Shown in pieces: positions 1 through 64,000 of a stretch of 64,000 bases of DNA. The position numbers were made by a program, and so were the translations under genes. The notes under the pieces are model-generated. The model saw nothing but the letters and a program-made list of their open reading frames with translations, was not told the DNA's origin and did no database searches. Source of the stretch: Pedobacter sp. (lineage in GTDB: Bacteria; Desulfobacterota; Desulfuromonadia; Desulfuromonadales; Syntrophotaleaceae); the NCBI GenBank assembly GCA_050253415.1, contig JBFWJC010000006.1, positions 64,001-128,000 on the forward strand, in the 5' to 3' direction. Numbering within the stretch: position 1 is the stretch's first letter; each line of letters begins with the position of its first letter.

Positions 1-1298
1 TGATCAAGGGACTGCTTGTCAACCATCTCGATTTTGGCCTTACCACTCAAAAAGGCAACAACCTTTTCTTCGGCCATCTGAGACACCAGCCCACGGCGTT
101 TTTCGTCGCTGCTGTAGAAATTCAGTACCGCCTCTTTGGGGGCACCGCTGGTCTCGATAATCTCTTCGAGTTTATCCTTAATGTCGTCTTCTTCAACCTT
201 CAGGTTTTCCTGAAGTGCGATTGCCTCCATAATCAGGCTCGACTTAACCTGTTTGGCGGCTATCTCACGATAGATCTGTTTGAAGGACGCGGCATTGATA
301 CCCATGTCTTCCAGACGCATCCCCTGTGCCTGCATACGATTCTGCAGATTCTGAAGCATATAATCAAGTTGTGATTCGACCATCGATTCAGGCAGGTCAA
401 TCGGGTTAGCCTCGATCAAGGCATCGCTCAAACGCTCGCGAAAATCTTTCTCAATACGATCGGCTTCCTGACCCGTAATACTTTCAAGAATCTTGGTTCT
501 CAGATCTTCAATGCTTTCCAGCCCTGCTTCCTTGGCAAATGCTTCATCGAGTTCAGGAAGCACCTGCTCTTTAATTTCTTTAAGGGTAACCTTAAAGACA
601 GCAGGCTTGCCAGCTAACTCTTTATTGCCGTAACTCTCGGGAAAGGTTACCTCGATATCCTTGCTCTGGCCACATTCAAGTCCCACAACCTGTTCTTCAA
701 AACCGGGAATGAAAGTGTTGGAACCAAGCTCAAGATGATGACCTTCAGCTTTGCCATGCGCAAAAGCCTCTCCATCAATAAAACCTTCGAAATCGATTAC
801 CGCGATATCGCCCATTTGGGCAATGGTACGTTCACTGGTAGCGACATTCGCTTTGCTTTTGCGCATCTCGTCAAGGCGTGCGTCAACCTCAGATTCATCA
901 ACAACAAGAGACTCTTTTTTCAATTCAAGACCGACATAGTCTTTGGCCTGAACCTCAGGTCTGACTTCAACTTCGGCTTCATAAACAAAAGGCTGCCCGA
1001 CTTTAAGCACTCCGTTGTCGACAACCTCTGGAGGCGAAACGGCATCAATTTTATTTTCAACAATAGCCTTGAAAAAAGTTTCACTGATCAAACCTTCAAA
1101 AACCTGGGCTTCGATTTGCCCACCATACTGGCGCTCAAGCACGCTACGGGGCACTTTGCCGGGACGAAAGCCGGGAACCTTGGCGGTCTTTGCCAACTTC
1201 TGAAAAGCTTTGGTAAATTCGGCATCAACAGCTTCAACAGGAACTTCGAACGACAGTTTTTTCTTAATGCTACTGATATCTTCAATCTTGACATTCAT
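1..1298 (-). CDS. tig: Trigger factor (3' end runs off the window start)
   Basis: Manual translation from ATG at 1298 (SD GAGG): MNVKIEDISSIKKKLSF..., with the GFRPGK ribosome-binding signature and an FKBP-type 'FIPGFEEQ' motif. Absent from the ORF track because it has no stop in the window. Confidence 0.95.
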   Translation of the reverse strand, partial: MNVKIEDISSIKKKLSFEVPVEAVDAEFTKAFQKLAKTAKVPGFRPGKVPRSVLERQYGGQIEAQVFEGLISETFFKAIVENKIDAVSPPEVVDNGVLKVGQPFVYEAEVEVRPEVQAKDYVGLELKKESLVVDESEVDARLDEMRKSKANVATSERTIAQMGDIAVIDFEGFIDGEAFAHGKAEGHHLELGSNTFIPGFEEQVVGLECGQSKDIEVTFPESYGNKELAGKPAVFKVTLKEIKEQVLPELDEAFAKEAGLESIEDLRTKILESITGQEADRIEKDFRERLSDALIEANPIDLPESMVESQLDYMLQNLQNRMQAQGMRLEDMGINAASFKQIYREIAAKQVKSSLIMEAIALQENLKVEEDDIKDKLEEIIETSGAPKEAVLNFYSSDEKRRGLVSQMAEEKVVAFLSGKAKIEMVDKQSLD

Positions 1299-1417
1299 GT
1301 TGTTACCTCACAGAAGATTTTGACTAATTCAATTGTAGGCCTCCGTTGTCCCGTTTTCGTTTTACTGAACAACGATGTCATTTTGGGGCCCGCATTTAAG
1401 TGGATTTACGAGTGAAA

Positions 1418-1500
1418 TGGTGCGAGAGGGGGGAGTCGAACCCCCACGGTTGCCCGCTGGATCCTAAGTCCAGTGCGTCTGCCAGTTCCGCCACTCTCGC
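1418..1500 (-). tRNA. tRNA-Leu (anticodon TAG)
   Basis: Reverse complement GCGAGAGTGGCGGAACTGGCAGACGCACTGGACTTAGGATCCAG...GGTTCGACTCCCCCCTCTCGCACCA: cloverleaf, long variable arm, encoded CCA. Confidence 0.97.
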
Positions 1501-1623
1501 TAATTTGGAAGCCAGCATCCCGCCCGATTCAGCTATCGGGACGCTGTTAAAAATATCTCGATACGATGTACCAAAAACGCTTGTGGTCTGCCAAGCTCTA
1601 ATTTGCAGACATTAAAACAAAAA

Positions 1624-1690
1624 GCCCGTCGTTCGTCAACCGGGCCGACAACCTGATCAGGTTCGGCGCCATGGTCTACGGTAGACGGGC
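1624..1690 (-). terminator. Long imperfect hairpin followed by a U-tract, downstream of tRNA-His
   Basis: GCCCGTC/GACGGGC closing stem, inner GCCGA/TCGGC and the palindrome AACCTGATCAGGTT; A-run at 1614-1623 on + is a U-tract on -. Confidence 0.5.
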
Positions 1691-1702
1691 ATAGTTGCTA
1701 AA

Positions 1703-1779
1703 TGGGGTGAGTGAAGGGGCTCGAACCCTCGACAACTGGAGCCACAATCCAGTGCTCTACCAACTGAGCTACACCCACC
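1703..1779 (-). tRNA. tRNA-His (anticodon GTG)
   Basis: Reverse complement GGTGGGTGTAGCTCAGTTGGTAGAGCACTGGATTGTGGCTCCAG...GTTCGAGCCCCTTCACTCACCCCA, with the G-1:C73 pair typical of tRNA-His. Confidence 0.97.
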
Positions 1780-1793
1780 ATAGAAGCGGCGGC

Positions 1794-1823
1794 ATCTTAC
1801 TTAACCGTCACACTGTTTGTCAA
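1794..1823 (-). promoter_or_regulatory. Sigma70 promoter for tRNA-His
   Basis: TTGACA-N18-TAAGAT on the minus strand, followed by a GC-rich discriminator GCCGCCGC. Confidence 0.65.
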
Positions 1824-2325
1824 ACCTTTTTTTCCGGAACTGCGTGTCATCTGACGGCCCCGCCGTTGCCCTAACTCCAGTCCGGTAAAATCCGCCATGA
1901 CACCTATCTTCGCAAATCGGCAGAGGCCACGCTCGGAGAAGCAGGAATATATGCCAAGGGAACGTGCAAGTCAACAAAAAATAATCACACAACTGAAGTA
2001 AAAAGCATACCTTCTCAACCGAAATACTTATCCCGCTATGCATTTAAGTTATTACTTTTACAGCTTGCCCTCGTTGACAACTATTTTCTTCAGGAGCGTT
2101 CGCCTGTCGAAACTTCCGCTTCAGACATGAGCGCTCCCCCTGTCAACCAACATTCAAATCAGAACACATCTCTCTCCTTAACAGTAAAATTCGACGACAC
2201 CAACGCCACTCGATTTAAGGGCAACCCCACGGTCGCTGTAATTTCTAAAGAGAATTTCCTTGATAATATTACTACCGGTTTCTATAATTAACCATTTAAT
2301 GGCACAATGAAGGATCGGAAACGGG

Positions 2326-2976
2326 ATGTCCTCATTCATAAGTTTTGAAGGAATTGAAGGAAGCGGAAAAACCACCCAGATCCAGCTTCTCGCCAATCGG
2401 CTTGAGAGCCTGGGCTACGAAGTGCTGATAACGCGCGAACCGGGCGGTTGTCCCATAGCCGATCAGATTCGTCACATTCTGCTCCACCCCGACAATGATC
2501 GATTGGTTCCCGGAGCAGAACTGTTACTCTATGCAGCCGCTCGCGCCCAACATGTGTCTGAAGTCATTACCCCGGCGCTTGAGCAAGGGAAAATTGTCCT
2601 TTGCGACCGTTATTGCGATGCGACTCTTGCTTATCAGGGTTATGCACGCGGCCTTGATCTGCAACTTGTCCAACAACTCAACGATTTAGCCGCAGGAACC
2701 TGTCGCCCCAATTTGACGTTATTACTCGACATGCTACCCGACCATGGGCTTCATCGCGCACAAAGTCGTAATGCCGTAGCCTCAGGCCCTGCCGAGGGAC
2801 GATTCGAGCAGGAATCGCTTATATTTCACTCCAAGGTGCGACAAGGTTATCTGGATCTCGCACAACAGGAACCACAGAGGATAAAAGTTATCGACGCAAC
2901 AGGTACCCAAGAACAGGTGGCCAAACGCATCTGGCAAACCACCTCTGGCTTTCTCAATTGCTCAAGGAGCGCATGA
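2326..2976 (+). CDS. tmk: Thymidylate kinase
   Basis: FISFEGIEGSGKTTQ P-loop, TREPGG and DRY..S/TLAYQG motifs. Confidence 0.97.
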   Translation: MSSFISFEGIEGSGKTTQIQLLANRLESLGYEVLITREPGGCPIADQIRHILLHPDNDRLVPGAELLLYAAARAQHVSEVITPALEQGKIVLCDRYCDATLAYQGYARGLDLQLVQQLNDLAAGTCRPNLTLLLDMLPDHGLHRAQSRNAVASGPAEGRFEQESLIFHSKVRQGYLDLAQQEPQRIKVIDATGTQEQVAKRIWQTTSGFLNCSRSA

Positions 2977-3941
2977 TGTTTGCCAGAATTCTCGGCCACC
3001 AGCGTCAAAAGGATCTGTTGCAGCGAGCCATTGCTTCTTCCCGGTTGCCGCACGCCTACCTCTTTGAAGGGCCGGAGGGTATCGGTAAGCGTCTTATGGC
3101 TCTTGCACTGACCAAGAGTCTTTTTTGCGCGAACGGCAATAGTTGCAGCGAATGTCCGGCTTGCCGGAAAATTGACCATCATAATCATCCGGATTTGCAC
3201 CTGATCAATGCAGAGGGAAGTTCCATTAAGATCGAGCAGATCCGAGAGTTGCAGAAAGAACTGTCTTACCGACCACTGGAGGCTTCCTACAAGGTATGTA
3301 TTATTGATGGTGCCGAAAAGATGAACCTGGCTTCAGCCAATGCATTACTGAAGACATTGGAGGAACCACGTGCCCAGACACTGCTCATCCTGTTGACATC
3401 GACCCCCGATGCGGTCCTGCCAACCATCCGCTCACGCTGTCAAAGACTGCCCTTCTCCCGCATACCCAAAGAGAAATTGCAGGAAGTACTGGTTGAGCAA
3501 TTAGATATAGATGATACGCAATCGCATATTCTTGCCACTTTATCCGAAGGCAGCTTCAAAAAAGCCCTGGGCAAAGACCGGGAGCTTTACCTGCAACGTC
3601 GCAGAGAGCTTCTTAAAAAGCTTGCAGCATTGAGTCCTGGGAGTATCATTCCCCTTCTGGATTTGGCACAGAAACTGGCGGAAGAAAAAGACTTGTTATT
3701 TGAAATTCTTGAAATCATCCAGGCTTTTTACAGGGATTTGCTGTTGCTTAAACATGGCAGTCCTTTGGACGAACTGGTCAATATCGACATGCTTGAAACC
3801 CTGGATCAGGTATCCCGCAAGGAAGATATTTTATCCCTACTTGGTAAGCTTAATGCCCTTATGACATCAAGGCGACATCTTGAACGGAATGTTAACCGCC
3901 AACTGGCCATGGAAGTTCTGCTAATGCGGCTTGTCGCCTGA
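2973..3941 (+). CDS. holB: DNA polymerase III delta' subunit
   Basis: HAYLFEGPEGIGK, Zn-binding Cys cluster, ANALLKTLEEP, LPTIRSRC; ATGA overlap with the tmk stop. Confidence 0.95.
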   Translation: MMFARILGHQRQKDLLQRAIASSRLPHAYLFEGPEGIGKRLMALALTKSLFCANGNSCSECPACRKIDHHNHPDLHLINAEGSSIKIEQIRELQKELSYRPLEASYKVCIIDGAEKMNLASANALLKTLEEPRAQTLLILLTSTPDAVLPTIRSRCQRLPFSRIPKEKLQEVLVEQLDIDDTQSHILATLSEGSFKKALGKDRELYLQRRRELLKKLAALSPGSIIPLLDLAQKLAEEKDLLFEILEIIQAFYRDLLLLKHGSPLDELVNIDMLETLDQVSRKEDILSLLGKLNALMTSRRHLERNVNRQLAMEVLLMRLVA

Positions 3942-4007
3942 ATCATCGTCCTTACGGACCGACGCAGCCTGCTCCATAAGGCTGCCGCAACTTACAAGAC
4001 AGGATTT

Positions 4008-5108
4008 ATGATTAGAATTGTCTCGATAAAATTCCGCAAAGCCGGAAAACAATACCATTTCAATGCCGGGCAACTTGAACTGTCCTCGGGACAGTCGGTT
4101 ATCGTCGAAACAGACAGGGGCCGGGCTCTGGGCTGCGTTGTAGCCCCCCCCCGTGAAAAACCCGAAGACCAGGCACCTGAAAATCTTAAAAATGTTGTTC
4201 GAATTGCTTCCGACGAAGATATCGCTCTGGCTGAAAACAGCGTAGCCAAAGAGAAGGAGGCCTTCAGTTTCTGTCTGGAGCGCATTAAGTCCCGCCAGAT
4301 GGACATGAAACTGGTACGCGCCGAATACCTGTTTGACGGTTCCAAAATTATTTTCTATTTTACGGCGGACGGACGGGTTGATTTCAGGGAATTGGTTAAA
4401 GACCTGGCCCATTACTTCCACACGCGTATTGAAATGCGTCAAATAGGCGTTCGAGATGAAGCCAAACTTATCGGAGGGATTGGTATATGCGGCAGAGCCT
4501 TATGTTGCTGTACTTTTCTCACAGATTTCGCGCCGGTTTCTGTAAAAATGGCTAAAGAACAAGGTCTGGCACTTAATCCCAATAAAATTTCCGGTCAATG
4601 CGGTCGATTGCTGTGTTGCCTCAATTATGAATATAAGACCTATCTGTCTCTGAAACAGGGCATGCCCAAATGTGGACGCCGTGTTAGGGTTGATAATCAG
4701 GAAGGCGAAGTAATAAGTCAAAACGTTCTTGATCAGTCGGTTACCGTCAGACTTGACGAAAACCAACGCATTAACGTGCCTGTTGACAAACTACAAGCTG
4801 CCGAAAACCAAACCAAACCTGCCGCAAGCGAGGAACCTCCACCCACAAAACCCCGGACCAGAGTCCCTTCTCGCGCACGAAAAAACGCCCCTGCCAAGGA
4901 ACCTCTTGCACCGACCAAGGCAGAAGAAGAAAAAGAGGGACAGCCAAAGCCAGGCAAACCTACCCCAAAACGTCGCGGCCAAAAACCGGTACAACGTGAG
5001 GCCTCCCCTGCAACCGAAGGGGACCAGAGCGCCCGCAAACGTCCCAGAAGAAAGAGTCGCCCTAAACAACGGCCACCCCAAAATACGCCCTCAGGAGATA
5101 AACAATGA
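4008..5108 (+). CDS. PSP1 / stage 0 sporulation (RicT/YaaT-like) protein with a low-complexity basic C-tail
   Basis: FYFTADGRVDFRELVKDLA, GIGICGRALCC, KISGQCGRLLCCL; conserved holB-PSP1-metG order. Confidence 0.92.
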   Translation: MIRIVSIKFRKAGKQYHFNAGQLELSSGQSVIVETDRGRALGCVVAPPREKPEDQAPENLKNVVRIASDEDIALAENSVAKEKEAFSFCLERIKSRQMDMKLVRAEYLFDGSKIIFYFTADGRVDFRELVKDLAHYFHTRIEMRQIGVRDEAKLIGGIGICGRALCCCTFLTDFAPVSVKMAKEQGLALNPNKISGQCGRLLCCLNYEYKTYLSLKQGMPKCGRRVRVDNQEGEVISQNVLDQSVTVRLDENQRINVPVDKLQAAENQTKPAASEEPPPTKPRTRVPSRARKNAPAKEPLAPTKAEEEKEGQPKPGKPTPKRRGQKPVQREASPATEGDQSARKRPRRKSRPKQRPPQNTPSGDKQ

Positions 5109-6637
5109 GCAAGCGCTTTTATGTCACCACTCCCATTTATTACGTGAACGACGTGCCACACATCGGTCATGCCTATACGACCGTAGCCTGTGATATGCTG
5201 GCACGTTACAAAAGAGCGCAGGGATTTGAAGTTTCCTTCCTGACAGGTACCGATGAGCACGGCCAAAAAGTCGAAAAGGCCGCCCAGTCCAAGGGAGAGA
5301 CCCCTCTTGAACTGGCCGACCGCGTCGTTAAGCGCTACCAGGCCCTATGGGAAAAGTTAAACATATCCCATACCGACTTTATTCGTACATCCCAGGAACG
5401 ACACAAAAAAGGCGTATGCAACCTGTTTGAACAGCTGCTGGAAACCGGTGACATTTACCTGGGCGAATATGAGGACTGGTATTGTACCCCCTGTGAAACC
5501 TTCTGGACCGAAACACAACTCCTGGATGGCTGCTGTCCTGACTGCGGACGCCCCACGGATAAACTCAAGGAAGAATCGTATTTTTTCCGCATGAGCAAAT
5601 ACCAGGATCAACTCCTGAAGCACATCGAAGAAGACCCTGAGTTTATTCAGCCCAGAACAAGGCGTAATGAAATCCTCAACTTTGTACGCGAGGGTTTGCG
5701 CGATCTTTCCATTTCGCGCACGTCTTTTTCATGGGGAATACCCGTCCCTGGCAATGAACGTCACGTTATTTATGTATGGTTTGATGCTCTGAGCAATTAC
5801 ATCACCGCCCTTGGTTATCCGGACGACTCCGAAGGTCGGTATAAAGATTTCTGGCCTGCGGATGTCCATATCATCGGCAAAGATATCCTTCGATTCCACA
5901 CGGTTTACTGGCCGACCATCCTTATGGCAGCCGGCATCCCCCTTCCAAAGAAGGTTTTCGCACACGGCTGGTGGACCGTCGAAGGGCAAAAGATGAGCAA
6001 GAGCCTGGCGAACGTGGTGGAGCCGAATATGCTGATCGACAAATACGGCGTCGATGCAATTCGTTATTTCCTGCTGCGTGAAGTACCCTTCGGTCTTGAT
6101 GGCGACTTTTCCCATGCAGCTCTGGTCCATCGGATCAACTCGGATCTCGCCAACGACCTGGGTAACCTTGTCAGCCGCTCTACCGCCATGCTGAATAAAT
6201 ATTTCGGAGGAATCTTACCGGAACCGAGCGATCAGCGCGCTGAAGACGAACCATACATTGCAGCTTTTGCCAACACGGTTAAAAACGTCGATGGATTCAT
6301 GCAGGACCTTGCTTTCAACAAAGCATTGCAGTCCACCTGGGAACTGATCAGTCTGGGCAATAAATATATTGACGACATGGCTCCCTGGGCGCTGGCCAAG
6401 GATGAGTCGCAACACCAACGACTTGGAACCATCATGTACAATCTGCTCGACTCCCTGCGATTGGTGGCCCTTCTGATTGCGCCAGTCATGCCGGAAACCT
6501 CCGACAAGATCCTGGGGATCCTCGGTTGCGAACCAGAGCAGATGATATTGGCCGGCAATGACCGATGGGGGTTACTCAAACCTGGTACGGAAATCGCCAA
6601 AGCGAAACCCCTTTTCCCACGCATCGAAACCGAATAA
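5105..6637 (+). CDS. metG: Methionine--tRNA ligase (short form)
   Basis: TTPIYYVN, HIGH and KMSKS motifs. Confidence 0.98.
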   Translation: MSKRFYVTTPIYYVNDVPHIGHAYTTVACDMLARYKRAQGFEVSFLTGTDEHGQKVEKAAQSKGETPLELADRVVKRYQALWEKLNISHTDFIRTSQERHKKGVCNLFEQLLETGDIYLGEYEDWYCTPCETFWTETQLLDGCCPDCGRPTDKLKEESYFFRMSKYQDQLLKHIEEDPEFIQPRTRRNEILNFVREGLRDLSISRTSFSWGIPVPGNERHVIYVWFDALSNYITALGYPDDSEGRYKDFWPADVHIIGKDILRFHTVYWPTILMAAGIPLPKKVFAHGWWTVEGQKMSKSLANVVEPNMLIDKYGVDAIRYFLLREVPFGLDGDFSHAALVHRINSDLANDLGNLVSRSTAMLNKYFGGILPEPSDQRAEDEPYIAAFANTVKNVDGFMQDLAFNKALQSTWELISLGNKYIDDMAPWALAKDESQHQRLGTIMYNLLDSLRLVALLIAPVMPETSDKILGILGCEPEQMILAGNDRWGLLKPGTEIAKAKPLFPRIETE

Positions 6638-6705
6638 CGATATTTCCACAATCAATTACCTTTCAAGGGGCGCACCAGCGCCCCTTGGCTTTGGAGCAAT
6701 ACCTC

Positions 6706-8100
6706 ATGCCCCAGACAATTCCGACACTCATCGATACCCATGCGCATCTAGACCACTGTCAGTACGACCAGGACCGGCAGGAAACCATTCAACGCGCACT
6801 GGTCGCCGGAATATCCCACATGATTACCATCGGTTGCGATCTTGCAAGCTCCCAGGCCAGTGTTGAGCTTGCGCAACAACACTCAAGCATCTATGCAGCC
6901 GTAGGTATCCACCCTCACGATGCAGCCGAGCTTGATAATCCGACGCTTGCTGCACTGGAGAACTTGGCGCGCCACAACGATAAGGTTGTTGCAATCGGAG
7001 AAATTGGCCTGGATTACTATCGCGATCGCTGCCCCAGAGATGTTCAAGTCATCGCATTTCGCCAGCAAATTCGCCTTGCTCAAAAACTTGGTCTCCCCAT
7101 CATTATTCATGACCGGGATGCCCACCAGGACGTCCTCGATATTCTACGTCAGGAAAAAGCCTCGACAACAGGAGGCGTATTACACTGTTTCAGCGGTGAC
7201 CTGGCCATGGCCCAAGCCTGTATCGAATTAGGGTTCTATCTGTCGTTTCCAGCCACTATTACCTATCCTAAAAACGAGGCCCTGCGTGATGTTGTTAAAG
7301 CCCTGCCGACCGATCGCCTGCTGATAGAAACCGACTGTCCCTATCTTTCACCCCAGTCATATAGAGGCAAACGCAACGAGCCAGCGTTGCTGCGCCATAC
7401 CGCGGAAGAGATAGCCCGCATTAAAGGCTTGAGCGTGGAAGACATCTCACGTATCACCAATCTGAACGCATACCGACTGTTCGGGATTGGCAACGCTGAT
7501 CAATCCACCAAAATTGCTTACCGGATTCGCAACTCGCTCTATCTGAATATCACCAACCGTTGCAGCAATGCCTGTATATTCTGCGCTAAATTTCGTGATT
7601 TTGCGGTTAAGGGCCACGAACTCAAACTGGACCGTGAGCCAACTGTCGAAGAGATCAAACAAGCAATCGGTGATCCCCGCGAATATGATGAAGTGGTTTT
7701 TTGTGGCTATGGAGAATCATTATTACGTCTCGATATCATCCGAGAAATCGGGACATGGGTGCATCAGCAAAATGTACCGGTCCGCATTAATACCGATGGA
7801 CAAGCCAACCTGGTTTATGGCCGGAATATCCTGCCCGAACTAGCAGGTTACGTCGATGCCATTTCAGTCTCTCTCAATGCCGCCGATGCCACCACGTATC
7901 AGAAAATATGTCAATCCTGCTTTGGGGAGGCTGGTTACGAAGCCGTCAAAGAGTTCATCCGTGAAGCAAAAAAAGTGATCCCCTCGGTTACCGCCAGCGT
8001 GGTTGCCATGCCGGGCATCGATATCGACGCTTGTCGTCATATAGTCGAACAGGAATTGGAAGTTAACTTTAGAGTACGTCCCTACAACGAAGTCGGCTGA
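6706..8100 (+). CDS. TatD family DNase fused to a C-terminal TatD-associated radical SAM domain
   Basis: DTHAH, GIHPH, GEIGLDY and ETDCPY TatD motifs, then LYLNITNRCSNACIFC (CxxxCxxC). Start moved to ATG 6706 after GGAG. Confidence 0.92.
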   Translation: MPQTIPTLIDTHAHLDHCQYDQDRQETIQRALVAGISHMITIGCDLASSQASVELAQQHSSIYAAVGIHPHDAAELDNPTLAALENLARHNDKVVAIGEIGLDYYRDRCPRDVQVIAFRQQIRLAQKLGLPIIIHDRDAHQDVLDILRQEKASTTGGVLHCFSGDLAMAQACIELGFYLSFPATITYPKNEALRDVVKALPTDRLLIETDCPYLSPQSYRGKRNEPALLRHTAEEIARIKGLSVEDISRITNLNAYRLFGIGNADQSTKIAYRIRNSLYLNITNRCSNACIFCAKFRDFAVKGHELKLDREPTVEEIKQAIGDPREYDEVVFCGYGESLLRLDIIREIGTWVHQQNVPVRINTDGQANLVYGRNILPELAGYVDAISVSLNAADATTYQKICQSCFGEAGYEAVKEFIREAKKVIPSVTASVVAMPGIDIDACRHIVEQELEVNFRVRPYNEVG

Positions 8101-8157
8101 TTTATTTTTCGCCGTTTTTATAACTTCGTTGGTTCTAACAAATACCACCCAACATTC

Positions 8158-8198
8158 AAAAAAAGACACCCCCGTTTACGTTTAACGGGGGTGTCTTT
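8158..8198. terminator. Bidirectional intrinsic terminator
   Basis: AAAGACACCCCCGTT / AACGGGGGTGTCTTT perfect stem between convergent genes. Confidence 0.85.
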
Positions 8199-8354
8199 AC
8201 GTTTAAACTATTTCCACGTTCGCCATTAACCAATGCAAGACCTTCAATGCAAAATAGTGCATAGAAACCCGGAGTCTGTCGGACAATACGAATCGAAGCG
8301 GAAGGTCTGGGTATTTTCGACCAGATTTTAGCTCTTTTGAAGGTGCATAGTTTG

Positions 8355-8693
8355 CTAGCTTTCCAAAGAAGTGCAATAAAGATCAAATGCTTCCGAGCCG
8401 GCATCAATCTTCAATATACGAATCCCCATCCCCCCTTTATTTGCAACACGCATAAGAGGCGCTGGCACTTTTCTGGCCCATTGTACCTTACCCTGCAAAG
8501 TTACGGCGCCGTGTTCCGGAAGGACAAGTTCCATGTACAAGCTGGTTCCCGGGCGCAGCGGTTGAGCAGTTTTCAAGAATAAACCTTCTCGGTGGACATC
8601 TTCGGTGAACGCAATTCGACAAGGGTCTTTCTCTCCATAACGTACCTGAATTCGCCTACGAGGTCGCCTCCTTACACGTCGATCAACCGCCAT
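8355..8693 (-). CDS. PilZ domain protein
   Basis: RxxxR (DRRVRRRPR) and a D..xxG-like motif, GKVQW, GMGIR; SD AAGGAGG. Confidence 0.85.
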   Translation of the reverse strand: MAVDRRVRRRPRRRIQVRYGEKDPCRIAFTEDVHREGLFLKTAQPLRPGTSLYMELVLPEHGAVTLQGKVQWARKVPAPLMRVANKGGMGIRILKIDAGSEAFDLYCTSLES

Positions 8694-9054
8694 TAGTCCT
8701 CCTTACTCACAGAAAGAAACGTCTAAACATAACGAAAAACGTGAATATTCAGATCCCGGAAAGTAATCCGTATAATTAAAGCATACTTAGCATGATTAAG
8801 GATATACGGCCTAAGCCTGGGGTGCAAACAAAAAATCCACAACCCAGCTGACATTTCAAATCTACAAACAGAATTGAAACGTACATAAGCCACTGATTTA
8901 TTGTGTTTTTTATCTATCGCGGGCATACCAACCGACAATAATCGCCCGGCTATTATGCTCTGGAGATAAAACGTCGATTTCAAATGCCGGAAATTCAGCT
9001 AAAATTATAGCAAAAGGAGATGCGCAATAAATTTTTCCAATCGGAGGATTCAAC

Positions 9055-9306
9055 ATGAAAGGTCTACTTATCAAGGATAAGACCCATTGGTGTGACTCCT
9101 GGTCTGCGAAAATGGCCACCCGACTTGAGATTCTCGATTCAACCTATAACCTGCTCATATTTCACCAGCGACACACCTTGGAGGAAATTCTTTCACATCT
9201 ACCCGATGCACCAGAGCACATTTTTCAGATCATTGATCTTGAAGAAACACACGAGGATCACAGCGATATTGTTAGCGATTCCGGAACCTTTTACCGTATT
9301 ACTTAA
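9055..9306 (+). CDS. Hypothetical protein
   Basis: Strong SD GGAGG before ATG; 83 aa; no family recognised. Confidence 0.65.
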   Translation: MKGLLIKDKTHWCDSWSAKMATRLEILDSTYNLLIFHQRHTLEEILSHLPDAPEHIFQIIDLEETHEDHSDIVSDSGTFYRIT

Positions 9307-9522
9307 CTAATCCGATGCCTGATCTATAAGGTTTCTTTCCGCCGACATCTTTCATTTTGACGGCGAGTCGACATCCACCCGTTACCTTCTTCCGATATGA
9401 AATATTTATTACGAAATTAAATACGGCCGGAATCCCTTTTTTACCAAAGAGGACTTCCGGCCGCACCTGATTACTGTTACCTGTATTAAAAATTTGGATC
9501 ACTATTTCAGAGACTGCAGCAT

Positions 9523-9873
9523 CTAATGTTTTATGCCGTTTTTTTTCAAAGGCAGAACTTTAGCGGCTCCACGCTGCCCAGCTTCACGTTCGGCAATAAA
9601 CCTTTCCGGATCGTTTAGCACACTGTTGAATTCCTCAAACTGCTCCCAGAACATAGCGATCATCATGTTCATGCGAACAATAGGATCCCTGTATCGGCGC
9701 AGGCGCATCTCAATCTGAAACTGCATGCCGTATGCACGCTGCCGATATTCTTCAGGAAAATCCTCAAGCATTTGATGAATAATATCTGCCCGCATCTTCT
9801 CAAAGGCTTCCGGATCTTTTTGATATAAACCTACCATTTCCAGGACCTGGCTTTTTTCTTTGGTTGTACTCAT
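9523..9873 (-). CDS. DUF3135-like protein
   Basis: KDPEAFEKMR...QFQI pattern; SD AGGAGGT before ATG 9873. Confidence 0.7.
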   Translation of the reverse strand: MSTTKEKSQVLEMVGLYQKDPEAFEKMRADIIHQMLEDFPEEYRQRAYGMQFQIEMRLRRYRDPIVRMNMMIAMFWEQFEEFNSVLNDPERFIAEREAGQRGAAKVLPLKKNGIKH

Positions 9874-9948
9874 AAAACCACCTCCTGTCATGATATTAAC
9901 ACTCCCGGGAGAAGTGGCAAGCCTGCAGAGATTGAAGTCACTCCCCCT

Positions 9949-10494
9949 TTATCCATTTCCCGGAGTATCCAGGTTAATCAAGGGTATTCCGGACTCAAGT
10001 CTATGCCACAGGGTGATTCCATGCCCCAAGCGCATAGAAACGCCAGCTACAACTTTCTCGTAAGCATCCGTAGACCATGGCGGTAACGTGTCGACATGCG
10101 CCCTTGCCCGCCTGGCGATATCAAACAACGAATTATCCAACAAATAAATTCTGCCAACCGTCAAATTACTGCCATAAAACCGTACCATCAGTAATTCCTG
10201 ATTTTCCAGGGCCAGTAAAACCCGGCGTTCATAATCGCTGTGGTAATTAAGCCAGCATGTGTATACATATTTTACGACCTGTCCAATGGCCAGCAGCACT
10301 CCAAAAACGGCACAGTTATTATGATAAAACAATCCGCCGCGAACCTGAGGCTTGGCATTGCCAAAATATTCGATGGTAGCAGACCTCTCCACCACCTGTA
10401 TCGTAACCTGTGAGGGAATCCGATCGGTCACAACAAAGCCCATTTCTTCAAACGCGTATTCAGACAATGGTTTGGTTGCCGCCGTATGCGTCAT
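9949..10494 (-). CDS. Hypothetical protein
   Basis: SD GGAGGT before ATG 10494; 181 aa open frame. Confidence 0.65.
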   Translation of the reverse strand: MTHTAATKPLSEYAFEEMGFVVTDRIPSQVTIQVVERSATIEYFGNAKPQVRGGLFYHNNCAVFGVLLAIGQVVKYVYTCWLNYHSDYERRVLLALENQELLMVRFYGSNLTVGRIYLLDNSLFDIARRARAHVDTLPPWSTDAYEKVVAGVSMRLGHGITLWHRLESGIPLINLDTPGNG

Positions 10495-10765
10495 TTTAAC
10501 CTCCATACACCTTTTCGATTATAGGTGGCACGGCATACCTCACTGCAGCCTTGCCGCCTATTTACCCTTCACGTATACTTGCGTTTGTACAGCAGAGCCT
10601 CCGCAAAAGACTGACCAGCGCAGGCAATATCGATACTCGAATATTCCTTCGTCTGCGAGAACGGTTACCTTAATCCACGAAAATGATTTACACAGTCAAT
10701 TCCACCAAACGTCTGCATTGATATAACCTACTCTATCCTGCACCTGACAACGTGGAAAGCATGCG

Positions 10766-11920
10766 ATGAATAATTTTACGTTTCATAATCCGGTACGCGT
10801 TGTTTTTGGCCGCGGTTCCATTACGCAATTATCCCAACTGGTCCCACGGGAAACCAGGATCATGCTGATTTTCGGTGGCGGCTCCATAAAACACAACGGC
10901 GTCTATAATCAGGTCATCAAAGCTCTTACCGAACATGATGTGATTGAATTCTCCGGCATAGAACCCAACCCCCTGTACGAAACCTGCATGGAAGCAACGC
11001 GACTGGCTCAAAAAGCCAAGGTGGGTTTTCTGCTGGCCGTGGGCGGAGGTTCGGTAATGGACGCCACCAAGTTTATCGCGGCAGCGGCCACCTACGCAGG
11101 TGATGATCCCTGGGATATGGTCCTGAAAATGGCCCCGGTTGAGTCCGCCCTGCCCCTCGGCTGCGTTGTCACCCTGCCGGCAACCGGATCGGAAACCAAC
11201 ATCAATGCGGTCATTTCCAGAGCATCGACAGCGCAAAAAATCCCCTTTAAAAGCGCTTTTCTCTATCCGCAGTTTTCCATTCTCGATCCCGATACCACCT
11301 TTTCTCTGCCACAACGCCAACTGGCCAACGGTGTTGTCGATACGTTTGTCCATGTATGCGAACAGTATCTAACTTACGATGTCAATGCGCCCTTGCAAGA
11401 CCGTCAGGCTGAAGGCATCCTTCTCACCCTTATCGAAGAAGCACCCAAACTATTTGGATCAGAGGATGGGTATGATGTTCGGGCGAACCTTATGTGGTGC
11501 GCAACGCAAGCCCTGAATCACAACCTGGCCTGCGGTGTCCCGACGGATTGGTCCTCCCATGCCATTGCTCACGAATTGACGGCGCTATGCAGCCTCGACC
11601 ACGCCCGAGCTCTAGCTATCGTATTGCCTGCCCTGCTGCATAAGCAAAGACGCGCCAAATCTGCCAAGCTGCAACAATTCGCGCTTCGCGTGTGGGGTAT
11701 CAGTGATGCAAACCCTGAGGAAGCGATAGACAAGGCGCTTGTCAGCACCGAGCGGTTTTTTAAATCCTTGGGCCTGGCAACCCGCCTGCGAGACTACAAT
11801 ATCCCACGGGACGTCATTACGCAGATCGCTCAACGACTGGGGCAACGACAACCGCTGATAGGCGAGCATCAGAATATTGGAACCGCCGAAGTTGCCGACA
11901 TTCTTGAACACGCCTTTTAA
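10766..11920 (+). CDS. Iron-containing, NADPH-dependent alcohol dehydrogenase (YqhD/BdhA-like)
   Basis: GGGSIK, AVGGGSVMD, TLPATGSE, H..EQY, HAIAHELT, DHA motifs. Confidence 0.93.
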   Translation: MNNFTFHNPVRVVFGRGSITQLSQLVPRETRIMLIFGGGSIKHNGVYNQVIKALTEHDVIEFSGIEPNPLYETCMEATRLAQKAKVGFLLAVGGGSVMDATKFIAAAATYAGDDPWDMVLKMAPVESALPLGCVVTLPATGSETNINAVISRASTAQKIPFKSAFLYPQFSILDPDTTFSLPQRQLANGVVDTFVHVCEQYLTYDVNAPLQDRQAEGILLTLIEEAPKLFGSEDGYDVRANLMWCATQALNHNLACGVPTDWSSHAIAHELTALCSLDHARALAIVLPALLHKQRRAKSAKLQQFALRVWGISDANPEEAIDKALVSTERFFKSLGLATRLRDYNIPRDVITQIAQRLGQRQPLIGEHQNIGTAEVADILEHAF

Positions 11921-12018
11921 GCGTTACGCCAATAAGATAACAACGAAACAAATTGCCTTGTATATCTGCGTGAGTTTGAATAATCTTGGAGGATCGTTAT
12001 TCAGCATGGAGGGGATGT

Positions 12019-12768
12019 ATGGCCAGAAAAGGCATCCTGTACGAGCAGGTCATTGACGCAATCAGCGCGCTGCAGACAAATAAACAAAAAGTTACCGTTC
12101 GTGCTATTCATGCTGTGACCGGTGGATCCATGTCCACCGTGTTAAAGCATTACCGTCGATGGCAAAGCGAACAGCTGGGCCAGCCTTCTGATGCGACGGA
12201 TATATCCCCCCAATTGACTGAGGCTTTGCACAACGAGTTGCGCAATTACGCCCGGCGGACACTCCTGGTCATGGAGACCCGCCTGTCGACCAACAGCCAG
12301 AAACTTCAGGAAATCGAATCGGCATACAAAGAGGCGCAGCGTTACATAACCGATCTCGAAAAGGCGCTGCAGGAAAACGAACAAAATTCGTCCCCAAAGA
12401 TGGCCGAGATGGAAGCGCAATGTAAACTGGCCTTGCAGAGCAAAGCCCACGCCGAAGAACAGCTATACCAGGCACGACAGCATGCGGTTTTGATGGAAAA
12501 CCGTCTTGACGAAGTCGACACCCGCCTGGGGGTGCTGACTCAGGAACTGAATACCGCCCGGGAACAGATTCGCAAGTCGTCGGCGCAAGTCGAGGACCTT
12601 GAACAGCGCCTGGAGGAAGCCGATGCGCGAGCCCAGCGTGCAGAGGCGCAGCTACAGGAACTGCTGCCCCGGGAAAAGACCCGGCAACAACGCAACAACA
12701 CGCCGCCGCCTAAGACTCCCGCCGCCAAACCTGCGGCCGAGGAGCAGCAGGAAGCTTTTGAATTTTGA
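12019..12768 (+). CDS. KfrA-like N-terminal DNA-binding domain plus coiled coil
   Basis: MARKGILYEQV...TVRAI...GGSMSTVLKH.RRW followed by a long heptad coiled coil. Confidence 0.8.
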   Translation: MARKGILYEQVIDAISALQTNKQKVTVRAIHAVTGGSMSTVLKHYRRWQSEQLGQPSDATDISPQLTEALHNELRNYARRTLLVMETRLSTNSQKLQEIESAYKEAQRYITDLEKALQENEQNSSPKMAEMEAQCKLALQSKAHAEEQLYQARQHAVLMENRLDEVDTRLGVLTQELNTAREQIRKSSAQVEDLEQRLEEADARAQRAEAQLQELLPREKTRQQRNNTPPPKTPAAKPAAEEQQEAFEF

Positions 12769-12771
12769 GTC

Positions 12772-12810
12772 AAAAAAACCGGGATCACAGAGTGTGAATC
12801 CCGGCTTTTT
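12772..12810. terminator. Bidirectional intrinsic terminator
   Basis: A-run, CCGGGAT..ATCCCGG stem, T-run, between convergent genes. Confidence 0.75.
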
Positions 12811-12831
12811 CACGAAAACAATGAGAGGCTG

Positions 12832-14262
12832 TCATGCGCTCGGCGGCAGCTGAATGGCTTTAACCTCCAGATATTCCTCAAGTCCGAACCGTCCCATTTC
12901 CCGCCCATAGCCCGATTGGCGATAGCCTCCGAAGGGGGCCTCGGTATTGTAAGGCGCACCGTTGATATCCACCTGTCCGGCACGCAGACGGCGCGCCACG
13001 GCCATGGCTCGCGTTGCATCGGCCGACCAGACCCCAGCAGCGAGGCCATAGGGCGTGGCGTTGGCCAGAGCAACCGCCTCATCTTCGCTCCTATAAGTCA
13101 TAATCGATAATACCGGGCCGAAAATCTCTTCCCGGGCAATACTCATTTCGGGTGTCACCCGACCGAACACCGTAGGTTGGACGTAATAACCATGCTCAAG
13201 ACCGACCGGGACATCCGTCCCACCAAAAAGCAACGCCGCACCTTCATCACAACCCTGCCGAATATAATCCATCACTTTTTCGTATTGACGTCTGGAAACC
13301 AAGGGACCGAGGCGCGCGTTTTCATCCATGGGATCGCCCGGATGGAACTTCTTGGCGGCTTGAACAGCCAGCTCAGCCGCCTCTTCGTAACGGTCTTCGG
13401 GAACCAACAATCGTGTCCAGGCACTGCAGGTCTGTCCGGAATTGAGAAAACAGGATTTGACCGTACCTTTAACCGCCTCCGCAAGGTCGGCATCGTCCAA
13501 AACAACGGACGGGGATTTTCCTCCCAACTCCAGAGCAACACGCTTGACACCGCCGGCTGCCAGCTCGGCGACCCTTTTACCGGCACGGGTGGATCCGGTA
13601 AAGGAAATCAGATCGACATCTTCATGGATTGCCAGTCGCTCGCCGACTACCGGCCCGGCACCGCTGACAAGGTTGAAAACTCCCGCCGGCAAACCGATCT
13701 GATCCATAATATCCGCCAGCAAAAATGCATTCAGGGGTGTCACTTCACTTGGCTTGAGCACGACGGTGCAGCCGGCAGCTAAAGCTGGCGCCAGCTTGGC
13801 CACGATCTGGTGCAGCGGATAATTCCAGGGAGTGATGGCTGCCACAACCCCCGCAGCCTCTTTCACGATAAGCGAATGACCCATTTTCTCTTCAAAGGGG
13901 AAAGTTCGCGCATGACTGGCGTACGACGCGAGGGTGACCATCGGCAATCCGACCTGAATCATTCGGGTCAGTTTAAACGGCATGCCGAGTTCGGCCGTAA
14001 TCAATTCGGCCATTTCTTCGGACTTATTTTTCAGTGCGGCGTGAATTTTATCCAGCCAATCTGCACGTTCCTCCACGGAGGTGGCCGCCCAACTTCCAAA
14101 TGCATTACGCGCCGCCATAACGGCGGCATCGGCGTCCTGTTGCCGAGCAGCCGGTATGGTGCCGATGATTTCTTCGTTGGCCGGATTGACGACCTCAAAG
14201 ATCTCAGCGCAGGAAGGCCCAACCCATTTACCGTTGATGTACAATTTATCCCTGATGACCAT
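12832..14262 (-). CDS. Aldehyde dehydrogenase
   Basis: ITPWNYP, FTGST, LELGGKS, NSGQTC, EEIFGP. Confidence 0.96.
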   Translation of the reverse strand: MVIRDKLYINGKWVGPSCAEIFEVVNPANEEIIGTIPAARQQDADAAVMAARNAFGSWAATSVEERADWLDKIHAALKNKSEEMAELITAELGMPFKLTRMIQVGLPMVTLASYASHARTFPFEEKMGHSLIVKEAAGVVAAITPWNYPLHQIVAKLAPALAAGCTVVLKPSEVTPLNAFLLADIMDQIGLPAGVFNLVSGAGPVVGERLAIHEDVDLISFTGSTRAGKRVAELAAGGVKRVALELGGKSPSVVLDDADLAEAVKGTVKSCFLNSGQTCSAWTRLLVPEDRYEEAAELAVQAAKKFHPGDPMDENARLGPLVSRRQYEKVMDYIRQGCDEGAALLFGGTDVPVGLEHGYYVQPTVFGRVTPEMSIAREEIFGPVLSIMTYRSEDEAVALANATPYGLAAGVWSADATRAMAVARRLRAGQVDINGAPYNTEAPFGGYRQSGYGREMGRFGLEEYLEVKAIQLPPSA

Positions 14263-14466
14263 GCTATCCTCCTATCAAGTTTTACGGAATATCAAGGTAT
14301 GGAGTATAGCAAATAGAACCGTCAGGTTGAAATTTTCCTTGCAGAGGACCCGGCACCCTAAAAATGGATTTTCTTGATAGTTGTCAAGGGTGATCAGAAA
14401 CGGATGTGAGAAGATCAGGCCATCAAACGAACACAACTCCATTTCTACAACTAAGGGAGATTATCT

Positions 14467-15180
14467 ATGAAACGGAATATCATTCACATCGACGAAGACA
14501 AATGCAACGGTTGCGGCCTCTGTGTACCCGCCTGCGCCGAAGGTGCTATCCAGATCATCGATGGCAAAGCCCGCTTGGCTGCCGACAACCTTTGCGACGG
14601 TCTCGGTGCCTGCCTCGGTCATTGCCCGCAAGATGCCATCCGCATCGAGGTCCGCGAAGCCGATGAGTTTGATGAAGTGGCGGTGGCAAAAAAAACCGCT
14701 AAAACGCAGGATGCAAAACCTGCCCACGGACACGGCCATAGCGGTTGCCCGTCGGCCCGGATCATGTCCTTCGAAGCACCGCAGTCAGCTCCAGTGACGG
14801 ACAATATCTCCCAGCCTTCTGCCATAGGCAACTGGCCTGTGCAACTGAAACTGATCCCGGTCTCCGCACCTTTTCTTAAGGGAGCCGACCTGCTGCTGGC
14901 CGCCGATTGCGCACCGTTTGCCTATGCCGACTTCCACCGCGAACTTCTGGCTGGCAAAGTGCTGCTCATCGGATGTCCCAAACTTGATGATGCCGAGGAA
15001 TACAAGCGGAAATTGACCGCAATTCTGGCCGAGAACGATGTCAAATCCCTCACCGTGGCCTACATGGAAGTCCCTTGTTGTTCCGGCCTTGTTGCCCTGG
15101 CCAAGGAAGCCCTGGCGGCAAGCGGCGTAGATATCGCTTTACAAACGGCCTGCATCGGCATCCGTGGAGAGCGTCGATAA
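14467..15180 (+). CDS. 4Fe-4S ferredoxin-domain iron-sulfur protein
   Basis: CNGCGLCVPAC and CDGLGACLGHCP, then WPVQL, GCPKLD, MEVPCC. Confidence 0.9.
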   Translation: MKRNIIHIDEDKCNGCGLCVPACAEGAIQIIDGKARLAADNLCDGLGACLGHCPQDAIRIEVREADEFDEVAVAKKTAKTQDAKPAHGHGHSGCPSARIMSFEAPQSAPVTDNISQPSAIGNWPVQLKLIPVSAPFLKGADLLLAADCAPFAYADFHRELLAGKVLLIGCPKLDDAEEYKRKLTAILAENDVKSLTVAYMEVPCCSGLVALAKEALAASGVDIALQTACIGIRGERR

Positions 15181-15195
15181 CCATCCACTTTTTCG

Positions 15196-15228
15196 AACAG
15201 GCCCGGGCAACCGGGCCTGTTTTGTTTT
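15196..15228 (+). terminator. Intrinsic terminator
   Basis: AACAGGCCCGG-GCAA-CCGGGCCTGTT followed by a T-rich tract. Confidence 0.8.
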
Positions 15229-15307
15229 AGCCACCTTACAGGAAAATAAAAAGTCCTGACCCATTAAACAGGTCAGGACTCGGATGAAGCGAATAGTAAC
15301 GAAAGGA

Positions 15308-15583
15308 TCAGTCTTCGGCAGTAATCGGACTGATAATAGTCTTGACTTCGGAGATGCTGTTGGCAGGAAACCCACCTTTGGTGGCATGTTCAAGGATCTC
15401 TTTTTCACTGGGCGAAATATAAACACAGTAGATTTTGTCCGCTGTAACGAAGCTTTCTACCCACTGGATCTGGGGTCCCATTTCCTTAAGGACCGCACAG
15501 GAAGCCTGAGAAATGCTCTGCAGATCCTGGGCGGAAAGGTTTCCAGCGCCGGGAAGTTCCCTCTCAATAATAAACTTGGGCAT
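15308..15583 (-). CDS. DUF4242 domain protein
   Basis: MPKFIIERELPGAG...QWVESFV..DKIYCVY...H...GGFPA; SD AAGGA. Confidence 0.85.
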   Translation of the reverse strand: MPKFIIERELPGAGNLSAQDLQSISQASCAVLKEMGPQIQWVESFVTADKIYCVYISPSEKEILEHATKGGFPANSISEVKTIISPITAED

Positions 15584-15731
15584 GATCCGTTTCCTTTCTT
15601 TAGCAGCAAGAGACACATGGCGGACAGCACACCTGACCGACCATCAAACACTGTTTCATATTGCCTCGGATTAGAGATGGAGGCAATGAAAAAAAGTTCG
15701 GTCCCCAAAGCCCCCCTCTATCCAACTTCTA

Positions 15732-16211
15732 TCATTCCCGTATACGGGAAATCTGGATATCGGTGCCACCCTGCTGCGTATTTTCGGATAAGACCACGGT
15801 TTTTACGGTTCTGTCTTTTTCAACCGTTATGGTCACCATTTTTCCGGTCGGCATGGCCATTTCAAAAATACGGGGCTGTTCGTTTTTGGTTTCATTTTTA
15901 TAATATTGAGCCACTTTTTCGATATCGTCGGCACTATGCACGGATACCGAAACCACGGAATCCGTTCCATCCTCGGTCTCGCTTTCCACCAGCATTGTCC
16001 CTCCCGGGCCGGCAGTGACCCCGGGATACAGGGTAAGACCCATATCAGCAGGCAGCGATGCTTTGCCGTATTCCATGGTCGTCGTGCCTTCTTCGCCGGT
16101 TATGGTCACAGTGCCTTCTTCACCGGAAACGACAGTATTATCTTCCTTTTTGCCGCAACCGACCATCATTGCGGCGATGCCGATAACCACCAGAGCTGTT
16201 CTGAATTTCAT
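15732..16211 (-). CDS. Lipoprotein, unknown function
   Basis: Signal peptide with lipobox MVGC. Confidence 0.8.
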   Translation of the reverse strand: MKFRTALVVIGIAAMMVGCGKKEDNTVVSGEEGTVTITGEEGTTTMEYGKASLPADMGLTLYPGVTAGPGGTMLVESETEDGTDSVVSVSVHSADDIEKVAQYYKNETKNEQPRIFEMAMPTGKMVTITVEKDRTVKTVVLSENTQQGGTDIQISRIRE

Positions 16212-16312
16212 TCAAAAGTCTCCTTTCCAAACTAAAAGGGATAACAAACGCCAACCGGCCAAATCCGGTTTAAAGGCATCAGGGTATATATTTATCGTCA
16301 AGCATATCGCTC

Positions 16313-19300
16313 TTAAAGAGTAATCCAACCATCCAGCAATGGAAAATAGAGTGCCGTGCGCATCACGCGCGAAGGTTCCATGGCCTGCATCAGGCGAACA
16401 TACAGTTCCAGTTGACCCTGATAAATCCGAGCCTGTTGCCGTATGAATGTATCTTCGTCCGATCCTTTACTATCGCCGGTTTTATAATCCACAATCCAGC
16501 GGACCCCCTTATCATCGAGAAAAGTGCGATCGATCTCCGCATGCACCACACGCCCATCGACGACCCCGGAGAGGGAAAGTTCGCAGGCAGCCTCCTGATG
16601 CGCGGAAAGGATCCACCTGCCCCGCCGGCTTTGCAAGGTTTTGGATAGCGCCAGCACCACCTTTTCGGCAGCCGCAGGCAAGCGGTCTTCGGCAATGCCC
16701 ATGCGACCCAGACGATGAATCATCATCTGACCCTCGTTTTCGGCACGTTCTACCGGCCAAAGATCAAGGCCCTCCGCGGCAATGCGTTCAAGATAAGCAT
16801 GTACCAGACTGCCGATATGACGCCCCTCTTCCGTTTCGGGCATGAGGGTCGACGCCACCGTATGTTGGGCCGACGATGACGGACGCAATACATCCACCGA
16901 TACCGCCTCGTAGCCGATGGGCATGACGGGAAGTTGCCATTCAACAGGCAGCCGCCGCAACCCGGCAAAAGTTTTCACTTCATCTGCCGAGCCGGGTGAC
17001 AGAGGGTCAAGCCCTGCAAAAGAATCTTCAACAGCCGGCCATAATTTTTCCAGAAAGGAACTCCTTGCCGGTCGGAACACTCCGTCCGCGGCCGGCCTTG
17101 CATAGCCAAGCAAATGGAGTCGTTTTTTGGCCCGCGTGGCTGCAACATACAGAACCCTGGCGATTTCCAGATCGTTCTTCTGTTTTTCGATGCGTCCGAT
17201 AGCATCGTAAATGGCATCACGACCCGGACCGCCCAAAGGCGCCAGAGGCGCTAACAACAGCCCGGTATCAGGCAGTTCAAGCCAACGCATCAGAGGCGCG
17301 TCTTCGGCGCGGGGTCGCCTGCCGAGTCCGGGTAAAATCACGGTGTCAAACTCCAGCCCCTTGGCTTTGTGAATGGTCATAACCTGCAGGGAGTCGTCGG
17401 CACCGGGATCAGGGGCCGCATAGAGCTTGCCAAGTTTGACTTCAAGTTCCTCCAGAGGCAACAGATCGCCGCCATGGTCGAGTTGTTGCAGCAGACCGAA
17501 GACCGCCTCGGCATCAACCAGGCCGGCATCGTCCAGGCACCCCGGCCCTCCCAGGGCCAACCATGCCCCCTCTACCAGTGATCTCAGTGGAGTTCTGCCC
17601 CGCTGGGTTGCAACCTGGTTCAAAACCGCTGTAACACGCGCCAGACGCTTGCGGCCATCCTCGGAGAGAGGGTGCAGGCGTTTGGGTTGACGCAGCAATT
17701 CTGCCATCGTGACATCGGGCATTTCGCCGCAAAGGATATGAAGATCATCCAGGCTCAATCCACACCAGGGAGCGCGCAGTACCGCCAGGTGCGCAATACG
17801 GTCGGAGGGATGGAGCAACGCCCGGGTCAGAGCCAGCAGGTCTCGTGCCACAGGCCGGCCGGCAAGAGGATCGATCTCCTGGGCGCGAAACCGCAACCCC
17901 GCCTCGTGAAAAGCACGCAGAATCTCCTGAAGATGACTGCGCGCCCGCACCAGTACGGCAACGCTCCCCTGGGGATCGTCCCGCCGAGCCTGCCGAACAA
18001 GTTCCAGAACCTGCAAAGCCTCGGCACGGTCGTCGCGGTTCGCCAGGGCATGGCAGGTAACGGCCTGGATATCCAAAGATTCCCGGGCAGCGACCGAAGG
18101 GGCATACGTCACGCCTCCCAGGGCTTCGTCCTCGCGATCAGGGAACAAACCCGGGAATACGCCATTGACCCAATCGACGATACCCGCCTGGGATCGGAAA
18201 TTGGTGGTTAGATACAGCGGTTCGAGATGCAATTGATCGATGCCGTGATGGCGCGCTTGAAGATACAGGCCGACCTCGGCCTCACGAAACCGGTAAATGG
18301 ACTGCATCGGGTCACCGACCAGAAACAGACTGCGACCGTCACCCTGCTGCCAACCGGAGGTCAGTTTCTTCAGCAACAGGAACTGCCCCCAGGAAGTATC
18401 CTGGAACTCGTCCACCAGAATATGCCGGATGCGACTGTCAAGATGCAGCAGCAGGTCGGTCGGCGCATCGACCTCGCCAAGCGCCCGGCCGGCCGCCAGG
18501 GCAACCTCGACAAAATCGCTTTGGCCACCCTCTTTGAACACCAGCCACAATTCCGCCACGGCCCGTGGCAACAGGGTTGTCAGAGCCTGCAAAACCTGCC
18601 ATTGCTCAGGTTCATAAACCACCGGTGGCAAGGCACGAACCTCGGCAAACAGTTCGGCAACCGCATCGTGTTGCCCGAGTTCCTCCAGCAGCTGCCCCAT
18701 ATCTTGCTTCATGGAGGCGAACGGTTCCTGCTTACCGGGGGGGAATCCGCAATTTTTATCCAGACGTTTGCGCAACGTACCGCCGCCTGTCAGCAACAGA
18801 TCGGCCAGACCGCGCCAGATTGCCACCTCATCCGCCGATATCAAGGGAAAACGGTCTACCCCGGCAAGAGCCGTAATGCCGTTTTCGATACCCTGTGACT
18901 GCAGATTGGCCGCGGCCAGGGCGCCCAGACGGATCATGCGGTCTTTGTGCTCCGGACTCAATATCCGATCCACTTGAACCAGCACACCTTCAACCAGACA
19001 GCGCAGCCCCCCTTCAAGAATCAGGCGCTGCTGTTCGGCCTGCTGCCCAAAAAGGTGACGCAACCAGTGATCGCGCCGGCCGAGCATGCCGACCAGCAGA
19101 TCGCGCAGCCGCTCCATGCGATTGTCGAGATGCGCAAGCAGCAGGCAGGCCGCTTCACCATAAGTACTTTGGCTATCGGCCAGCGCCAGCACCCTTTCGG
19201 CGGCCTGTCGATAAAGATCGCCTGCGTCCTCTACAATACTGGCCTGGGCGCCGAATCGCGACTGCCAGGGCATGCGCCGGACCAGGGAAGCGCAAAAGCT

Positions 19301-19669
19301 GTCGATAGTCTGTACAGCCAATCGCACGGGATTTTCCAGCAAACGCCAATCGTAACGCGTATCGTTGTCCAACACCTGCCTGGCGAGTCGCCAGGTGGTG
19401 CGGGCATGTTCCGCTTCCGGTTCAGGCCCGCGAGCTGCCTCCAGTGCACGCACCAGGCGATCACGCATTTCACCGGCGGCTTTACGCGTAAAGGTAATGG
19501 CCAGCACCTCCTCGGGGCGCTCGACCACTCCCAGCAAAGCCAGCATTCTCTGAATGAGAAGTTCGGTCTTGCCGCTGCCCGCGGGAGCCTGCACGATAAA
19601 AGTGCCGGATGGATCAAGCGCCCGCCGCCTGGCATCGTAATCGGGTGGCTGTGTCAGACGCAGTTTCAT
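16313..19669 (-). CDS. AddA/RecB-like UvrD helicase-nuclease
   Basis: APAGSGKT, DEFQDT, GDPMQSIYRFR, TIHKAKGLEF, and a C-terminal IDR...IVDYKT nuclease. Confidence 0.93.
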   Translation of the reverse strand: MKLRLTQPPDYDARRRALDPSGTFIVQAPAGSGKTELLIQRMLALLGVVERPEEVLAITFTRKAAGEMRDRLVRALEAARGPEPEAEHARTTWRLARQVLDNDTRYDWRLLENPVRLAVQTIDSFCASLVRRMPWQSRFGAQASIVEDAGDLYRQAAERVLALADSQSTYGEAACLLLAHLDNRMERLRDLLVGMLGRRDHWLRHLFGQQAEQQRLILEGGLRCLVEGVLVQVDRILSPEHKDRMIRLGALAAANLQSQGIENGITALAGVDRFPLISADEVAIWRGLADLLLTGGGTLRKRLDKNCGFPPGKQEPFASMKQDMGQLLEELGQHDAVAELFAEVRALPPVVYEPEQWQVLQALTTLLPRAVAELWLVFKEGGQSDFVEVALAAGRALGEVDAPTDLLLHLDSRIRHILVDEFQDTSWGQFLLLKKLTSGWQQGDGRSLFLVGDPMQSIYRFREAEVGLYLQARHHGIDQLHLEPLYLTTNFRSQAGIVDWVNGVFPGLFPDREDEALGGVTYAPSVAARESLDIQAVTCHALANRDDRAEALQVLELVRQARRDDPQGSVAVLVRARSHLQEILRAFHEAGLRFRAQEIDPLAGRPVARDLLALTRALLHPSDRIAHLAVLRAPWCGLSLDDLHILCGEMPDVTMAELLRQPKRLHPLSEDGRKRLARVTAVLNQVATQRGRTPLRSLVEGAWLALGGPGCLDDAGLVDAEAVFGLLQQLDHGGDLLPLEELEVKLGKLYAAPDPGADDSLQVMTIHKAKGLEFDTVILPGLGRRPRAEDAPLMRWLELPDTGLLLAPLAPLGGPGRDAIYDAIGRIEKQKNDLEIARVLYVAATRAKKRLHLLGYARPAADGVFRPARSSFLEKLWPAVEDSFAGLDPLSPGSADEVKTFAGLRRLPVEWQLPVMPIGYEAVSVDVLRPSSSAQHTVASTLMPETEEGRHIGSLVHAYLERIAAEGLDLWPVERAENEGQMMIHRLGRMGIAEDRLPAAAEKVVLALSKTLQSRRGRWILSAHQEAACELSLSGVVDGRVVHAEIDRTFLDDKGVRWIVDYKTGDSKGSDEDTFIRQQARIYQGQLELYVRLMQAMEPSRVMRTALYFPLLDGWITL

Positions 19670-22353
19670 GACAAATCCTCATCATCGAGTAAAACATCCT
19701 GGTCGGCAATACGACACAGGGAATGCAAATCACAGCGATCGCATGCCTTGCTGGCATTGAGCGGGTCGACGCCAGCTTTGCCGTTGGAAAAATCGCTGCC
19801 GAGTTGTTGCAAAGTACTGCGCCAGGAATGCAGCAGTTCATCCCAATCGGCGATGGCGGTCCCCTCCAATTGCCGATGGCCGGCTGCCCCGGCAACTCCC
19901 GGCAGCAGCTCGCTTTCTCGGCCGAGTCCGACGAAGCTGCAATCTCCCCGTCTGACCTTGGCAAAAGCCACCGCAGCCAGATCGGAGCCATGGCGGCCAA
20001 GGGTGTACAGGGGCAACTGCGGTTCCACCGGGCGATCGCCCAGCCAGTCGGCCACCGTCGCAAGACCGGTTTTGTAATCAATAATGACCTGCGAACCGTC
20101 TTCCAGACGATCGATACGGTCGATGCGGGTCTGCAACGTCAAGGGTCCGAAATTTTCGCGATGCCATGCCTCCAGAGTCTCGATATTGAATGGTGGACGC
20201 CCCGCCTCGACTTCGAGCCACTCCCGCAGCAAATCCGCTAAGCGTTGACGTTCCAATAGTCTCTGGCTGGTCGACAACGGCACCCTCCGTTGTGCCGCAA
20301 ATTCATCCAACGCCTGATCGCTATACTTCAGAATGAGCGCGCACAGGCCGTCTGAATCCAGCTCGGATAATTGGCGCCAACCGCCTATTTCCAACCAGAA
20401 CAGTTCCAGGATGCGATGCACCAGCGATCCCCGATCGAGCCCGTCGAGCCCAAGGCTGGCTGTGGCCAGCCCCCAGGCCCCGAGTCGATGGCGGGCAAAG
20501 GCACGAAACGGACAGAGCGCCTGGTCTTTAAGCAGTGCGGTGCCACCCGACACCCTGGTCCCATCCGGAATGGGCGGTCCCTGGAGATCGGTCAAGCTTT
20601 CAAGACCTTCAACCGAATCCCGAATCAGCAAAGTGGGCTTGCGGCTGTCAGCCAAAACCGGCGCAATCGGCGGCAGATGTTGAACCAGAGGGCTCGGCTG
20701 ACGTTCCCGGCCATCCATGTGTTCCGGCCAGCTGACGACCAGCGTCAGGGCACAACTCAATAAGCGCTGCGACAGTTTGTGCGCGAAATCGAGTTCCCTG
20801 GCTGCATCGGCATGGGGCATTTTAAGCTTGCGCTGCAACTCTGGCGGGATAAAAGGATTAGGACGGGCAGGCGCCGGTAGCGCCTCTTCATGGACGCCCA
20901 GCAGCCACAGGGCATCGAACTGCATCCCGGCCGCTTCCAGAGCCCCCAATACCTGGACGCGCCCTTCGGAACCTTCCGGTTGGAAAATCTCCTCAGCAGC
21001 CAATCGTCGCAGTAATGCAAGAGCCTCACCGCGCTGGATCGGCTCGGATACCGTATCCAGGCAGGCCATGGACGCAAGCAACTCTTTCCAGGCTGTAAAC
21101 ACCTGATATTCGCGACTGGTAAGGCTGCGATCTCCCGGCCATTGACAAGCATCCAGCACCTGGGCGAAATGACGCGACCAGGCACCGGGTAGACGCGGCT
21201 TGGTTTCTTTAAGCAAATTCCCAATGATTTCGAGTTGCCGCGCAAAAATATCGGAGCGTCCGAGTTTTTTCTTGAACCCCTGCTCGGCAAAATGCAGCAC
21301 CTGCTTAAGAGGCAGTTCCGTCATGCGCAGGTTGCGCAGTTCCCGATCTAAAATCGACCGCGAGTATTGTTCGGACAGATGGCCCCAGATAAACGGCGAA
21401 CGCAGTAAATAACTCAAACTGTTGAGAGATACGGTTCGGCCAACGGACAATAGTTCGAATGCGGCGGTTACCATGCCCTCTTCAATCAAGCGGGTACCAA
21501 GGGACAAGTTAAAAGCCTTTTCGGATGCGGATCCCGGCAACAAGGCTGACGGCGACAACTCTTCCCGGAAAATACGTTGTAAACGCTCCTGGTAGGCCGC
21601 CATATCCACCGCGACGATGCCGATGCGACCGAGGTTACCTTCGAGAAGATGCCTGGTCCAACGTGCACAGCAGCGCACCTCCTCGTCGGGATCGGCATAC
21701 CCGACGCGCCCCATCGATGGAGACACACACGCCGGCGGCATCCAACGGTGGATGGCCACACCGCGCTGACTCAAGGTACGGCATAAAGCTTCAACCGTGG
21801 GTGTCAGATCGTCGAACCCCGCCAGCCACAGATTGCCGGGCAGGGAAACATTCGCTTGCTCTAACGCTTGCACAAGCCGCGAGGACAAAAGCGCAGGGTC
21901 TTCCCAACCGCCCGACAGGCATAAGCCCTGCCAACGTTGACGCCAGCGCAAGAAAGTCCGGTGGTCTTCTCCCCCTTCTTCAGGGGTAAAAGCAGTACCG
22001 TATTCGCACAGTAACTGATGAGCCTTGGCAGCCTGTTTGGCGGCATCGGGAATCCGCATGAGGCCCTCTCCCGAAGCGTTCAGATCGGCTTCGACAGCAC
22101 GCTCCCAAAGCCGCAGAACCTGTGCCTGGTCAAGGGTCCTGTCATCAAGTCGGAGGCTTCCCACCAACTGACGTTGCCAGGCCGAGAATGAATATACCGC
22201 CGGAGATGTCCATACCGCGCGCCCCTGACTCTGTTGCCGCCGGTCATAACCCTGGCGCAGATAGCGGGCCAGGCGCTTGTTAACGGTCAGCACCAGGTCC
22301 CCCTGCTCGAGGCGCCCCAATAAATCCTCCAGGGGAATGGCCTCTATTTGCAT
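19666..22353 (-). CDS. AddB-like DNA repair protein with PD-(D/E)xK nuclease and Fe-S staple cysteines
   Basis: LCPF, RIDRID, IIDYKTG, QLPLY, CDRCDLHSLC. Start placed at MQIEAIP (22353); ATGA overlap with the helicase. Confidence 0.88.
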   Translation of the reverse strand: MQIEAIPLEDLLGRLEQGDLVLTVNKRLARYLRQGYDRRQQSQGRAVWTSPAVYSFSAWQRQLVGSLRLDDRTLDQAQVLRLWERAVEADLNASGEGLMRIPDAAKQAAKAHQLLCEYGTAFTPEEGGEDHRTFLRWRQRWQGLCLSGGWEDPALLSSRLVQALEQANVSLPGNLWLAGFDDLTPTVEALCRTLSQRGVAIHRWMPPACVSPSMGRVGYADPDEEVRCCARWTRHLLEGNLGRIGIVAVDMAAYQERLQRIFREELSPSALLPGSASEKAFNLSLGTRLIEEGMVTAAFELLSVGRTVSLNSLSYLLRSPFIWGHLSEQYSRSILDRELRNLRMTELPLKQVLHFAEQGFKKKLGRSDIFARQLEIIGNLLKETKPRLPGAWSRHFAQVLDACQWPGDRSLTSREYQVFTAWKELLASMACLDTVSEPIQRGEALALLRRLAAEEIFQPEGSEGRVQVLGALEAAGMQFDALWLLGVHEEALPAPARPNPFIPPELQRKLKMPHADAARELDFAHKLSQRLLSCALTLVVSWPEHMDGRERQPSPLVQHLPPIAPVLADSRKPTLLIRDSVEGLESLTDLQGPPIPDGTRVSGGTALLKDQALCPFRAFARHRLGAWGLATASLGLDGLDRGSLVHRILELFWLEIGGWRQLSELDSDGLCALILKYSDQALDEFAAQRRVPLSTSQRLLERQRLADLLREWLEVEAGRPPFNIETLEAWHRENFGPLTLQTRIDRIDRLEDGSQVIIDYKTGLATVADWLGDRPVEPQLPLYTLGRHGSDLAAVAFAKVRRGDCSFVGLGRESELLPGVAGAAGHRQLEGTAIADWDELLHSWRSTLQQLGSDFSNGKAGVDPLNASKACDRCDLHSLCRIADQDVLLDDEDLS

Positions 22354-22727
22354 GATTTGACTCCCGTCGGGCGGAAAAATATCCGCCAGAGCAGGTAGAC
22401 AAGACCTGCACCAAAAGTGTTGGCGACCGCATCCCCGAACTGAGCGACACGCTGACCGGTTAAGGCCTGCGCCCCCTCGAGAAGCACGCCATAAACGATC
22501 GCCAGCCCCAGAGCCCGACTCCAGGCGCGCGCCGCGCCCCAAAACGGCGCCAAAGCCCAGCCGCCAAGTGCGGTCAGGAAGGCATAAGCGAGAGCATGTT
22601 GCGCCTTATCCCAGGAAAGAACGTCCCGGATGATATGCGGAGGGCGGGGAATCACAGACAGCACGAAGATAAGCATGGCAAAAGCGACAAACAACACCAG
22701 ACGCACCGATGCAGGAAACTTGATCAT
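22344..22727 (-). CDS. VanZ family membrane protein
   Basis: DKAQHALAY, E..Q...GQR....D..AN..G. Confidence 0.85.
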   Translation of the reverse strand: MIKFPASVRLVLFVAFAMLIFVLSVIPRPPHIIRDVLSWDKAQHALAYAFLTALGGWALAPFWGAARAWSRALGLAIVYGVLLEGAQALTGQRVAQFGDAVANTFGAGLVYLLWRIFFRPTGVKSCK

Positions 22728-22966
22728 AAAAGCCCTTAGGGAGGAATGATCCAGGGCAGTACCTGGAAAAGACAAATCAATGATTGCCAAAAAACATATT
22801 TTGAGCTCGGGAATATCGGATACTTCGAAGTAGGTTCAAGTTACCCTATTTTCCAGTTTAAAAAAAGCTAAGAAGTCCGAAAATTCGTTGAAATTTACCC
22901 TTGCAGGATGGCGAATATGTGTTTCCATTGAAAGCGTAGTGATACCTATCACAGGAGGATCAAACC

Positions 22967-23497
22967 ATGACCAGTACAAAATACTTCGGAAAAATCATCC
23001 TATTGCTCGCCCTTGGATTTTTTGTCATCCCGGCAACCAGTCAGGCAAACAGAATGCATAAGGGTAGCGGCTACCACATGATGAACTCAGGCATGATGTC
23101 GCAACTCACAGACGAGGAACAAAAAACCGTCATGGACCTGATGCAAAAATACCATGGCCCCATGATGGAGCTCAAGAAACAACTCTATGCCAAACGTGCT
23201 GACCTCAATGCAGTGATGGCCCAGGAAAAATTCGATGGCAAAAAAGCCCGCGCACTGGGCAAAGAAATTTCCGCACTCCAAAGCAAATTCATGGATCAAC
23301 ACATGGAAATGTTTATCGAGATGCGTGAAAAAGGCGTCTCCTACTACGGCACCTGCATGTCGGGCGGCACAATGGGCCGCGGCATGATGGGGCCGGGAAT
23401 GATGATGGATGATGGCATGATGGGAACCGGAACAATGATGGACGGCAGGAATACAGACATGATGAATCAGAACATGATGCCGTCCAAGCAGGAATAA
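22967..23497 (+). CDS. Periplasmic heavy-metal sensor / ZraP-Spy-like protein with Met-rich tail
   Basis: Signal peptide, LTDEEQ motif, QLYAKRADL.A, Met/Gly-rich C-terminus. Confidence 0.8.
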   Translation: MTSTKYFGKIILLLALGFFVIPATSQANRMHKGSGYHMMNSGMMSQLTDEEQKTVMDLMQKYHGPMMELKKQLYAKRADLNAVMAQEKFDGKKARALGKEISALQSKFMDQHMEMFIEMREKGVSYYGTCMSGGTMGRGMMGPGMMMDDGMMGTGTMMDGRNTDMMNQNMMPSKQE

Positions 23498-23546
23498 ATC
23501 CCGTCAACAGCTTTTCCCTTAACAAACGGTGATTATGAATTGCCAG

Positions 23547-23581
23547 GCGGCATGTCGAATCTTCTGACATGCCGCTTTTCT
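23547..23581 (+). terminator. Intrinsic terminator
   Basis: GCGGCATGTC / GACATGCCGC then TTTT. Confidence 0.75.
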
Positions 23582-23745
23582 ATCCCCTTCCCCTCTATCA
23601 ATTTTCAGACCTTTTTGAATGCCCTCTACACAATCCACGAAAGTCATTGTCGGGGAAAAAGTCCGGTGGTTTGACTTTGCGAATTTGACCACTAATCTTT
23701 AATCATGCAGCCCCCTGATAAATCCACAAAAAGAAAGGAGCAAAG

Positions 23746-23988
23746 ATGCATGGTATCGGTTTTATGGATGGCTGGAGCATGATGAGCCCCGGCATGTGGA
23801 TTTTCATGCTGTTGTTCTGGGGTTTGGTCATCGTCGGGATTGTGGGTATTATCCGCTGGCTTGCCGGTCGAGACCATCGCCAGAATAGATCGGAAACAGA
23901 AACGCCGCTGGAAATTCTTCAAAAACGATACGCGCGCGGGGAAATCGAACGCGAAGAGTACCAGCGGATGAAAAAAGACCTTGAATAA
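23746..23988 (+). CDS. SHOCT domain membrane protein
   Basis: TM helix then PLEILQKRYARGEIEREEY. Confidence 0.88.
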   Translation: MHGIGFMDGWSMMSPGMWIFMLLFWGLVIVGIVGIIRWLAGRDHRQNRSETETPLEILQKRYARGEIEREEYQRMKKDLE

Positions 23989-24238
23989 CCTCTGTCCATC
24001 ATCGGAAAAATTCCTGGCGTAATGCTGCCTTCCAAAACCAGGTCAGGAATAAAATGATCACCCGTTTAGGGCATTTTTTCGCCGATGCCTTTATGTCTCT
24101 TTCGCGGGAGCATGGGACTACGTACGCCCCTTTGCGCCTGATCGGATTCATCGAGCTTGGCATAAAGACATAGCTTGCAAACGAAGTTCCCAAGTTTAGG
24201 CTCAATACATAACCCGAACTTCAGCCGGAGCCATCCTG

Positions 24239-26638
24239 ATGTGCGCAAAAACCATCTTTATAATGCCTATTATTTTCCTTTTTTTAACATCCACCGGACT
24301 GGCTGCCATCCGGGAATATCACCTTACAGTGGACCGGAAACAGATCGTCATTCAGGGCAAACAGGCCCCAGGGATGACGATCAACGGCCAACTACCCGGG
24401 CCGACTCTGCGCTTCAACATAGGCGATATCGCCCGCATTCACGTCACCAACAAAATGGATGTGCCTACCTCCATCCACTGGCACGGCGTACTTGTACCGC
24501 CGGGGATGGACGGTGTCCCCTTTGTCACTCAGCCCCCTATCGCTCCGGACACCACCTTCACCTACGAGTATCCCATTCGCCAGACCGGTACCTACTGGTA
24601 CCATTCCCACGTCGAGCTGCAGGAACAAAGCGGTATGTACGGTGCAATCGTCATTACCGGCGAAGAATCGTCCCTGCAGGTAGATAGAGACGAGGTGGTG
24701 CTTCTTTCCGACTGGACCACCGATGACCCCCACGAGGTGTTGCGGACCCTGAAACGAGGCAGCGAGTGGTTCGCCCTTGAAAAGGGCTCGGGTCAGAGCA
24801 TTTTCGGCGCCGCCAAAACCAACAGCCTGGGAGACTATTTCTATCGGGAATTACAGCGCATGCCACCGATGGATATCGCCGATGTGGCTTACGACTACTT
24901 TCTGGCCAACGGCACCCCGCACATGACGATTCCCGCCAAACCTGGTGAAAAGGTGCGGCTGCGTGTCATCGATGGCTCGGCTACCAGCTACTTTCATCTG
25001 CAGTACGCCGGAGGTCCCATGACCATCGTCAGCGCCGACGGACAACAGGTGGAAGCCGTCGAGCAAAACCGGTTTCTCATTGCGGTGGCAGAAACCTACG
25101 ATGTATTGGTGACCGTGCCCGCCGACGGCTCTTACGAATTCCGGGCGACCGCCCACGACGGCTCCGGCCGCGCCTCCGTCTGGATCGGCACAGGCACCAA
25201 ACACCCGGCGCCGGATATCCCTAAACCAAACCTGTACCGGGCCATGCACCGCCCAGCCCTTGCGTCACTCTTTTCCCTGACCCCGGCCGGCACCATGGGC
25301 ATACCCGACACCCTGGTGGAACAAGGCCGTTTCGACGCCCCCGGCATGATGGGGACGATGAATATGCACGAGATGGGGCACGCTCCCCCCGGACATGAGA
25401 TGGACCATATGCGACCTGAGCAGCAGATGATGAGACCAGGCCGCGAAGCTCACCCCCCTTCCCCATCCGAGCCGAGCGGCATGAGCGACATGAACCTATC
25501 TCATAAACATCATGCCGTCCCTTCTACCACGATCGGTTCCGAATCGGCCGGCCCGGACCTTGAACCTGCTACCCTGACTGCAAACCGGTCCGCCCGACCC
25601 TACGGGACCCGGTTCGGCTTTCTGCAGACGGACATAGCCGCCCGGAAGGCTCTGGCCATCGAAGGCGGCGAACAGCGTCCCGGGACGCCCTATGCCACCT
25701 TGCGCTCCACCAGACCGAGTACCCTGCCGGCGAATCGACCGATCCGGGAGGTCCGTCTGACCCTTGACGGCGACATGGAGCGGTATGTCTGGTTGTTGAA
25801 CAACCAGCCGTTGTCCGAATCGGACCACATCCTGATCAAAGAGGGTGAAATCGTCCGCTTCATCATGATCAACCGCACCATGATGCATCATCCGATGCAC
25901 CTGCACGGGCATTTCTTTCGGGTGATCAACGGCCAGGGGGACAACGCGCCCCTCAAGCACACGGTTGACGTGGCCCCCATGTCGACCACCGTTATCGAAT
26001 TTTACGGCAATGAAGTTGGCGACTGGTTCTTCCATTGCCATCTGCTCTATCACATGAAAAGCGGCATGGCGAACTTCGTCCATTACCAGGAATTCCAACC
26101 CGATCCACAGGTGTTGGCGGTACGCCCCCGTCTCTATCACGATCCATGGTACGCTTGGGCCAGGGCGGACCTGCTCAGCAACATGACCGAGGGCAAAATA
26201 TCCCTAAGCAACACCCGGATCATGCTGGACGGATCGTGGGAAGTAGGCTGGCAGAAGGTTGACGAAACCGATTGGGAGGCAATGGTCTCTGCAGGCTGGT
26301 ACCTGAACCGTTTCACTTCCTTCTTTGCTGGCGTGGATGCCCTGGGAGAAGGCTCGCATGCGGAAGATTTGCGAGGTCTGATGGGGTTGAAATATCTTCT
26401 GCCACTGAATATTGACCTGTTCGCCTGGGTGGACACGGAGGCCGGAGCCCGGGTTATGCTGGAAAAGGATCTGGAACTGACCCCCAGAATGAGCCTTCAC
26501 GGCGAAGTGGAGTATGACACCCACGATCAATGGGAAGGCGCTGCTGCCCTGCATTACCTGCTGACCAAAGATCTTTCCCTGATTGCCACGTGGCATTCCG
26601 AATTCGGTTATGGCGGCGGAATTTCTTTACGTTTTTAA
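24239..26638 (+). CDS. Multicopper oxidase (CopA/PcoA-type) with a C-terminal beta-barrel-like extension
   Basis: HWHG, YWYHSH, HPMHLHGH, HCHLLYHM copper motifs; Met/His-rich insert. Confidence 0.93.
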   Translation: MCAKTIFIMPIIFLFLTSTGLAAIREYHLTVDRKQIVIQGKQAPGMTINGQLPGPTLRFNIGDIARIHVTNKMDVPTSIHWHGVLVPPGMDGVPFVTQPPIAPDTTFTYEYPIRQTGTYWYHSHVELQEQSGMYGAIVITGEESSLQVDRDEVVLLSDWTTDDPHEVLRTLKRGSEWFALEKGSGQSIFGAAKTNSLGDYFYRELQRMPPMDIADVAYDYFLANGTPHMTIPAKPGEKVRLRVIDGSATSYFHLQYAGGPMTIVSADGQQVEAVEQNRFLIAVAETYDVLVTVPADGSYEFRATAHDGSGRASVWIGTGTKHPAPDIPKPNLYRAMHRPALASLFSLTPAGTMGIPDTLVEQGRFDAPGMMGTMNMHEMGHAPPGHEMDHMRPEQQMMRPGREAHPPSPSEPSGMSDMNLSHKHHAVPSTTIGSESAGPDLEPATLTANRSARPYGTRFGFLQTDIAARKALAIEGGEQRPGTPYATLRSTRPSTLPANRPIREVRLTLDGDMERYVWLLNNQPLSESDHILIKEGEIVRFIMINRTMMHHPMHLHGHFFRVINGQGDNAPLKHTVDVAPMSTTVIEFYGNEVGDWFFHCHLLYHMKSGMANFVHYQEFQPDPQVLAVRPRLYHDPWYAWARADLLSNMTEGKISLSNTRIMLDGSWEVGWQKVDETDWEAMVSAGWYLNRFTSFFAGVDALGEGSHAEDLRGLMGLKYLLPLNIDLFAWVDTEAGARVMLEKDLELTPRMSLHGEVEYDTHDQWEGAAALHYLLTKDLSLIATWHSEFGYGGGISLRF

Positions 26639-26782
26639 TCGGTTATTTTATGGTTACCCTTGATGGGCCATATATTCTACTCAGAAGGAGTATCCGGTTT
26701 TTAATCAAGAGTCGAAAAGATTTTCTGTACCGGCAGTAGAAAAAAAAGTATTCGAGCCATTAAATGGACAGGCGCGCACGAA

Positions 26783-27424
26783 ATGCAGGAAAAAAATCAC
26801 TGGGAACAGATTTACGCAACCAGGCCGGCAGAGAAGCTTGGCTGGTATGCGCCCCATCTGCAGATTTCTTTAAATTGGATCAAGGGGCTTTGTTTGGCCG
26901 ATAATGCGCCGATCATCGACATTGGTGGCGGTGTATCCACCTTGGTCGACGACCTGGTGGACTCAGGCCATCAAGTAATCACAGTCCTCGACATATCTGA
27001 TAAAGCTCTGGACTCGGTCAAAGTCCGATTAGGCAAAAAGGCAGAGATGATAAGGTGGATAAGTGCCGACATCACCTCGGTTGATATGCCCAGACACTCT
27101 TATGAATTGTGGCATGATCGAGCCGTCTTCCACTTTTTGATGGAGCCTGAACGGCAACAGAAATATCGGGAAAACCTTCTGAAAGCGTTGAAACCAGGCG
27201 GGCACGCGATTATCGGAACCTTTGCACAGGAAGCCCCTGCCCGTTGCAGTGGCCTGCCGGTACAGCGCTACAGCCCGGAACAGTTAAAAGACACGCTAGG
27301 TCCTGAGTTTGACTTAAAGCGTCATCGCCAAGTGCTTCATATTACGCCGGGAGGAGTAGAGCAAATGTATCTTTATTGCCTTTTCCGGAAATCTGGCCAA
27401 CAAGGTCAAGGTACGAATCGCTGA
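26783..27424 (+). CDS. Class I SAM-dependent methyltransferase
   Basis: IDIGGG, LDIS, WHDRAVFHFL, CSGLPV. Confidence 0.88.
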   Translation: MQEKNHWEQIYATRPAEKLGWYAPHLQISLNWIKGLCLADNAPIIDIGGGVSTLVDDLVDSGHQVITVLDISDKALDSVKVRLGKKAEMIRWISADITSVDMPRHSYELWHDRAVFHFLMEPERQQKYRENLLKALKPGGHAIIGTFAQEAPARCSGLPVQRYSPEQLKDTLGPEFDLKRHRQVLHITPGGVEQMYLYCLFRKSGQQGQGTNR

Positions 27425-27545
27425 TTGCGCACGGTTTAATCCTTGCCTCGTGCCATCCGGAAAATATGGTTCAAAACAACCTCGAAACTGGAGAAAATTA
27501 ATCCCGATAAGTTACGACACCTCTTTTTGGAGGGAACGATAGACA

Positions 27546-28637
27546 ATGCCAAAAGATCCAATCTGTCAGATGGAGGTCTCAAAAGAAACAGCCATAAGCG
27601 TCCAATGCGACGGCCAGCGCTTTTACTTCTGCTCAGAGGGATGTCGCAAAAAGTTTTTAGAAGATCACTCCTGCAAGAGGCATGCGGGGCCATTCGACCT
27701 GATCATCATCGGTGGAGGGCCGGCTGGACTAACAGCAGCAACCTTCGCCGCCACCTTGAAGATGAAGGCATTCTTGATTGCCAGGGACCTGGGCGGTCAG
27801 GCGGTCGACAGCACCAAGATTGAAAACTATATGGGGTTCGACTTCATCACCGGGCCAGAGCTGATCGCCCGTTTTCAAAATCAGTTACTTCATTCCCACT
27901 TTGTCGATCACCTGATGGATGAGGTAACCCGAATCATTCCCGAAAAAGATGCGTTCCGCGTCGTCACTCGCGGACAGGATACTTTCCTGACTAAAGCTGT
28001 CCTGGTTACTACCGGCATGACCCGAAAGAAGCTTGGCATCCCCGGGGAAGAGGAGCTTCAAAGGCGTGGAGTTTTCTACGGGAATATCCCCGATTTCTCA
28101 TTTGCTGAGGGCGAGGATGTTGCCGTTATCGGAGGTGGTAACAGCGCTCTGCAGATCGTAGAAAATCTTCAAACTCTCGCCCGCAGCATCCACCTCGTTT
28201 CCACATCCCGCCTGCGAGCCGACCAGGCAACCATTGAGAGAGTGAAGAGGTTGTCAGGCCTGACAGTATACGAAGGGTACAGGACGTTGAAATTCGGCGG
28301 AGAAAATTATCTGACCACGGTAGAGATAGAAAACATGTCGGGGGCGAGATCCCTCTGCCTTTCCGTCCGGGGGGCCTTTGTCGCAATTGGACATGAACCC
28401 AACTCGGATTTGGTGGCGGATCTTGTGACCCTGAATGAAAAAGAAGAAATCGCCATAGGGCCTGATTGTAGCACCTCATGTCCTGGACTTTTTGCCGCAG
28501 GCGATGTCACCGACGCTTTTGGTAAGCGAATTATCATTGCTTCCGGCGAGGGGGCCAAGGCCGCCCTTGCAGCGAAGGCGTATCTTTTAAAAAGAGCTGG
28601 CCGGCAAAGGGAGGAAACATCAGGTGCAGGGAATTGA
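27546..28637 (+). CDS. YHS domain plus thioredoxin reductase/AhpF-like flavoprotein
   Basis: KDPICQM...FYFCSEGC (YHS); GGGPAG, GGGNSA, FAAGDVT. Confidence 0.88.
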   Translation: MPKDPICQMEVSKETAISVQCDGQRFYFCSEGCRKKFLEDHSCKRHAGPFDLIIIGGGPAGLTAATFAATLKMKAFLIARDLGGQAVDSTKIENYMGFDFITGPELIARFQNQLLHSHFVDHLMDEVTRIIPEKDAFRVVTRGQDTFLTKAVLVTTGMTRKKLGIPGEEELQRRGVFYGNIPDFSFAEGEDVAVIGGGNSALQIVENLQTLARSIHLVSTSRLRADQATIERVKRLSGLTVYEGYRTLKFGGENYLTTVEIENMSGARSLCLSVRGAFVAIGHEPNSDLVADLVTLNEKEEIAIGPDCSTSCPGLFAAGDVTDAFGKRIIIASGEGAKAALAAKAYLLKRAGRQREETSGAGN

Positions 28638-28875
28638 CGCGCTATTATAAGAATTCGATAAGTGTCAGCGGAGAAAGTTGGTAACAACGCGTCAAATTTT
28701 CACAGTTCATACTATAATGAACCCAACCGCTCCTTTCAATGTTTGGCTCAATGATCGCTGCCCTGACCGGCCCCTACTCCAGTTCAATTCATAATAGCCA
28801 AAAGGGGAAACCGTATAACTTTGACGATTAATTGAAATATGTCGTCCCTCATCTAAATTGGAGTTACTGGCTACC

Positions 28876-29424
28876 ATGAGAATTCTTGCAAAACAGCCGT
28901 CTGGCTATCCCTGGTATCTCCGCCCCTTCTTCTGGAATCAAAAGAGGAAATACGGTCAGGTGCTGAAACCCGGCCTGCTGTGGGGACGAAGGCCGGGGCT
29001 GTTCATGGCCGTTGCCGCCCTCTACGGTGTGCTGGACCGGAAACGCTCACCCCTCGATCCGGCTCTGAGAGCCCTCGTCACCGTGCGGGTCTCGCAGATT
29101 AACTGGTGCCGGTTCTGTGTGGACATCAATTCCGCCCTGCTGGCCAAACGGACCGGCTCAACCGCCAAGGTCGAGGCACTGGAAAACTGGCGGGACTCCG
29201 AACTGTTCGACGATCGGGAAAAGGCGGTGCTAACCTATGCCGAGGCCATGACCGACTCTCAACAACAGGTCGATGACGACATGGTCGCCCGATTGCGCAC
29301 CTTTTTTGATGAGGATGGAATCGTGGAATTGACCGGCCTGGTCGCCTTTCAGAACCTGTCGAGCAAGTTCAATGCCGCGTTGGACGTGGAACCCCAAGGG
29401 TTTTGCAAAATACCTCCCCTCTGA
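28876..29424 (+). CDS. Carboxymuconolactone decarboxylase / AhpD family protein
   Basis: RVSQINWCRFCVDIN CxxC motif. Confidence 0.88.
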   Translation: MRILAKQPSGYPWYLRPFFWNQKRKYGQVLKPGLLWGRRPGLFMAVAALYGVLDRKRSPLDPALRALVTVRVSQINWCRFCVDINSALLAKRTGSTAKVEALENWRDSELFDDREKAVLTYAEAMTDSQQQVDDDMVARLRTFFDEDGIVELTGLVAFQNLSSKFNAALDVEPQGFCKIPPL

Positions 29425-29541
29425 GGATTTGCACTTCCCCTCAAGGTTCCGTTTTCTATCTCGCACAGCAGTCCTGGGAACCTTCCATCAATATCGAGAC
29501 CACATAAGGAAACCATCGAGTTGGCCCAGGTTAGTGCACCA

Positions 29542-30306
29542 TTACCGTCTGTGGTGACCCTTGAAGTCGACAACTATCGCCGTGCAATCGTCTTCCGGAG
29601 AATCCTTTCCGGTGAATTTTGTCAGCGTCCGAAATAGTTTATCCAGAAACTCCAGGTTATTCTGCTCCGATTGCAATAACATCCGTTCCAGCCGTTCCTC
29701 ACCGAAGAACTCTCCATCTTTATTGGTTGCCTCGATGATTCCATCAGTGTAAAGCAGAAGCCGGTCCTCCTCCTGCAGGGAAATGCTTGCCGTCGCTATC
29801 TCGGGATCAGGAAAATACCCTAAAGGACGGGAGGTCACCGGCAAGGTGAAAAGGAAGTCTCCACGACGGACCAAAGGGGCCGGATGACCTGCATTGACAT
29901 AAGTCATCCGCTGAGTCTCGGGATTGATGATTCCGTAAAACAACATCGTAGAAAAAAACTGGTCGAATCTTCTGGAGCGCGAGGTAAAGGTCAGGAGAAA
30001 ATTGTTGATCTGGCGGACGATGTCCTGACAGGGGCAAGGGTTCCTGAAGGCATGGTGGATAAAGCCATAGAGCAGCGCCATAATCAGCGAGGCATGAACA
30101 CCCCGGCCCGTGACGTCCCCGAGAAAGATGATCTGACAGGTATCGGACATGGTCAGAAAATCGAAATAGTCCCCGCCTACCCCATGAGCCATCCGGTTTT
30201 GGAAACCGATTTCCCCCCACTCGCAAACCGGTGAGGCTTTGGGAAAAAGGATTTTCTGCACATGGGCAGCGAGGTCAAGATCCCGGGCGCTGTCATTTTC
30301 TTCCAT
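29542..30306 (-). CDS. Stand-alone PP2C/SpoIIE (RsbU-like) phosphatase
   Basis: GGDYFD, GDVTGRG, NAGHP, YTDG, DDCT. Confidence 0.9.
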   Translation of the reverse strand: MEENDSARDLDLAAHVQKILFPKASPVCEWGEIGFQNRMAHGVGGDYFDFLTMSDTCQIIFLGDVTGRGVHASLIMALLYGFIHHAFRNPCPCQDIVRQINNFLLTFTSRSRRFDQFFSTMLFYGIINPETQRMTYVNAGHPAPLVRRGDFLFTLPVTSRPLGYFPDPEIATASISLQEEDRLLLYTDGIIEATNKDGEFFGEERLERMLLQSEQNNLEFLDKLFRTLTKFTGKDSPEDDCTAIVVDFKGHHRR

Positions 30307-30330
30307 GAGTTGCTTTCCGGATTTTAAACA

Positions 30331-31686
30331 TTAAAGGGTCAGAATGCTCTGATCGCTCGCCACCTCGACATGGTAAGACGTCCTGCGGCGTAGATGATCA
30401 CGCATCGCTTCCAGAGCATCCGGTTCGCCATGGACCAGCTTAATGGCGGTGTTTTTTGTCAGCAGGGATCGTTCGAGCCATTGCCGGATCTCCACGTAAT
30501 CGGCATGGCCGGATAAACCGTGAATGACCTCCACCCGAGCCTTGACGGGGAACCATTCACCGTGGATTTTAACGCTATCGGCACCACCAGTCATTTTCGC
30601 CCCGCGAGTACCACCTGCCTGAAAACCTGCAAACAGCACCGTGGTGCGATGATCCCCCAACAGCCGCTTGAAATGATGCAGAATACGCCCTCCGGTAGCC
30701 ATGCCGCTGCCGGCAATGATGACGTGAGGATAAACCAACTCCGCCAGCGCCTTCGAATCCTCCACCCGATGCGTGTAGGTAGCCACTTCGCACATGCGAC
30801 GGCACTGATCATGGCTCAAGCGATGGTGACGGGAATAACGGCAGTAGATATCCGAGACATTGATGGCCATGGGGCTGTCAAGATACACCGGGATGTCGGG
30901 CACGCGACCTTCACTCTTTAAATTTGCCAGCAAGTGTTGCAGAGTCTGTGCGCGGCCCACCGCAAAACTCGGGATCAACAGCACCCCTCCTTTTTGCGCC
31001 GTCTCGTTGACGATACCTGCAAGCTGTTCGATCGGGTCCGTAACCTCATGTCGGCGATTGCCGTAGGTGGATTCCAGCAACAGCAGATCCAGTTCGGGTA
31101 ACGGCTCGGGAGGGTTCATCAGGGCATCGTTCGACTTGCCGACATCGCCGGAGAACCCCACACGTTTCCCCTCCGCCTCGGCAATAAGGCTGCCGGCACC
31201 CAGGATATGCCCCGCGGCTTGCAGATGCAGACCGATATCGCCGATCTCGACTGTTTCACCAAACTCAACCGGATCGAACAACTCCAGACAGCGCTCGGCT
31301 GTGGCCCGGTCATACAGCGGTTGCGGTTCCGCATGTTTGCTCAGTTTGTGCCGACTATAGTACTTGGCGTCCTCTTCCTGAATATGGCCGCTGTCCGGCA
31401 ATAAAATACCGCACAAGGCTTTGGTGGCAGGATGGGTGAAAACCGGCTTTCGAAAGGTTTGGCGATAAAGCACCGGAATATAACCTGAGTGATCCAGGTG
31501 CGCATGGGTCAGGACGACGGCATCAAGTTTGTCGATATTCAGTGGCAGAAGGCTCCGGTTTCGTTCCCGTAGCCACTTGTAACCCTGAAACAGGCCGCAA
31601 TCCACCAGAATCCGCGTATTGCCGCTTTCCAGCAAGTATTTGGAACCGGTGACGGTTTGGGTACCGCCTAGGAAAGTGATCTTCAT
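30331..31686 (-). CDS. MBL-fold metallo-hydrolase, beta-CASP (RNA-processing) family
   Basis: VTGSKY, THAHLDHSG, GHILG, ESTYG, SGHAD, VHGE. Start MKITFLGG. Confidence 0.92.
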   Translation of the reverse strand: MKITFLGGTQTVTGSKYLLESGNTRILVDCGLFQGYKWLRERNRSLLPLNIDKLDAVVLTHAHLDHSGYIPVLYRQTFRKPVFTHPATKALCGILLPDSGHIQEEDAKYYSRHKLSKHAEPQPLYDRATAERCLELFDPVEFGETVEIGDIGLHLQAAGHILGAGSLIAEAEGKRVGFSGDVGKSNDALMNPPEPLPELDLLLLESTYGNRRHEVTDPIEQLAGIVNETAQKGGVLLIPSFAVGRAQTLQHLLANLKSEGRVPDIPVYLDSPMAINVSDIYCRYSRHHRLSHDQCRRMCEVATYTHRVEDSKALAELVYPHVIIAGSGMATGGRILHHFKRLLGDHRTTVLFAGFQAGGTRGAKMTGGADSVKIHGEWFPVKARVEVIHGLSGHADYVEIRQWLERSLLTKNTAIKLVHGEPDALEAMRDHLRRRTSYHVEVASDQSILTL

Positions 31687-31987
31687 GACAAGACTCCAAT
31701 AAGGGTTCATCCCGTTTGGCCAGGTCAAAGTCGCACGGGCAGTCGGTCGCTGCCAGGATCTCCGGATGAACACTGGCAGGTTTTCCCATTGAAAACTGTC
31801 TGAACATATATTATCAAATTGCGGTGGAACGCCCCGAGCTCGTAACCGCCTGCAGGAATGGCTGCGATTGCACCTTCTTCCGCTGCTCCGGGTAGACGCT
31901 CACGCCCCCGGCTGTTTTCCCCGGGATCGCCACCAGATGCGTTGATCCCCCGTCAGGTTACAAAGAAACGCCCTTTCCTGACCAACC

Positions 31988-32437
31988 TCAGGCACATCGG
32001 TGAATGCCGACAGCCCCCGCAGCGGAAGGATGGTACCGGAGTCTGAGATAAGAACCTTCAGGGGGTAAACCGTCCACACTGAAATGGAAAGGCAATTCCA
32101 GCATCCCCTTGCGGTTGGAGGACAGACCGACCACCCGCGTGGTTTCGTGACCGACGAGGCCACCGTCCGCTGTACAGACCATCAGATCCAGATGCCCCGG
32201 CATTTGAAGTTCATGGGGCCGCTTGACGGTTCCTGCCACTACCAGATCGTCCCCTTTGGCAAAAGCCCGGGCGCGCAAGACGCTGACCGAAGAAGCCTGC
32301 ACCAGCACCGGCGAAGCGGGGGTCGAGTAATCCAGGCTGTAGCGCCCGCTGCTTTGAGACGGCGAGCGGGCAGGGGTACAGGCTGCCAGCAGGGCGGCAA
32401 CTGTCAGGAATAACACGGCCAGAAGAGTCGTTTTCAT
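31988..32437 (-). CDS. Lipoprotein, unknown function
   Basis: Lipobox LAAC; SD AAGGGG. Confidence 0.75.
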   Translation of the reverse strand: MKTTLLAVLFLTVAALLAACTPARSPSQSSGRYSLDYSTPASPVLVQASSVSVLRARAFAKGDDLVVAGTVKRPHELQMPGHLDLMVCTADGGLVGHETTRVVGLSSNRKGMLELPFHFSVDGLPPEGSYLRLRYHPSAAGAVGIHRCA

Positions 32438-32570
32438 AATGGTATCCCCTTTTTTCGACAGGATCCTGTGTTTATTCTACGGCAGGGGGGCATCCGCTCA
32501 CAAGTCGTCGGCGGACGATGCTGATAGCTGCGATGTAATAATGGGATTGGTTTACAGAGGCTGGCTTGGG

Positions 32571-32639
32571 CTCATCCGAAAACTTCGGATGAAGTATAGC
32601 TGGTGTCCATCCATAGTTTCCGGATGAAAACTAGCTGGT
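32571..32639. repeat. Tandem 35-nt repeat of a small hairpin unit
   Basis: CATCC-N9-GGATGAA-N3-TAGCTGGT at 32571-32604 and 32606-32639. Confidence 0.75.
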
Positions 32640-32686
32640 CGACGGGCATGTTTTGCCCGTCCCACAAGACAACCCGGGGAGGAATC

Positions 32687-33076
32687 TCAATTCAGAAGGG
32701 AACAGAGGCGTGTGAAAAGAGGCGCGCCGCTCGCATCGAGGTGAAGAGCGGCAGGTAATGGGATACTGTTCGCAATCTCCAAGGAGCGGAGATTGAACGC
32801 GGTCCAAGGCAGGATGCCTGCTTCCTGGGGAGTCTTGACCTGCGGTTTATATTCCGCAGTGACCAGAGAACGTTTTTCCTGGGAAGCACTGAGGGTGCAG
32901 CGATATTCACCCGCTCCGGAAGCATGAGAGGTCGTCTGCCCATTCAGCCTGGTCTGGTCGCAGCACGCGTGCCGGGCGGAGTCCCCCACCCCGCAGCGAT
33001 GCAGTACCGAGCCCAATGCCCCGATGGGGGATCCCAGGCTCAAAACCAGAAATAATGTTGTCAGACGCGTTATCAT
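32687..33076 (-). CDS. Secreted Cys/His-motif protein (HxC / CC / C-terminal AP..CS.L); candidate leader peptide
   Basis: Signal-like N-terminus, HRCG, ACC, GAPLFTRLCSLLN; visibly paralogous to 45476-45868. Confidence 0.75.
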   Translation of the reverse strand: MITRLTTLFLVLSLGSPIGALGSVLHRCGVGDSARHACCDQTRLNGQTTSHASGAGEYRCTLSASQEKRSLVTAEYKPQVKTPQEAGILPWTAFNLRSLEIANSIPLPAALHLDASGAPLFTRLCSLLN

Positions 33077-33248
33077 TTTTTATGCCCGTTGAAGAATGGA
33101 GCTTGCCTTAGATATGGGATTCACCACCCTGGTAATTGTGTACTATTTAGATCGACAATCACTATTGCTAACCCTACTTGGTAAATGTATTTTTCAACGG
33201 ATTATTTCACATATTTTAGTACATTATACCCTTCCGGGAAAATCTGTC

Positions 33249-33404
33249 TTAGGAATCCGTAGGGGTCTCTTCGCTACCACCCTCATTGGGTGGCCGTTTG
33301 CGACCTCCATGCCCGCCACCGCAACAACCGCGCCCTGACAGGTGCATGGCAAGGAAAATCCCGATAACGATTACCCAGATCCAGTTATCCGCCAACCATT
33401 TCAT
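33249..33404 (-). CDS. Small membrane protein, DUF2933-like (51 aa; missed by the ORF track)
   Basis: Manual translation MKWLADNWIWVIVIGIFLAMHLSGRGCCGGGHGGRKRPPNEGGSEETPTDS*; SD GAGGTG. Confidence 0.8.
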   Translation of the reverse strand: MKWLADNWIWVIVIGIFLAMHLSGRGCCGGGHGGRKRPPNEGGSEETPTDS

Positions 33405-33486
33405 ATTTCACCTCTTCCGCTACCGATCCGCGGACCGGCGGAGGTCAAGCTGCTATCTTCCCCCACCGGCTTTCCGCCAATCGAGG

Positions 33487-34023
33487 TTATTTCTTCATCA
33501 TCATTTCCTGTTGCGCCATCATGCCTTTCATCATTTCCTGCATCATCTGCATTCTTTTTTCCATCATCTCCAGGCGATTGCCCATCATGCAGTTCTGCAT
33601 CATCATGCCCTGGCCAGACATCATGCCGCTCTGTCCCATCATGTTTTCCATCATGTCCATTTTCTTTTCCATCCGGGTCATGCGCTCGCCCATGGGCATG
33701 TTCTGCGTATCCGCACCGTTCATCATGCCTTTCTGGTCTCCCGTCATCATGCCCTGACCGGACATCATGTTCATGGTCTTCATGGCCTCTTTCATCTGCT
33801 CCATGTGCTGATGCATGAGGTTCTGGCGTTCCGACGGGGTTTTGGCAGTATCCATCTTTTCCCGGGCTTCCTGCATCTTCGTGATCGATGTACCCATCTG
33901 TTCCTGAGTCATTGGGGTGGCGGCCTGGGAGCCGTCTGCAGGGTGATGTTCCTGCACAGCCCAGGAAGGACCCGCCATGGCAAAAGCAAGTAAAAGGGTC
34001 ATGGTAAAGATAATTTTTCTCAT
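33487..34023 (-). CDS. Met-rich periplasmic protein, putative copper binding
   Basis: Signal peptide, EHHP, a very Met-rich helical body, MMSGQGMM twice; SD AAGGAGG. Confidence 0.82.
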   Translation of the reverse strand: MRKIIFTMTLLLAFAMAGPSWAVQEHHPADGSQAATPMTQEQMGTSITKMQEAREKMDTAKTPSERQNLMHQHMEQMKEAMKTMNMMSGQGMMTGDQKGMMNGADTQNMPMGERMTRMEKKMDMMENMMGQSGMMSGQGMMMQNCMMGNRLEMMEKRMQMMQEMMKGMMAQQEMMMKK

Positions 34024-34099
34024 CGTCATGCCTCCTTGAACAGGGGAAGGTTGGGTGCGGCAGGCCCCTTGCCTGCAGCGACTTCGTAAAACGCCATCT

Positions 34100-34426
34100 T
34101 CAGCATTCATGCAACTCGATCTCCGCTTTGGTGCGGATACGATAGAGCTTATCCACCGGTTGCACCGCAACGATTCCGTCGCCCGGGATACCAAGGTGAG
34201 CACTGTCGATGATGGCTTTGACGATAGAATCAACGGTCGACTGTTCAGCAAAAATGGCTATGCAGACATGATCGACCATCCGGTCTTCCTTGAACAGGTT
34301 GGCATATTCGCCGAGTCCCTTGATACGGGATACGGTAACGCCCTTTACCCCAATCTGCCTGAGCCTTTCCTCGACTTTTTCGAGTACCGAACTGCGCACA
34401 ATAGCCACAATCTTTTTAATTTCCAC
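34100..34426 (-). CDS. P-II family regulator
   Basis: KKIVAIVR, GVTVS..KG.G, GDGIVAV.PV....RIRT; GTG start with SD AAGGAG. Confidence 0.88.
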   Translation of the reverse strand: MEIKKIVAIVRSSVLEKVEERLRQIGVKGVTVSRIKGLGEYANLFKEDRMVDHVCIAIFAEQSTVDSIVKAIIDSAHLGIPGDGIVAVQPVDKLYRIRTKAEIELHEC

Positions 34427-34489
34427 CTGCCACTCCTTCCATCAAATTTACAAACCTGGTCCTTTTGCGGCGATGTTAAATGGTAGGGA

Positions 34490-36793
34490 TCACAACTCCA
34501 CCCGCCGCAACCGCAGAGCATTGCTGACCACCGATACCGAACTGAAACTCATAGCCGCAGCTGCGATCATGGGGCTGAGCAACAAACCGAAGACCGGATA
34601 TAAAACTCCGGCGGCGATCGGTACGCCCAAGGCGTTGTAACAAAAAGCGAAAAACAGGTTCTGGCGGATATTGCGCATGGTCGCCCGACTCAGCTGCCGT
34701 GCCCGCACGATGCCGCGCAGGTCGCCCTTGACCAGGGTCACCCCGGCGCTCTCCATGGCCACGTCGGTGCCGGTACCCATGGCGATGCCGACATGGGCCT
34801 GGGCCAAGGCCGGCGCGTCGTTGATGCCATCACCGGCCATCGCCACGAAACGCCCTTCTTCCTGCAGTTCCTTGATTTTGGCAGCCTTGTCCTGCGGCAG
34901 GACATCGGCCCGCACCTCGTCGATATCCAACTTGTCGGCCACTGCTTTAGCGGTGGTGAGATTGTCACCCGTGAGCATGACGATCCGAATGCCGCTCTGA
35001 TGCAGCTGGCGTATGGCTTCCGGTGTGGTTTCCTTGATGGGATCAGCGACCGCCAACAAGCCGGCAGCTTTGCCGTTTATCCCTACAAACATGGCCGTCT
35101 GGCCTTCCTTGCGAAGGGCCTCAGCCCGCTCCAGCATCTTTTCCGGGTCGATATTTTTTTCCTGAAAAAGCTTCTGGGTACCCAACACTACCTCGACTCC
35201 GTCCACTTTGCCGATCACACCTTTTCCTGTAACGGATTCAAAATGATCGCTCGAGGCCAGGGATATGCCCCGTTCTTCGGCTCCCTGTACGATGGCTGCA
35301 GCCAGAGGATGTTCGCTGCCTCGCTCCAGGCTGGCCGCAAGTCGCAAGAGTTCATCCTCCTCAACGCCGATTGCCTCAACTGCAACCAGTTTGGGTTTGC
35401 CTTCGGTAAGAGTGCCGGTCTTGTCGACCACCAGAGTATTCACCTTGCGCAAATGCTCGATAGCCTCGGCATTCTTGAACAGCACCCCGAGGGTCGCGCC
35501 CTTCCCGGTCGCAACCATGATGGACATTGGAGTGGCCAGACCAAGAGCGCAGGGACAGGCGATGATGAGCACCGCCACGGCGTTGATAAGGGCGTGGGCC
35601 ATGCGCGGTTCGGGACCGAAACCGGCCCACACCACGAAAGTGATCAGGGCAACAGTCACAACCGCCGGCACAAAATATCCCGACACCTGGTCGGCCAGTT
35701 TCTGGATCGGGGCACGACTGCGCTGGGCCTCCGCCACCATTTGCACGATTTGGCTGAGCAGGGTATCTGCGCCGACCCGTTCGGCTTTCATGATAAAGGT
35801 CCCGGTCTGATTCACCGTGGCACCGGTTACCGGATCACCCTTATCCTTGGAAACCGGCAAAGGTTCGCCGGTTATCATCGACTCGTCGATGCTGCTGGTT
35901 CCTTCCTGGACCACGCCGTCCACCGGCACCTTTTCACCGGGACGCACCCGCAACCGGTCACCGACCTCGACTTCCTCCAGCGGTATATCCAGCTCGCTGC
36001 CGTCCGCTTCGATACGCCGGGCGGTTTTTGCCGCTAACCCCAGCAAGGCCCGGATGGCTTTGCCGGTCTGGCTTCGGGCACGCGATTCCATGACCTGCCC
36101 AAGAATCACCAAAGTGGTGATAACGGCGGCAGCCTCGAAATAGACCGCAACCTCTCCTTCGGCTCCCCGAAACGAGACAGGGAAAAGTTCAGGCCAGAGG
36201 GTAGCCACGACGCTGTATAGATAGGCCACTCCGACTCCGAGGCCGATGAGGGTAAACATGTTCATGCTGCGATTGACCAGGGATTGCCAGTAGCGGGTCA
36301 TTATCGGCCATCCGCACCATATAACCACCGGCGTGGCCAGTGCCAACTCAATCAGGTTCAGTGTACGTGGCGGTGCCAGATCCGCGATCCGGCCGCCTAT
36401 CCCCGGGATGAGTTCCCCCATGGCCAGCACCAGCACCGGCACGGACAGGCCGACGCTCACCCACAGTCGCCATATCCAATCCTTCAGTTCTGCACTTTCC
36501 TCACCTTCCTCAAGACTCACCACCTTTGGTTCGAGGTCCATCCCGCATTTGGGACAACTGCCTGGACCGATCTGGAGAATCTCCGGGTGCATCGGACAAG
36601 TGTACTCCCTGGTGTCATCCTTTACTGCCTGTTTTTTCTTTTCTTTCAGTGACTTATCAAGGAACTCTTCAGGATCTCGTTTAAATTTTTCCAGGCACTT
36701 CGTGGAACAAAAGTAATACATTTTGCCCCGGTGCTCCGTTTTTCCGGCACATTTTTCCGGAGTAACGTCCATTCCGCAGACAGGATCTTTCAT
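34490..36793 (-). CDS. copA: Cu(I)-translocating P1B-type ATPase with YHS and heavy-metal-binding domains
   Basis: [44 protein letters not shown] and MSFSS motifs. Confidence 0.95.
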
Positions 36794-36838
36794 AACAGTC
36801 TCCTCGGGAAGTATGTTCAGACAACGAGTGACGCATTT

Positions 36839-37492
36839 TCAACGAGCCTGTTTGCCCAGCTGGGGAAAGAATGCCGGAACCCGCTCCCGGTAAAGGCGAA
36901 ATTCATCGCCGAATTGTTTCTCCAGTTCCTTCTCCTCCCGCATCGCCAGACGGTAATAAGTGTACATCAATACAGGCCACAGGATCATTGTGGTAATGGA
37001 GGGCCACTGAACGAGAAAGCCCACCGTGATCAAAAACAACCCGCTGTACTGGGGGTGCCTGACACGGGCATAAATCCCCCCGGTGACCAGTTTCCCCTCC
37101 TTCGCGCCATGAATCAGAATCCAGCCTTTGTACACCAGGTACCCGCCGAAAAAGATAATCCCGTTGCTGACAAGGTGCAGGATTGCCATGGCAACTGCGG
37201 AATGAGCCAAACCCAGGAATACCAGTACCAGGTGGCCGCTAGGGTGAGAAAAGGGGTCGAGCACAGGATAAGCGTCGCCCAACCAGGTCGAGAGGAAGTA
37301 AATCGTCAGGGGAAAACCGTACATCTCGGTGAACAGGGCGACAAGAAACCCCAGAAAAGCCCCCATCGAGCGCCACTCGACCTTTTTCTTCGGCCTGATG
37401 AAGCCGATGGCGAAAAACAGAAAGAGCAGAATATTGAAGACCACCACCGGCCACAGGCCATAAGCATAACCGCCCAACTCGGTACCGTGCAT
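36839..37492 (-). CDS. Isoprenylcysteine carboxyl methyltransferase family membrane protein
   Basis: EMYGFPLTIY, G.Y..VRHPQY, EE..L...FG; family often found next to Cu ATPases. Confidence 0.88.
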   Translation of the reverse strand: MHGTELGGYAYGLWPVVVFNILLFLFFAIGFIRPKKKVEWRSMGAFLGFLVALFTEMYGFPLTIYFLSTWLGDAYPVLDPFSHPSGHLVLVFLGLAHSAVAMAILHLVSNGIIFFGGYLVYKGWILIHGAKEGKLVTGGIYARVRHPQYSGLFLITVGFLVQWPSITTMILWPVLMYTYYRLAMREEKELEKQFGDEFRLYRERVPAFFPQLGKQAR

Positions 37493-37503
37493 CGATCCGC
37501 CTC

Positions 37504-37791
37504 CTATCCTTGTTTCTCCGGCTTGTTCCGCCCGAAATTATAGATAACGGCAATAGTTGCGCCGATCAGCCAGCCGATGATGAAAATTTCCACGATTCCT
37601 GTCAGCACTTCCCATAAAGGGATGTCCATCCGGATGATCGGCCGCACGTCCAGTCCGTGCAGCAAACTGTTGAAAAATAGAATGGTGGATTGCTCCCCGG
37701 TCGACCACATCACGAATACACAACCGAGATACAGCAAGGCAAAAGTCACGCCCCAGGCCAGGCCGAATCTCCTGACATCAATGCTCCCCAT
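37504..37791 (-). CDS. Small membrane protein (DUF5676-like)
   Basis: Two hydrophobic helices, FFNSLLHG, IYN. Confidence 0.7.
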   Translation of the reverse strand: MGSIDVRRFGLAWGVTFALLYLGCVFVMWSTGEQSTILFFNSLLHGLDVRPIIRMDIPLWEVLTGIVEIFIIGWLIGATIAVIYNFGRNKPEKQG

Positions 37792-37987
37792 GGCTGCCTC
37801 CATTGTCGTTGGTTTTGTTTTCGCCGCGCTTACGCCCTCCCCTGGCCATCATGAGCAGATGAATGCCGAAACAGAAAACCAGGAAGATAAACAACAGCGG
37901 ACCGGATCCGACGCCGAAAAGCGGCAGCAAAAAGATCAGGATTAAGGGTAATACGCAACCGGCAATCATCCACCAATGATGTTTCAT
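37778..37987 (-). CDS. Small membrane protein (DUF2933-like)
   Basis: M..C.LPL...C...HL.MM pattern; SD GGAGG. Confidence 0.7.
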   Translation of the reverse strand: MKHHWWMIAGCVLPLILIFLLPLFGVGSGPLLFIFLVFCFGIHLLMMARGGRKRGENKTNDNGGSHGEH

Positions 37988-38139
37988 CCTTGTCCTCCTT
38001 CAGTCCGGCGAGATGGCCAAACGACTGTGCTGGATCTTCTCAGGGCAATTTGTGGTCCTCCTTTGGAAAAATTGGCCGCCGTCGCCGGCGGCCCATGGAA
38101 GGAGAGATTCGGGATCGCCGCAAGACGGTCCCTGATGGG

Positions 38140-38679
38140 TTATTTGCCGACTGTATGCGTATGGAACTGACGCACCTTGCCATCGTCCAGTTTGGTGGCG
38201 ATGCGGAAATGCCAGACTCCCGGACGGTCCAGGTTCACGTCTACCCCGAAATGCCCCTGCATACCCATCATCTTAACAGGCTTGGCCTCTTTCTGGTCGG
38301 GATCGGTAATCTTCACCGCCACGGTCCCGCTGTCGACCTGTTTGCCGGTTTCGGCATCGTTAAACATCACCATCAGATGATGGGTGGCCTTATGACCGGC
38401 CGGCAGCACTTTTGGGTCGATGGGCATCAGGTGGAACATGGCCTTCACGCCATCAACTTCCTGCTCGGCGGGTAGAGCCTGCATGCCTTGCATGCCCTCC
38501 GTGTGCTTCATGCCTTGCATGTCATTCATAGCCTGCATGCCCTGCATTTGCTGCATATTGTCGTGGTTCATCCCGGCCATATCGTGACCGGCGTGTTTGT
38601 CCATGGCCAGGGAACCGGTGGCCAGGAAAAGACCACCTGCAATCAGGATCATGGCCCAGCCGAATTTTGCGTGTTTCAT
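38140..38679 (-). CDS. Periplasmic His/Met-rich metal-binding protein
   Basis: Signal peptide, HAGHDMAGMNH, MQGM repeats, THHLMV, MMGMQGHFG; SD GGAGGT. Confidence 0.82.
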   Translation of the reverse strand: MKHAKFGWAMILIAGGLFLATGSLAMDKHAGHDMAGMNHDNMQQMQGMQAMNDMQGMKHTEGMQGMQALPAEQEVDGVKAMFHLMPIDPKVLPAGHKATHHLMVMFNDAETGKQVDSGTVAVKITDPDQKEAKPVKMMGMQGHFGVDVNLDRPGVWHFRIATKLDDGKVRQFHTHTVGK

Positions 38680-38773
38680 TACTACCTCCGTTTGAGTGAT
38701 TACCGCCGGTTGTTACGCCGGCATGGGTTTAAGGGGTTTCCTCGTACGAGTACGAAAAACCGATTCCTTTAGT

Positions 38774-41700
38774 TTAGGTTTCGGACGGTTGCTGGTCCTC
38801 GAATTCCTCCAGTTCTCCCTGGGCCGTCGGCTCCAGGGTCGGATCCAGCTTCCGGCCGCGCCAGATGTAAAAAATGACAGGATAGGCAAGCATCTCCATC
38901 GCCAGGGATGTTACCGAGCCGCCAACCATGGGGGCGGCGATGCGTTTCATCACATCGGCCCCCGCGCCGGTGCTCCACATGACGGGCAGCAGGCCGACTA
39001 TAATGGTGATCACGGTCATCACCTTGGGGCGGATACGCTTGACCGCGCCGTGGTGAACAGCCTGCTTCAGGTCGCCCCGGGTGAGCATTCGCCCCTTGTC
39101 CGTCCAGTTCCGATGCGCGATGTCGAGGTAAAGGAGCATGACCACCCCGGTCTCGGCGTCAAGACCGGCTAAAGCGATGAGCCCAACCCACACCCCGATG
39201 GACATGTTGTAATCGAGCAGATAGAGCAGCCAGAAAGCGCCCACCAGCGAGAACGGAACGGCCAGTAGCACGATTCCGGTTTTGACCGCCGAGCGGGTGC
39301 TCAGATAGATGAGAAGGAAAATGACCACCGCCGTCAGGGGGATGACCAGCATCAGGCGTTTCTGGGTCGACTCGATGTACTCGTACTGTCCGCTCCAGAC
39401 GATGTTGTAGCCGGGCGGCAGGGTAATGTTCTCGGCGACCGCCTTGCGGGCGTTTTTCACATAGGTGCCGACGTCGATCCCCTTGAGATCGACAAAAACC
39501 CAGGCGGTGCGCCGGGCATTCTCGGTCTTGATGGCGCCCGGGCCCTTGCTGATGCGGATATCGGCAATCTGCCCGATGGGGATGTGCCTGCCCTCGGCGA
39601 TGGGGATCAGCACCCTTTTCAGGGCCGGCAGATCGTTGCGGTAATCCTGCAGATAGCGAATGTTCACCGGATAACGTTCCAGCCCCTCGACGGTCTGGGT
39701 GACGTTCATGCCACCGATGGCGCTCTGGATGATGTCTTGCACATCACCGACGTTCAGCCCGTAACGGGCCGCTTGGTCGCGATCGATGACGAAGTCGAGA
39801 TAGTTGCCCCCGACCACGCGCTCGGAAAAGGCGCTCAGGGTGCCGGGCAGGGTCTTGACCAGGGCCTCGACCTCCTCGCCAAGATCGCTCAAGGTCTGCA
39901 GGTCCGGTCCCATAATCTTGACCCCCACCGGCGTCTTGATGCCGGTGGAGAGCATGTCGATGCGGGTCTTGATGGGCATGGTCCAGGCGTTGGTCAACCC
40001 CGGAAACTGAATGGCCTTGTTGAGTTCCTCGGTCAGTTGCTCAACGGTGATCCGCTTCTCCTCCGGCCAGACCCAGCGCAGCGGTATCTTCACCGGCCCG
40101 GTCCATCCCGGCCAGTCGCTGTAGAATCGCTCCACCTTGAGCTTGCGCCATTCCTCCTCCGGCTTGAGCATGATGGTGGTTTCGATCATCGACAAGGGCG
40201 CCGGATCGGTGGCCGTTTCGGCGCGGCCGATCTTGCCGAAGACATGATGCACCTCGGGGAACTGGCGAATGATGCGATCGGTCTGCTGCAGCAACTCCCT
40301 GGCCTTGGTGATAGAGATCCCCGGCATAGTGGTGGGCATGTAGAGCAAGTCCCCCTCGTACAGAGGCGGCATGAATTCCGTCCCTAACCTGGACAGCGGA
40401 AAGGCGACGGAGAGGACCAGCAGCAGCGCCACCACCAGCGTCGTTTTGCGCCAGCGCAGCACCAGATCGACGACCGGATGGTAGAGGCCAACCAGGAAAC
40501 GGCTGATGGGATTGCGCTCTTCGGAAAGGATTTTCCCCCGAATGAACCAGACCATGAGCACCGGAACCAGGGTGACGGCAAGGATCGCCGCAGCCGCCAT
40601 GGAATAGGTCTTGGTGAAGGCAAGGGGTTTGAAGAGGCGGCCGGCCTGCTCCTGCAGGGTGAAAACCGGAGCGAAGGAGACGGTGATCACCAGCAGGGCG
40701 AAGAAAATGGTGGGGCCGACCTCCTTGGCCGCCTTCGCGATGGTTTCACTGCGCGACTTTCCCTCTCCTTCTTTCTCCAGGTGCTTGTGAGCGTTCTCCA
40801 CCATGATAATGGCCGAGTCGACCATCGTGCCGATGGCGATGGCGATACCGCCCAGGCTCATGATGTTCACGTTGATCCCCTGGGCGTACATGATGATGAA
40901 AGACATCAGAATCGCCACGGGCAGCGTCAGGATGACCACCGCCGCGCTCGGCAGATGAAACAGGAACAGGATGATCACCAGGCCGACGACGATGCTCTCC
41001 TCCAGCAGCTTTTCCTGGAGATTGGAGACCGCGCGCTGGATCAAATTCGAACGGTCGTAAACAGGAACGATCTTCACCCCTTCGGGGAGCCCGGCCTTGA
41101 GTTCCTCGAGCTTTTGTTTGACATTGTCGATGGTCTTGAGGGCGTTTTCACCGAAACGCATGACGATGATGCCACCCACCGTTTCGCCCCGGCCATTGAG
41201 CTCCGCAAGGCCGCGCCGCAGTTCGGGGCCGATGCGTACCTGCGCCAGATCCCGCACCAATATCGGCGTGCCCTGGCGGTCGGTACCGACCACCACCTTC
41301 TCCAGGTCGGCCACGGATTGGATATAGCCCAGACCCCGCACCATGAATTCAGTTTCGGCCATCTCCACCAGACGACCGCCAACGTCATTGTTGCTGCGCT
41401 GGATAGCCATCTTGATCTGCGGGATGGTGATGTGGTAGGCGAGCAGCCGGTCCGGATCCACCGCCACCTGGTACTGCTTGACGTAGCCGCCGATGCTGGC
41501 CACCTCGGAAACCCCTTCCACGGCGGTCAGTTCATAGCGCAAAAACCAGTCCTGGATGGAGCGCAGTTGCTGCAGGTCGTGCCGGTCGCTCTCCAGAGCG
41601 TACTCGTAGACCCAACCGACCCCGGTGGCATCGGGTCCTAGGCTTGGCGTGACCCCCTTCGGCAGCCGCCCGGAGGCATAATTGAGGTATTCGAGCACCC

Positions 41701-42025
41701 GGGACCGGGCCCAGTAGAGATCCGTGCCGTCCTCGAAGATGATGTAGACGAAGGAATAGCCGAAGAATGAGTAACCGCGCACCACCTTCGCCCCCGGCAC
41801 GGCGAGCATCTGGGTGGTCAGTGGATAGGTAATCTGATCCTCAACCACCTGTGGCGCCTGCCCCGGATACTCGGTGAAAATGATCACCTGCACGTCCGAG
41901 AGGTCGGGAATGGCATCGATGGGGATGTTCTTCAGAGAGTAGACCCCTCCGATGAGGAGAAACGCGGTCGCAAGTACCACCATGAACTTGTTGCGAACCG
42001 ACCAATCAATTATTTTTTCAAGCAT
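38774..42025 (-). CDS. cusA: CusA/SilA heavy-metal efflux RND permease
   Basis: DAIPDLSDVQVII, GPDATGVGW, EFMPPL.EGDLLYMP, RIRPKVMT. Confidence 0.96.
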   Translation of the reverse strand: MLEKIIDWSVRNKFMVVLATAFLLIGGVYSLKNIPIDAIPDLSDVQVIIFTEYPGQAPQVVEDQITYPLTTQMLAVPGAKVVRGYSFFGYSFVYIIFEDGTDLYWARSRVLEYLNYASGRLPKGVTPSLGPDATGVGWVYEYALESDRHDLQQLRSIQDWFLRYELTAVEGVSEVASIGGYVKQYQVAVDPDRLLAYHITIPQIKMAIQRSNNDVGGRLVEMAETEFMVRGLGYIQSVADLEKVVVGTDRQGTPILVRDLAQVRIGPELRRGLAELNGRGETVGGIIVMRFGENALKTIDNVKQKLEELKAGLPEGVKIVPVYDRSNLIQRAVSNLQEKLLEESIVVGLVIILFLFHLPSAAVVILTLPVAILMSFIIMYAQGINVNIMSLGGIAIAIGTMVDSAIIMVENAHKHLEKEGEGKSRSETIAKAAKEVGPTIFFALLVITVSFAPVFTLQEQAGRLFKPLAFTKTYSMAAAAILAVTLVPVLMVWFIRGKILSEERNPISRFLVGLYHPVVDLVLRWRKTTLVVALLLVLSVAFPLSRLGTEFMPPLYEGDLLYMPTTMPGISITKARELLQQTDRIIRQFPEVHHVFGKIGRAETATDPAPLSMIETTIMLKPEEEWRKLKVERFYSDWPGWTGPVKIPLRWVWPEEKRITVEQLTEELNKAIQFPGLTNAWTMPIKTRIDMLSTGIKTPVGVKIMGPDLQTLSDLGEEVEALVKTLPGTLSAFSERVVGGNYLDFVIDRDQAARYGLNVGDVQDIIQSAIGGMNVTQTVEGLERYPVNIRYLQDYRNDLPALKRVLIPIAEGRHIPIGQIADIRISKGPGAIKTENARRTAWVFVDLKGIDVGTYVKNARKAVAENITLPPGYNIVWSGQYEYIESTQKRLMLVIPLTAVVIFLLIYLSTRSAVKTGIVLLAVPFSLVGAFWLLYLLDYNMSIGVWVGLIALAGLDAETGVVMLLYLDIAHRNWTDKGRMLTRGDLKQAVHHGAVKRIRPKVMTVITIIVGLLPVMWSTGAGADVMKRIAAPMVGGSVTSLAMEMLAYPVIFYIWRGRKLDPTLEPTAQGELEEFEDQQPSET

Positions 42026-42035
42026 TTATATAACC

Positions 42036-42171
42036 CCGTCATTGGTCACTGGTCATGGGTTCAAGGAAAAAGTTTGTTCAAAACCGTCATTGGTCACTGG
42101 TCATTGGGTAAAGACAAGCCCGTCACCGTCTTTAGTTTAAACAAATGACCAATGACAAAGGACGAATGACG
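42036..42171. repeat. Heptamer (GTCA[C/T]TG) direct and inverted repeat element
   Basis: CCGTCATTGGTCACTGGTCAT at 42036 and 42084; inverted AATGACCAATGAC...GAATGAC at 42144-42170. Confidence 0.8.
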
Positions 42172-42179
42172 ATTTCATC

Positions 42180-43673
42180 CTATTCAAACAACCCTTCCAG
42201 ATCCTCCTCAGGCATGTCGTGCCCTTCGTGGACAGCGGCCGGAGCAGGCTCGGCCATTTTTGGCTCCCGCATCTTCTGAATCGCTTCGCGCAGACGGCTT
42301 TCCGAATCGAACAGGAACTGGGCGCTGGTCACGACTGTCTCGCCTTCAAGAATCCCCTGGGTGATTTCGATGAATCCGTCCTGGTCCTGCACCCCGATCT
42401 TCACCTGACGAGGCTCGAACTTGCCCTCGCCGAGAGCGACGAACACCGTCTGCTTCTCTCCGGAATGGATCACCGCTTCACTGGGCACGGCCAGGGCTCC
42501 CTTGACTTCCTGGCCATGGACCCGCACGTTTACGTACATATCGGGTTTGAGCTCCAGGCCGGGATTAGGGAACTCCAATCGCGCTTTGACCGTACGGGTT
42601 TTGGGGTCAACATAGGGATAAATTGTGGTGATTTTGGCGGTGAGAGATTTGCCGCCGACAAACGGCAACAGCACTTCCGCCGTCTGCCCTACCTTGACCC
42701 AAGGCAGTTCGTATTCGTAGATATCGGCATAGACCCACACCCGCGAGATATCGCCGATCTGGAACAGTTCCTGACCGGCCTTGATAAACTGTCCGGGCAT
42801 GGCCATTTTCATCATCACCACCCCTTTATAGGGCGCGTACAGCGTCAGGGTCTTGCGCACCTCGCCGGTCTTCTCCAACTGACGGATCTGCCGGTCGCTG
42901 ATATCCCAATACCGCAGACGTTGCCGAGCGGCCTGCAGCAACCGATCGCCACCGTCAGCGATTTCCGTAAAGGCACTATCTTTGAGTGCATCTTTGTTAC
43001 GCAGGGCCAGCAGATACTCCTGCTGGGCCGAGACCAATTTGGGACTGTAAAGTTCCAGTAACGGCTGACCTTTCCGCACCAGTTGCCCGGTCTGATCCAC
43101 ATACAGCTTTTCGACCCAGCCATCCACCTTGGCATTAATGGAAGTCACTTTCGGCTCGTCGTAATCGATATTGCCAACGGTGCGAATCGAGCGGTGCAGA
43201 TCGCGACGTGTTACCTGCGCGGTGCGCACCCCCATATTCTGGGCAGTCACCGGATCGATGGTGATGGTCGAACCACTCTGAGCCTCATCCTCATACACCG
43301 GAACAAGGTCCATGCCCATGGGTGATTTTCCGGGCTCGTCGCGAATGTAGGTAGGGTCCATGGGAGCCACCCAGTACTTGATCTTACGCTCACCTTTGGA
43401 CATCTCCCCCTGCGAGGTCTCCGTGGAAACCTGCCCGACAGTTCCGGCCTTCACCGGCGTGAGGGCCATGCCGCAGATTGGGCAGTTGCCAGGCTCATCG
43501 GCAATCACCCAGGGATGCATGCCGCAGGTGTATTGCTGGTGTGCTTCGTGGCTGGCCTGCTCGGATTCGGGAGCCGACCTGTGCAAGGCGTACCATGCCG
43601 AGGCCAGAACCAGGGGCAGAAAAAGCAAAGTAATTATCAACAAACGTTTTCGTAAACGTGTCATGGCACTCAT
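42180..43673 (-). CDS. cusB: CusB efflux RND periplasmic adaptor
   Basis: YTCGMHP..CPICGM, YWVAPMDP..PGKSPMGMDLVP, YSP.L..AQQEY, LKPDMY. Start could also be 43664. Confidence 0.93.
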   Translation of the reverse strand: MSAMTRLRKRLLIITLLFLPLVLASAWYALHRSAPESEQASHEAHQQYTCGMHPWVIADEPGNCPICGMALTPVKAGTVGQVSTETSQGEMSKGERKIKYWVAPMDPTYIRDEPGKSPMGMDLVPVYEDEAQSGSTITIDPVTAQNMGVRTAQVTRRDLHRSIRTVGNIDYDEPKVTSINAKVDGWVEKLYVDQTGQLVRKGQPLLELYSPKLVSAQQEYLLALRNKDALKDSAFTEIADGGDRLLQAARQRLRYWDISDRQIRQLEKTGEVRKTLTLYAPYKGVVMMKMAMPGQFIKAGQELFQIGDISRVWVYADIYEYELPWVKVGQTAEVLLPFVGGKSLTAKITTIYPYVDPKTRTVKARLEFPNPGLELKPDMYVNVRVHGQEVKGALAVPSEAVIHSGEKQTVFVALGEGKFEPRQVKIGVQDQDGFIEITQGILEGETVVTSAQFLFDSESRLREAIQKMREPKMAEPAPAAVHEGHDMPEEDLEGLFE

Positions 43674-43697
43674 CCTGATTTTTGATTTCAAGTTTTT

Positions 43698-43775
43698 CTT
43701 CGCGCCTTCGCGTCTTCGCGTGAGATAACAACAACGGTATTTCATTTTTCACGCGAAGCCGCGAAGAATGCGAAG
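43698..43775. repeat. Octamer (CTTCGCG[C/T]) x3 with an inverted copy
   Basis: CTTCGCGC-CTTCGCGT-CTTCGCGTGA ... TCACGCGAAG-CCGCGAAG-AATGCGAAG. Confidence 0.8.
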
Positions 43776-43787
43776 CTAATTTAATCG

Positions 43788-45116
43788 CTAATCTTCCTGA
43801 CCGAACGCAAGCTCCCGCCCCACCGCAGCCTCAAGTTGGGCGACGCTGCGCCCATGCTCGGACAGCGCGCGATGGTAATCGATCTGGTAACGATACAAGT
43901 TCATCAGACCGTCAAGCAGATTGAGAAAATCAGTGTCACCAACCTGGTAGGCAGCCAGACTTGCCTCATAGCTCTGCTGGGCCTGAGGGATGATCCCGGT
44001 CTGATATAACTGGACCAGGTTACGGTTCTTTTCCAGCTGGGCGTACTGGTCGGAAATGGTGAATTCGACCCGGTTGCGGAATTCCTCAAGCTGGCTGCGG
44101 GCCATGCGCAAGGCCGAATCCGCCTCGGCCACCGCCGCCCCCCGTTTTCCCTGCCACAACGGTAGATTGATACTGATGCCGGCGCTGACGAAATCGCTTC
44201 CCGCGGCGGGATCCCCAGCTATCTCCTCACGCTGGCGATAGCCCGCAAAGACGTTGACATCAGGATAGTAGTCAAGTTTGGCCAACCTCCGTTGTGCCTG
44301 GTAACCATCGATCATCGACTGGTAGGCGGCAAAAAAAGGTCGTTCTGTTCGTGCCATCTCGATCAAAGCCGGCAAATCCTTTCCGACCGGGGTCTGGGAA
44401 AGGATATCCGGCAGGTCAACAGGGGTTGTGCCAGGACGGCTTAAAAGCCGGTTAAGATCCGCGATGGCGGTTATCCTCTGTTGCTCCAGATTAAACAGCT
44501 TATCCTGGAGCTTCGAACGCTCGACCTGGGCTTTGAGCACATCCTGCTGCAGACCGGTGCCCACCGCATAACGCGTCTCAGTCAGCCGCGTAAAATCCTT
44601 CAGTATCGCTATATTCCTCCGGGTGACATCGATAGCCTGTTCCTGAAAATAGAGGCGATACCAAGCATCTTTAACCTTTTGAACCAATTGTAGCCTGGCC
44701 TCCTCATAGATGCCCCGATACCATAACGCCTGCTGCTCTGCCATCTTCTCTTTGGCAGCCAATTTGCCGGGAAAAGGCAACATCTGAGACAACTGGATTT
44801 CCTTGCCTGTCATAGGGGTCACGCTGTCGGAAAAACTGTCGACTGGATAGTTCGACAGCACCAAACTCAGTTTTGGATCGTCGAGGCTGCCAACCTGGAG
44901 GATCTTGTGTGTGGCCATGTCCCAACGCGCCTTGGCAGCCAGCAGATCCGGGTTATCGGCCAGTGCTTTTATGACCAGTTCGTCGAGTGTCATGGGAGCG
45001 TAATGCCTGGCCGGACCGTCTGTCAGAACCACATCCTGAGCCATCACCGCCCCACCGGACCCGAATAAAAGACAGAAGACCCATAACCCCATAAAAACCG
45101 TTATGTTATTCGTCAT
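43788..45116 (-). CDS. TolC-family outer-membrane efflux protein of the Cus system
   Basis: NPDL.AA, SQ.LPFPGK, Y..G...QQDVL.AQ, LPLW; SD GGAGAGG before ATG 45116. Confidence 0.92.
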   Translation of the reverse strand: MTNNITVFMGLWVFCLLFGSGGAVMAQDVVLTDGPARHYAPMTLDELVIKALADNPDLLAAKARWDMATHKILQVGSLDDPKLSLVLSNYPVDSFSDSVTPMTGKEIQLSQMLPFPGKLAAKEKMAEQQALWYRGIYEEARLQLVQKVKDAWYRLYFQEQAIDVTRRNIAILKDFTRLTETRYAVGTGLQQDVLKAQVERSKLQDKLFNLEQQRITAIADLNRLLSRPGTTPVDLPDILSQTPVGKDLPALIEMARTERPFFAAYQSMIDGYQAQRRLAKLDYYPDVNVFAGYRQREEIAGDPAAGSDFVSAGISINLPLWQGKRGAAVAEADSALRMARSQLEEFRNRVEFTISDQYAQLEKNRNLVQLYQTGIIPQAQQSYEASLAAYQVGDTDFLNLLDGLMNLYRYQIDYHRALSEHGRSVAQLEAAVGRELAFGQED

Positions 45117-45475
45117 GTTAGAACCTCTCCTGATGGACTGGATAATATGCGTAAGCAATTAAACTATAGCTGTAATCAACGAAACCGCGAGAGTCCTGCG
45201 GCAAGAGTCCCGCGATCTGGGCGATACGGATGAAACACCCGACCCAACGCTTACGCAACCCTATTGCCTTGACCGCCGGGGTAATGTCTAACCCGAGCAA
45301 CATGCAAAACAAGGATGGCGGGTTTGCAGTACCCACACAGCAACCCAAAAGGTTGATTTTTTACGCCAGCAAGGCGTTTATGGATAAAGTTCCAGCTTTG
45401 GCTGATGAAAGATACAAGAGTGCGATAGTTCGGCTCCGCGCGAAATTTGCGGAGCAAACCAATCCTGGGAGAGGC

Positions 45476-45868
45476 TTAAATCAGAAAGGAACAAACACGG
45501 AGGAAGACCGGGGCACTCCCGCCAGGTGGGTGAGAGGCTACCTGGTAGCGGAACGTCTTGAAGATACCCTCGGTAAGACGAAGGAAAAACGAAGGGGTTG
45601 TGCGGATATCCGCCAGGTGAGCGGCATCGAGTTGAACTTTTTGACTTACGGTAGCCAGTTGCGAGGAAGGCTGGCTCGTCGCCAACTGACAGTGATGCGT
45701 CAATTGGTCAAAACCGTCAACCTCAGGCCGGTTGTTCTCCGTCCCTTGGCAGCAGGACATAGGGGAAGCGCTTTTCTCCATTCCACATCGGTGCGAAACC
45801 GCACCGAAAACCCCTGCCGGAAACAGCATGGCCAGAATCAGAAGAGATGTAAGAAAGCGAAACCGCAT
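45476..45868 (-). CDS. Secreted Cys/His-motif protein (HxC / CC / PP..CSFLI); candidate leader peptide of the cus operon
   Basis: Signal-like N-terminus, HRCG, SCC, HHC, HPPGGSAPVFLRVCSFLI; paralog of 32687-33076. Confidence 0.8.
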   Translation of the reverse strand: MRFRFLTSLLILAMLFPAGVFGAVSHRCGMEKSASPMSCCQGTENNRPEVDGFDQLTHHCQLATSQPSSQLATVSQKVQLDAAHLADIRTTPSFFLRLTEGIFKTFRYQVASHPPGGSAPVFLRVCSFLI

Positions 45869-45949
45869 AGCAAAAACCCTGAGTACAATGGCCTAAAAAG
45901 AGACGCAAAGAGTGCCCTACTAATTATATCGAGTTCCAACCCTTAAAAA

Positions 45950-45978
45950 ACACTAGCAGCGTACTAGATTATTGTCAA
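45950..45978 (-). promoter_or_regulatory. Sigma70 promoter for the leader-cusCBA operon
   Basis: TTGACA-N17-TAGTGT on the minus strand; imperfect palindrome CTAG-N7-CTAG overlapping the spacer and -10. Confidence 0.55.
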
Positions 45979-46029
45979 ACAATTTTCGGATATGAGCTTA
46001 ACCAGAACATAAGGTACGACTACGCGCGT

Positions 46030-46956
46030 TCAATCGTTGAAAAGTTCGGTAGACAAGTAACGCTCGCCCGTATCCGGCAGAATCACCACAATCTGCTTAT
46101 CGCGATTTTCCACGCGACTGGCCACTTCCAGCGCAGCACAGACTGCCGCACCCGAAGAAATCCCGGCCAGCAAACCTTCTTCGCGGGCCAGACGCCGAGC
46201 CATTTCCAGAGCCTGCTCGTTGCTTATCCTGATAATCTCATCGATAACGCTCTTATTTAAAATCTCAGGCACAAAGCCGGCGCCAATCCCCTGGATCTTG
46301 TGCGCTCCCGGAGGACCACCGCTGAGAACCGCCGAATCGGAAGGTTCGACGGCCACCACCTGAAAATCAGGTTTACGCTCCTTGATCACTTCGGCAATAC
46401 CGGTCAAGGTGCCACCGGTACCAATCCCGGCGACCAGAATATCGACTTTTCCATCGGTATCCCGCCAGATTTCTTCAGCTGTGGTACGCCGATGAATGGC
46501 GGGGTTGGCCGGATTGCGAAACTGCTGGGGCACAAAGGCATGTTCGATGTTCAAGGCGAGCTCTTCCGCCTTGTCGATCGCGCCTTGCATGCCCAGGGTT
46601 TTAGGTGTCAACACCACCTCAGCACCAAATGCGGCCACCAGATTGCGGCGCTCCACACTCATGCTTTCCGGCATGGTCAGAATCAGGCGATAGCCCCGCA
46701 CCGCAGCCAGCATGGCCAGAGCTATCCCGGTATTTCCGCTGGTCGGTTCGATAATCACGGAATCCTGTTGCAGCAGCCCCTTTTCTTCGGCATCGAGAAT
46801 CATGCTTAAAGCGGTTCTGTCCTTGACGCTTCCGCCGGGGTTGAAAGACTCCAGCTTGGCGAGTACCTCCGCAGCGTCGGGTGCGCTGATACGCCGCAGA
46901 CGTAAGAGCGGCGTCCCGCCGATCAACTCGATAAGGCTGTCATGGATATTTGCCAC
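46030..46956 (-). CDS. cysK: Cysteine synthase A
   Basis: [40 protein letters not shown]. Confidence 0.96.
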
Positions 46957-47116
46957 GCTATTTCCCTTTCCATTTTATGCCGTGCCGCCATGATTCTACC
47001 CTGCCCGTCCCCTTCAAAATAACCGAGCACCAAAGGGGCAGAACAAACATGGCAGGACTATTGATCCTTCACCCCGGCTATCTGACCAGGGTGAAGGATA
47101 GATTTCTTTTACCTCC

Positions 47117-48427
<1,311 letters not shown>

Positions 48428-48585
48428 TCATCATTGTTTATAGTGAACTATCAGGGCCTATTGCCCATACCTATCATGTCGGATATTCAAATTCCGCTTA
48501 CTGATCTTTTTGGTCAAGTTTGCATTTAAAAAAAATCGCGCATGTGTCACAACCGGCGTCAGGAGCTTCGACTCGGGTGCGATGA

Positions 48586-49407
48586 TCAAAAAGGTACTTC
48601 CACCACTTCCATGTCGAGCAGATTGAGGTGCAATTTGCGATGACGCAATGAATCGCCCTCATCGATAAGCACCTTGCAAGCCTCGGCGACCTGAAAACTT
48701 GCCGCGACCCCCGGAGTAAAGGAAGGATTACCCAGTTCGGATTCGACCCCTTTGCCGTTTTTGAAGCGGCTGTAAATCTTCTGCAACGTGGTGTCTCCGG
48801 GGTACTGGGTAGCCACATGACCATACCACCCCGCTATCGCTCCGTGTACCAGGGGAATGCCTGCCGCACCGCAAATATCGGCAAGGGCAAACCGAGCCGG
48901 CACATTATCCACGGCATCGACCACCACGTCGGCTCCGGCTACGATCTGCGCCCCGTTATCCGGTCCAAAAGCAGCACGAACCGGCACCAGTGTTACCGCC
49001 GGATTGATATCGGATATCCGGCTTGCAGCCACCTCGACCTTGGCGTGACCGAGTAAGCGGGGAGAAGATAACAATTGCCTGTTAAGGTTATGTTCTTCAA
49101 ACGTATCGGGATCGACAGCCGTTATCCTCCCAACTCCGAGCCGCGCCAGTTGTTCAAGCACGTAACCGCCAAGCCCCCCACATCCAATCACTACGGCATG
49201 GCTATTGAACAAATGCCGTTGTTGCTTGATGCTGATCATATTGCGGTTACGCTGATAACGGGCCGGCAAGAGATCCAGATAAAGGATCGCACCCTCAACG
49301 GTAGCGAGGGATAGTTCGAAACGCTCGGCTGCCTCCACCTGGTCGGACCATGACACCAGATCGCCTTGTGCCGCATCCTTAAGAAAAGAATCAAGAGTGG
49401 CCATCAT
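48586..49407 (-). CDS. HesA/MoeB/ThiF family adenylyltransferase
   Basis: RYQRN, GCGGLGG, D.D..E..NLNRQ, DAVDN. Confidence 0.9.
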   Translation of the reverse strand: MMATLDSFLKDAAQGDLVSWSDQVEAAERFELSLATVEGAILYLDLLPARYQRNRNMISIKQQRHLFNSHAVVIGCGGLGGYVLEQLARLGVGRITAVDPDTFEEHNLNRQLLSSPRLLGHAKVEVAASRISDINPAVTLVPVRAAFGPDNGAQIVAGADVVVDAVDNVPARFALADICGAAGIPLVHGAIAGWYGHVATQYPGDTTLQKIYSRFKNGKGVESELGNPSFTPGVAASFQVAEACKVLIDEGDSLRHRKLHLNLLDMEVVEVPF

Positions 49408-49631
49408 CAACCTCCTCCTACCAGGGGGAAAATGGACAGGCTGTCGCCTTCCTTCAGTTCCTGGTCAGCCTCTACGTGCCTGGCATTAATCAGGACGGCA
49501 CCAAGCTGGTCCTCAGGGAGGTCAAGTTCCTTGATAACATCTGAAACCATGGTCCCTTCCTGGTACTCGCAAATTTTCTCCTTAAACCTGTCATTGCGAA
49601 ATGTAGCAAAAAGCTTAACGCACACCTTCAT
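49407..49631 (-). CDS. MoaD/ThiS family sulfur carrier
   Basis: VKLFATFR...L.EGD..SIFPLVGGG; C-terminal GG. Confidence 0.92.
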   Translation of the reverse strand: MKVCVKLFATFRNDRFKEKICEYQEGTMVSDVIKELDLPEDQLGAVLINARHVEADQELKEGDSLSIFPLVGGG

Positions 49632-50121
49632 GATTATCTCCTCTCCCCGCAGGCTGGTTGAATCCTGTCTCCCATAATCCTCAGCGACTTGCTCATGTTT
49701 TAAATATATTTATCCTAGCCTATTTGTCAACAAAAAATTAAACATATAAATTTTCCCACATGGTTGGTCTATTTCATGCTATTTCAACATCTTACACACC
49801 AAAGAACGACCAACCCCCTTCTATTCCAGGGATTAAAACGTAATTCAAAACCAAATTTGTCGTATTTTTAGTTGATTTATTTTGTCGTATTTGATATTCG
49901 TTTGCACACAGTTTTTATATGGTTTGTTTTTCGTTACCTCGGGATTTTGCGGATGCGGGTTTATTATACCAGATGCTCCCTTCTGAGTCCCGATAGCTCG
50001 CGCTAAATTGGAAGCACCACTTAACAGGCCGGATTTATAACCAACCGGTCACCGTGGGTTTGAACCCCTGAGGGACGATATTCACGGCTAAGTTATCGGG
50101 GAATCCCGGAAAGGTACGATC

Positions 50122-51168
50122 ATGACTCGAGAAGAAATCCTGTACTGGCTCAAAAATGAAGACGAACAATCCCTGGTAGAACTATGGGACAAAGCCAATG
50201 CTGTCCGTCATTCTCATGTCGGTGACGAGGTTCATCTGCGAGGATTGCTGGAATTCTCCAACCACTGCTCCCGCGATTGTCACTACTGCGGGTTACGCGC
50301 CGCCAACACTAAAGTAAGTCGCTACCGGATGCCGGAAGAGGAAATTATGGCGTGCGTCAAAGAAGGACTTGCTTATGGATATGGAACGGTTGTCCTTCAA
50401 TCGGGAGAAGACTGTGGGTTGGACGTAGACTGGATGACACAGCTTATCAAGCGCATCAAAAGCGAAACCCCGCTTGCCGTAACTCTGAGCCTTGGAGAAC
50501 GCAGCGAAAAGGAACTTGCCACCTGGCGCGAAGCCGGAGCCGATCGTTATCTACTGCGATTTGAAACATCCAACCCCGAACTCTTTCGCCGCATCCATCC
50601 ACCTCGCCACGGCCAGGATGCAGATCGTCTCAAGATGCTTAAAATGATCAAGCAGTTGGGCTATGAAACCGGCAGCGGCGTCATGATCGGCATACCGGGA
50701 CAAACCTACGATGACCTGGCGCAGGATATTGAAACCTTTCGCGACCTCGATCTCGACATGATAGGCGTCGGCCCATTTATCCCGCACCAGGAGACTCTTT
50801 TGGGTCAACAGGCCAAAACGCCAAGTATTCTTTCTGAGGCGCAGGTACCCAACACTGAACTTATGACCTATAAGGTCATTGCTTTGACCCGACTGGTCCG
50901 GCCCTTGGCCAACATACCGGCCACTTCGGCGCTTGCAACACTCAATACCCCCACTGGTCGCGAGCTTGCACTATCGCGGGGGGCCAACATAGTGATGCCG
51001 AACCTGACACCGAAAAAATACCGAGCCTTGTATGAGATCTACCCTGCCAAGGCATGTATCGATGAAACCGCGGCAGACTGCCGTGCCTGCATGCATGGAC
51101 GGATCAGGTCCATAGGCCGCCAGGTAGGAAAAGGTCGTGGAGACGCACGCAGTTTTGGCCCGGTATAA
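50122..51168 (+). CDS. hydE: [FeFe]-hydrogenase H-cluster radical SAM maturase HydE
   Basis: V.LRGL.EFSN.C..DCHYC, VLQSGED, YLLRFET, GANIVMPN, YEIYP.K.C. Confidence 0.92.
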   Translation: MTREEILYWLKNEDEQSLVELWDKANAVRHSHVGDEVHLRGLLEFSNHCSRDCHYCGLRAANTKVSRYRMPEEEIMACVKEGLAYGYGTVVLQSGEDCGLDVDWMTQLIKRIKSETPLAVTLSLGERSEKELATWREAGADRYLLRFETSNPELFRRIHPPRHGQDADRLKMLKMIKQLGYETGSGVMIGIPGQTYDDLAQDIETFRDLDLDMIGVGPFIPHQETLLGQQAKTPSILSEAQVPNTELMTYKVIALTRLVRPLANIPATSALATLNTPTGRELALSRGANIVMPNLTPKKYRALYEIYPAKACIDETAADCRACMHGRIRSIGRQVGKGRGDARSFGPV

Positions 51169-51240
51169 AAAGCTATGAAGTGAAAAACCACCCATGCGAG
51201 CAATCGGTTTGCTAACAGTTTCGGCTGATCCATAAACAGC

Positions 51241-51274
51241 AAGAGCCTCCCTTAACAACAAGGGAGGCTCTTTT
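51241..51274. terminator. Intrinsic terminator between hydE and the ATPase
   Basis: AAGAGCCTCCCTT / AAGGGAGGCTCTT then TT. Confidence 0.8.
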
Positions 51275-51345
51275 CCGTACAAGCATAACTGCACCCAGAG
51301 TTTGCGTTTGTCATTGCCCCAGGATTACATGATTTCTGCGGTTAT

Positions 51346-54000
51346 TTACCGGCGGCGCAGGAAAAACTTCTCCAGTTCCACCGCGATAAAGACCATCGAG
51401 GACATGACAAATGTCACACCAAGTTCAGCGAGGGTCAGAGGTTCAGTTTTGAATATCGGATTGAGCAGAGGCACATAGATCGTCAACATCTGGAGTACAA
51501 GAGTCAGCAAAAACGCTCCGACCAATGGCATGTTCGTAAAAAACCCCTGCGAGAAGAGCGACTCACGCTCGGAGCGGATAGCAAGCACATGCCCCATCTG
51601 GCTCAAACAAAGTACCGTGAACACCATGGTCTGCCAATGGGCGAAGCCGGTGTGGATTGAAAAGGCCTGGGTAATGATGCATGCCGCCCCCATGAGCAAC
51701 CCGACCCAGACAATGTGCGTGCCGAGTCCCTGTGCAAATATACTCTCTTTTGGGTGGCGCGGTGGCCGGTCCATGATCCCCTTCTCTCCCGGCTCTGCGG
51801 TGAGCGCAAGACCGGGCAGCCCATCGGTAACCAGGTTGATCCAGAGAATGTGTATAGGGAGCAGCGGGATCGGCAGGCCGAAAAACGGCGCGAGAAAGAT
51901 CGTCCAGATTTCGCCAGAGTTGCTGGTCAACGTGTACTTGATGAACTTGCGTATGTTGTCAAAGATCCGCCGGCCCTCCTTGACCGCTTTGACGATAGTC
52001 GCAAAATTATCGTCGAGCAGAATCATATGGGACGCCTCCTTTGAGACGTCCGTGCCGGTGATGCCCATAGCGACGCCGATGTCGGCACGCTTAAGAGCCG
52101 GCGCATCGTTAACACCGTCTCCGGTCATCGCCACAAACTGTCCACGGTCCTGCAACGCTTTGATAATTTTCAGTTTCTGTTCCGGGGCAACCCGCGCATA
52201 GACACGAATCTTCTCAACCATCTGCTCGAACTGGTTCAGGGGTATGTGTTCGAGCTCCCGGCCATTGATCACCAGTTCATCGCTGTGACCTTCGCCGAGA
52301 ATACCGATTCGCCGTGCAATCGACCGTGCGGTCAGAGGATGGTCGCCTGTGATCATCACCGGAATGATTCCGGCCTGCCGGCACAGCTCAACGGCTCCCC
52401 TGGCCTCCGGTCTCGGCGGATCCATCAGGCCTACGATCCCCAGCAGCGTCAGACCCGTTTCGACATCGTCAGCCGCAGGATCGTCCGGGAGGCGGTCCCA
52501 TACCCGCATGCCGAATCCAAGCGCGCGCAAACCGTCTCCGGCGATCCGGTCAGCCACCACCGAAATCTCCGCGGGCACAAGATCCTCTTCACTTTGCGAC
52601 GCGAGGACCCGGGTGGCCCGTTCAAGCACCACCTCCACGGCGCCCTTGGTAAAAGAAACTACTTTTCCGCCCTCCCAAGCATGGAAAGTTGTCATCAGTT
52701 TCCGTTCCGCATCGAAGGGCAGCTCCGCAAGCCGCGGATGCTTCTCCTGCAGAGCCATCTTGGCGAAACCACTCTCCGCGCCGAGGGTAAAAAGCGCCGT
52801 CTCCGTCGGATCGCCGATGACCGCACCGGCGGCGTCCTGCTTTGCGTCGTTGGAGAGAAACGCTGCGACAAGAAGCGTAGACAGCGGTCGACCGACAGCG
52901 GTGCCCGACAGTTCCTCCCCCACGGCTCTGCACAACTCCTTTTGGGGAATAAGGCGCCCGTCAGCGTACACCGCCTCTGCGACCATCCGGTTCATCGTCA
53001 GGGTGCCCGTCTTGTCCGAACAGATGTAGGTCACCGAGCCAAGTGTCTCGACAGCGGGGAGATTGCGCATGAGGGCTTTCTGCCGGACCATCTTCTTCGC
53101 GCCGATGGCCAGGGCTATGGTAATGACCGCCGGCAGCGCCTCCGGTATCGCTGCGACAGCCAGAGATATGGCCGTCAGCATCATGAGCACAGGCGACTCA
53201 CCGCGCAGAATCCCGACGATAAAAACGATGGCACAAATGGCCAGCACGGCCAGGGCAAGCTTCTTTCCAAAAGCGACCATCCGCTTCTGCAACGGGGTCT
53301 TGCCCTCCGTCTCATCCTGCAGCATCGCCGCGATGACGCCGAGTTCGGTCTGCATCCCTGTGGCGATGACAACCCCCTCCCCGCGCCCGTAGGATATAAT
53401 TGTCCCCTTATAGGCCAAATTTGACCGATCGCCGATCGACAACCCCCGATCCACAAGGGCTTCCGTCTGCTTTTCCGACGGTATGGACTCACCGGTCAGC
53501 GCGGCCTCCTCAACCTTGAGCTTCGCGACCTCGATCAGCCGCAAATCGGCCGGCACGATATTCCCCGCTTCAAGTTGTACGATGTCACCCGGCACGAGGT
53601 CGGCCGCGGGGATCGCCGCAGGGATACCGTCCCTGATCACCGTAGCAAGGGATGCGGCCATCTTCTTGAGGGCCGCCATCGCCTTCTCGGCTCGGTACTC
53701 CTGGCTGAACCCAAGGACCGCGTTGAGCACCACGATCACGATGATGGCAATGGTGTCCGCTGCCTCACCGAGAATACCGGCGAGTACAGCGGCAGCGATC
53801 AGAACAATGATCATGAAATCTTTGAACTGAGCGAAGAACATACCCGGCAGAGTGCGCCTACGCCTCTCGACCAATTCGTTCGCTCCGTACTCAATCAGAC
53901 GACGGGTTGCCTCCGCAGAGTCGAGTCCGGCACGGCTGCTTCCGAGCGCATCAAGCGCATCGGAAGTACTCAGTGAGTGCCAAGGATCACGTGCCTTCAT
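51346..54000 (-). CDS. Cation-transporting P2A-type ATPase (Ca2+/Mn2+ export)
   Basis: TGES, AIPEALP, DKTGTLT, KGA, TGDGVNDAP, WINLVTDGLP. Confidence 0.93.
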   Translation of the reverse strand: MKARDPWHSLSTSDALDALGSSRAGLDSAEATRRLIEYGANELVERRRRTLPGMFFAQFKDFMIIVLIAAAVLAGILGEAADTIAIIVIVVLNAVLGFSQEYRAEKAMAALKKMAASLATVIRDGIPAAIPAADLVPGDIVQLEAGNIVPADLRLIEVAKLKVEEAALTGESIPSEKQTEALVDRGLSIGDRSNLAYKGTIISYGRGEGVVIATGMQTELGVIAAMLQDETEGKTPLQKRMVAFGKKLALAVLAICAIVFIVGILRGESPVLMMLTAISLAVAAIPEALPAVITIALAIGAKKMVRQKALMRNLPAVETLGSVTYICSDKTGTLTMNRMVAEAVYADGRLIPQKELCRAVGEELSGTAVGRPLSTLLVAAFLSNDAKQDAAGAVIGDPTETALFTLGAESGFAKMALQEKHPRLAELPFDAERKLMTTFHAWEGGKVVSFTKGAVEVVLERATRVLASQSEEDLVPAEISVVADRIAGDGLRALGFGMRVWDRLPDDPAADDVETGLTLLGIVGLMDPPRPEARGAVELCRQAGIIPVMITGDHPLTARSIARRIGILGEGHSDELVINGRELEHIPLNQFEQMVEKIRVYARVAPEQKLKIIKALQDRGQFVAMTGDGVNDAPALKRADIGVAMGITGTDVSKEASHMILLDDNFATIVKAVKEGRRIFDNIRKFIKYTLTSNSGEIWTIFLAPFFGLPIPLLPIHILWINLVTDGLPGLALTAEPGEKGIMDRPPRHPKESIFAQGLGTHIVWVGLLMGAACIITQAFSIHTGFAHWQTMVFTVLCLSQMGHVLAIRSERESLFSQGFFTNMPLVGAFLLTLVLQMLTIYVPLLNPIFKTEPLTLAELGVTFVMSSMVFIAVELEKFFLRRR

Positions 54001-54311
54001 ATCTCATCCCTCCTTGTGGTTGTGTAAGGGACCAGCTCACCCGCGGTTTCCAGGAAACAAGAACGTTGATTGTTGCCAACATGGCGTTAATTGCGCCAGC
54101 ATTTCAATACAGGCCCAAATCTAAAACACATTTACGTTAAAAAACCGGTGCGTGTATCCCCGAGCTTATCGTCGCTCAATGATTGTGGATCAATTGGAGT
54201 TCTCGCCTCTTGAACCTGCCGCTACGGAAAACGAACGTCCGGACTTACTTCACCTCCTATATATTACAAAAACACTCTGTTTATGCGCGTAGAGTGTGCC
54301 ACTTTCTTCCC

Positions 54312-55331
54312 TTATCGTTTGATTGCCGGGTCGTTTTCTTCTGTTTTTGCAGGGCTACCCGGTACCCAACCGTGAACGGCTGTGGCAGTGGCGATATCTT
54401 TCGGAAGCCGCCGCGTCTTAATCATCGATATCAGCATCGAACAGCCAATAAGCAAAGCGGTAATCAGCAAGGCCAACTCGGTAGGGATAACATTCCCGAA
54501 AGCAGCATTGATAAGCATCTTCGCGCCGACCACCATAAGTACCAGCGACAAGCCATATTTGAGATAGTGGAACCTGTGAATAATGCCGGTCAGGGCGAAA
54601 TAGAGCGCACGCAAACCGAGAATGGCGAAAACGTTGGAGGTATAGACGATGAAAGAATTGGTGGTTATGGCGAAGATGGCCGGAATGGAATCCAGAGCGA
54701 AGACCAAATCGGAAATTTCGACCAAAATCAACACCACCATCAGGGGCGTAAGATAAAGCAAGCCGTTGCGGCGGGTAAAAAACCTGTTTCCTTCAAAACC
54801 TTCGGTAACCCGAAAATAGCGCCGGATAAGGAGGACCAGGCTGCTTCCCTCCATGTTTGGCTGTTTGTTAATGGTCGCCAGCATCTTGCCCCCGGTGAAG
54901 ACCAGGAAAGCGCCGAAGAGGTAGATAACCCAATGGAAATTTGCAATAATCGACGCCCCGACGAGGATCAGTGCGGCTCGCATGGCCAAGGCACCTATAA
55001 TGCCCCAGAACAGCACCCGGTGCTGATATTTCGCGGGAACGGAAAAATGGCTGAAGATCAGAACGAAGACAAAGATGTTGTCCACGCTCAGGCTCTTCTC
55101 CAGCAGGTATCCTGTAAAAAACTCAACCCCTGAACTTCGACCGAGAAAATGCATGATTCCGGCGCCAAACAGCAAAGCCATCAAAAAGTAGCCGAAGCTG
55201 AGCAGGAGGGCTTCCCTGACTCCGATCTCCTTGCCCTTGCGGTGGAGGAGACCGAGATCAAGCGCCAGTAATAGCAAAACAAAAAGGTTGAAACCTATCC
55301 ACATCCAGAGAGAATTCACAACCATCTCCAT
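54312..55331 (-). CDS. TerC family (Alx-like) membrane protein
   Basis: EKSLSVDNIFVF, DLVFALDSIPAI, SNVFAILGLRALYF. Confidence 0.94.
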   Translation of the reverse strand: MEMVVNSLWMWIGFNLFVLLLLALDLGLLHRKGKEIGVREALLLSFGYFLMALLFGAGIMHFLGRSSGVEFFTGYLLEKSLSVDNIFVFVLIFSHFSVPAKYQHRVLFWGIIGALAMRAALILVGASIIANFHWVIYLFGAFLVFTGGKMLATINKQPNMEGSSLVLLIRRYFRVTEGFEGNRFFTRRNGLLYLTPLMVVLILVEISDLVFALDSIPAIFAITTNSFIVYTSNVFAILGLRALYFALTGIIHRFHYLKYGLSLVLMVVGAKMLINAAFGNVIPTELALLITALLIGCSMLISMIKTRRLPKDIATATAVHGWVPGSPAKTEENDPAIKR

Positions 55332-55406
55332 TCCTGAAGGTTATTTCAAGTCATCATTTATCTGTGATATGACGATCTGAGATTTTGCATCGTAACGATG
55401 CGTACC

Positions 55407-56249
55407 TCAGAACATCATTGCCTCCAGCCTGGCGATCCGTTCTTCCATCGGCGGATGCGTAGAGAAGAGTTTGAGCAGCGACGAACCGGCAAGGGGGTTG
55501 ACGATGAAAAGGTGCGAAGTGGCAGGGGTCGCCTCCTGCATCGGCAGCATCGTTGAAGCTTGCTGAAGCTTGCGCAGAGCATTGGCCAAAGCCAGCGGCT
55601 TGCCACAGATCCTCGCCCCGGTGGCATCGGCCAGGTATTCGCGGGAACGGGAGATGGACATCTGGATCAGCATTGCCGCCATGGGTGCGATGATCGCAAT
55701 CGCCAGACTACCCAAAAGACCGCCCTCTTCTTCCTCGCTGCGGCCGGAACCGAATATCGCGGCCCACTGCAGCATGTTTCCAAGCATGGAGATGGCGCCG
55801 GCAAAGGTTGCGGCAATGGCGGAAATCAAAGTGTCGCGATTTTGCACATGCGCCAGTTCATGGGCCATGACGCCTTCAAGTTCATCGACGGAAAGGAGGC
55901 GCATGATCCCCTCGGTTGCAGCCACGGCTGCATGCTGCGGATTGCGCCCCGTGGCAAAAGCGTTCGGACCCTCAGAAGGGATGATATATACCTTGGGCAT
56001 CGGCATGCTAGCCTGCTGGGATAGGCGCCGAACCATTCTGTAAAGAGTGGGATTATCAAGTTCCGAGACTTCCCGGGCCTTGTACATTTTGAGGATGATC
56101 TTGTCCGAATACCAGTAGGAGAAGAAGTTCATTACGCATGCCAAGACAAAGGCAATGAACATGCCGGATTGGCCGCCGATGGCGCTCCCCATGGTAACAA
56201 GAAGAAGGGTAAGACAGGTAAGAAGGAAGAAGAGCTTGACCCGATTCAT
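55407..56249 (-). CDS. htpX: Zinc metalloprotease HtpX
   Basis: [25 protein letters not shown]. Confidence 0.95.
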
Positions 56250-56285
56250 ACTTTTAACCTCCGCGCAGTTGGTTGCACAGCGGGT

Positions 56286-56339
56286 AAAAGAAAAAGACCT
56301 TTACCCGCTGCATGGTTGAATGCAGTAGATAAAGGTCTT
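56286..56339 (-). terminator. Riboswitch-controlled terminator
   Basis: Aptamer 3' strand AAGACCUUUA can pair with downstream UAAAGGUCUU, followed by UUUCUUUU. Confidence 0.75.
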
Positions 56340-56440
56340 GCAAAGCGCGACATAGTGTCACAGCTCCCGCGTCCGGGTGGCGTTGCCACCGTACTGACGA
56401 ATCGCGGGCCGGATGGTTCCGGATGCTACTCCCCTTTAAA
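56328..56440 (-). ncRNA. yybP-ykoY manganese riboswitch
   Basis: Minus strand UAAAGGGGAGUAGC...UCGUCAGUACGGUGGC..GCCACCCGG...GCAAGACCUUUA matches the family consensus; upstream of terC and P-type ATPase genes. Confidence 0.9.
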
Positions 56441-56738
56441 CGCCGCAAGGCTACTCATTTCACAAGGAGAAGTCAACAATGAAGTCATAGCGACGCAAGG
56501 CGTAAACTAGACTGCCTTACTTAAGGGAGACATCCGGATAGTGATTGGCGGGATTTTGGCCATATTAAATATATTTTCAACATCTTAAGGGAAACCCTTT
56601 CCAACGCGGAAAACGTGGGCTGTTGTTTTGGCACCGGGATACGGAGGGTTTTATACTTGACTTTTTTGGTAGTCTTATGGATCATTGATTCCATAGCAAA
56701 TCCATCAGGCAAAACCTTCTCGGAGGACTAAGGTATTG

Positions 56739-57659
56739 ATGTCACAAGAAAATTTAAAAAAAGAGATCCGTCGCCTGGCCCAGGAGCGCAATGCCCTGAT
56801 ACTGGCACATAATTATCAACGCGACGAAATTCAGGAAATTGCCGATATCGCCGGAGACTCCCTGGCGCTTTCCATGGAAGCGGCACGCACCGACAAGGAT
56901 ATCATCGTGTTTTGCGGCGTTCATTTCATGGCCGAAAGTGCGGCGATCCTGGCTCCGGATAAAACGGTACTGCTGCCGCGGATCGATGCAGGGTGCCCCA
57001 TGGCCGACATGGTGACCGCTGAAGGCTTGCGGGCTTTCAAGCAGCAACATCCGCAAGCAACGGTTGTCACCTATGTCAACAGCACCGCCGCGACCAAGGC
57101 CGAAACCGATATCTGCTGCACCAGTGCCAACGCTTTGCGCGTCGTGCGCTCCTTGCCTGCCGATGAGATCATCTTCGCTCCGGATCGCAACCTTGGGCGC
57201 TATGTGGCATCCCACTGCCCGGAAAAGACCTTCCATTTCTGGCCGGGGTTCTGCCCCACCCACGACAACCTGCGCGCCGATGCCGTTCTGAAGGCCAAAG
57301 CCGAGCACCCCGGTGCGCCATTTGTCGCCCATCCGGAGTGTCTGCCCGAAATCCTTGAATTGGCCGACCATATCTGTTCCACCAGTGGCATGTACGACTA
57401 TGTGCGCACCCATCCGAGCAAAAAGTTCATCATCGGCACGGAAATGGGCATCCTGTACCGTATGCGCAAAGAAAATCCGGATAAGGAATTTATCCTTGCC
57501 AACCCGGACGTACTGATCTGCCCTAATATGAAACTGATTACCCTGGAGGATCTGCTCGAAGCGCTGCAGACTCTCGAGCCTGTCGTCAGCGTCCCTGAAG
57601 AAATCAGGAAACCGGCGAAACTTTCGCTCGATCGCATGCTTGCGGTGCCCAGGGACTAA
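56739..57659 (+). CDS. nadA: Quinolinate synthase
   Basis: [34 protein letters not shown]. Confidence 0.97.
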
Positions 57660-57717
57660 CTCATCAGAGACCGGGCACCTGGATATTTATCCAGGTGCCC
57701 GACCCTGGAGTCTCATC

Positions 57718-57978
57718 ATGATACCTATCATGTCGGAAACAGATCTCCTGGCGCTGTTTGAGACAGGCCATGAAGTTCTGAAAGCGGAGAAAGTGCTGAA
57801 GCAGGCCAACATTGCCATGCGTTTGCTGCCGGCACCGGCCGGTTTGGCAACCGGCTGTGCTTTGGCGATTCGTTTCGCGGAGGAACAGCGCCTGTCTTTT
57901 GAGGCAGAGCTCACCGCCGCGGGGGTTCCCCCCAAGGTCATCTTTCGCAAGGAACAGGATGCCTGGTCAGTGGCTTGA
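57718..57978 (+). CDS. DUF3343 domain protein
   Basis: F...H.V.KAEK.L......L.P.P.....GC.LA. Confidence 0.8.
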   Translation: MIPIMSETDLLALFETGHEVLKAEKVLKQANIAMRLLPAPAGLATGCALAIRFAEEQRLSFEAELTAAGVPPKVIFRKEQDAWSVA

Positions 57979-57987
57979 GCTTGCCTT

Positions 57988-59142
57988 ATGACGATTTACC
58001 TCGATAACGCCGCAACATCCTTCCCCAAGCCCGAAGCTGTCTATCAGGCCACCGATCAGGCATTGCGCAACCTCGGAGGCAGTCCCGGTCGTGGCAGCCA
58101 CCGCATGGCGCTGGATGCTGGCCGGCAGCTGCTGGATTCCCGCGAATCCGTGGCCGATTTTTTCGGCATACGCGATTCCTCTCGCGTCGTTTTCACCGCC
58201 AATGCCACAGAAGCGATAAATCAGGCGCTTTTCGGCCTTCTCAAACCCGGCGACAGGGTCGTCACCTCGACCATGGAACACAATGCGGTGATACGGCCAC
58301 TGTACGCACTGCAATCCAAGGGCGTACAGGTCGTCAAAGTCCCGCCCGGGCCGGATGGATGTCTGCAACCGGAATCCGTGCGCGACGCGATCTTGGCTGA
58401 CTTGCAGGCAACCCGCATGCTTGTCCTTACGCACGCTTCGAATGTCACCGGCAGTATCCAGCCCATAGAAGACCTTGGTCCCTGGTGCCGGAAGCATGGC
58501 ATTCTGCTGCTGGTCGATGCCGCCCAAACCGCCGGTTTTTTACCCATCGACGTGGAGCAGATGGCCATCGACCTGCTAGCCGCGCCGGGGCACAAACATC
58601 TCATGGGGCCTCCCGGTTGCGGAATACTGTATGTACGGAACGGGTTGCAACCCATCCCGCTGTTTTATGGCGGCAGCGGTGCCGACTCAGCCTCTGCGCT
58701 GCCTCCGGAACAGCTTCCCGAGCGTCTGGAAAGCGGAACCGCCAACCTTCCGGCCCTGGCAGGCCTGCAAGCCGGTATCGCTTTTATCAGAGAAACGGGG
58801 ATGCACAACATACGCCGGCATAAGACCGAACTTTTGGCACACCTGATGGATGGGTTGCGCTCCCTGCCCGACATTCATCTCTACGGCCCTTCCGACCCGA
58901 CAATGCTCGCCGGTGTCCTGTCGTTCAACGTATCTGCTCATGATCCGGCTGACATGGCTTATTGGCTCGACTCGGAACATGCCATTTGCATTCGGGCAGG
59001 GCTGCACTGCGCGCCCGACGCTCATCACACGCTTGGTACATTCCCGCGTGGAACGCTAAGGGTCAGTCCAGGATATTTTTCCCGCCACGAAGACATTCAA
59101 ATCCTGCTAAACGCCATCCGGACGTTGCTGAAGTCGCCATAA
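57988..59142 (+). CDS. Class V PLP aminotransferase / cysteine desulfurase family protein
   Basis: IYLDNAATSFPKP, DAAQTAG, PGHK, RAGLHCAP.AH. Confidence 0.92.
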   Translation: MTIYLDNAATSFPKPEAVYQATDQALRNLGGSPGRGSHRMALDAGRQLLDSRESVADFFGIRDSSRVVFTANATEAINQALFGLLKPGDRVVTSTMEHNAVIRPLYALQSKGVQVVKVPPGPDGCLQPESVRDAILADLQATRMLVLTHASNVTGSIQPIEDLGPWCRKHGILLLVDAAQTAGFLPIDVEQMAIDLLAAPGHKHLMGPPGCGILYVRNGLQPIPLFYGGSGADSASALPPEQLPERLESGTANLPALAGLQAGIAFIRETGMHNIRRHKTELLAHLMDGLRSLPDIHLYGPSDPTMLAGVLSFNVSAHDPADMAYWLDSEHAICIRAGLHCAPDAHHTLGTFPRGTLRVSPGYFSRHEDIQILLNAIRTLLKSP

Positions 59143-59366
59143 TTACAGCTGTTTCAAAAAATTTTTGTCGAATGAAGTCACAATTGTTGACAAAACTTGC
59201 GGGAAATAATCGTTTATGATAATTATGATTGGAATGTTGTAAACATGTATAGAAAATCTCTATGCAACAACCTCCATCATCTACGTATCGAGCTTTATTT
59301 GATGTAAAAGCAGGTTATTTATTTGCTGTTTACAAAATAAATCAACGCCTTATTGTGAGGGAATCC

Positions 59367-59834
59367 GTGAGACTATCAACCAAAAGCCGTTATGGACTTC
59401 GCGCCTTATTCGACATCGCCTACAATGCCGGAAACCAGCCAGCACAGATCAAGGATATTTCCCGTCGTCAGGAGATATCACCGAGGTATCTCGAACAGAT
59501 TTTCCAGAGCTTTAAAAAGGCCGGTATCCTCCGAAGCAAAAAAGGTCCCCAAGGCGGATATTTTCTGACCCGGAAACCTGAGCAGATCACTGTTCGGCAA
59601 ATTATTGAAGCTGCCGAAGGCGATACCCTGCTGGTCGCCTGCGCGTGCGAAGCTCCCAAAGGCAAAGGCCGCTGCACCATGAACGGACAATGCGTCACGC
59701 AAACCGTATGGTCCGAGGCGACGGCGCATCTCAACACCTTTTTTGACGGCATGACCCTTCAAACTCTGTGCGAGCGCGGGCAAGACATGGGGGTCAAACG
59801 CGAAAGCGATCATCGCTTCATGTATTACATCTAG
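59367..59834 (+). CDS. Rrf2 family transcriptional regulator (Cys-containing)
   Basis: GTG start VRLSTKSRYGLRA, YLEQIF, S.KG..GGY.L, several C-terminal Cys. Confidence 0.92.
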   Translation: MRLSTKSRYGLRALFDIAYNAGNQPAQIKDISRRQEISPRYLEQIFQSFKKAGILRSKKGPQGGYFLTRKPEQITVRQIIEAAEGDTLLVACACEAPKGKGRCTMNGQCVTQTVWSEATAHLNTFFDGMTLQTLCERGQDMGVKRESDHRFMYYI

Positions 59835-60115
59835 GATATCTTCGGACTATCCATGAGCCGTCAAAACATGCAACCGACTGGTCCATACCTCAACTCCTTT
59901 TCGGCCCTCAAATCCTATCGGGACCTTCAACCGAGCTATAACAGGTTCTAAAACATCCAATTTTAGCTTCCGTCCGGATAGTCCTCCGACAGGCTTCAAA
60001 AGGGCCCGGAGGCATGGAGTACTTAATTCTCCGGTTGACCCAGGAGGAATTTCGTTTAACCTAATACCAATCCGCAACCGAATTCTGACAGGATATTATC
60101 CTTAAGGCTTACTTC

Positions 60116-61828
60116 ATGGGTGATTGGAAAAAATTTCTCACGGAACAACGCATTGCCTACTTCTCCATGGAAATCGGCCTGACCGCTGAAATCCCTACCT
60201 ACAGTGGCGGACTGGGCGTTCTCGCCGGCGACACCATTAAAACCGCAGCCGATTTAAAAATACCCCTTGTAGCTGTCACTCTAATCAGCCGTAAGGGTTA
60301 TTTTCGCCAGGCCATCGACGAACAGGGCCAGCAGCAGGAAAGCCCGGTTCAGTGGGAACCGGAAACACTGCTGGAATGCCTGCCAATCAAAACGCTGCTC
60401 ACCATTGAAGGACGAGACGTCAAGGTACAGGCCTGGCTCTATCGGGTGGTCAGCCCTTCACGGGGGCAGGTCCCGGTACTGTTCCTCGATACCGACATCC
60501 CCGGCAATGCCGATGAAGACCGGCGCATTACCGACCACCTCTATGGTGGCGATCAGGCTTATCGGCTCAAGCAGGAGATCGTTCTTGGGATCGGGGGCGC
60601 TCGCATTCTCGACCAACTCGGGTTCAATATCCGCAAGTACCACATGAACGAAGGCCACGCCAGCCTGCTGACGCTGGAACTACTGTCACGCAGCCGTCGA
60701 CCAATTGAGGACACCTGGGACGAACGCAATGCCTGGAATACCCGTGAGGTCATCAGCAAATGCGTTTTCACCACCCACACTCCCGTACAGGCCGGGCATG
60801 ACCAGTTTCCCTATGATCTGGTGGGCCGCACACTGGACCATGAAATCCCTCTTGATCTACTCAAGGAGTTGGGCGGCCCAGACCATCTGAACATGACCCT
60901 GCTGGCCATGAACCTCAGTCAGTATGTCAATGGTGTTGCCAAGAAACATGGTGAGGTTTCCCAGGCTATGTTCCCCGGCTTTGAAATCCATGCCATCACC
61001 AACGGCATCCATCCCTTCACCTGGACCTCACCCTATTTCGTCAACCTGTTCAGTCGTTACCTGCCAAGCTGGGCCACAGAACCGGAGTTGCTGGTTCGGG
61101 TCGACAGCATTCCGGACGAGGAAATATGGGAGACCCATTGCGGCGCCAAGGCGTACCTGTTTCAGTACATCGACGAAACCTGCGGCGTGCAGCTGGATCC
61201 GGACATTCTGACTATCGGCTTCGCCCGGCGTGTTGCGACCTACAAGCGAGCGGATCTTATTTTCACCGACATTGAACGCTTGCTGCGCATCGGTGAAGGC
61301 AAGCTGCAACTGGTGTTCGGCGGCAAAGCCCACCCACACGACATACCGGGAAAAGAATTGATCCACAACATCACCCAAACCATCAAACGTTATCAGGACC
61401 GCATTCGCATGGTCTACCTGCCCAACTACAACATGGAAGTTGCCGCGCGCCTGATCCCCGGCGTCGATCTGTGGCTCAATAACCCCATGCGACCGTTGGA
61501 GGCCTCGGGTACCAGCGGCATGAAAGCCGCCATCAATGGCGTGCCCAACTTCAGCGTACTGGACGGCTGGTGGATTGAAGGGCACATCGAAGGTGTAACA
61601 GGATGGTCCATCGGGCCGCCATCGAGTGGTAATTCCATCAGCCAGAATCATACCGCCGAAGATGTCGACGATCTCTACCTCAAGCTCGAGCACACCATTA
61701 TCCCATTGTATTATCAGGATCGCCCGGGCTGGATTCGCGTCATGAAAAACGCCATCGGCAAAAACGCCTATTATTTCAATACCCATGTCATGATGCGCCG
61801 CTACGTTACCGAGGCTTACTGCCATTAG
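60116..61828 (+). CDS. glgP: Alpha-glucan phosphorylase (short form)
   Basis: AYFSMEIG, YSGGLGVLAGD, HMNEGH, EASGTSGMK. Confidence 0.94.
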   Translation: MGDWKKFLTEQRIAYFSMEIGLTAEIPTYSGGLGVLAGDTIKTAADLKIPLVAVTLISRKGYFRQAIDEQGQQQESPVQWEPETLLECLPIKTLLTIEGRDVKVQAWLYRVVSPSRGQVPVLFLDTDIPGNADEDRRITDHLYGGDQAYRLKQEIVLGIGGARILDQLGFNIRKYHMNEGHASLLTLELLSRSRRPIEDTWDERNAWNTREVISKCVFTTHTPVQAGHDQFPYDLVGRTLDHEIPLDLLKELGGPDHLNMTLLAMNLSQYVNGVAKKHGEVSQAMFPGFEIHAITNGIHPFTWTSPYFVNLFSRYLPSWATEPELLVRVDSIPDEEIWETHCGAKAYLFQYIDETCGVQLDPDILTIGFARRVATYKRADLIFTDIERLLRIGEGKLQLVFGGKAHPHDIPGKELIHNITQTIKRYQDRIRMVYLPNYNMEVAARLIPGVDLWLNNPMRPLEASGTSGMKAAINGVPNFSVLDGWWIEGHIEGVTGWSIGPPSSGNSISQNHTAEDVDDLYLKLEHTIIPLYYQDRPGWIRVMKNAIGKNAYYFNTHVMMRRYVTEAYCH

Positions 61829-61843
61829 TCGCCTGCCAGACAC

Positions 61844-61883
61844 AAAAAACCCCGAACTGACTTAATCGGTTCGGGGTTTTTTT
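61844..61883. terminator. Bidirectional intrinsic terminator
   Basis: AAAAAACCCCGAAC...GTTCGGGGTTTTTTT. Confidence 0.88.
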
Positions 61884-61927
61884 ATGATCTTTGATCGGAA
61901 TGCAACGACTTCCGGCAACCAAAAATT

Positions 61928-62440
61928 CTAAAATTCCAGCAACCCAAGCGCCTGCTGCAACACCGCTCCAACGGGGGCAGAGGCATCCAGTACGTGGTGC
62001 GCGGCTTCCCGGTAAAGAGGCTCGCGGGCTGCCAGCACTTCGGTCACCTCTTCAATGATCGAGCGCCCTGTAAGCGTGGGCCGTTGATCGGCATTTGGAT
62101 CGGCCTCAAGACGCGCAGCCATGACATCCGCAGGCACGCTCAGGTAAAGCACGGTACCGTTGGCACGCATGAAGGCGCGATTCGCCGCTGACAACACCAT
62201 GCCGCCCCCCGTGGCAATGACTTTTCCAGGCGCGGTGACAGCTTTTAAAGCTTCACTTTCCCTAAGACGAAACCCACCCCAACCCTCCCTGGCAACCACG
62301 TCGGCAACGGTCATGTTCGTGCTCTCCTGCAAGTACAGATCCGTATCGACAAAATCATATTTTAGAGCTTCGGCCAATGCGCGGCCGATGGTGGTTTTCC
62401 CGGATGCGCGGGCGCCTATTAGAAAAATGGTACTGGACAT
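61928..62440 (-). CDS. aroL: Shikimate kinase II
   Basis: [31 protein letters not shown]. Confidence 0.9.
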
Positions 62441-62792
62441 GTCAAATAAATCCTTTATGACTGACAACGAATTTTAAACGCAAAGCATATCGTGGCATCA
62501 TCCGTGAACTTTGGTGATTGGCGTGCTCCACTCCATGGCAAAATGTTTACCGGCCGATGAGTATAGGAGGTTTACCCCTGCCCTTCAACCTCCTTTTTCT
62601 TGCAAGCCTCTCCATGCAACAACACACAGGACAAGACCTATAAGTCACAAACAAGCAAACCACTATTTATCGATATTTTAGTAACTTATATTTACATACC
62701 TAAACAGATACATTACATATTAATTACATCGGACAGACTGCAAAAAGGCCACAAACCGATCGAACACATTGCAGCATCAAACGCATGCAACT

Positions 62793-64000
62793 TCACCTGA
62801 CTGAGTTCGCAGCCGCCTTGTTCCCGATATCCTGCATCTTCCGCTCCACTATCTTTGCTTCCCCAGTTTTGCCAAGTTTGGACAAAACCGCAAGCAACTT
62901 TTCATAAGTTTTAAGACGGCTATCCGGTTTGACATCGTCATCCTGTCCTTCCAATACGTCAACCTGACTGAAATACGCTTCGGCTGCTGCCCACTCGCTA
63001 CGGGCTTCAGCAATCAGCCCGAGTTCCCACAGGTCACCAATTAAATAAGAACTGTCTTTGCCATAAAGGTTCTCGTATATGTGCAACCGAGCCAAATAGT
63101 TTTGCGCCGCCTGCTCCAGATCGCCGGCCTGGCGGTGAATATCCGCAAGAATACCAGATGCATCGCCATACTCTTCACTCTCCGGTCCGAACAAGCTTTT
63201 CAATAACCCAAGCGCTTCGTGGCAACGTGCTTTAGCCTGATCAAAAGTGCCGGCGGACTTGAGGCCTTGCGCATCGGACAATAATGCATAGGCATATTCC
63301 TCACTCTGCTCACCGAACTCCGATCGTGCAAATCCCAAGGCCTTTTCAGCATATAGTCGAGAGCTTTCATAATCACCTTGCCCGGCAAAACTTTCTGAAA
63401 AGTCCTCCAATGCCTGCAAATACGCTCCGCGCCCTTCCTCACCGAGGCCTCGATAAAGCTCTAGGACCGCCTCGAACAAAGGTTTGGTTTCGGCAGTTCG
63501 GTTGAGACTGCCCAAGCTATAAATCATCCACTCCAGCGTATCGGAGCGACCCCAGGCGTCATCGGCAAGATCTTCCTGGACCTTGCGTGCCTGGATAAAT
63601 GTCTCCAGAGCCTTTGCGTAATCTTCTCGATTAAAATAGACACGTCCCAAGTTTTTCAGGGAACGGACGACTTTGAGGTCCTTGTTTGCATAAAGCTGCT
63701 CACCGGTTGCCAATGCCTGTAAGCCATATATTTCGGCATCTTCCCACTGACCCGAAGAGACCATGTATTCGGTGAGGTCATTAAGACTAATGTAGGTTTT
63801 GCTGGAATATCTGCCGAATTTATCGAGGGACAACTGCAGGGCCTGCTTAATAGAAACAAGCGCTCTTTGATCGTTTTGTTGGCGTCTCTGGGCATGATAT
63901 GCCTTATGCAGCCTGGTCCATCGTTCGCTATCGGAAGGTGGCAGATAGTTAGCAATCACGGCAAAAAACCCACCGATCAACAGCCATGCAACCATCAACC
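62793..64000 (-). CDS. Membrane-anchored tetratricopeptide-repeat protein (5' end probably outside the window)
   Basis: TM helix followed by ~42-aa kinesin-light-chain-like TPR repeats; frame open at the window edge. Confidence 0.8.
   Translation of the reverse strand, partial: LMVAWLLIGGFFAVIANYLPPSDSERWTRLHKAYHAQRRQQNDQRALVSIKQALQLSLDKFGRYSSKTYISLNDLTEYMVSSGQWEDAEIYGLQALATGEQLYANKDLKVVRSLKNLGRVYFNREDYAKALETFIQARKVQEDLADDAWGRSDTLEWMIYSLGSLNRTAETKPLFEAVLELYRGLGEEGRGAYLQALEDFSESFAGQGDYESSRLYAEKALGFARSEFGEQSEEYAYALLSDAQGLKSAGTFDQAKARCHEALGLLKSLFGPESEEYGDASGILADIHRQAGDLEQAAQNYLARLHIYENLYGKDSSYLIGDLWELGLIAEARSEWAAAEAYFSQVDVLEGQDDDVKPDSRLKTYEKLLAVLSKLGKTGEAKIVERKMQDIGNKAAANSVR

Follow-up and report, generated by a model that had tools for sequence, protein, structure and literature searches.

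How is a metal efflux pump controlled when no regulator can be recognised among the genes around it? This question is raised by a locus in the window (the whole 64,000-nucleotide stretch of DNA analysed here), where a 130-aa ORF and a long untranslated spacer precede the genes for an RND pump. The initial annotation had read the locus as a metal-gated translational switch, in which a ribosome paused at the end of the small ORF frees the SD of the first pump gene, and our analysis partly supports that reading as a whole. All of the features given below lie on the minus strand.

The first pump gene (43788..45116), with its start taken as the ATG at 45116-45114, encodes a CusC/TolC-like outer-membrane efflux protein (OEP; PF02321, E = 1e-52). 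Pfam matches further identified a CusB-like membrane-fusion protein with an HMBD domain (42180..43745), a CusA-like RND transporter of the ACR_tran family (38774..42025) and a P1B-type ATPase with YHS and HMBD domains (34490..36793). The cluster also contains an ICMT/PEMT-like gene, which we take to be analogous to CzcN. A scan of 53 window ORFs identified no two-component, MerR, CsoR or ArsR regulators, in agreement with the initial annotation, which had recognised no CusRS, CueR or CsoR regulator here. The arrangement recurs: an OEP gene follows the small ORF in 13 of 17 loci (the window and 12 of the 16 others).

The small ORF and its family

The small ORF (45476..45868) was found with exactly the coordinates and translation first noted for it; it ends in a TAA stop codon (45478-45476), and its 130-aa product has a signal-like N-terminus, HRC at residues 26-28, CC at 39-40, HHC at 58-60 and an invariant C-terminal FLRxCSFLI-stop. 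The product ends in HPPGGSAPVFLRVCSFLI, its last 15 residues being GGSAPVFLRVCSFLI, with HPP at -19 to -17. It has no RAPP, as had been remarked from the start, no CXXC, no CxxxC and no PP within the last 15 residues, and SHPP stands where relatives have R[AG]PP. By eye, a VFG-A site can be placed in the hydrophobic N-terminus, where AF2 predicts a helix over residues 2-15 or 2-25; a short C-terminal helix was the only other element that AF2 predicted, and no globular fold was predicted with either the 22-sequence (pLDDT 50.9) or the 99-sequence alignment (pLDDT 66.0). Matches in the ESM Atlas, whose model of the product had a pLDDT of 0.50, were limited to unnamed clusters of 127–129 aa (score 0.96–0.97), and a PDB sequence search with the 99-row profile of the family gave a best E-value of 0.67.

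Our searches revealed a family of ~130-aa proteins (398 clusters at 50% identity, mostly from other phyla) that share the signal-like N-terminus, have near-invariant clusters of Cys and end in [FY]-h-R-x-C-S-h-L-I/N-stop. Six cysteines are near-invariant, C126 among them. The last 10 residues form the most conserved block (0.84), and as their codons vary freely at synonymous sites this C-terminus is conserved as a peptide; judged from such comparisons, the small ORF is a conserved coding gene. A 129-aa paralogue ending LFTRLCSLLN-stop (32687..33076) is encoded in the same window, followed on its 3' side by a pyrimidine tract, a 249-nt spacer and a 149-aa lipoprotein-like ORF (31988-32437).

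Membership of DUF2946 or HYC_CC_PP, which the initial annotation had raised, was not borne out by HMM searches. Neither Pfam nor NCBIfam had a relevant family match for the 22 members of the subfamily at E <= 10; PF11162 (DUF2946) matched 0/22 at that threshold and nothing anywhere in the host genome, and its weak matches to 3 of 99 distant members (best E = 0.018) were under the cut-off. HYC_CC_PP was not among the NCBIfam matches of the 22 members (E <= 10), its resemblance to the H-x-C, CC, PP motif order being by eye only. Of 148 distant relatives, drawn from the best 150 matches, 84 have R[AG]PP in their final 30 residues (71 of the 148 with the motif 19-20 residues from the C-terminal end) and 101 have PP within the last 15, and these arrest-like motifs tie the family in design to the leader peptides CutF and CruR. 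We found no description of the small-ORF family in the literature searched, the CutF-like list of PMC9973294 lying outside that search.

Predicted pairing between the post-stop region and the downstream SD

Both arms of the long-range helix read exactly as first described. The post-stop anti-SD arm (45459..45476), a pyrimidine tract plus a second arm, begins at the last base of the stop codon and reads AGCCUCUCC-CA-GGAUUGG, and the SD arm of the OEP gene (45122..45141) reads CCAGUCC-AUCA-GGAGAGGUU. When 45100-45500 was folded, the 9+7 bp closing helix was present in both the MFE and centroid structures, together with the local hairpins named in the initial annotation, and the fold had a z of -4.79, with 0/100 shuffles as stable. 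Folding with 60-nt flanks gave a summed pair probability of 14.2 for the 26-nt post-stop segment with the 26-nt SD segment; six control windows, displaced by +/-30, 60 or 90 nt, gave 0.0-0.01. The post-stop 20 nt had a duplex energy of -24.8 kcal/mol with its own SD region, a value that 0/500 segments taken at random from behind long-ORF stops in this genome attained (mean -8.0), and of -6.7 to -21.0 kcal/mol with the SD regions of 15 other loci.

Homologous loci, those from related genomes not being independent of one another, mostly kept the predicted helix. In MFE folds the post-stop region is paired with the downstream gene's SD at 15/17 distinct loci (the fold of L020 lacks the helix), and a pyrimidine run of at least 7 occurs in the 20 nt after the stop in 13/18 distinct loci, as compared with 8.1% of the 2272 stops of long ORFs counted in the same genome; these pure runs (7-13 nt) begin within a few bases of the small-ORF stop. 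L019 has no anti-SD. The summed pair probability with flanks was at least 2 in 12 of the 15 loci computed (L025 and L020 being left out of this set) versus 3/90 shifted controls, the helix not being predicted in L013, L017 and L026. The same post-stop/SD helix is found in a distant relative (L028) with a spacer of only 90 nt.

The helix takes a different register with respect to stop and start codons from locus to locus, and the spacers are unalignable; for this reason swap and background duplex tests stood in for strict covariation counting. In 10/16 loci the duplex with the own SD ranked in the best 5% when set against 500 random post-stops; the own anti-SD/SD pair came in the top 3 for only 7/16 rows, from which we conclude that much of the complementarity is that of a generic anti-SD to an SD. 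Pairing specificity outside the window locus is thus modest, and complementarity beyond the pyrimidine tract is seen in the window (GGAUUGG/CCAGUCC), L003 and L006. A literature search found no description of a long-range clamp before cusC-like genes.

Candidate promoters, spacer and the working of a proposed clamp

Upstream of the small ORF is a promoter-like site, P1 (45950..45978), with TTGACA at 45978-45973, a 17-nt spacer and TAGTGT at 45955-45950; many homologous loci have TTGACA-N17-TAG.GT ~100 nt ahead of their small ORF, and P1 was missed by a consensus scanner because its -10 matches only 3/6. The untranslated 359-nt spacer between the small ORF and the OEP gene (45117..45475) is structured (folding z = -3.74), single-copy and poorly conserved in its middle. 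Untranslated spacers of 234-891 nt are found in homologous loci, and 12/17 of the loci have spacers more structured than shuffles at z < -2. In alignments across loci, conservation is confined to the post-stop region, a TATA[AG]T block and the SD, the middle being unalignable with large indels.

Several other contents of the spacer were considered and set aside. No riboswitch-like conserved core was seen in the loop when spacers were compared, and Rfam had no family over 44000-47000 at E <= 10. A repeat or MITE origin of the terminal complementarity was rejected, as the spacer is single-copy in the 4.1-Mb host genome. The ORFs at 45251-45457 and 45118-45348 are taken to be non-coding, since they have no NCBIfam match and the middle is unalignable with indels, and an antisense ORF (45230-45946) had no Pfam match. 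Terminator-like sites numbered 2 against 1.9 expected, and a GC-rich hairpin ahead of the window hexamer was discarded as an intrinsic terminator, having no counterpart in L003 or L004.

The conserved block is, in the window, a TATAGT -10-like hexamer (45163..45168), a candidate internal promoter (P2) of the OEP operon. In 12/13 OEP-linked loci TATA[AG]T, which has a genome frequency of 1.9e-4 per nt, has its only copy in the spacer 47-53 nt ahead of the OEP start; based on this conserved placement P2 is likely. Several loci have TGn extended -10 forms, and an AU-rich stretch precedes the hexamer; no -35 element was recognisable, and a consensus scan returned 0 promoters in 44900-46200. Transcripts from P2 would start inside the spacer and therefore be without the anti-SD. 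The initial annotation had itself held that a separate promoter in the spacer, driving the tolC-like gene, would refute its switch, and at the sequence level the hexamer kept in 12/13 OEP loci points to one.

An equilibrium model gave equivocal support for release of the SD by a ribosome. Forcing the stop-codon region to be unpaired raised SD accessibility by at least 0.1 in only 4/16 loci (from 0.26 to 0.37 in the window, with a fall in L014), and a short, P2-type transcript had a more accessible SD than the long transcript, by 0.1 or more, in 6/16. Of the proposed paused-ribosome switch, then, the predicted helix and the recurring anti-SD stand, whereas masking frees the SD in few loci and P2 offers a likely second route; the internal promoter, the masking model and the modest pairing specificity are three results that cut against a clean switch.

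In the model we favour, the small ORF would encode a leader rich in Cys and His, similar in design to CutF and CruR but of a nameless family, that acts in cis and is exported while being translated. Transcription from the conserved, sigma-70-type P1 would read through the 359-nt spacer into OEP-CusB-CusA, and on this long transcript the pyrimidine-rich post-stop segment would pair with the OEP SD and close the spacer into a loop, so that the pump, its SD clamped, is proposed to be translationally silent. A ribosome lingering on the last codons or the stop would cover the anti-SD and free the SD, the lingering depending on the invariant C-terminal peptide and on metal bound by the exported Cys/His motifs, while P2, ~50 nt ahead of the OEP gene, probably allows expression that bypasses the clamp. 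We would give this leader-gated clamp, with its metal-dependent lingering and P2 bypass, an even chance of being right in full. It is possible, and we put it forward tentatively while leaning against it, that the decapeptide [FY]-h-R-x-C-S-h-L-I/N is a new non-proline termination-arrest sequence, with a Cu- or Ag-bound nascent chain holding the ribosome at the stop, opening an SD clamp of 234-891 nt and turning the RND pump on with no CusRS or CueR at the locus.

The alternative that survives best is that the small ORF and the pump are independent genes: the former would act on its own, as a CzcI-like exported peptide that binds metal or regulates, the pump would be driven by P2, and the complementarity would silence or insulate read-through or matter little. 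We regard this as rather unlikely. The single TATA[AG]T per spacer at -47 to -53 in 12/13 OEP loci, with its TGn forms and AU-rich upstream stretch, is what such a promoter would look like, and the more open modelled SD of P2-type transcripts (by >= 0.1 in 6/16 loci) agrees with it, as does the possibility that C-terminal conservation reflects metal binding by the six near-invariant Cys, C126 included; yet it leaves unexplained why a pyrimidine tract directly follows the stop family-wide, even before spacers of 90-117 nt that lack the hexamer, and it faces the lack of a recognisable -35 or of any consensus-scan promoter in 44900-46200, the lack of an AF2-predicted fold for the small protein, and a neighbourhood in which no regulator able to control P2 was found.

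Less probable still, and in our view quite unlikely, is Rho-dependent attenuation of the tnaC/CruR type, with the post-stop tract as a rut site and a held ribosome blocking Rho, which would otherwise terminate transcription in the spacer. The long untranslated spacers (234-891 nt), the pyrimidine runs of 7-13 nt near the stop and a mild C>G excess over the first 100 nt in most loci (30% versus 19% in the window) are compatible with this, and CruR, which is Rho-dependent with a 162-nt spacer in the sections of PMC9426467 drawn on here, is a precedent. The spacers are, however, structured (z < -2 in 12/17) with stable hairpins right after the tract, which is unfavourable for Rho loading, and a rut site alone is insufficient because complementarity reaches past the tract (window GGAUUGG/CCAGUCC, L003, L006). 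An accidental, functionless match of a CU-rich 3' flank to a purine-rich SD is very improbable: although any CCUCC-like tract pairs with any SD and swap-test specificity is modest outside the window, chance is disfavoured by shifted-window controls near zero, by 0/500 random post-stops equalling the window duplex energy and by the tract in 13/18 distinct loci against a background of 8%.

The proposed leader-gated clamp offers simple handles for experiments, as the anti-SD lies exactly at the stop codon and is easily mutated, and two paralogues in one window, with the likely P2, make combined translational and transcriptional control directly testable. If the C-terminal peptide stalls termination, a new arrest motif would be added to those known, and the locus points to a separate, unannotated family, with its own invariant C-terminal peptide, upstream of RND metal pumps.

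Comparison with known systems

To our knowledge, CutF and CruR are the only metal-sensing leader peptides that have been worked out, both being from Proteobacteria and both belonging to DUF2946. In the sections of PMC9973294 and of the preprint 10.1101/2025.02.05.636593 drawn on here, CutF of Rhodobacter capsulatus (cutFOG) is a protein of <150 aa with an export signal and Cys motifs, encoded by the first gene of a copper-defence operon. According to the same sections of PMC9973294, the SD of the gene that follows is hidden in an RNA helix, which is proposed to melt when a ribosome stalls close to the C-terminus; action that depends on Cu and is confined to cis belongs to the definition of CutF-like proteins. 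In the survey of these proteins given there, an OEP is the commonest downstream neighbour and most spacers are < 100 nt, with RND metal pumps named as the commonest target class, though one still awaiting experiment. The 130-aa product is likewise below 150 aa, with a signal-like N-terminus and Cys motifs, and is encoded upstream of OEP-CusB-CusA; its 359-nt spacer and these neighbours fall within the genomic context by which CutF-like genes are recognised in those sections (PMC9973294), and an SD-masking helix is present by prediction only, the masking model being equivocal. It differs from CutF in having no DUF2946 match, no CxxxC and no PP in its last 15 residues, where FLRxCSFLI-stop is found instead, and in a helix that closes a 359-nt loop (234-891 in relatives) with a -10-like element inside.

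CruR (Bp2923) of Bordetella pertussis, as presented in the sections of PMC9426467 drawn on here, has a CXXC ~45 residues before a RAPP that lies 3 residues from the C-terminus, and it acts via Rho to turn genes off with copper, its homologues generally having long intergenic distances. The small ORF resembles it in its upstream position, its Cys residues, its signal-like N-terminus and the long spacer that follows it, R[AG]PP being present in 84 of the 148 distant relatives examined; in contrast, R[AG]PP in those relatives is 19-20 residues from the end, the window protein has SHPP and no CXXC, and its target is an efflux pump, expected to be on with metal. In the part of PMC12992588 used here, RAPP and RGPP have been demonstrated to cause arrest and are enriched among small secreted proteins whose genes precede metal genes, a subset of the arrest peptides being encoded ahead of metal-homeostasis genes. 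The peptides that bear them (ApdA, ApdP, SecM-like; the parts of PMC12992588 and PMC10987492 used here) are small and secreted, with a conserved C-terminus and genes upstream of their targets, as is probably true of the small-ORF product with its signal-like N-terminus. The window protein differs from them in lacking the motif, and the best-conserved element of its family is a non-proline decapeptide ending at the stop.

Two E. coli systems share parts of the proposed mechanism. TnaC is a cytoplasmic leader of 24 aa that senses tryptophan inside the tunnel and acts in a Rho-dependent manner with no SD clamp; a ribosome held at the leader stop before a long untranslated spacer is common to TnaC and our proposal for the window, whereas the 130-aa leader would be exported and metal-sensing and has a predicted SD clamp. 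At infC-rpmI-rplT an SD is masked by pairing with sequence hundreds of nt upstream and is opened by translation of the upstream gene. Long-distance masking opened by upstream ribosomes is what we propose for the window; unlike the window arm, the masking sequence of infC-rpmI-rplT is inside the upstream coding region, and there is no nascent-peptide sensing. CzcI of Cupriavidus metallidurans, in the sections of PMC9973294 drawn on here, is small and exported, its gene immediately precedes an OEP-MFP-RND operon for metal efflux, and it has no C-terminal proline motif; the small ORF, also directly upstream of an OEP-MFP-RND pump, is likened to it by gene position and not by sequence. By analogy with these systems, the small ORF is probably a relative in design of the copper-sensing leader peptides, belonging to a different, unnamed family.

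A conserved small gene ahead of the pump operon

The small ORF, encoding a Cys-rich protein of 130 residues (45476–45868, minus strand), is a real, conserved gene. On the same strand a 160 nt intergenic gap separates it from a cysK-like gene (end at 46030), and within this gap we read a promoter-like site, P1 (TTGACA 45978–45973, N17, TAGTGT 45955–45950). A 359 nt spacer follows, then the OEP gene (ATG start at 45116, GGAGAGG in front) and, in order, genes for a CusB-like fusion protein with an HMBD, an RND pump, YtkA-like, DUF5676 and PEMT/ICMT-like proteins, and a P1B ATPase (YHS and HMBD). P1-type sites (TTGACA-N17-TAG.GT) ~75–100 nt upstream of the small ORF are kept in many homologous loci, resulting in a long 5′ leader; in locus L013 a 9-5-9 inverted repeat, which may be an operator, is made up of the P1 spacer and -10.

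A word-indexed search identified eight relatives of the protein, and scans of genome and metagenome collections found the family at six loci. In the order to which this genome belongs, the gene was found in 14 of 233 genomes, among them 11 of the 16 others in its family. A profile run against 1.84 billion representatives identified 398 proteins (E ≤ 0.001), nearly all of 120–140 residues and matched end to end. The 22-member subfamily matched no Pfam or NCBIfam model even at E ≤ 10, DUF2946 matched only three of 99 distant members in Pfam searches (weakly and sub-threshold), and no relative was found in the PDB. AF2 models (mean pLDDT 50.9 with 22 sequences, 66.0 with 99) show just two helices, one N-terminal and a short C-terminal one, the region between being unfolded. 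Alignments showed a conserved hydrophobic N-terminus, near-invariant cysteines (C28, C39-C40, C59-C60, C126) and a C-terminus of the form [PA]-[VLA]-[FY]-[LI]-R-x-C-S-[FL]-L-[IN]-stop. The last ten residues are the most conserved block of the protein (0.84), while their synonymous codon use is free (F TTC/TTT 9:9, C TGT/TGC 10:9, five codons at L-2); selection there thus acts on the peptide and not the RNA. Among 148 distant relatives drawn from the best 150 matches, 132 have a C-[SAT]-h-h-x ending, 101 have PP within the last 15 residues, and 84 have R[AG]PP within the last 30, in 71 cases 19–20 residues from the end, where the window protein has SHPP. Most of P0026–P0157, distant protein relatives, end ...R[AG]PP...GPP-h-[FY]-h-x-x-C-S-h-L-I-stop, two proline motifs and then the invariant tail. 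With its invariant Cys four residues from the end, the C-terminal tail loosely resembles a CaaX box, but out of register. The PEMT/ICMT-like methyltransferase gene lies within the pump cluster (36839–37492, minus strand), and its occurrence with the small ORF may be analogous to czcN–czcI.

Upstream, a Metal_resist (PF13801) protein and a 799-residue multicopper oxidase are encoded at 22967–26638 (plus strand), and the window therefore carries a large copper/silver island without a classical regulator. No two-component, MerR, CsoR or ArsR regulator was found among the 53 window ORFs scanned, although short ones beneath longer spurious ORFs may escape such a scan; the sole regulator seen was an Rrf2 gene (59262–59834) adjoining a cysteine desulfurase. 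Further minus-strand genes include one for a P-II family protein (34100–34426; PF00543, E = 2.6e-15) directly 3′ of the copper ATPase, unusual beside metal-resistance genes, and one for a secreted, extremely Met-rich protein of 178 residues (33487–34023; repeated M-x-x-M, MMxxQGMM stretches) that had no Pfam match and probably binds Cu(I)/Ag(I) in the periplasm. Between the latter and a paralogue of the small ORF lies a gene for a 51-residue membrane peptide with CCGGGHGG (33249–33404), also without a Pfam match. The paralogue (129 residues, ending LFTRLCSLLN-stop; 32687–33076) likewise has a pyrimidine tract adjacent to its stop, and is followed by a 249 nt spacer (32438–32686) and a 149-residue lipoprotein-like ORF without a Pfam family (31988–32437), all on the minus strand. 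CSLLN-ending paralogues are also found in other genomes (L025, L026).

Predicted pairing between the post-stop and SD arms

The initial annotation proposed a helix between the region after the small-ORF stop (45476–45459) and the SD region of the OEP gene (45141–45122), and its sequences and coordinates proved exact. The 9+7 bp closing helix was present in both the MFE and centroid folds of 45100–45500 (z = -4.79). With 60 nt flanks per side the summed pairing probability of the two 26 nt arms was 14.2, compared with ≤0.01 in six shifted windows, and the duplex energy between the post-stop and SD arms (-24.8 kcal/mol) was reached by none of 500 random long-ORF post-stops of the same genome (mean -8.0, sd 3.1). 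The spacer is single-copy in the genome and had no Rfam match.

The predicted helix also recurs in homologues. Runs of 7 or more pyrimidines occur in the 20 nt after the stop in 13 of 18 distinct loci (8.1% of 2272 background stops), and an anti-SD motif, defined post hoc, in 12 of 18 (4.8%), the loci coming from related, non-independent genomes of roughly eight lineages. When folded from stop to start, 15 of 17 loci had post-stop/SD pairs in the MFE structure; with flanks, the summed probability was at least 2 in 12 of the 15 loci computed, compared with 3 of 90 shifted controls, and fell below 2 in L013, L017 and L026. In 10 of 16 loci the own post-stop/SD duplex ranked among the best 5% when set against random post-stops. 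Specificity was modest (own pair in the top three in 7 of 16 rows of a swap matrix); the signal mostly reflects generic anti-SD to SD complementarity, with extra pairing arms seen in the window and in L003 and L006. The downstream gene is OEP in 12 of the 16 other loci; four loci, the window paralogue among them, have instead small secreted proteins without a family. In L028, a distant relative with RGPP, the spacer is only 90 nt and the helix is in both MFE and centroid folds. A conserved local hairpin (GGGACCGGUGCG... type) occurs in several lineages (L006/L022, L014–L017) 3′ of the pyrimidine tract, 20–60 nt past the stop.

A candidate internal promoter and competing explanations

The mid-spacer is unalignable across loci except for one conserved block, TATAGT/TATAAT. 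Of the 13 OEP-linked loci, 12 carry a single copy per spacer, 47 to 53 nt upstream of the OEP start, and the four non-OEP loci have none (genome-wide frequency of TATA[AG]T, 1.9e-4 per nt). In the window it is TATAGT (45163–45168, minus strand); L003–L006, L012–L016, L020 and L022 have the hexamer at the same position, and several copies carry a TGn extension. Most simply, this hexamer is the likely -10 element of an internal promoter, P2, whose transcripts would be without the anti-SD. The initial annotation had held that a separate promoter in the spacer would refute its model, and at sequence level the conserved hexamer points to one, although it has no recognisable -35 and a consensus scanner called no promoters. 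We read P2 as a probable second, clamp-independent route to OEP expression rather than a refutation, because the same clade keeps the anti-SD; that the small ORF and pump are independent genes, with pump expression driven by P2, appears unlikely.

A Rho-based reading, in which the pyrimidine tract is a rut site as in tnaC and CruR and Rho attenuates transcription, seems more doubtful still: the first 100 nt of the spacers have a mild C > G excess, but the spacers themselves fold into structure, with z below -2 at 12 of 17 loci. A chance origin of the helix is very improbable given the unmatched window duplex, the negligible pairing in shifted windows and the enrichment of the tract after the stop.

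Our preferred reading, to which we give about even odds, is a CutF-type exported leader that would act in cis on the pump genes, a ribosome terminating or stalled at the small-ORF end opening the long-range SD clamp on read-through transcripts, with the probable internal promoter operating alongside. Modelled support for a simple ribosome-masking switch is equivocal: when the region around the stop codon (-15 to +13) was constrained to stay unpaired, predicted SD accessibility rose by 0.1 or more in only 4 of 16 loci (the window, 0.26 to 0.37, L004, L006 and L017) and dropped in L014. The metal-sensing leader first proposed is partly supported: the helix, the conserved gene and the recurring post-stop anti-SD held up, membership of DUF2946 found no support, and the equivocal masking model and the likely internal promoter weigh against it.

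Comparison with known leader peptides

CutF is described as DUF2946-like, carrying a Sec signal and CxxxC and ending in a proline-rich C-terminus; its copper-enhanced stalling melts a stem-loop covering the cutO SD, and the same report lists OEP genes as the commonest downstream neighbours of CutF-like proteins, with most spacers under 100 nt (PMC9973294). CruR is described as combining a RAPP arrest motif with Rho over a 162 nt spacer (PMC9426467). RAPP and RGPP are reported to arrest strongly and to be over-represented towards the C-terminal ends of small secreted proteins whose genes precede metal genes (PMC12992588). The small-ORF family has a design common to CutF and CruR, but does not pass formal tests of membership. 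R[AG]PP lies 19–20 residues before the end in its distant relatives and at the end in CruR, and the family further differs in its invariant non-proline C-terminus, stop-adjacent anti-SD, loop length and internal -10-like element.
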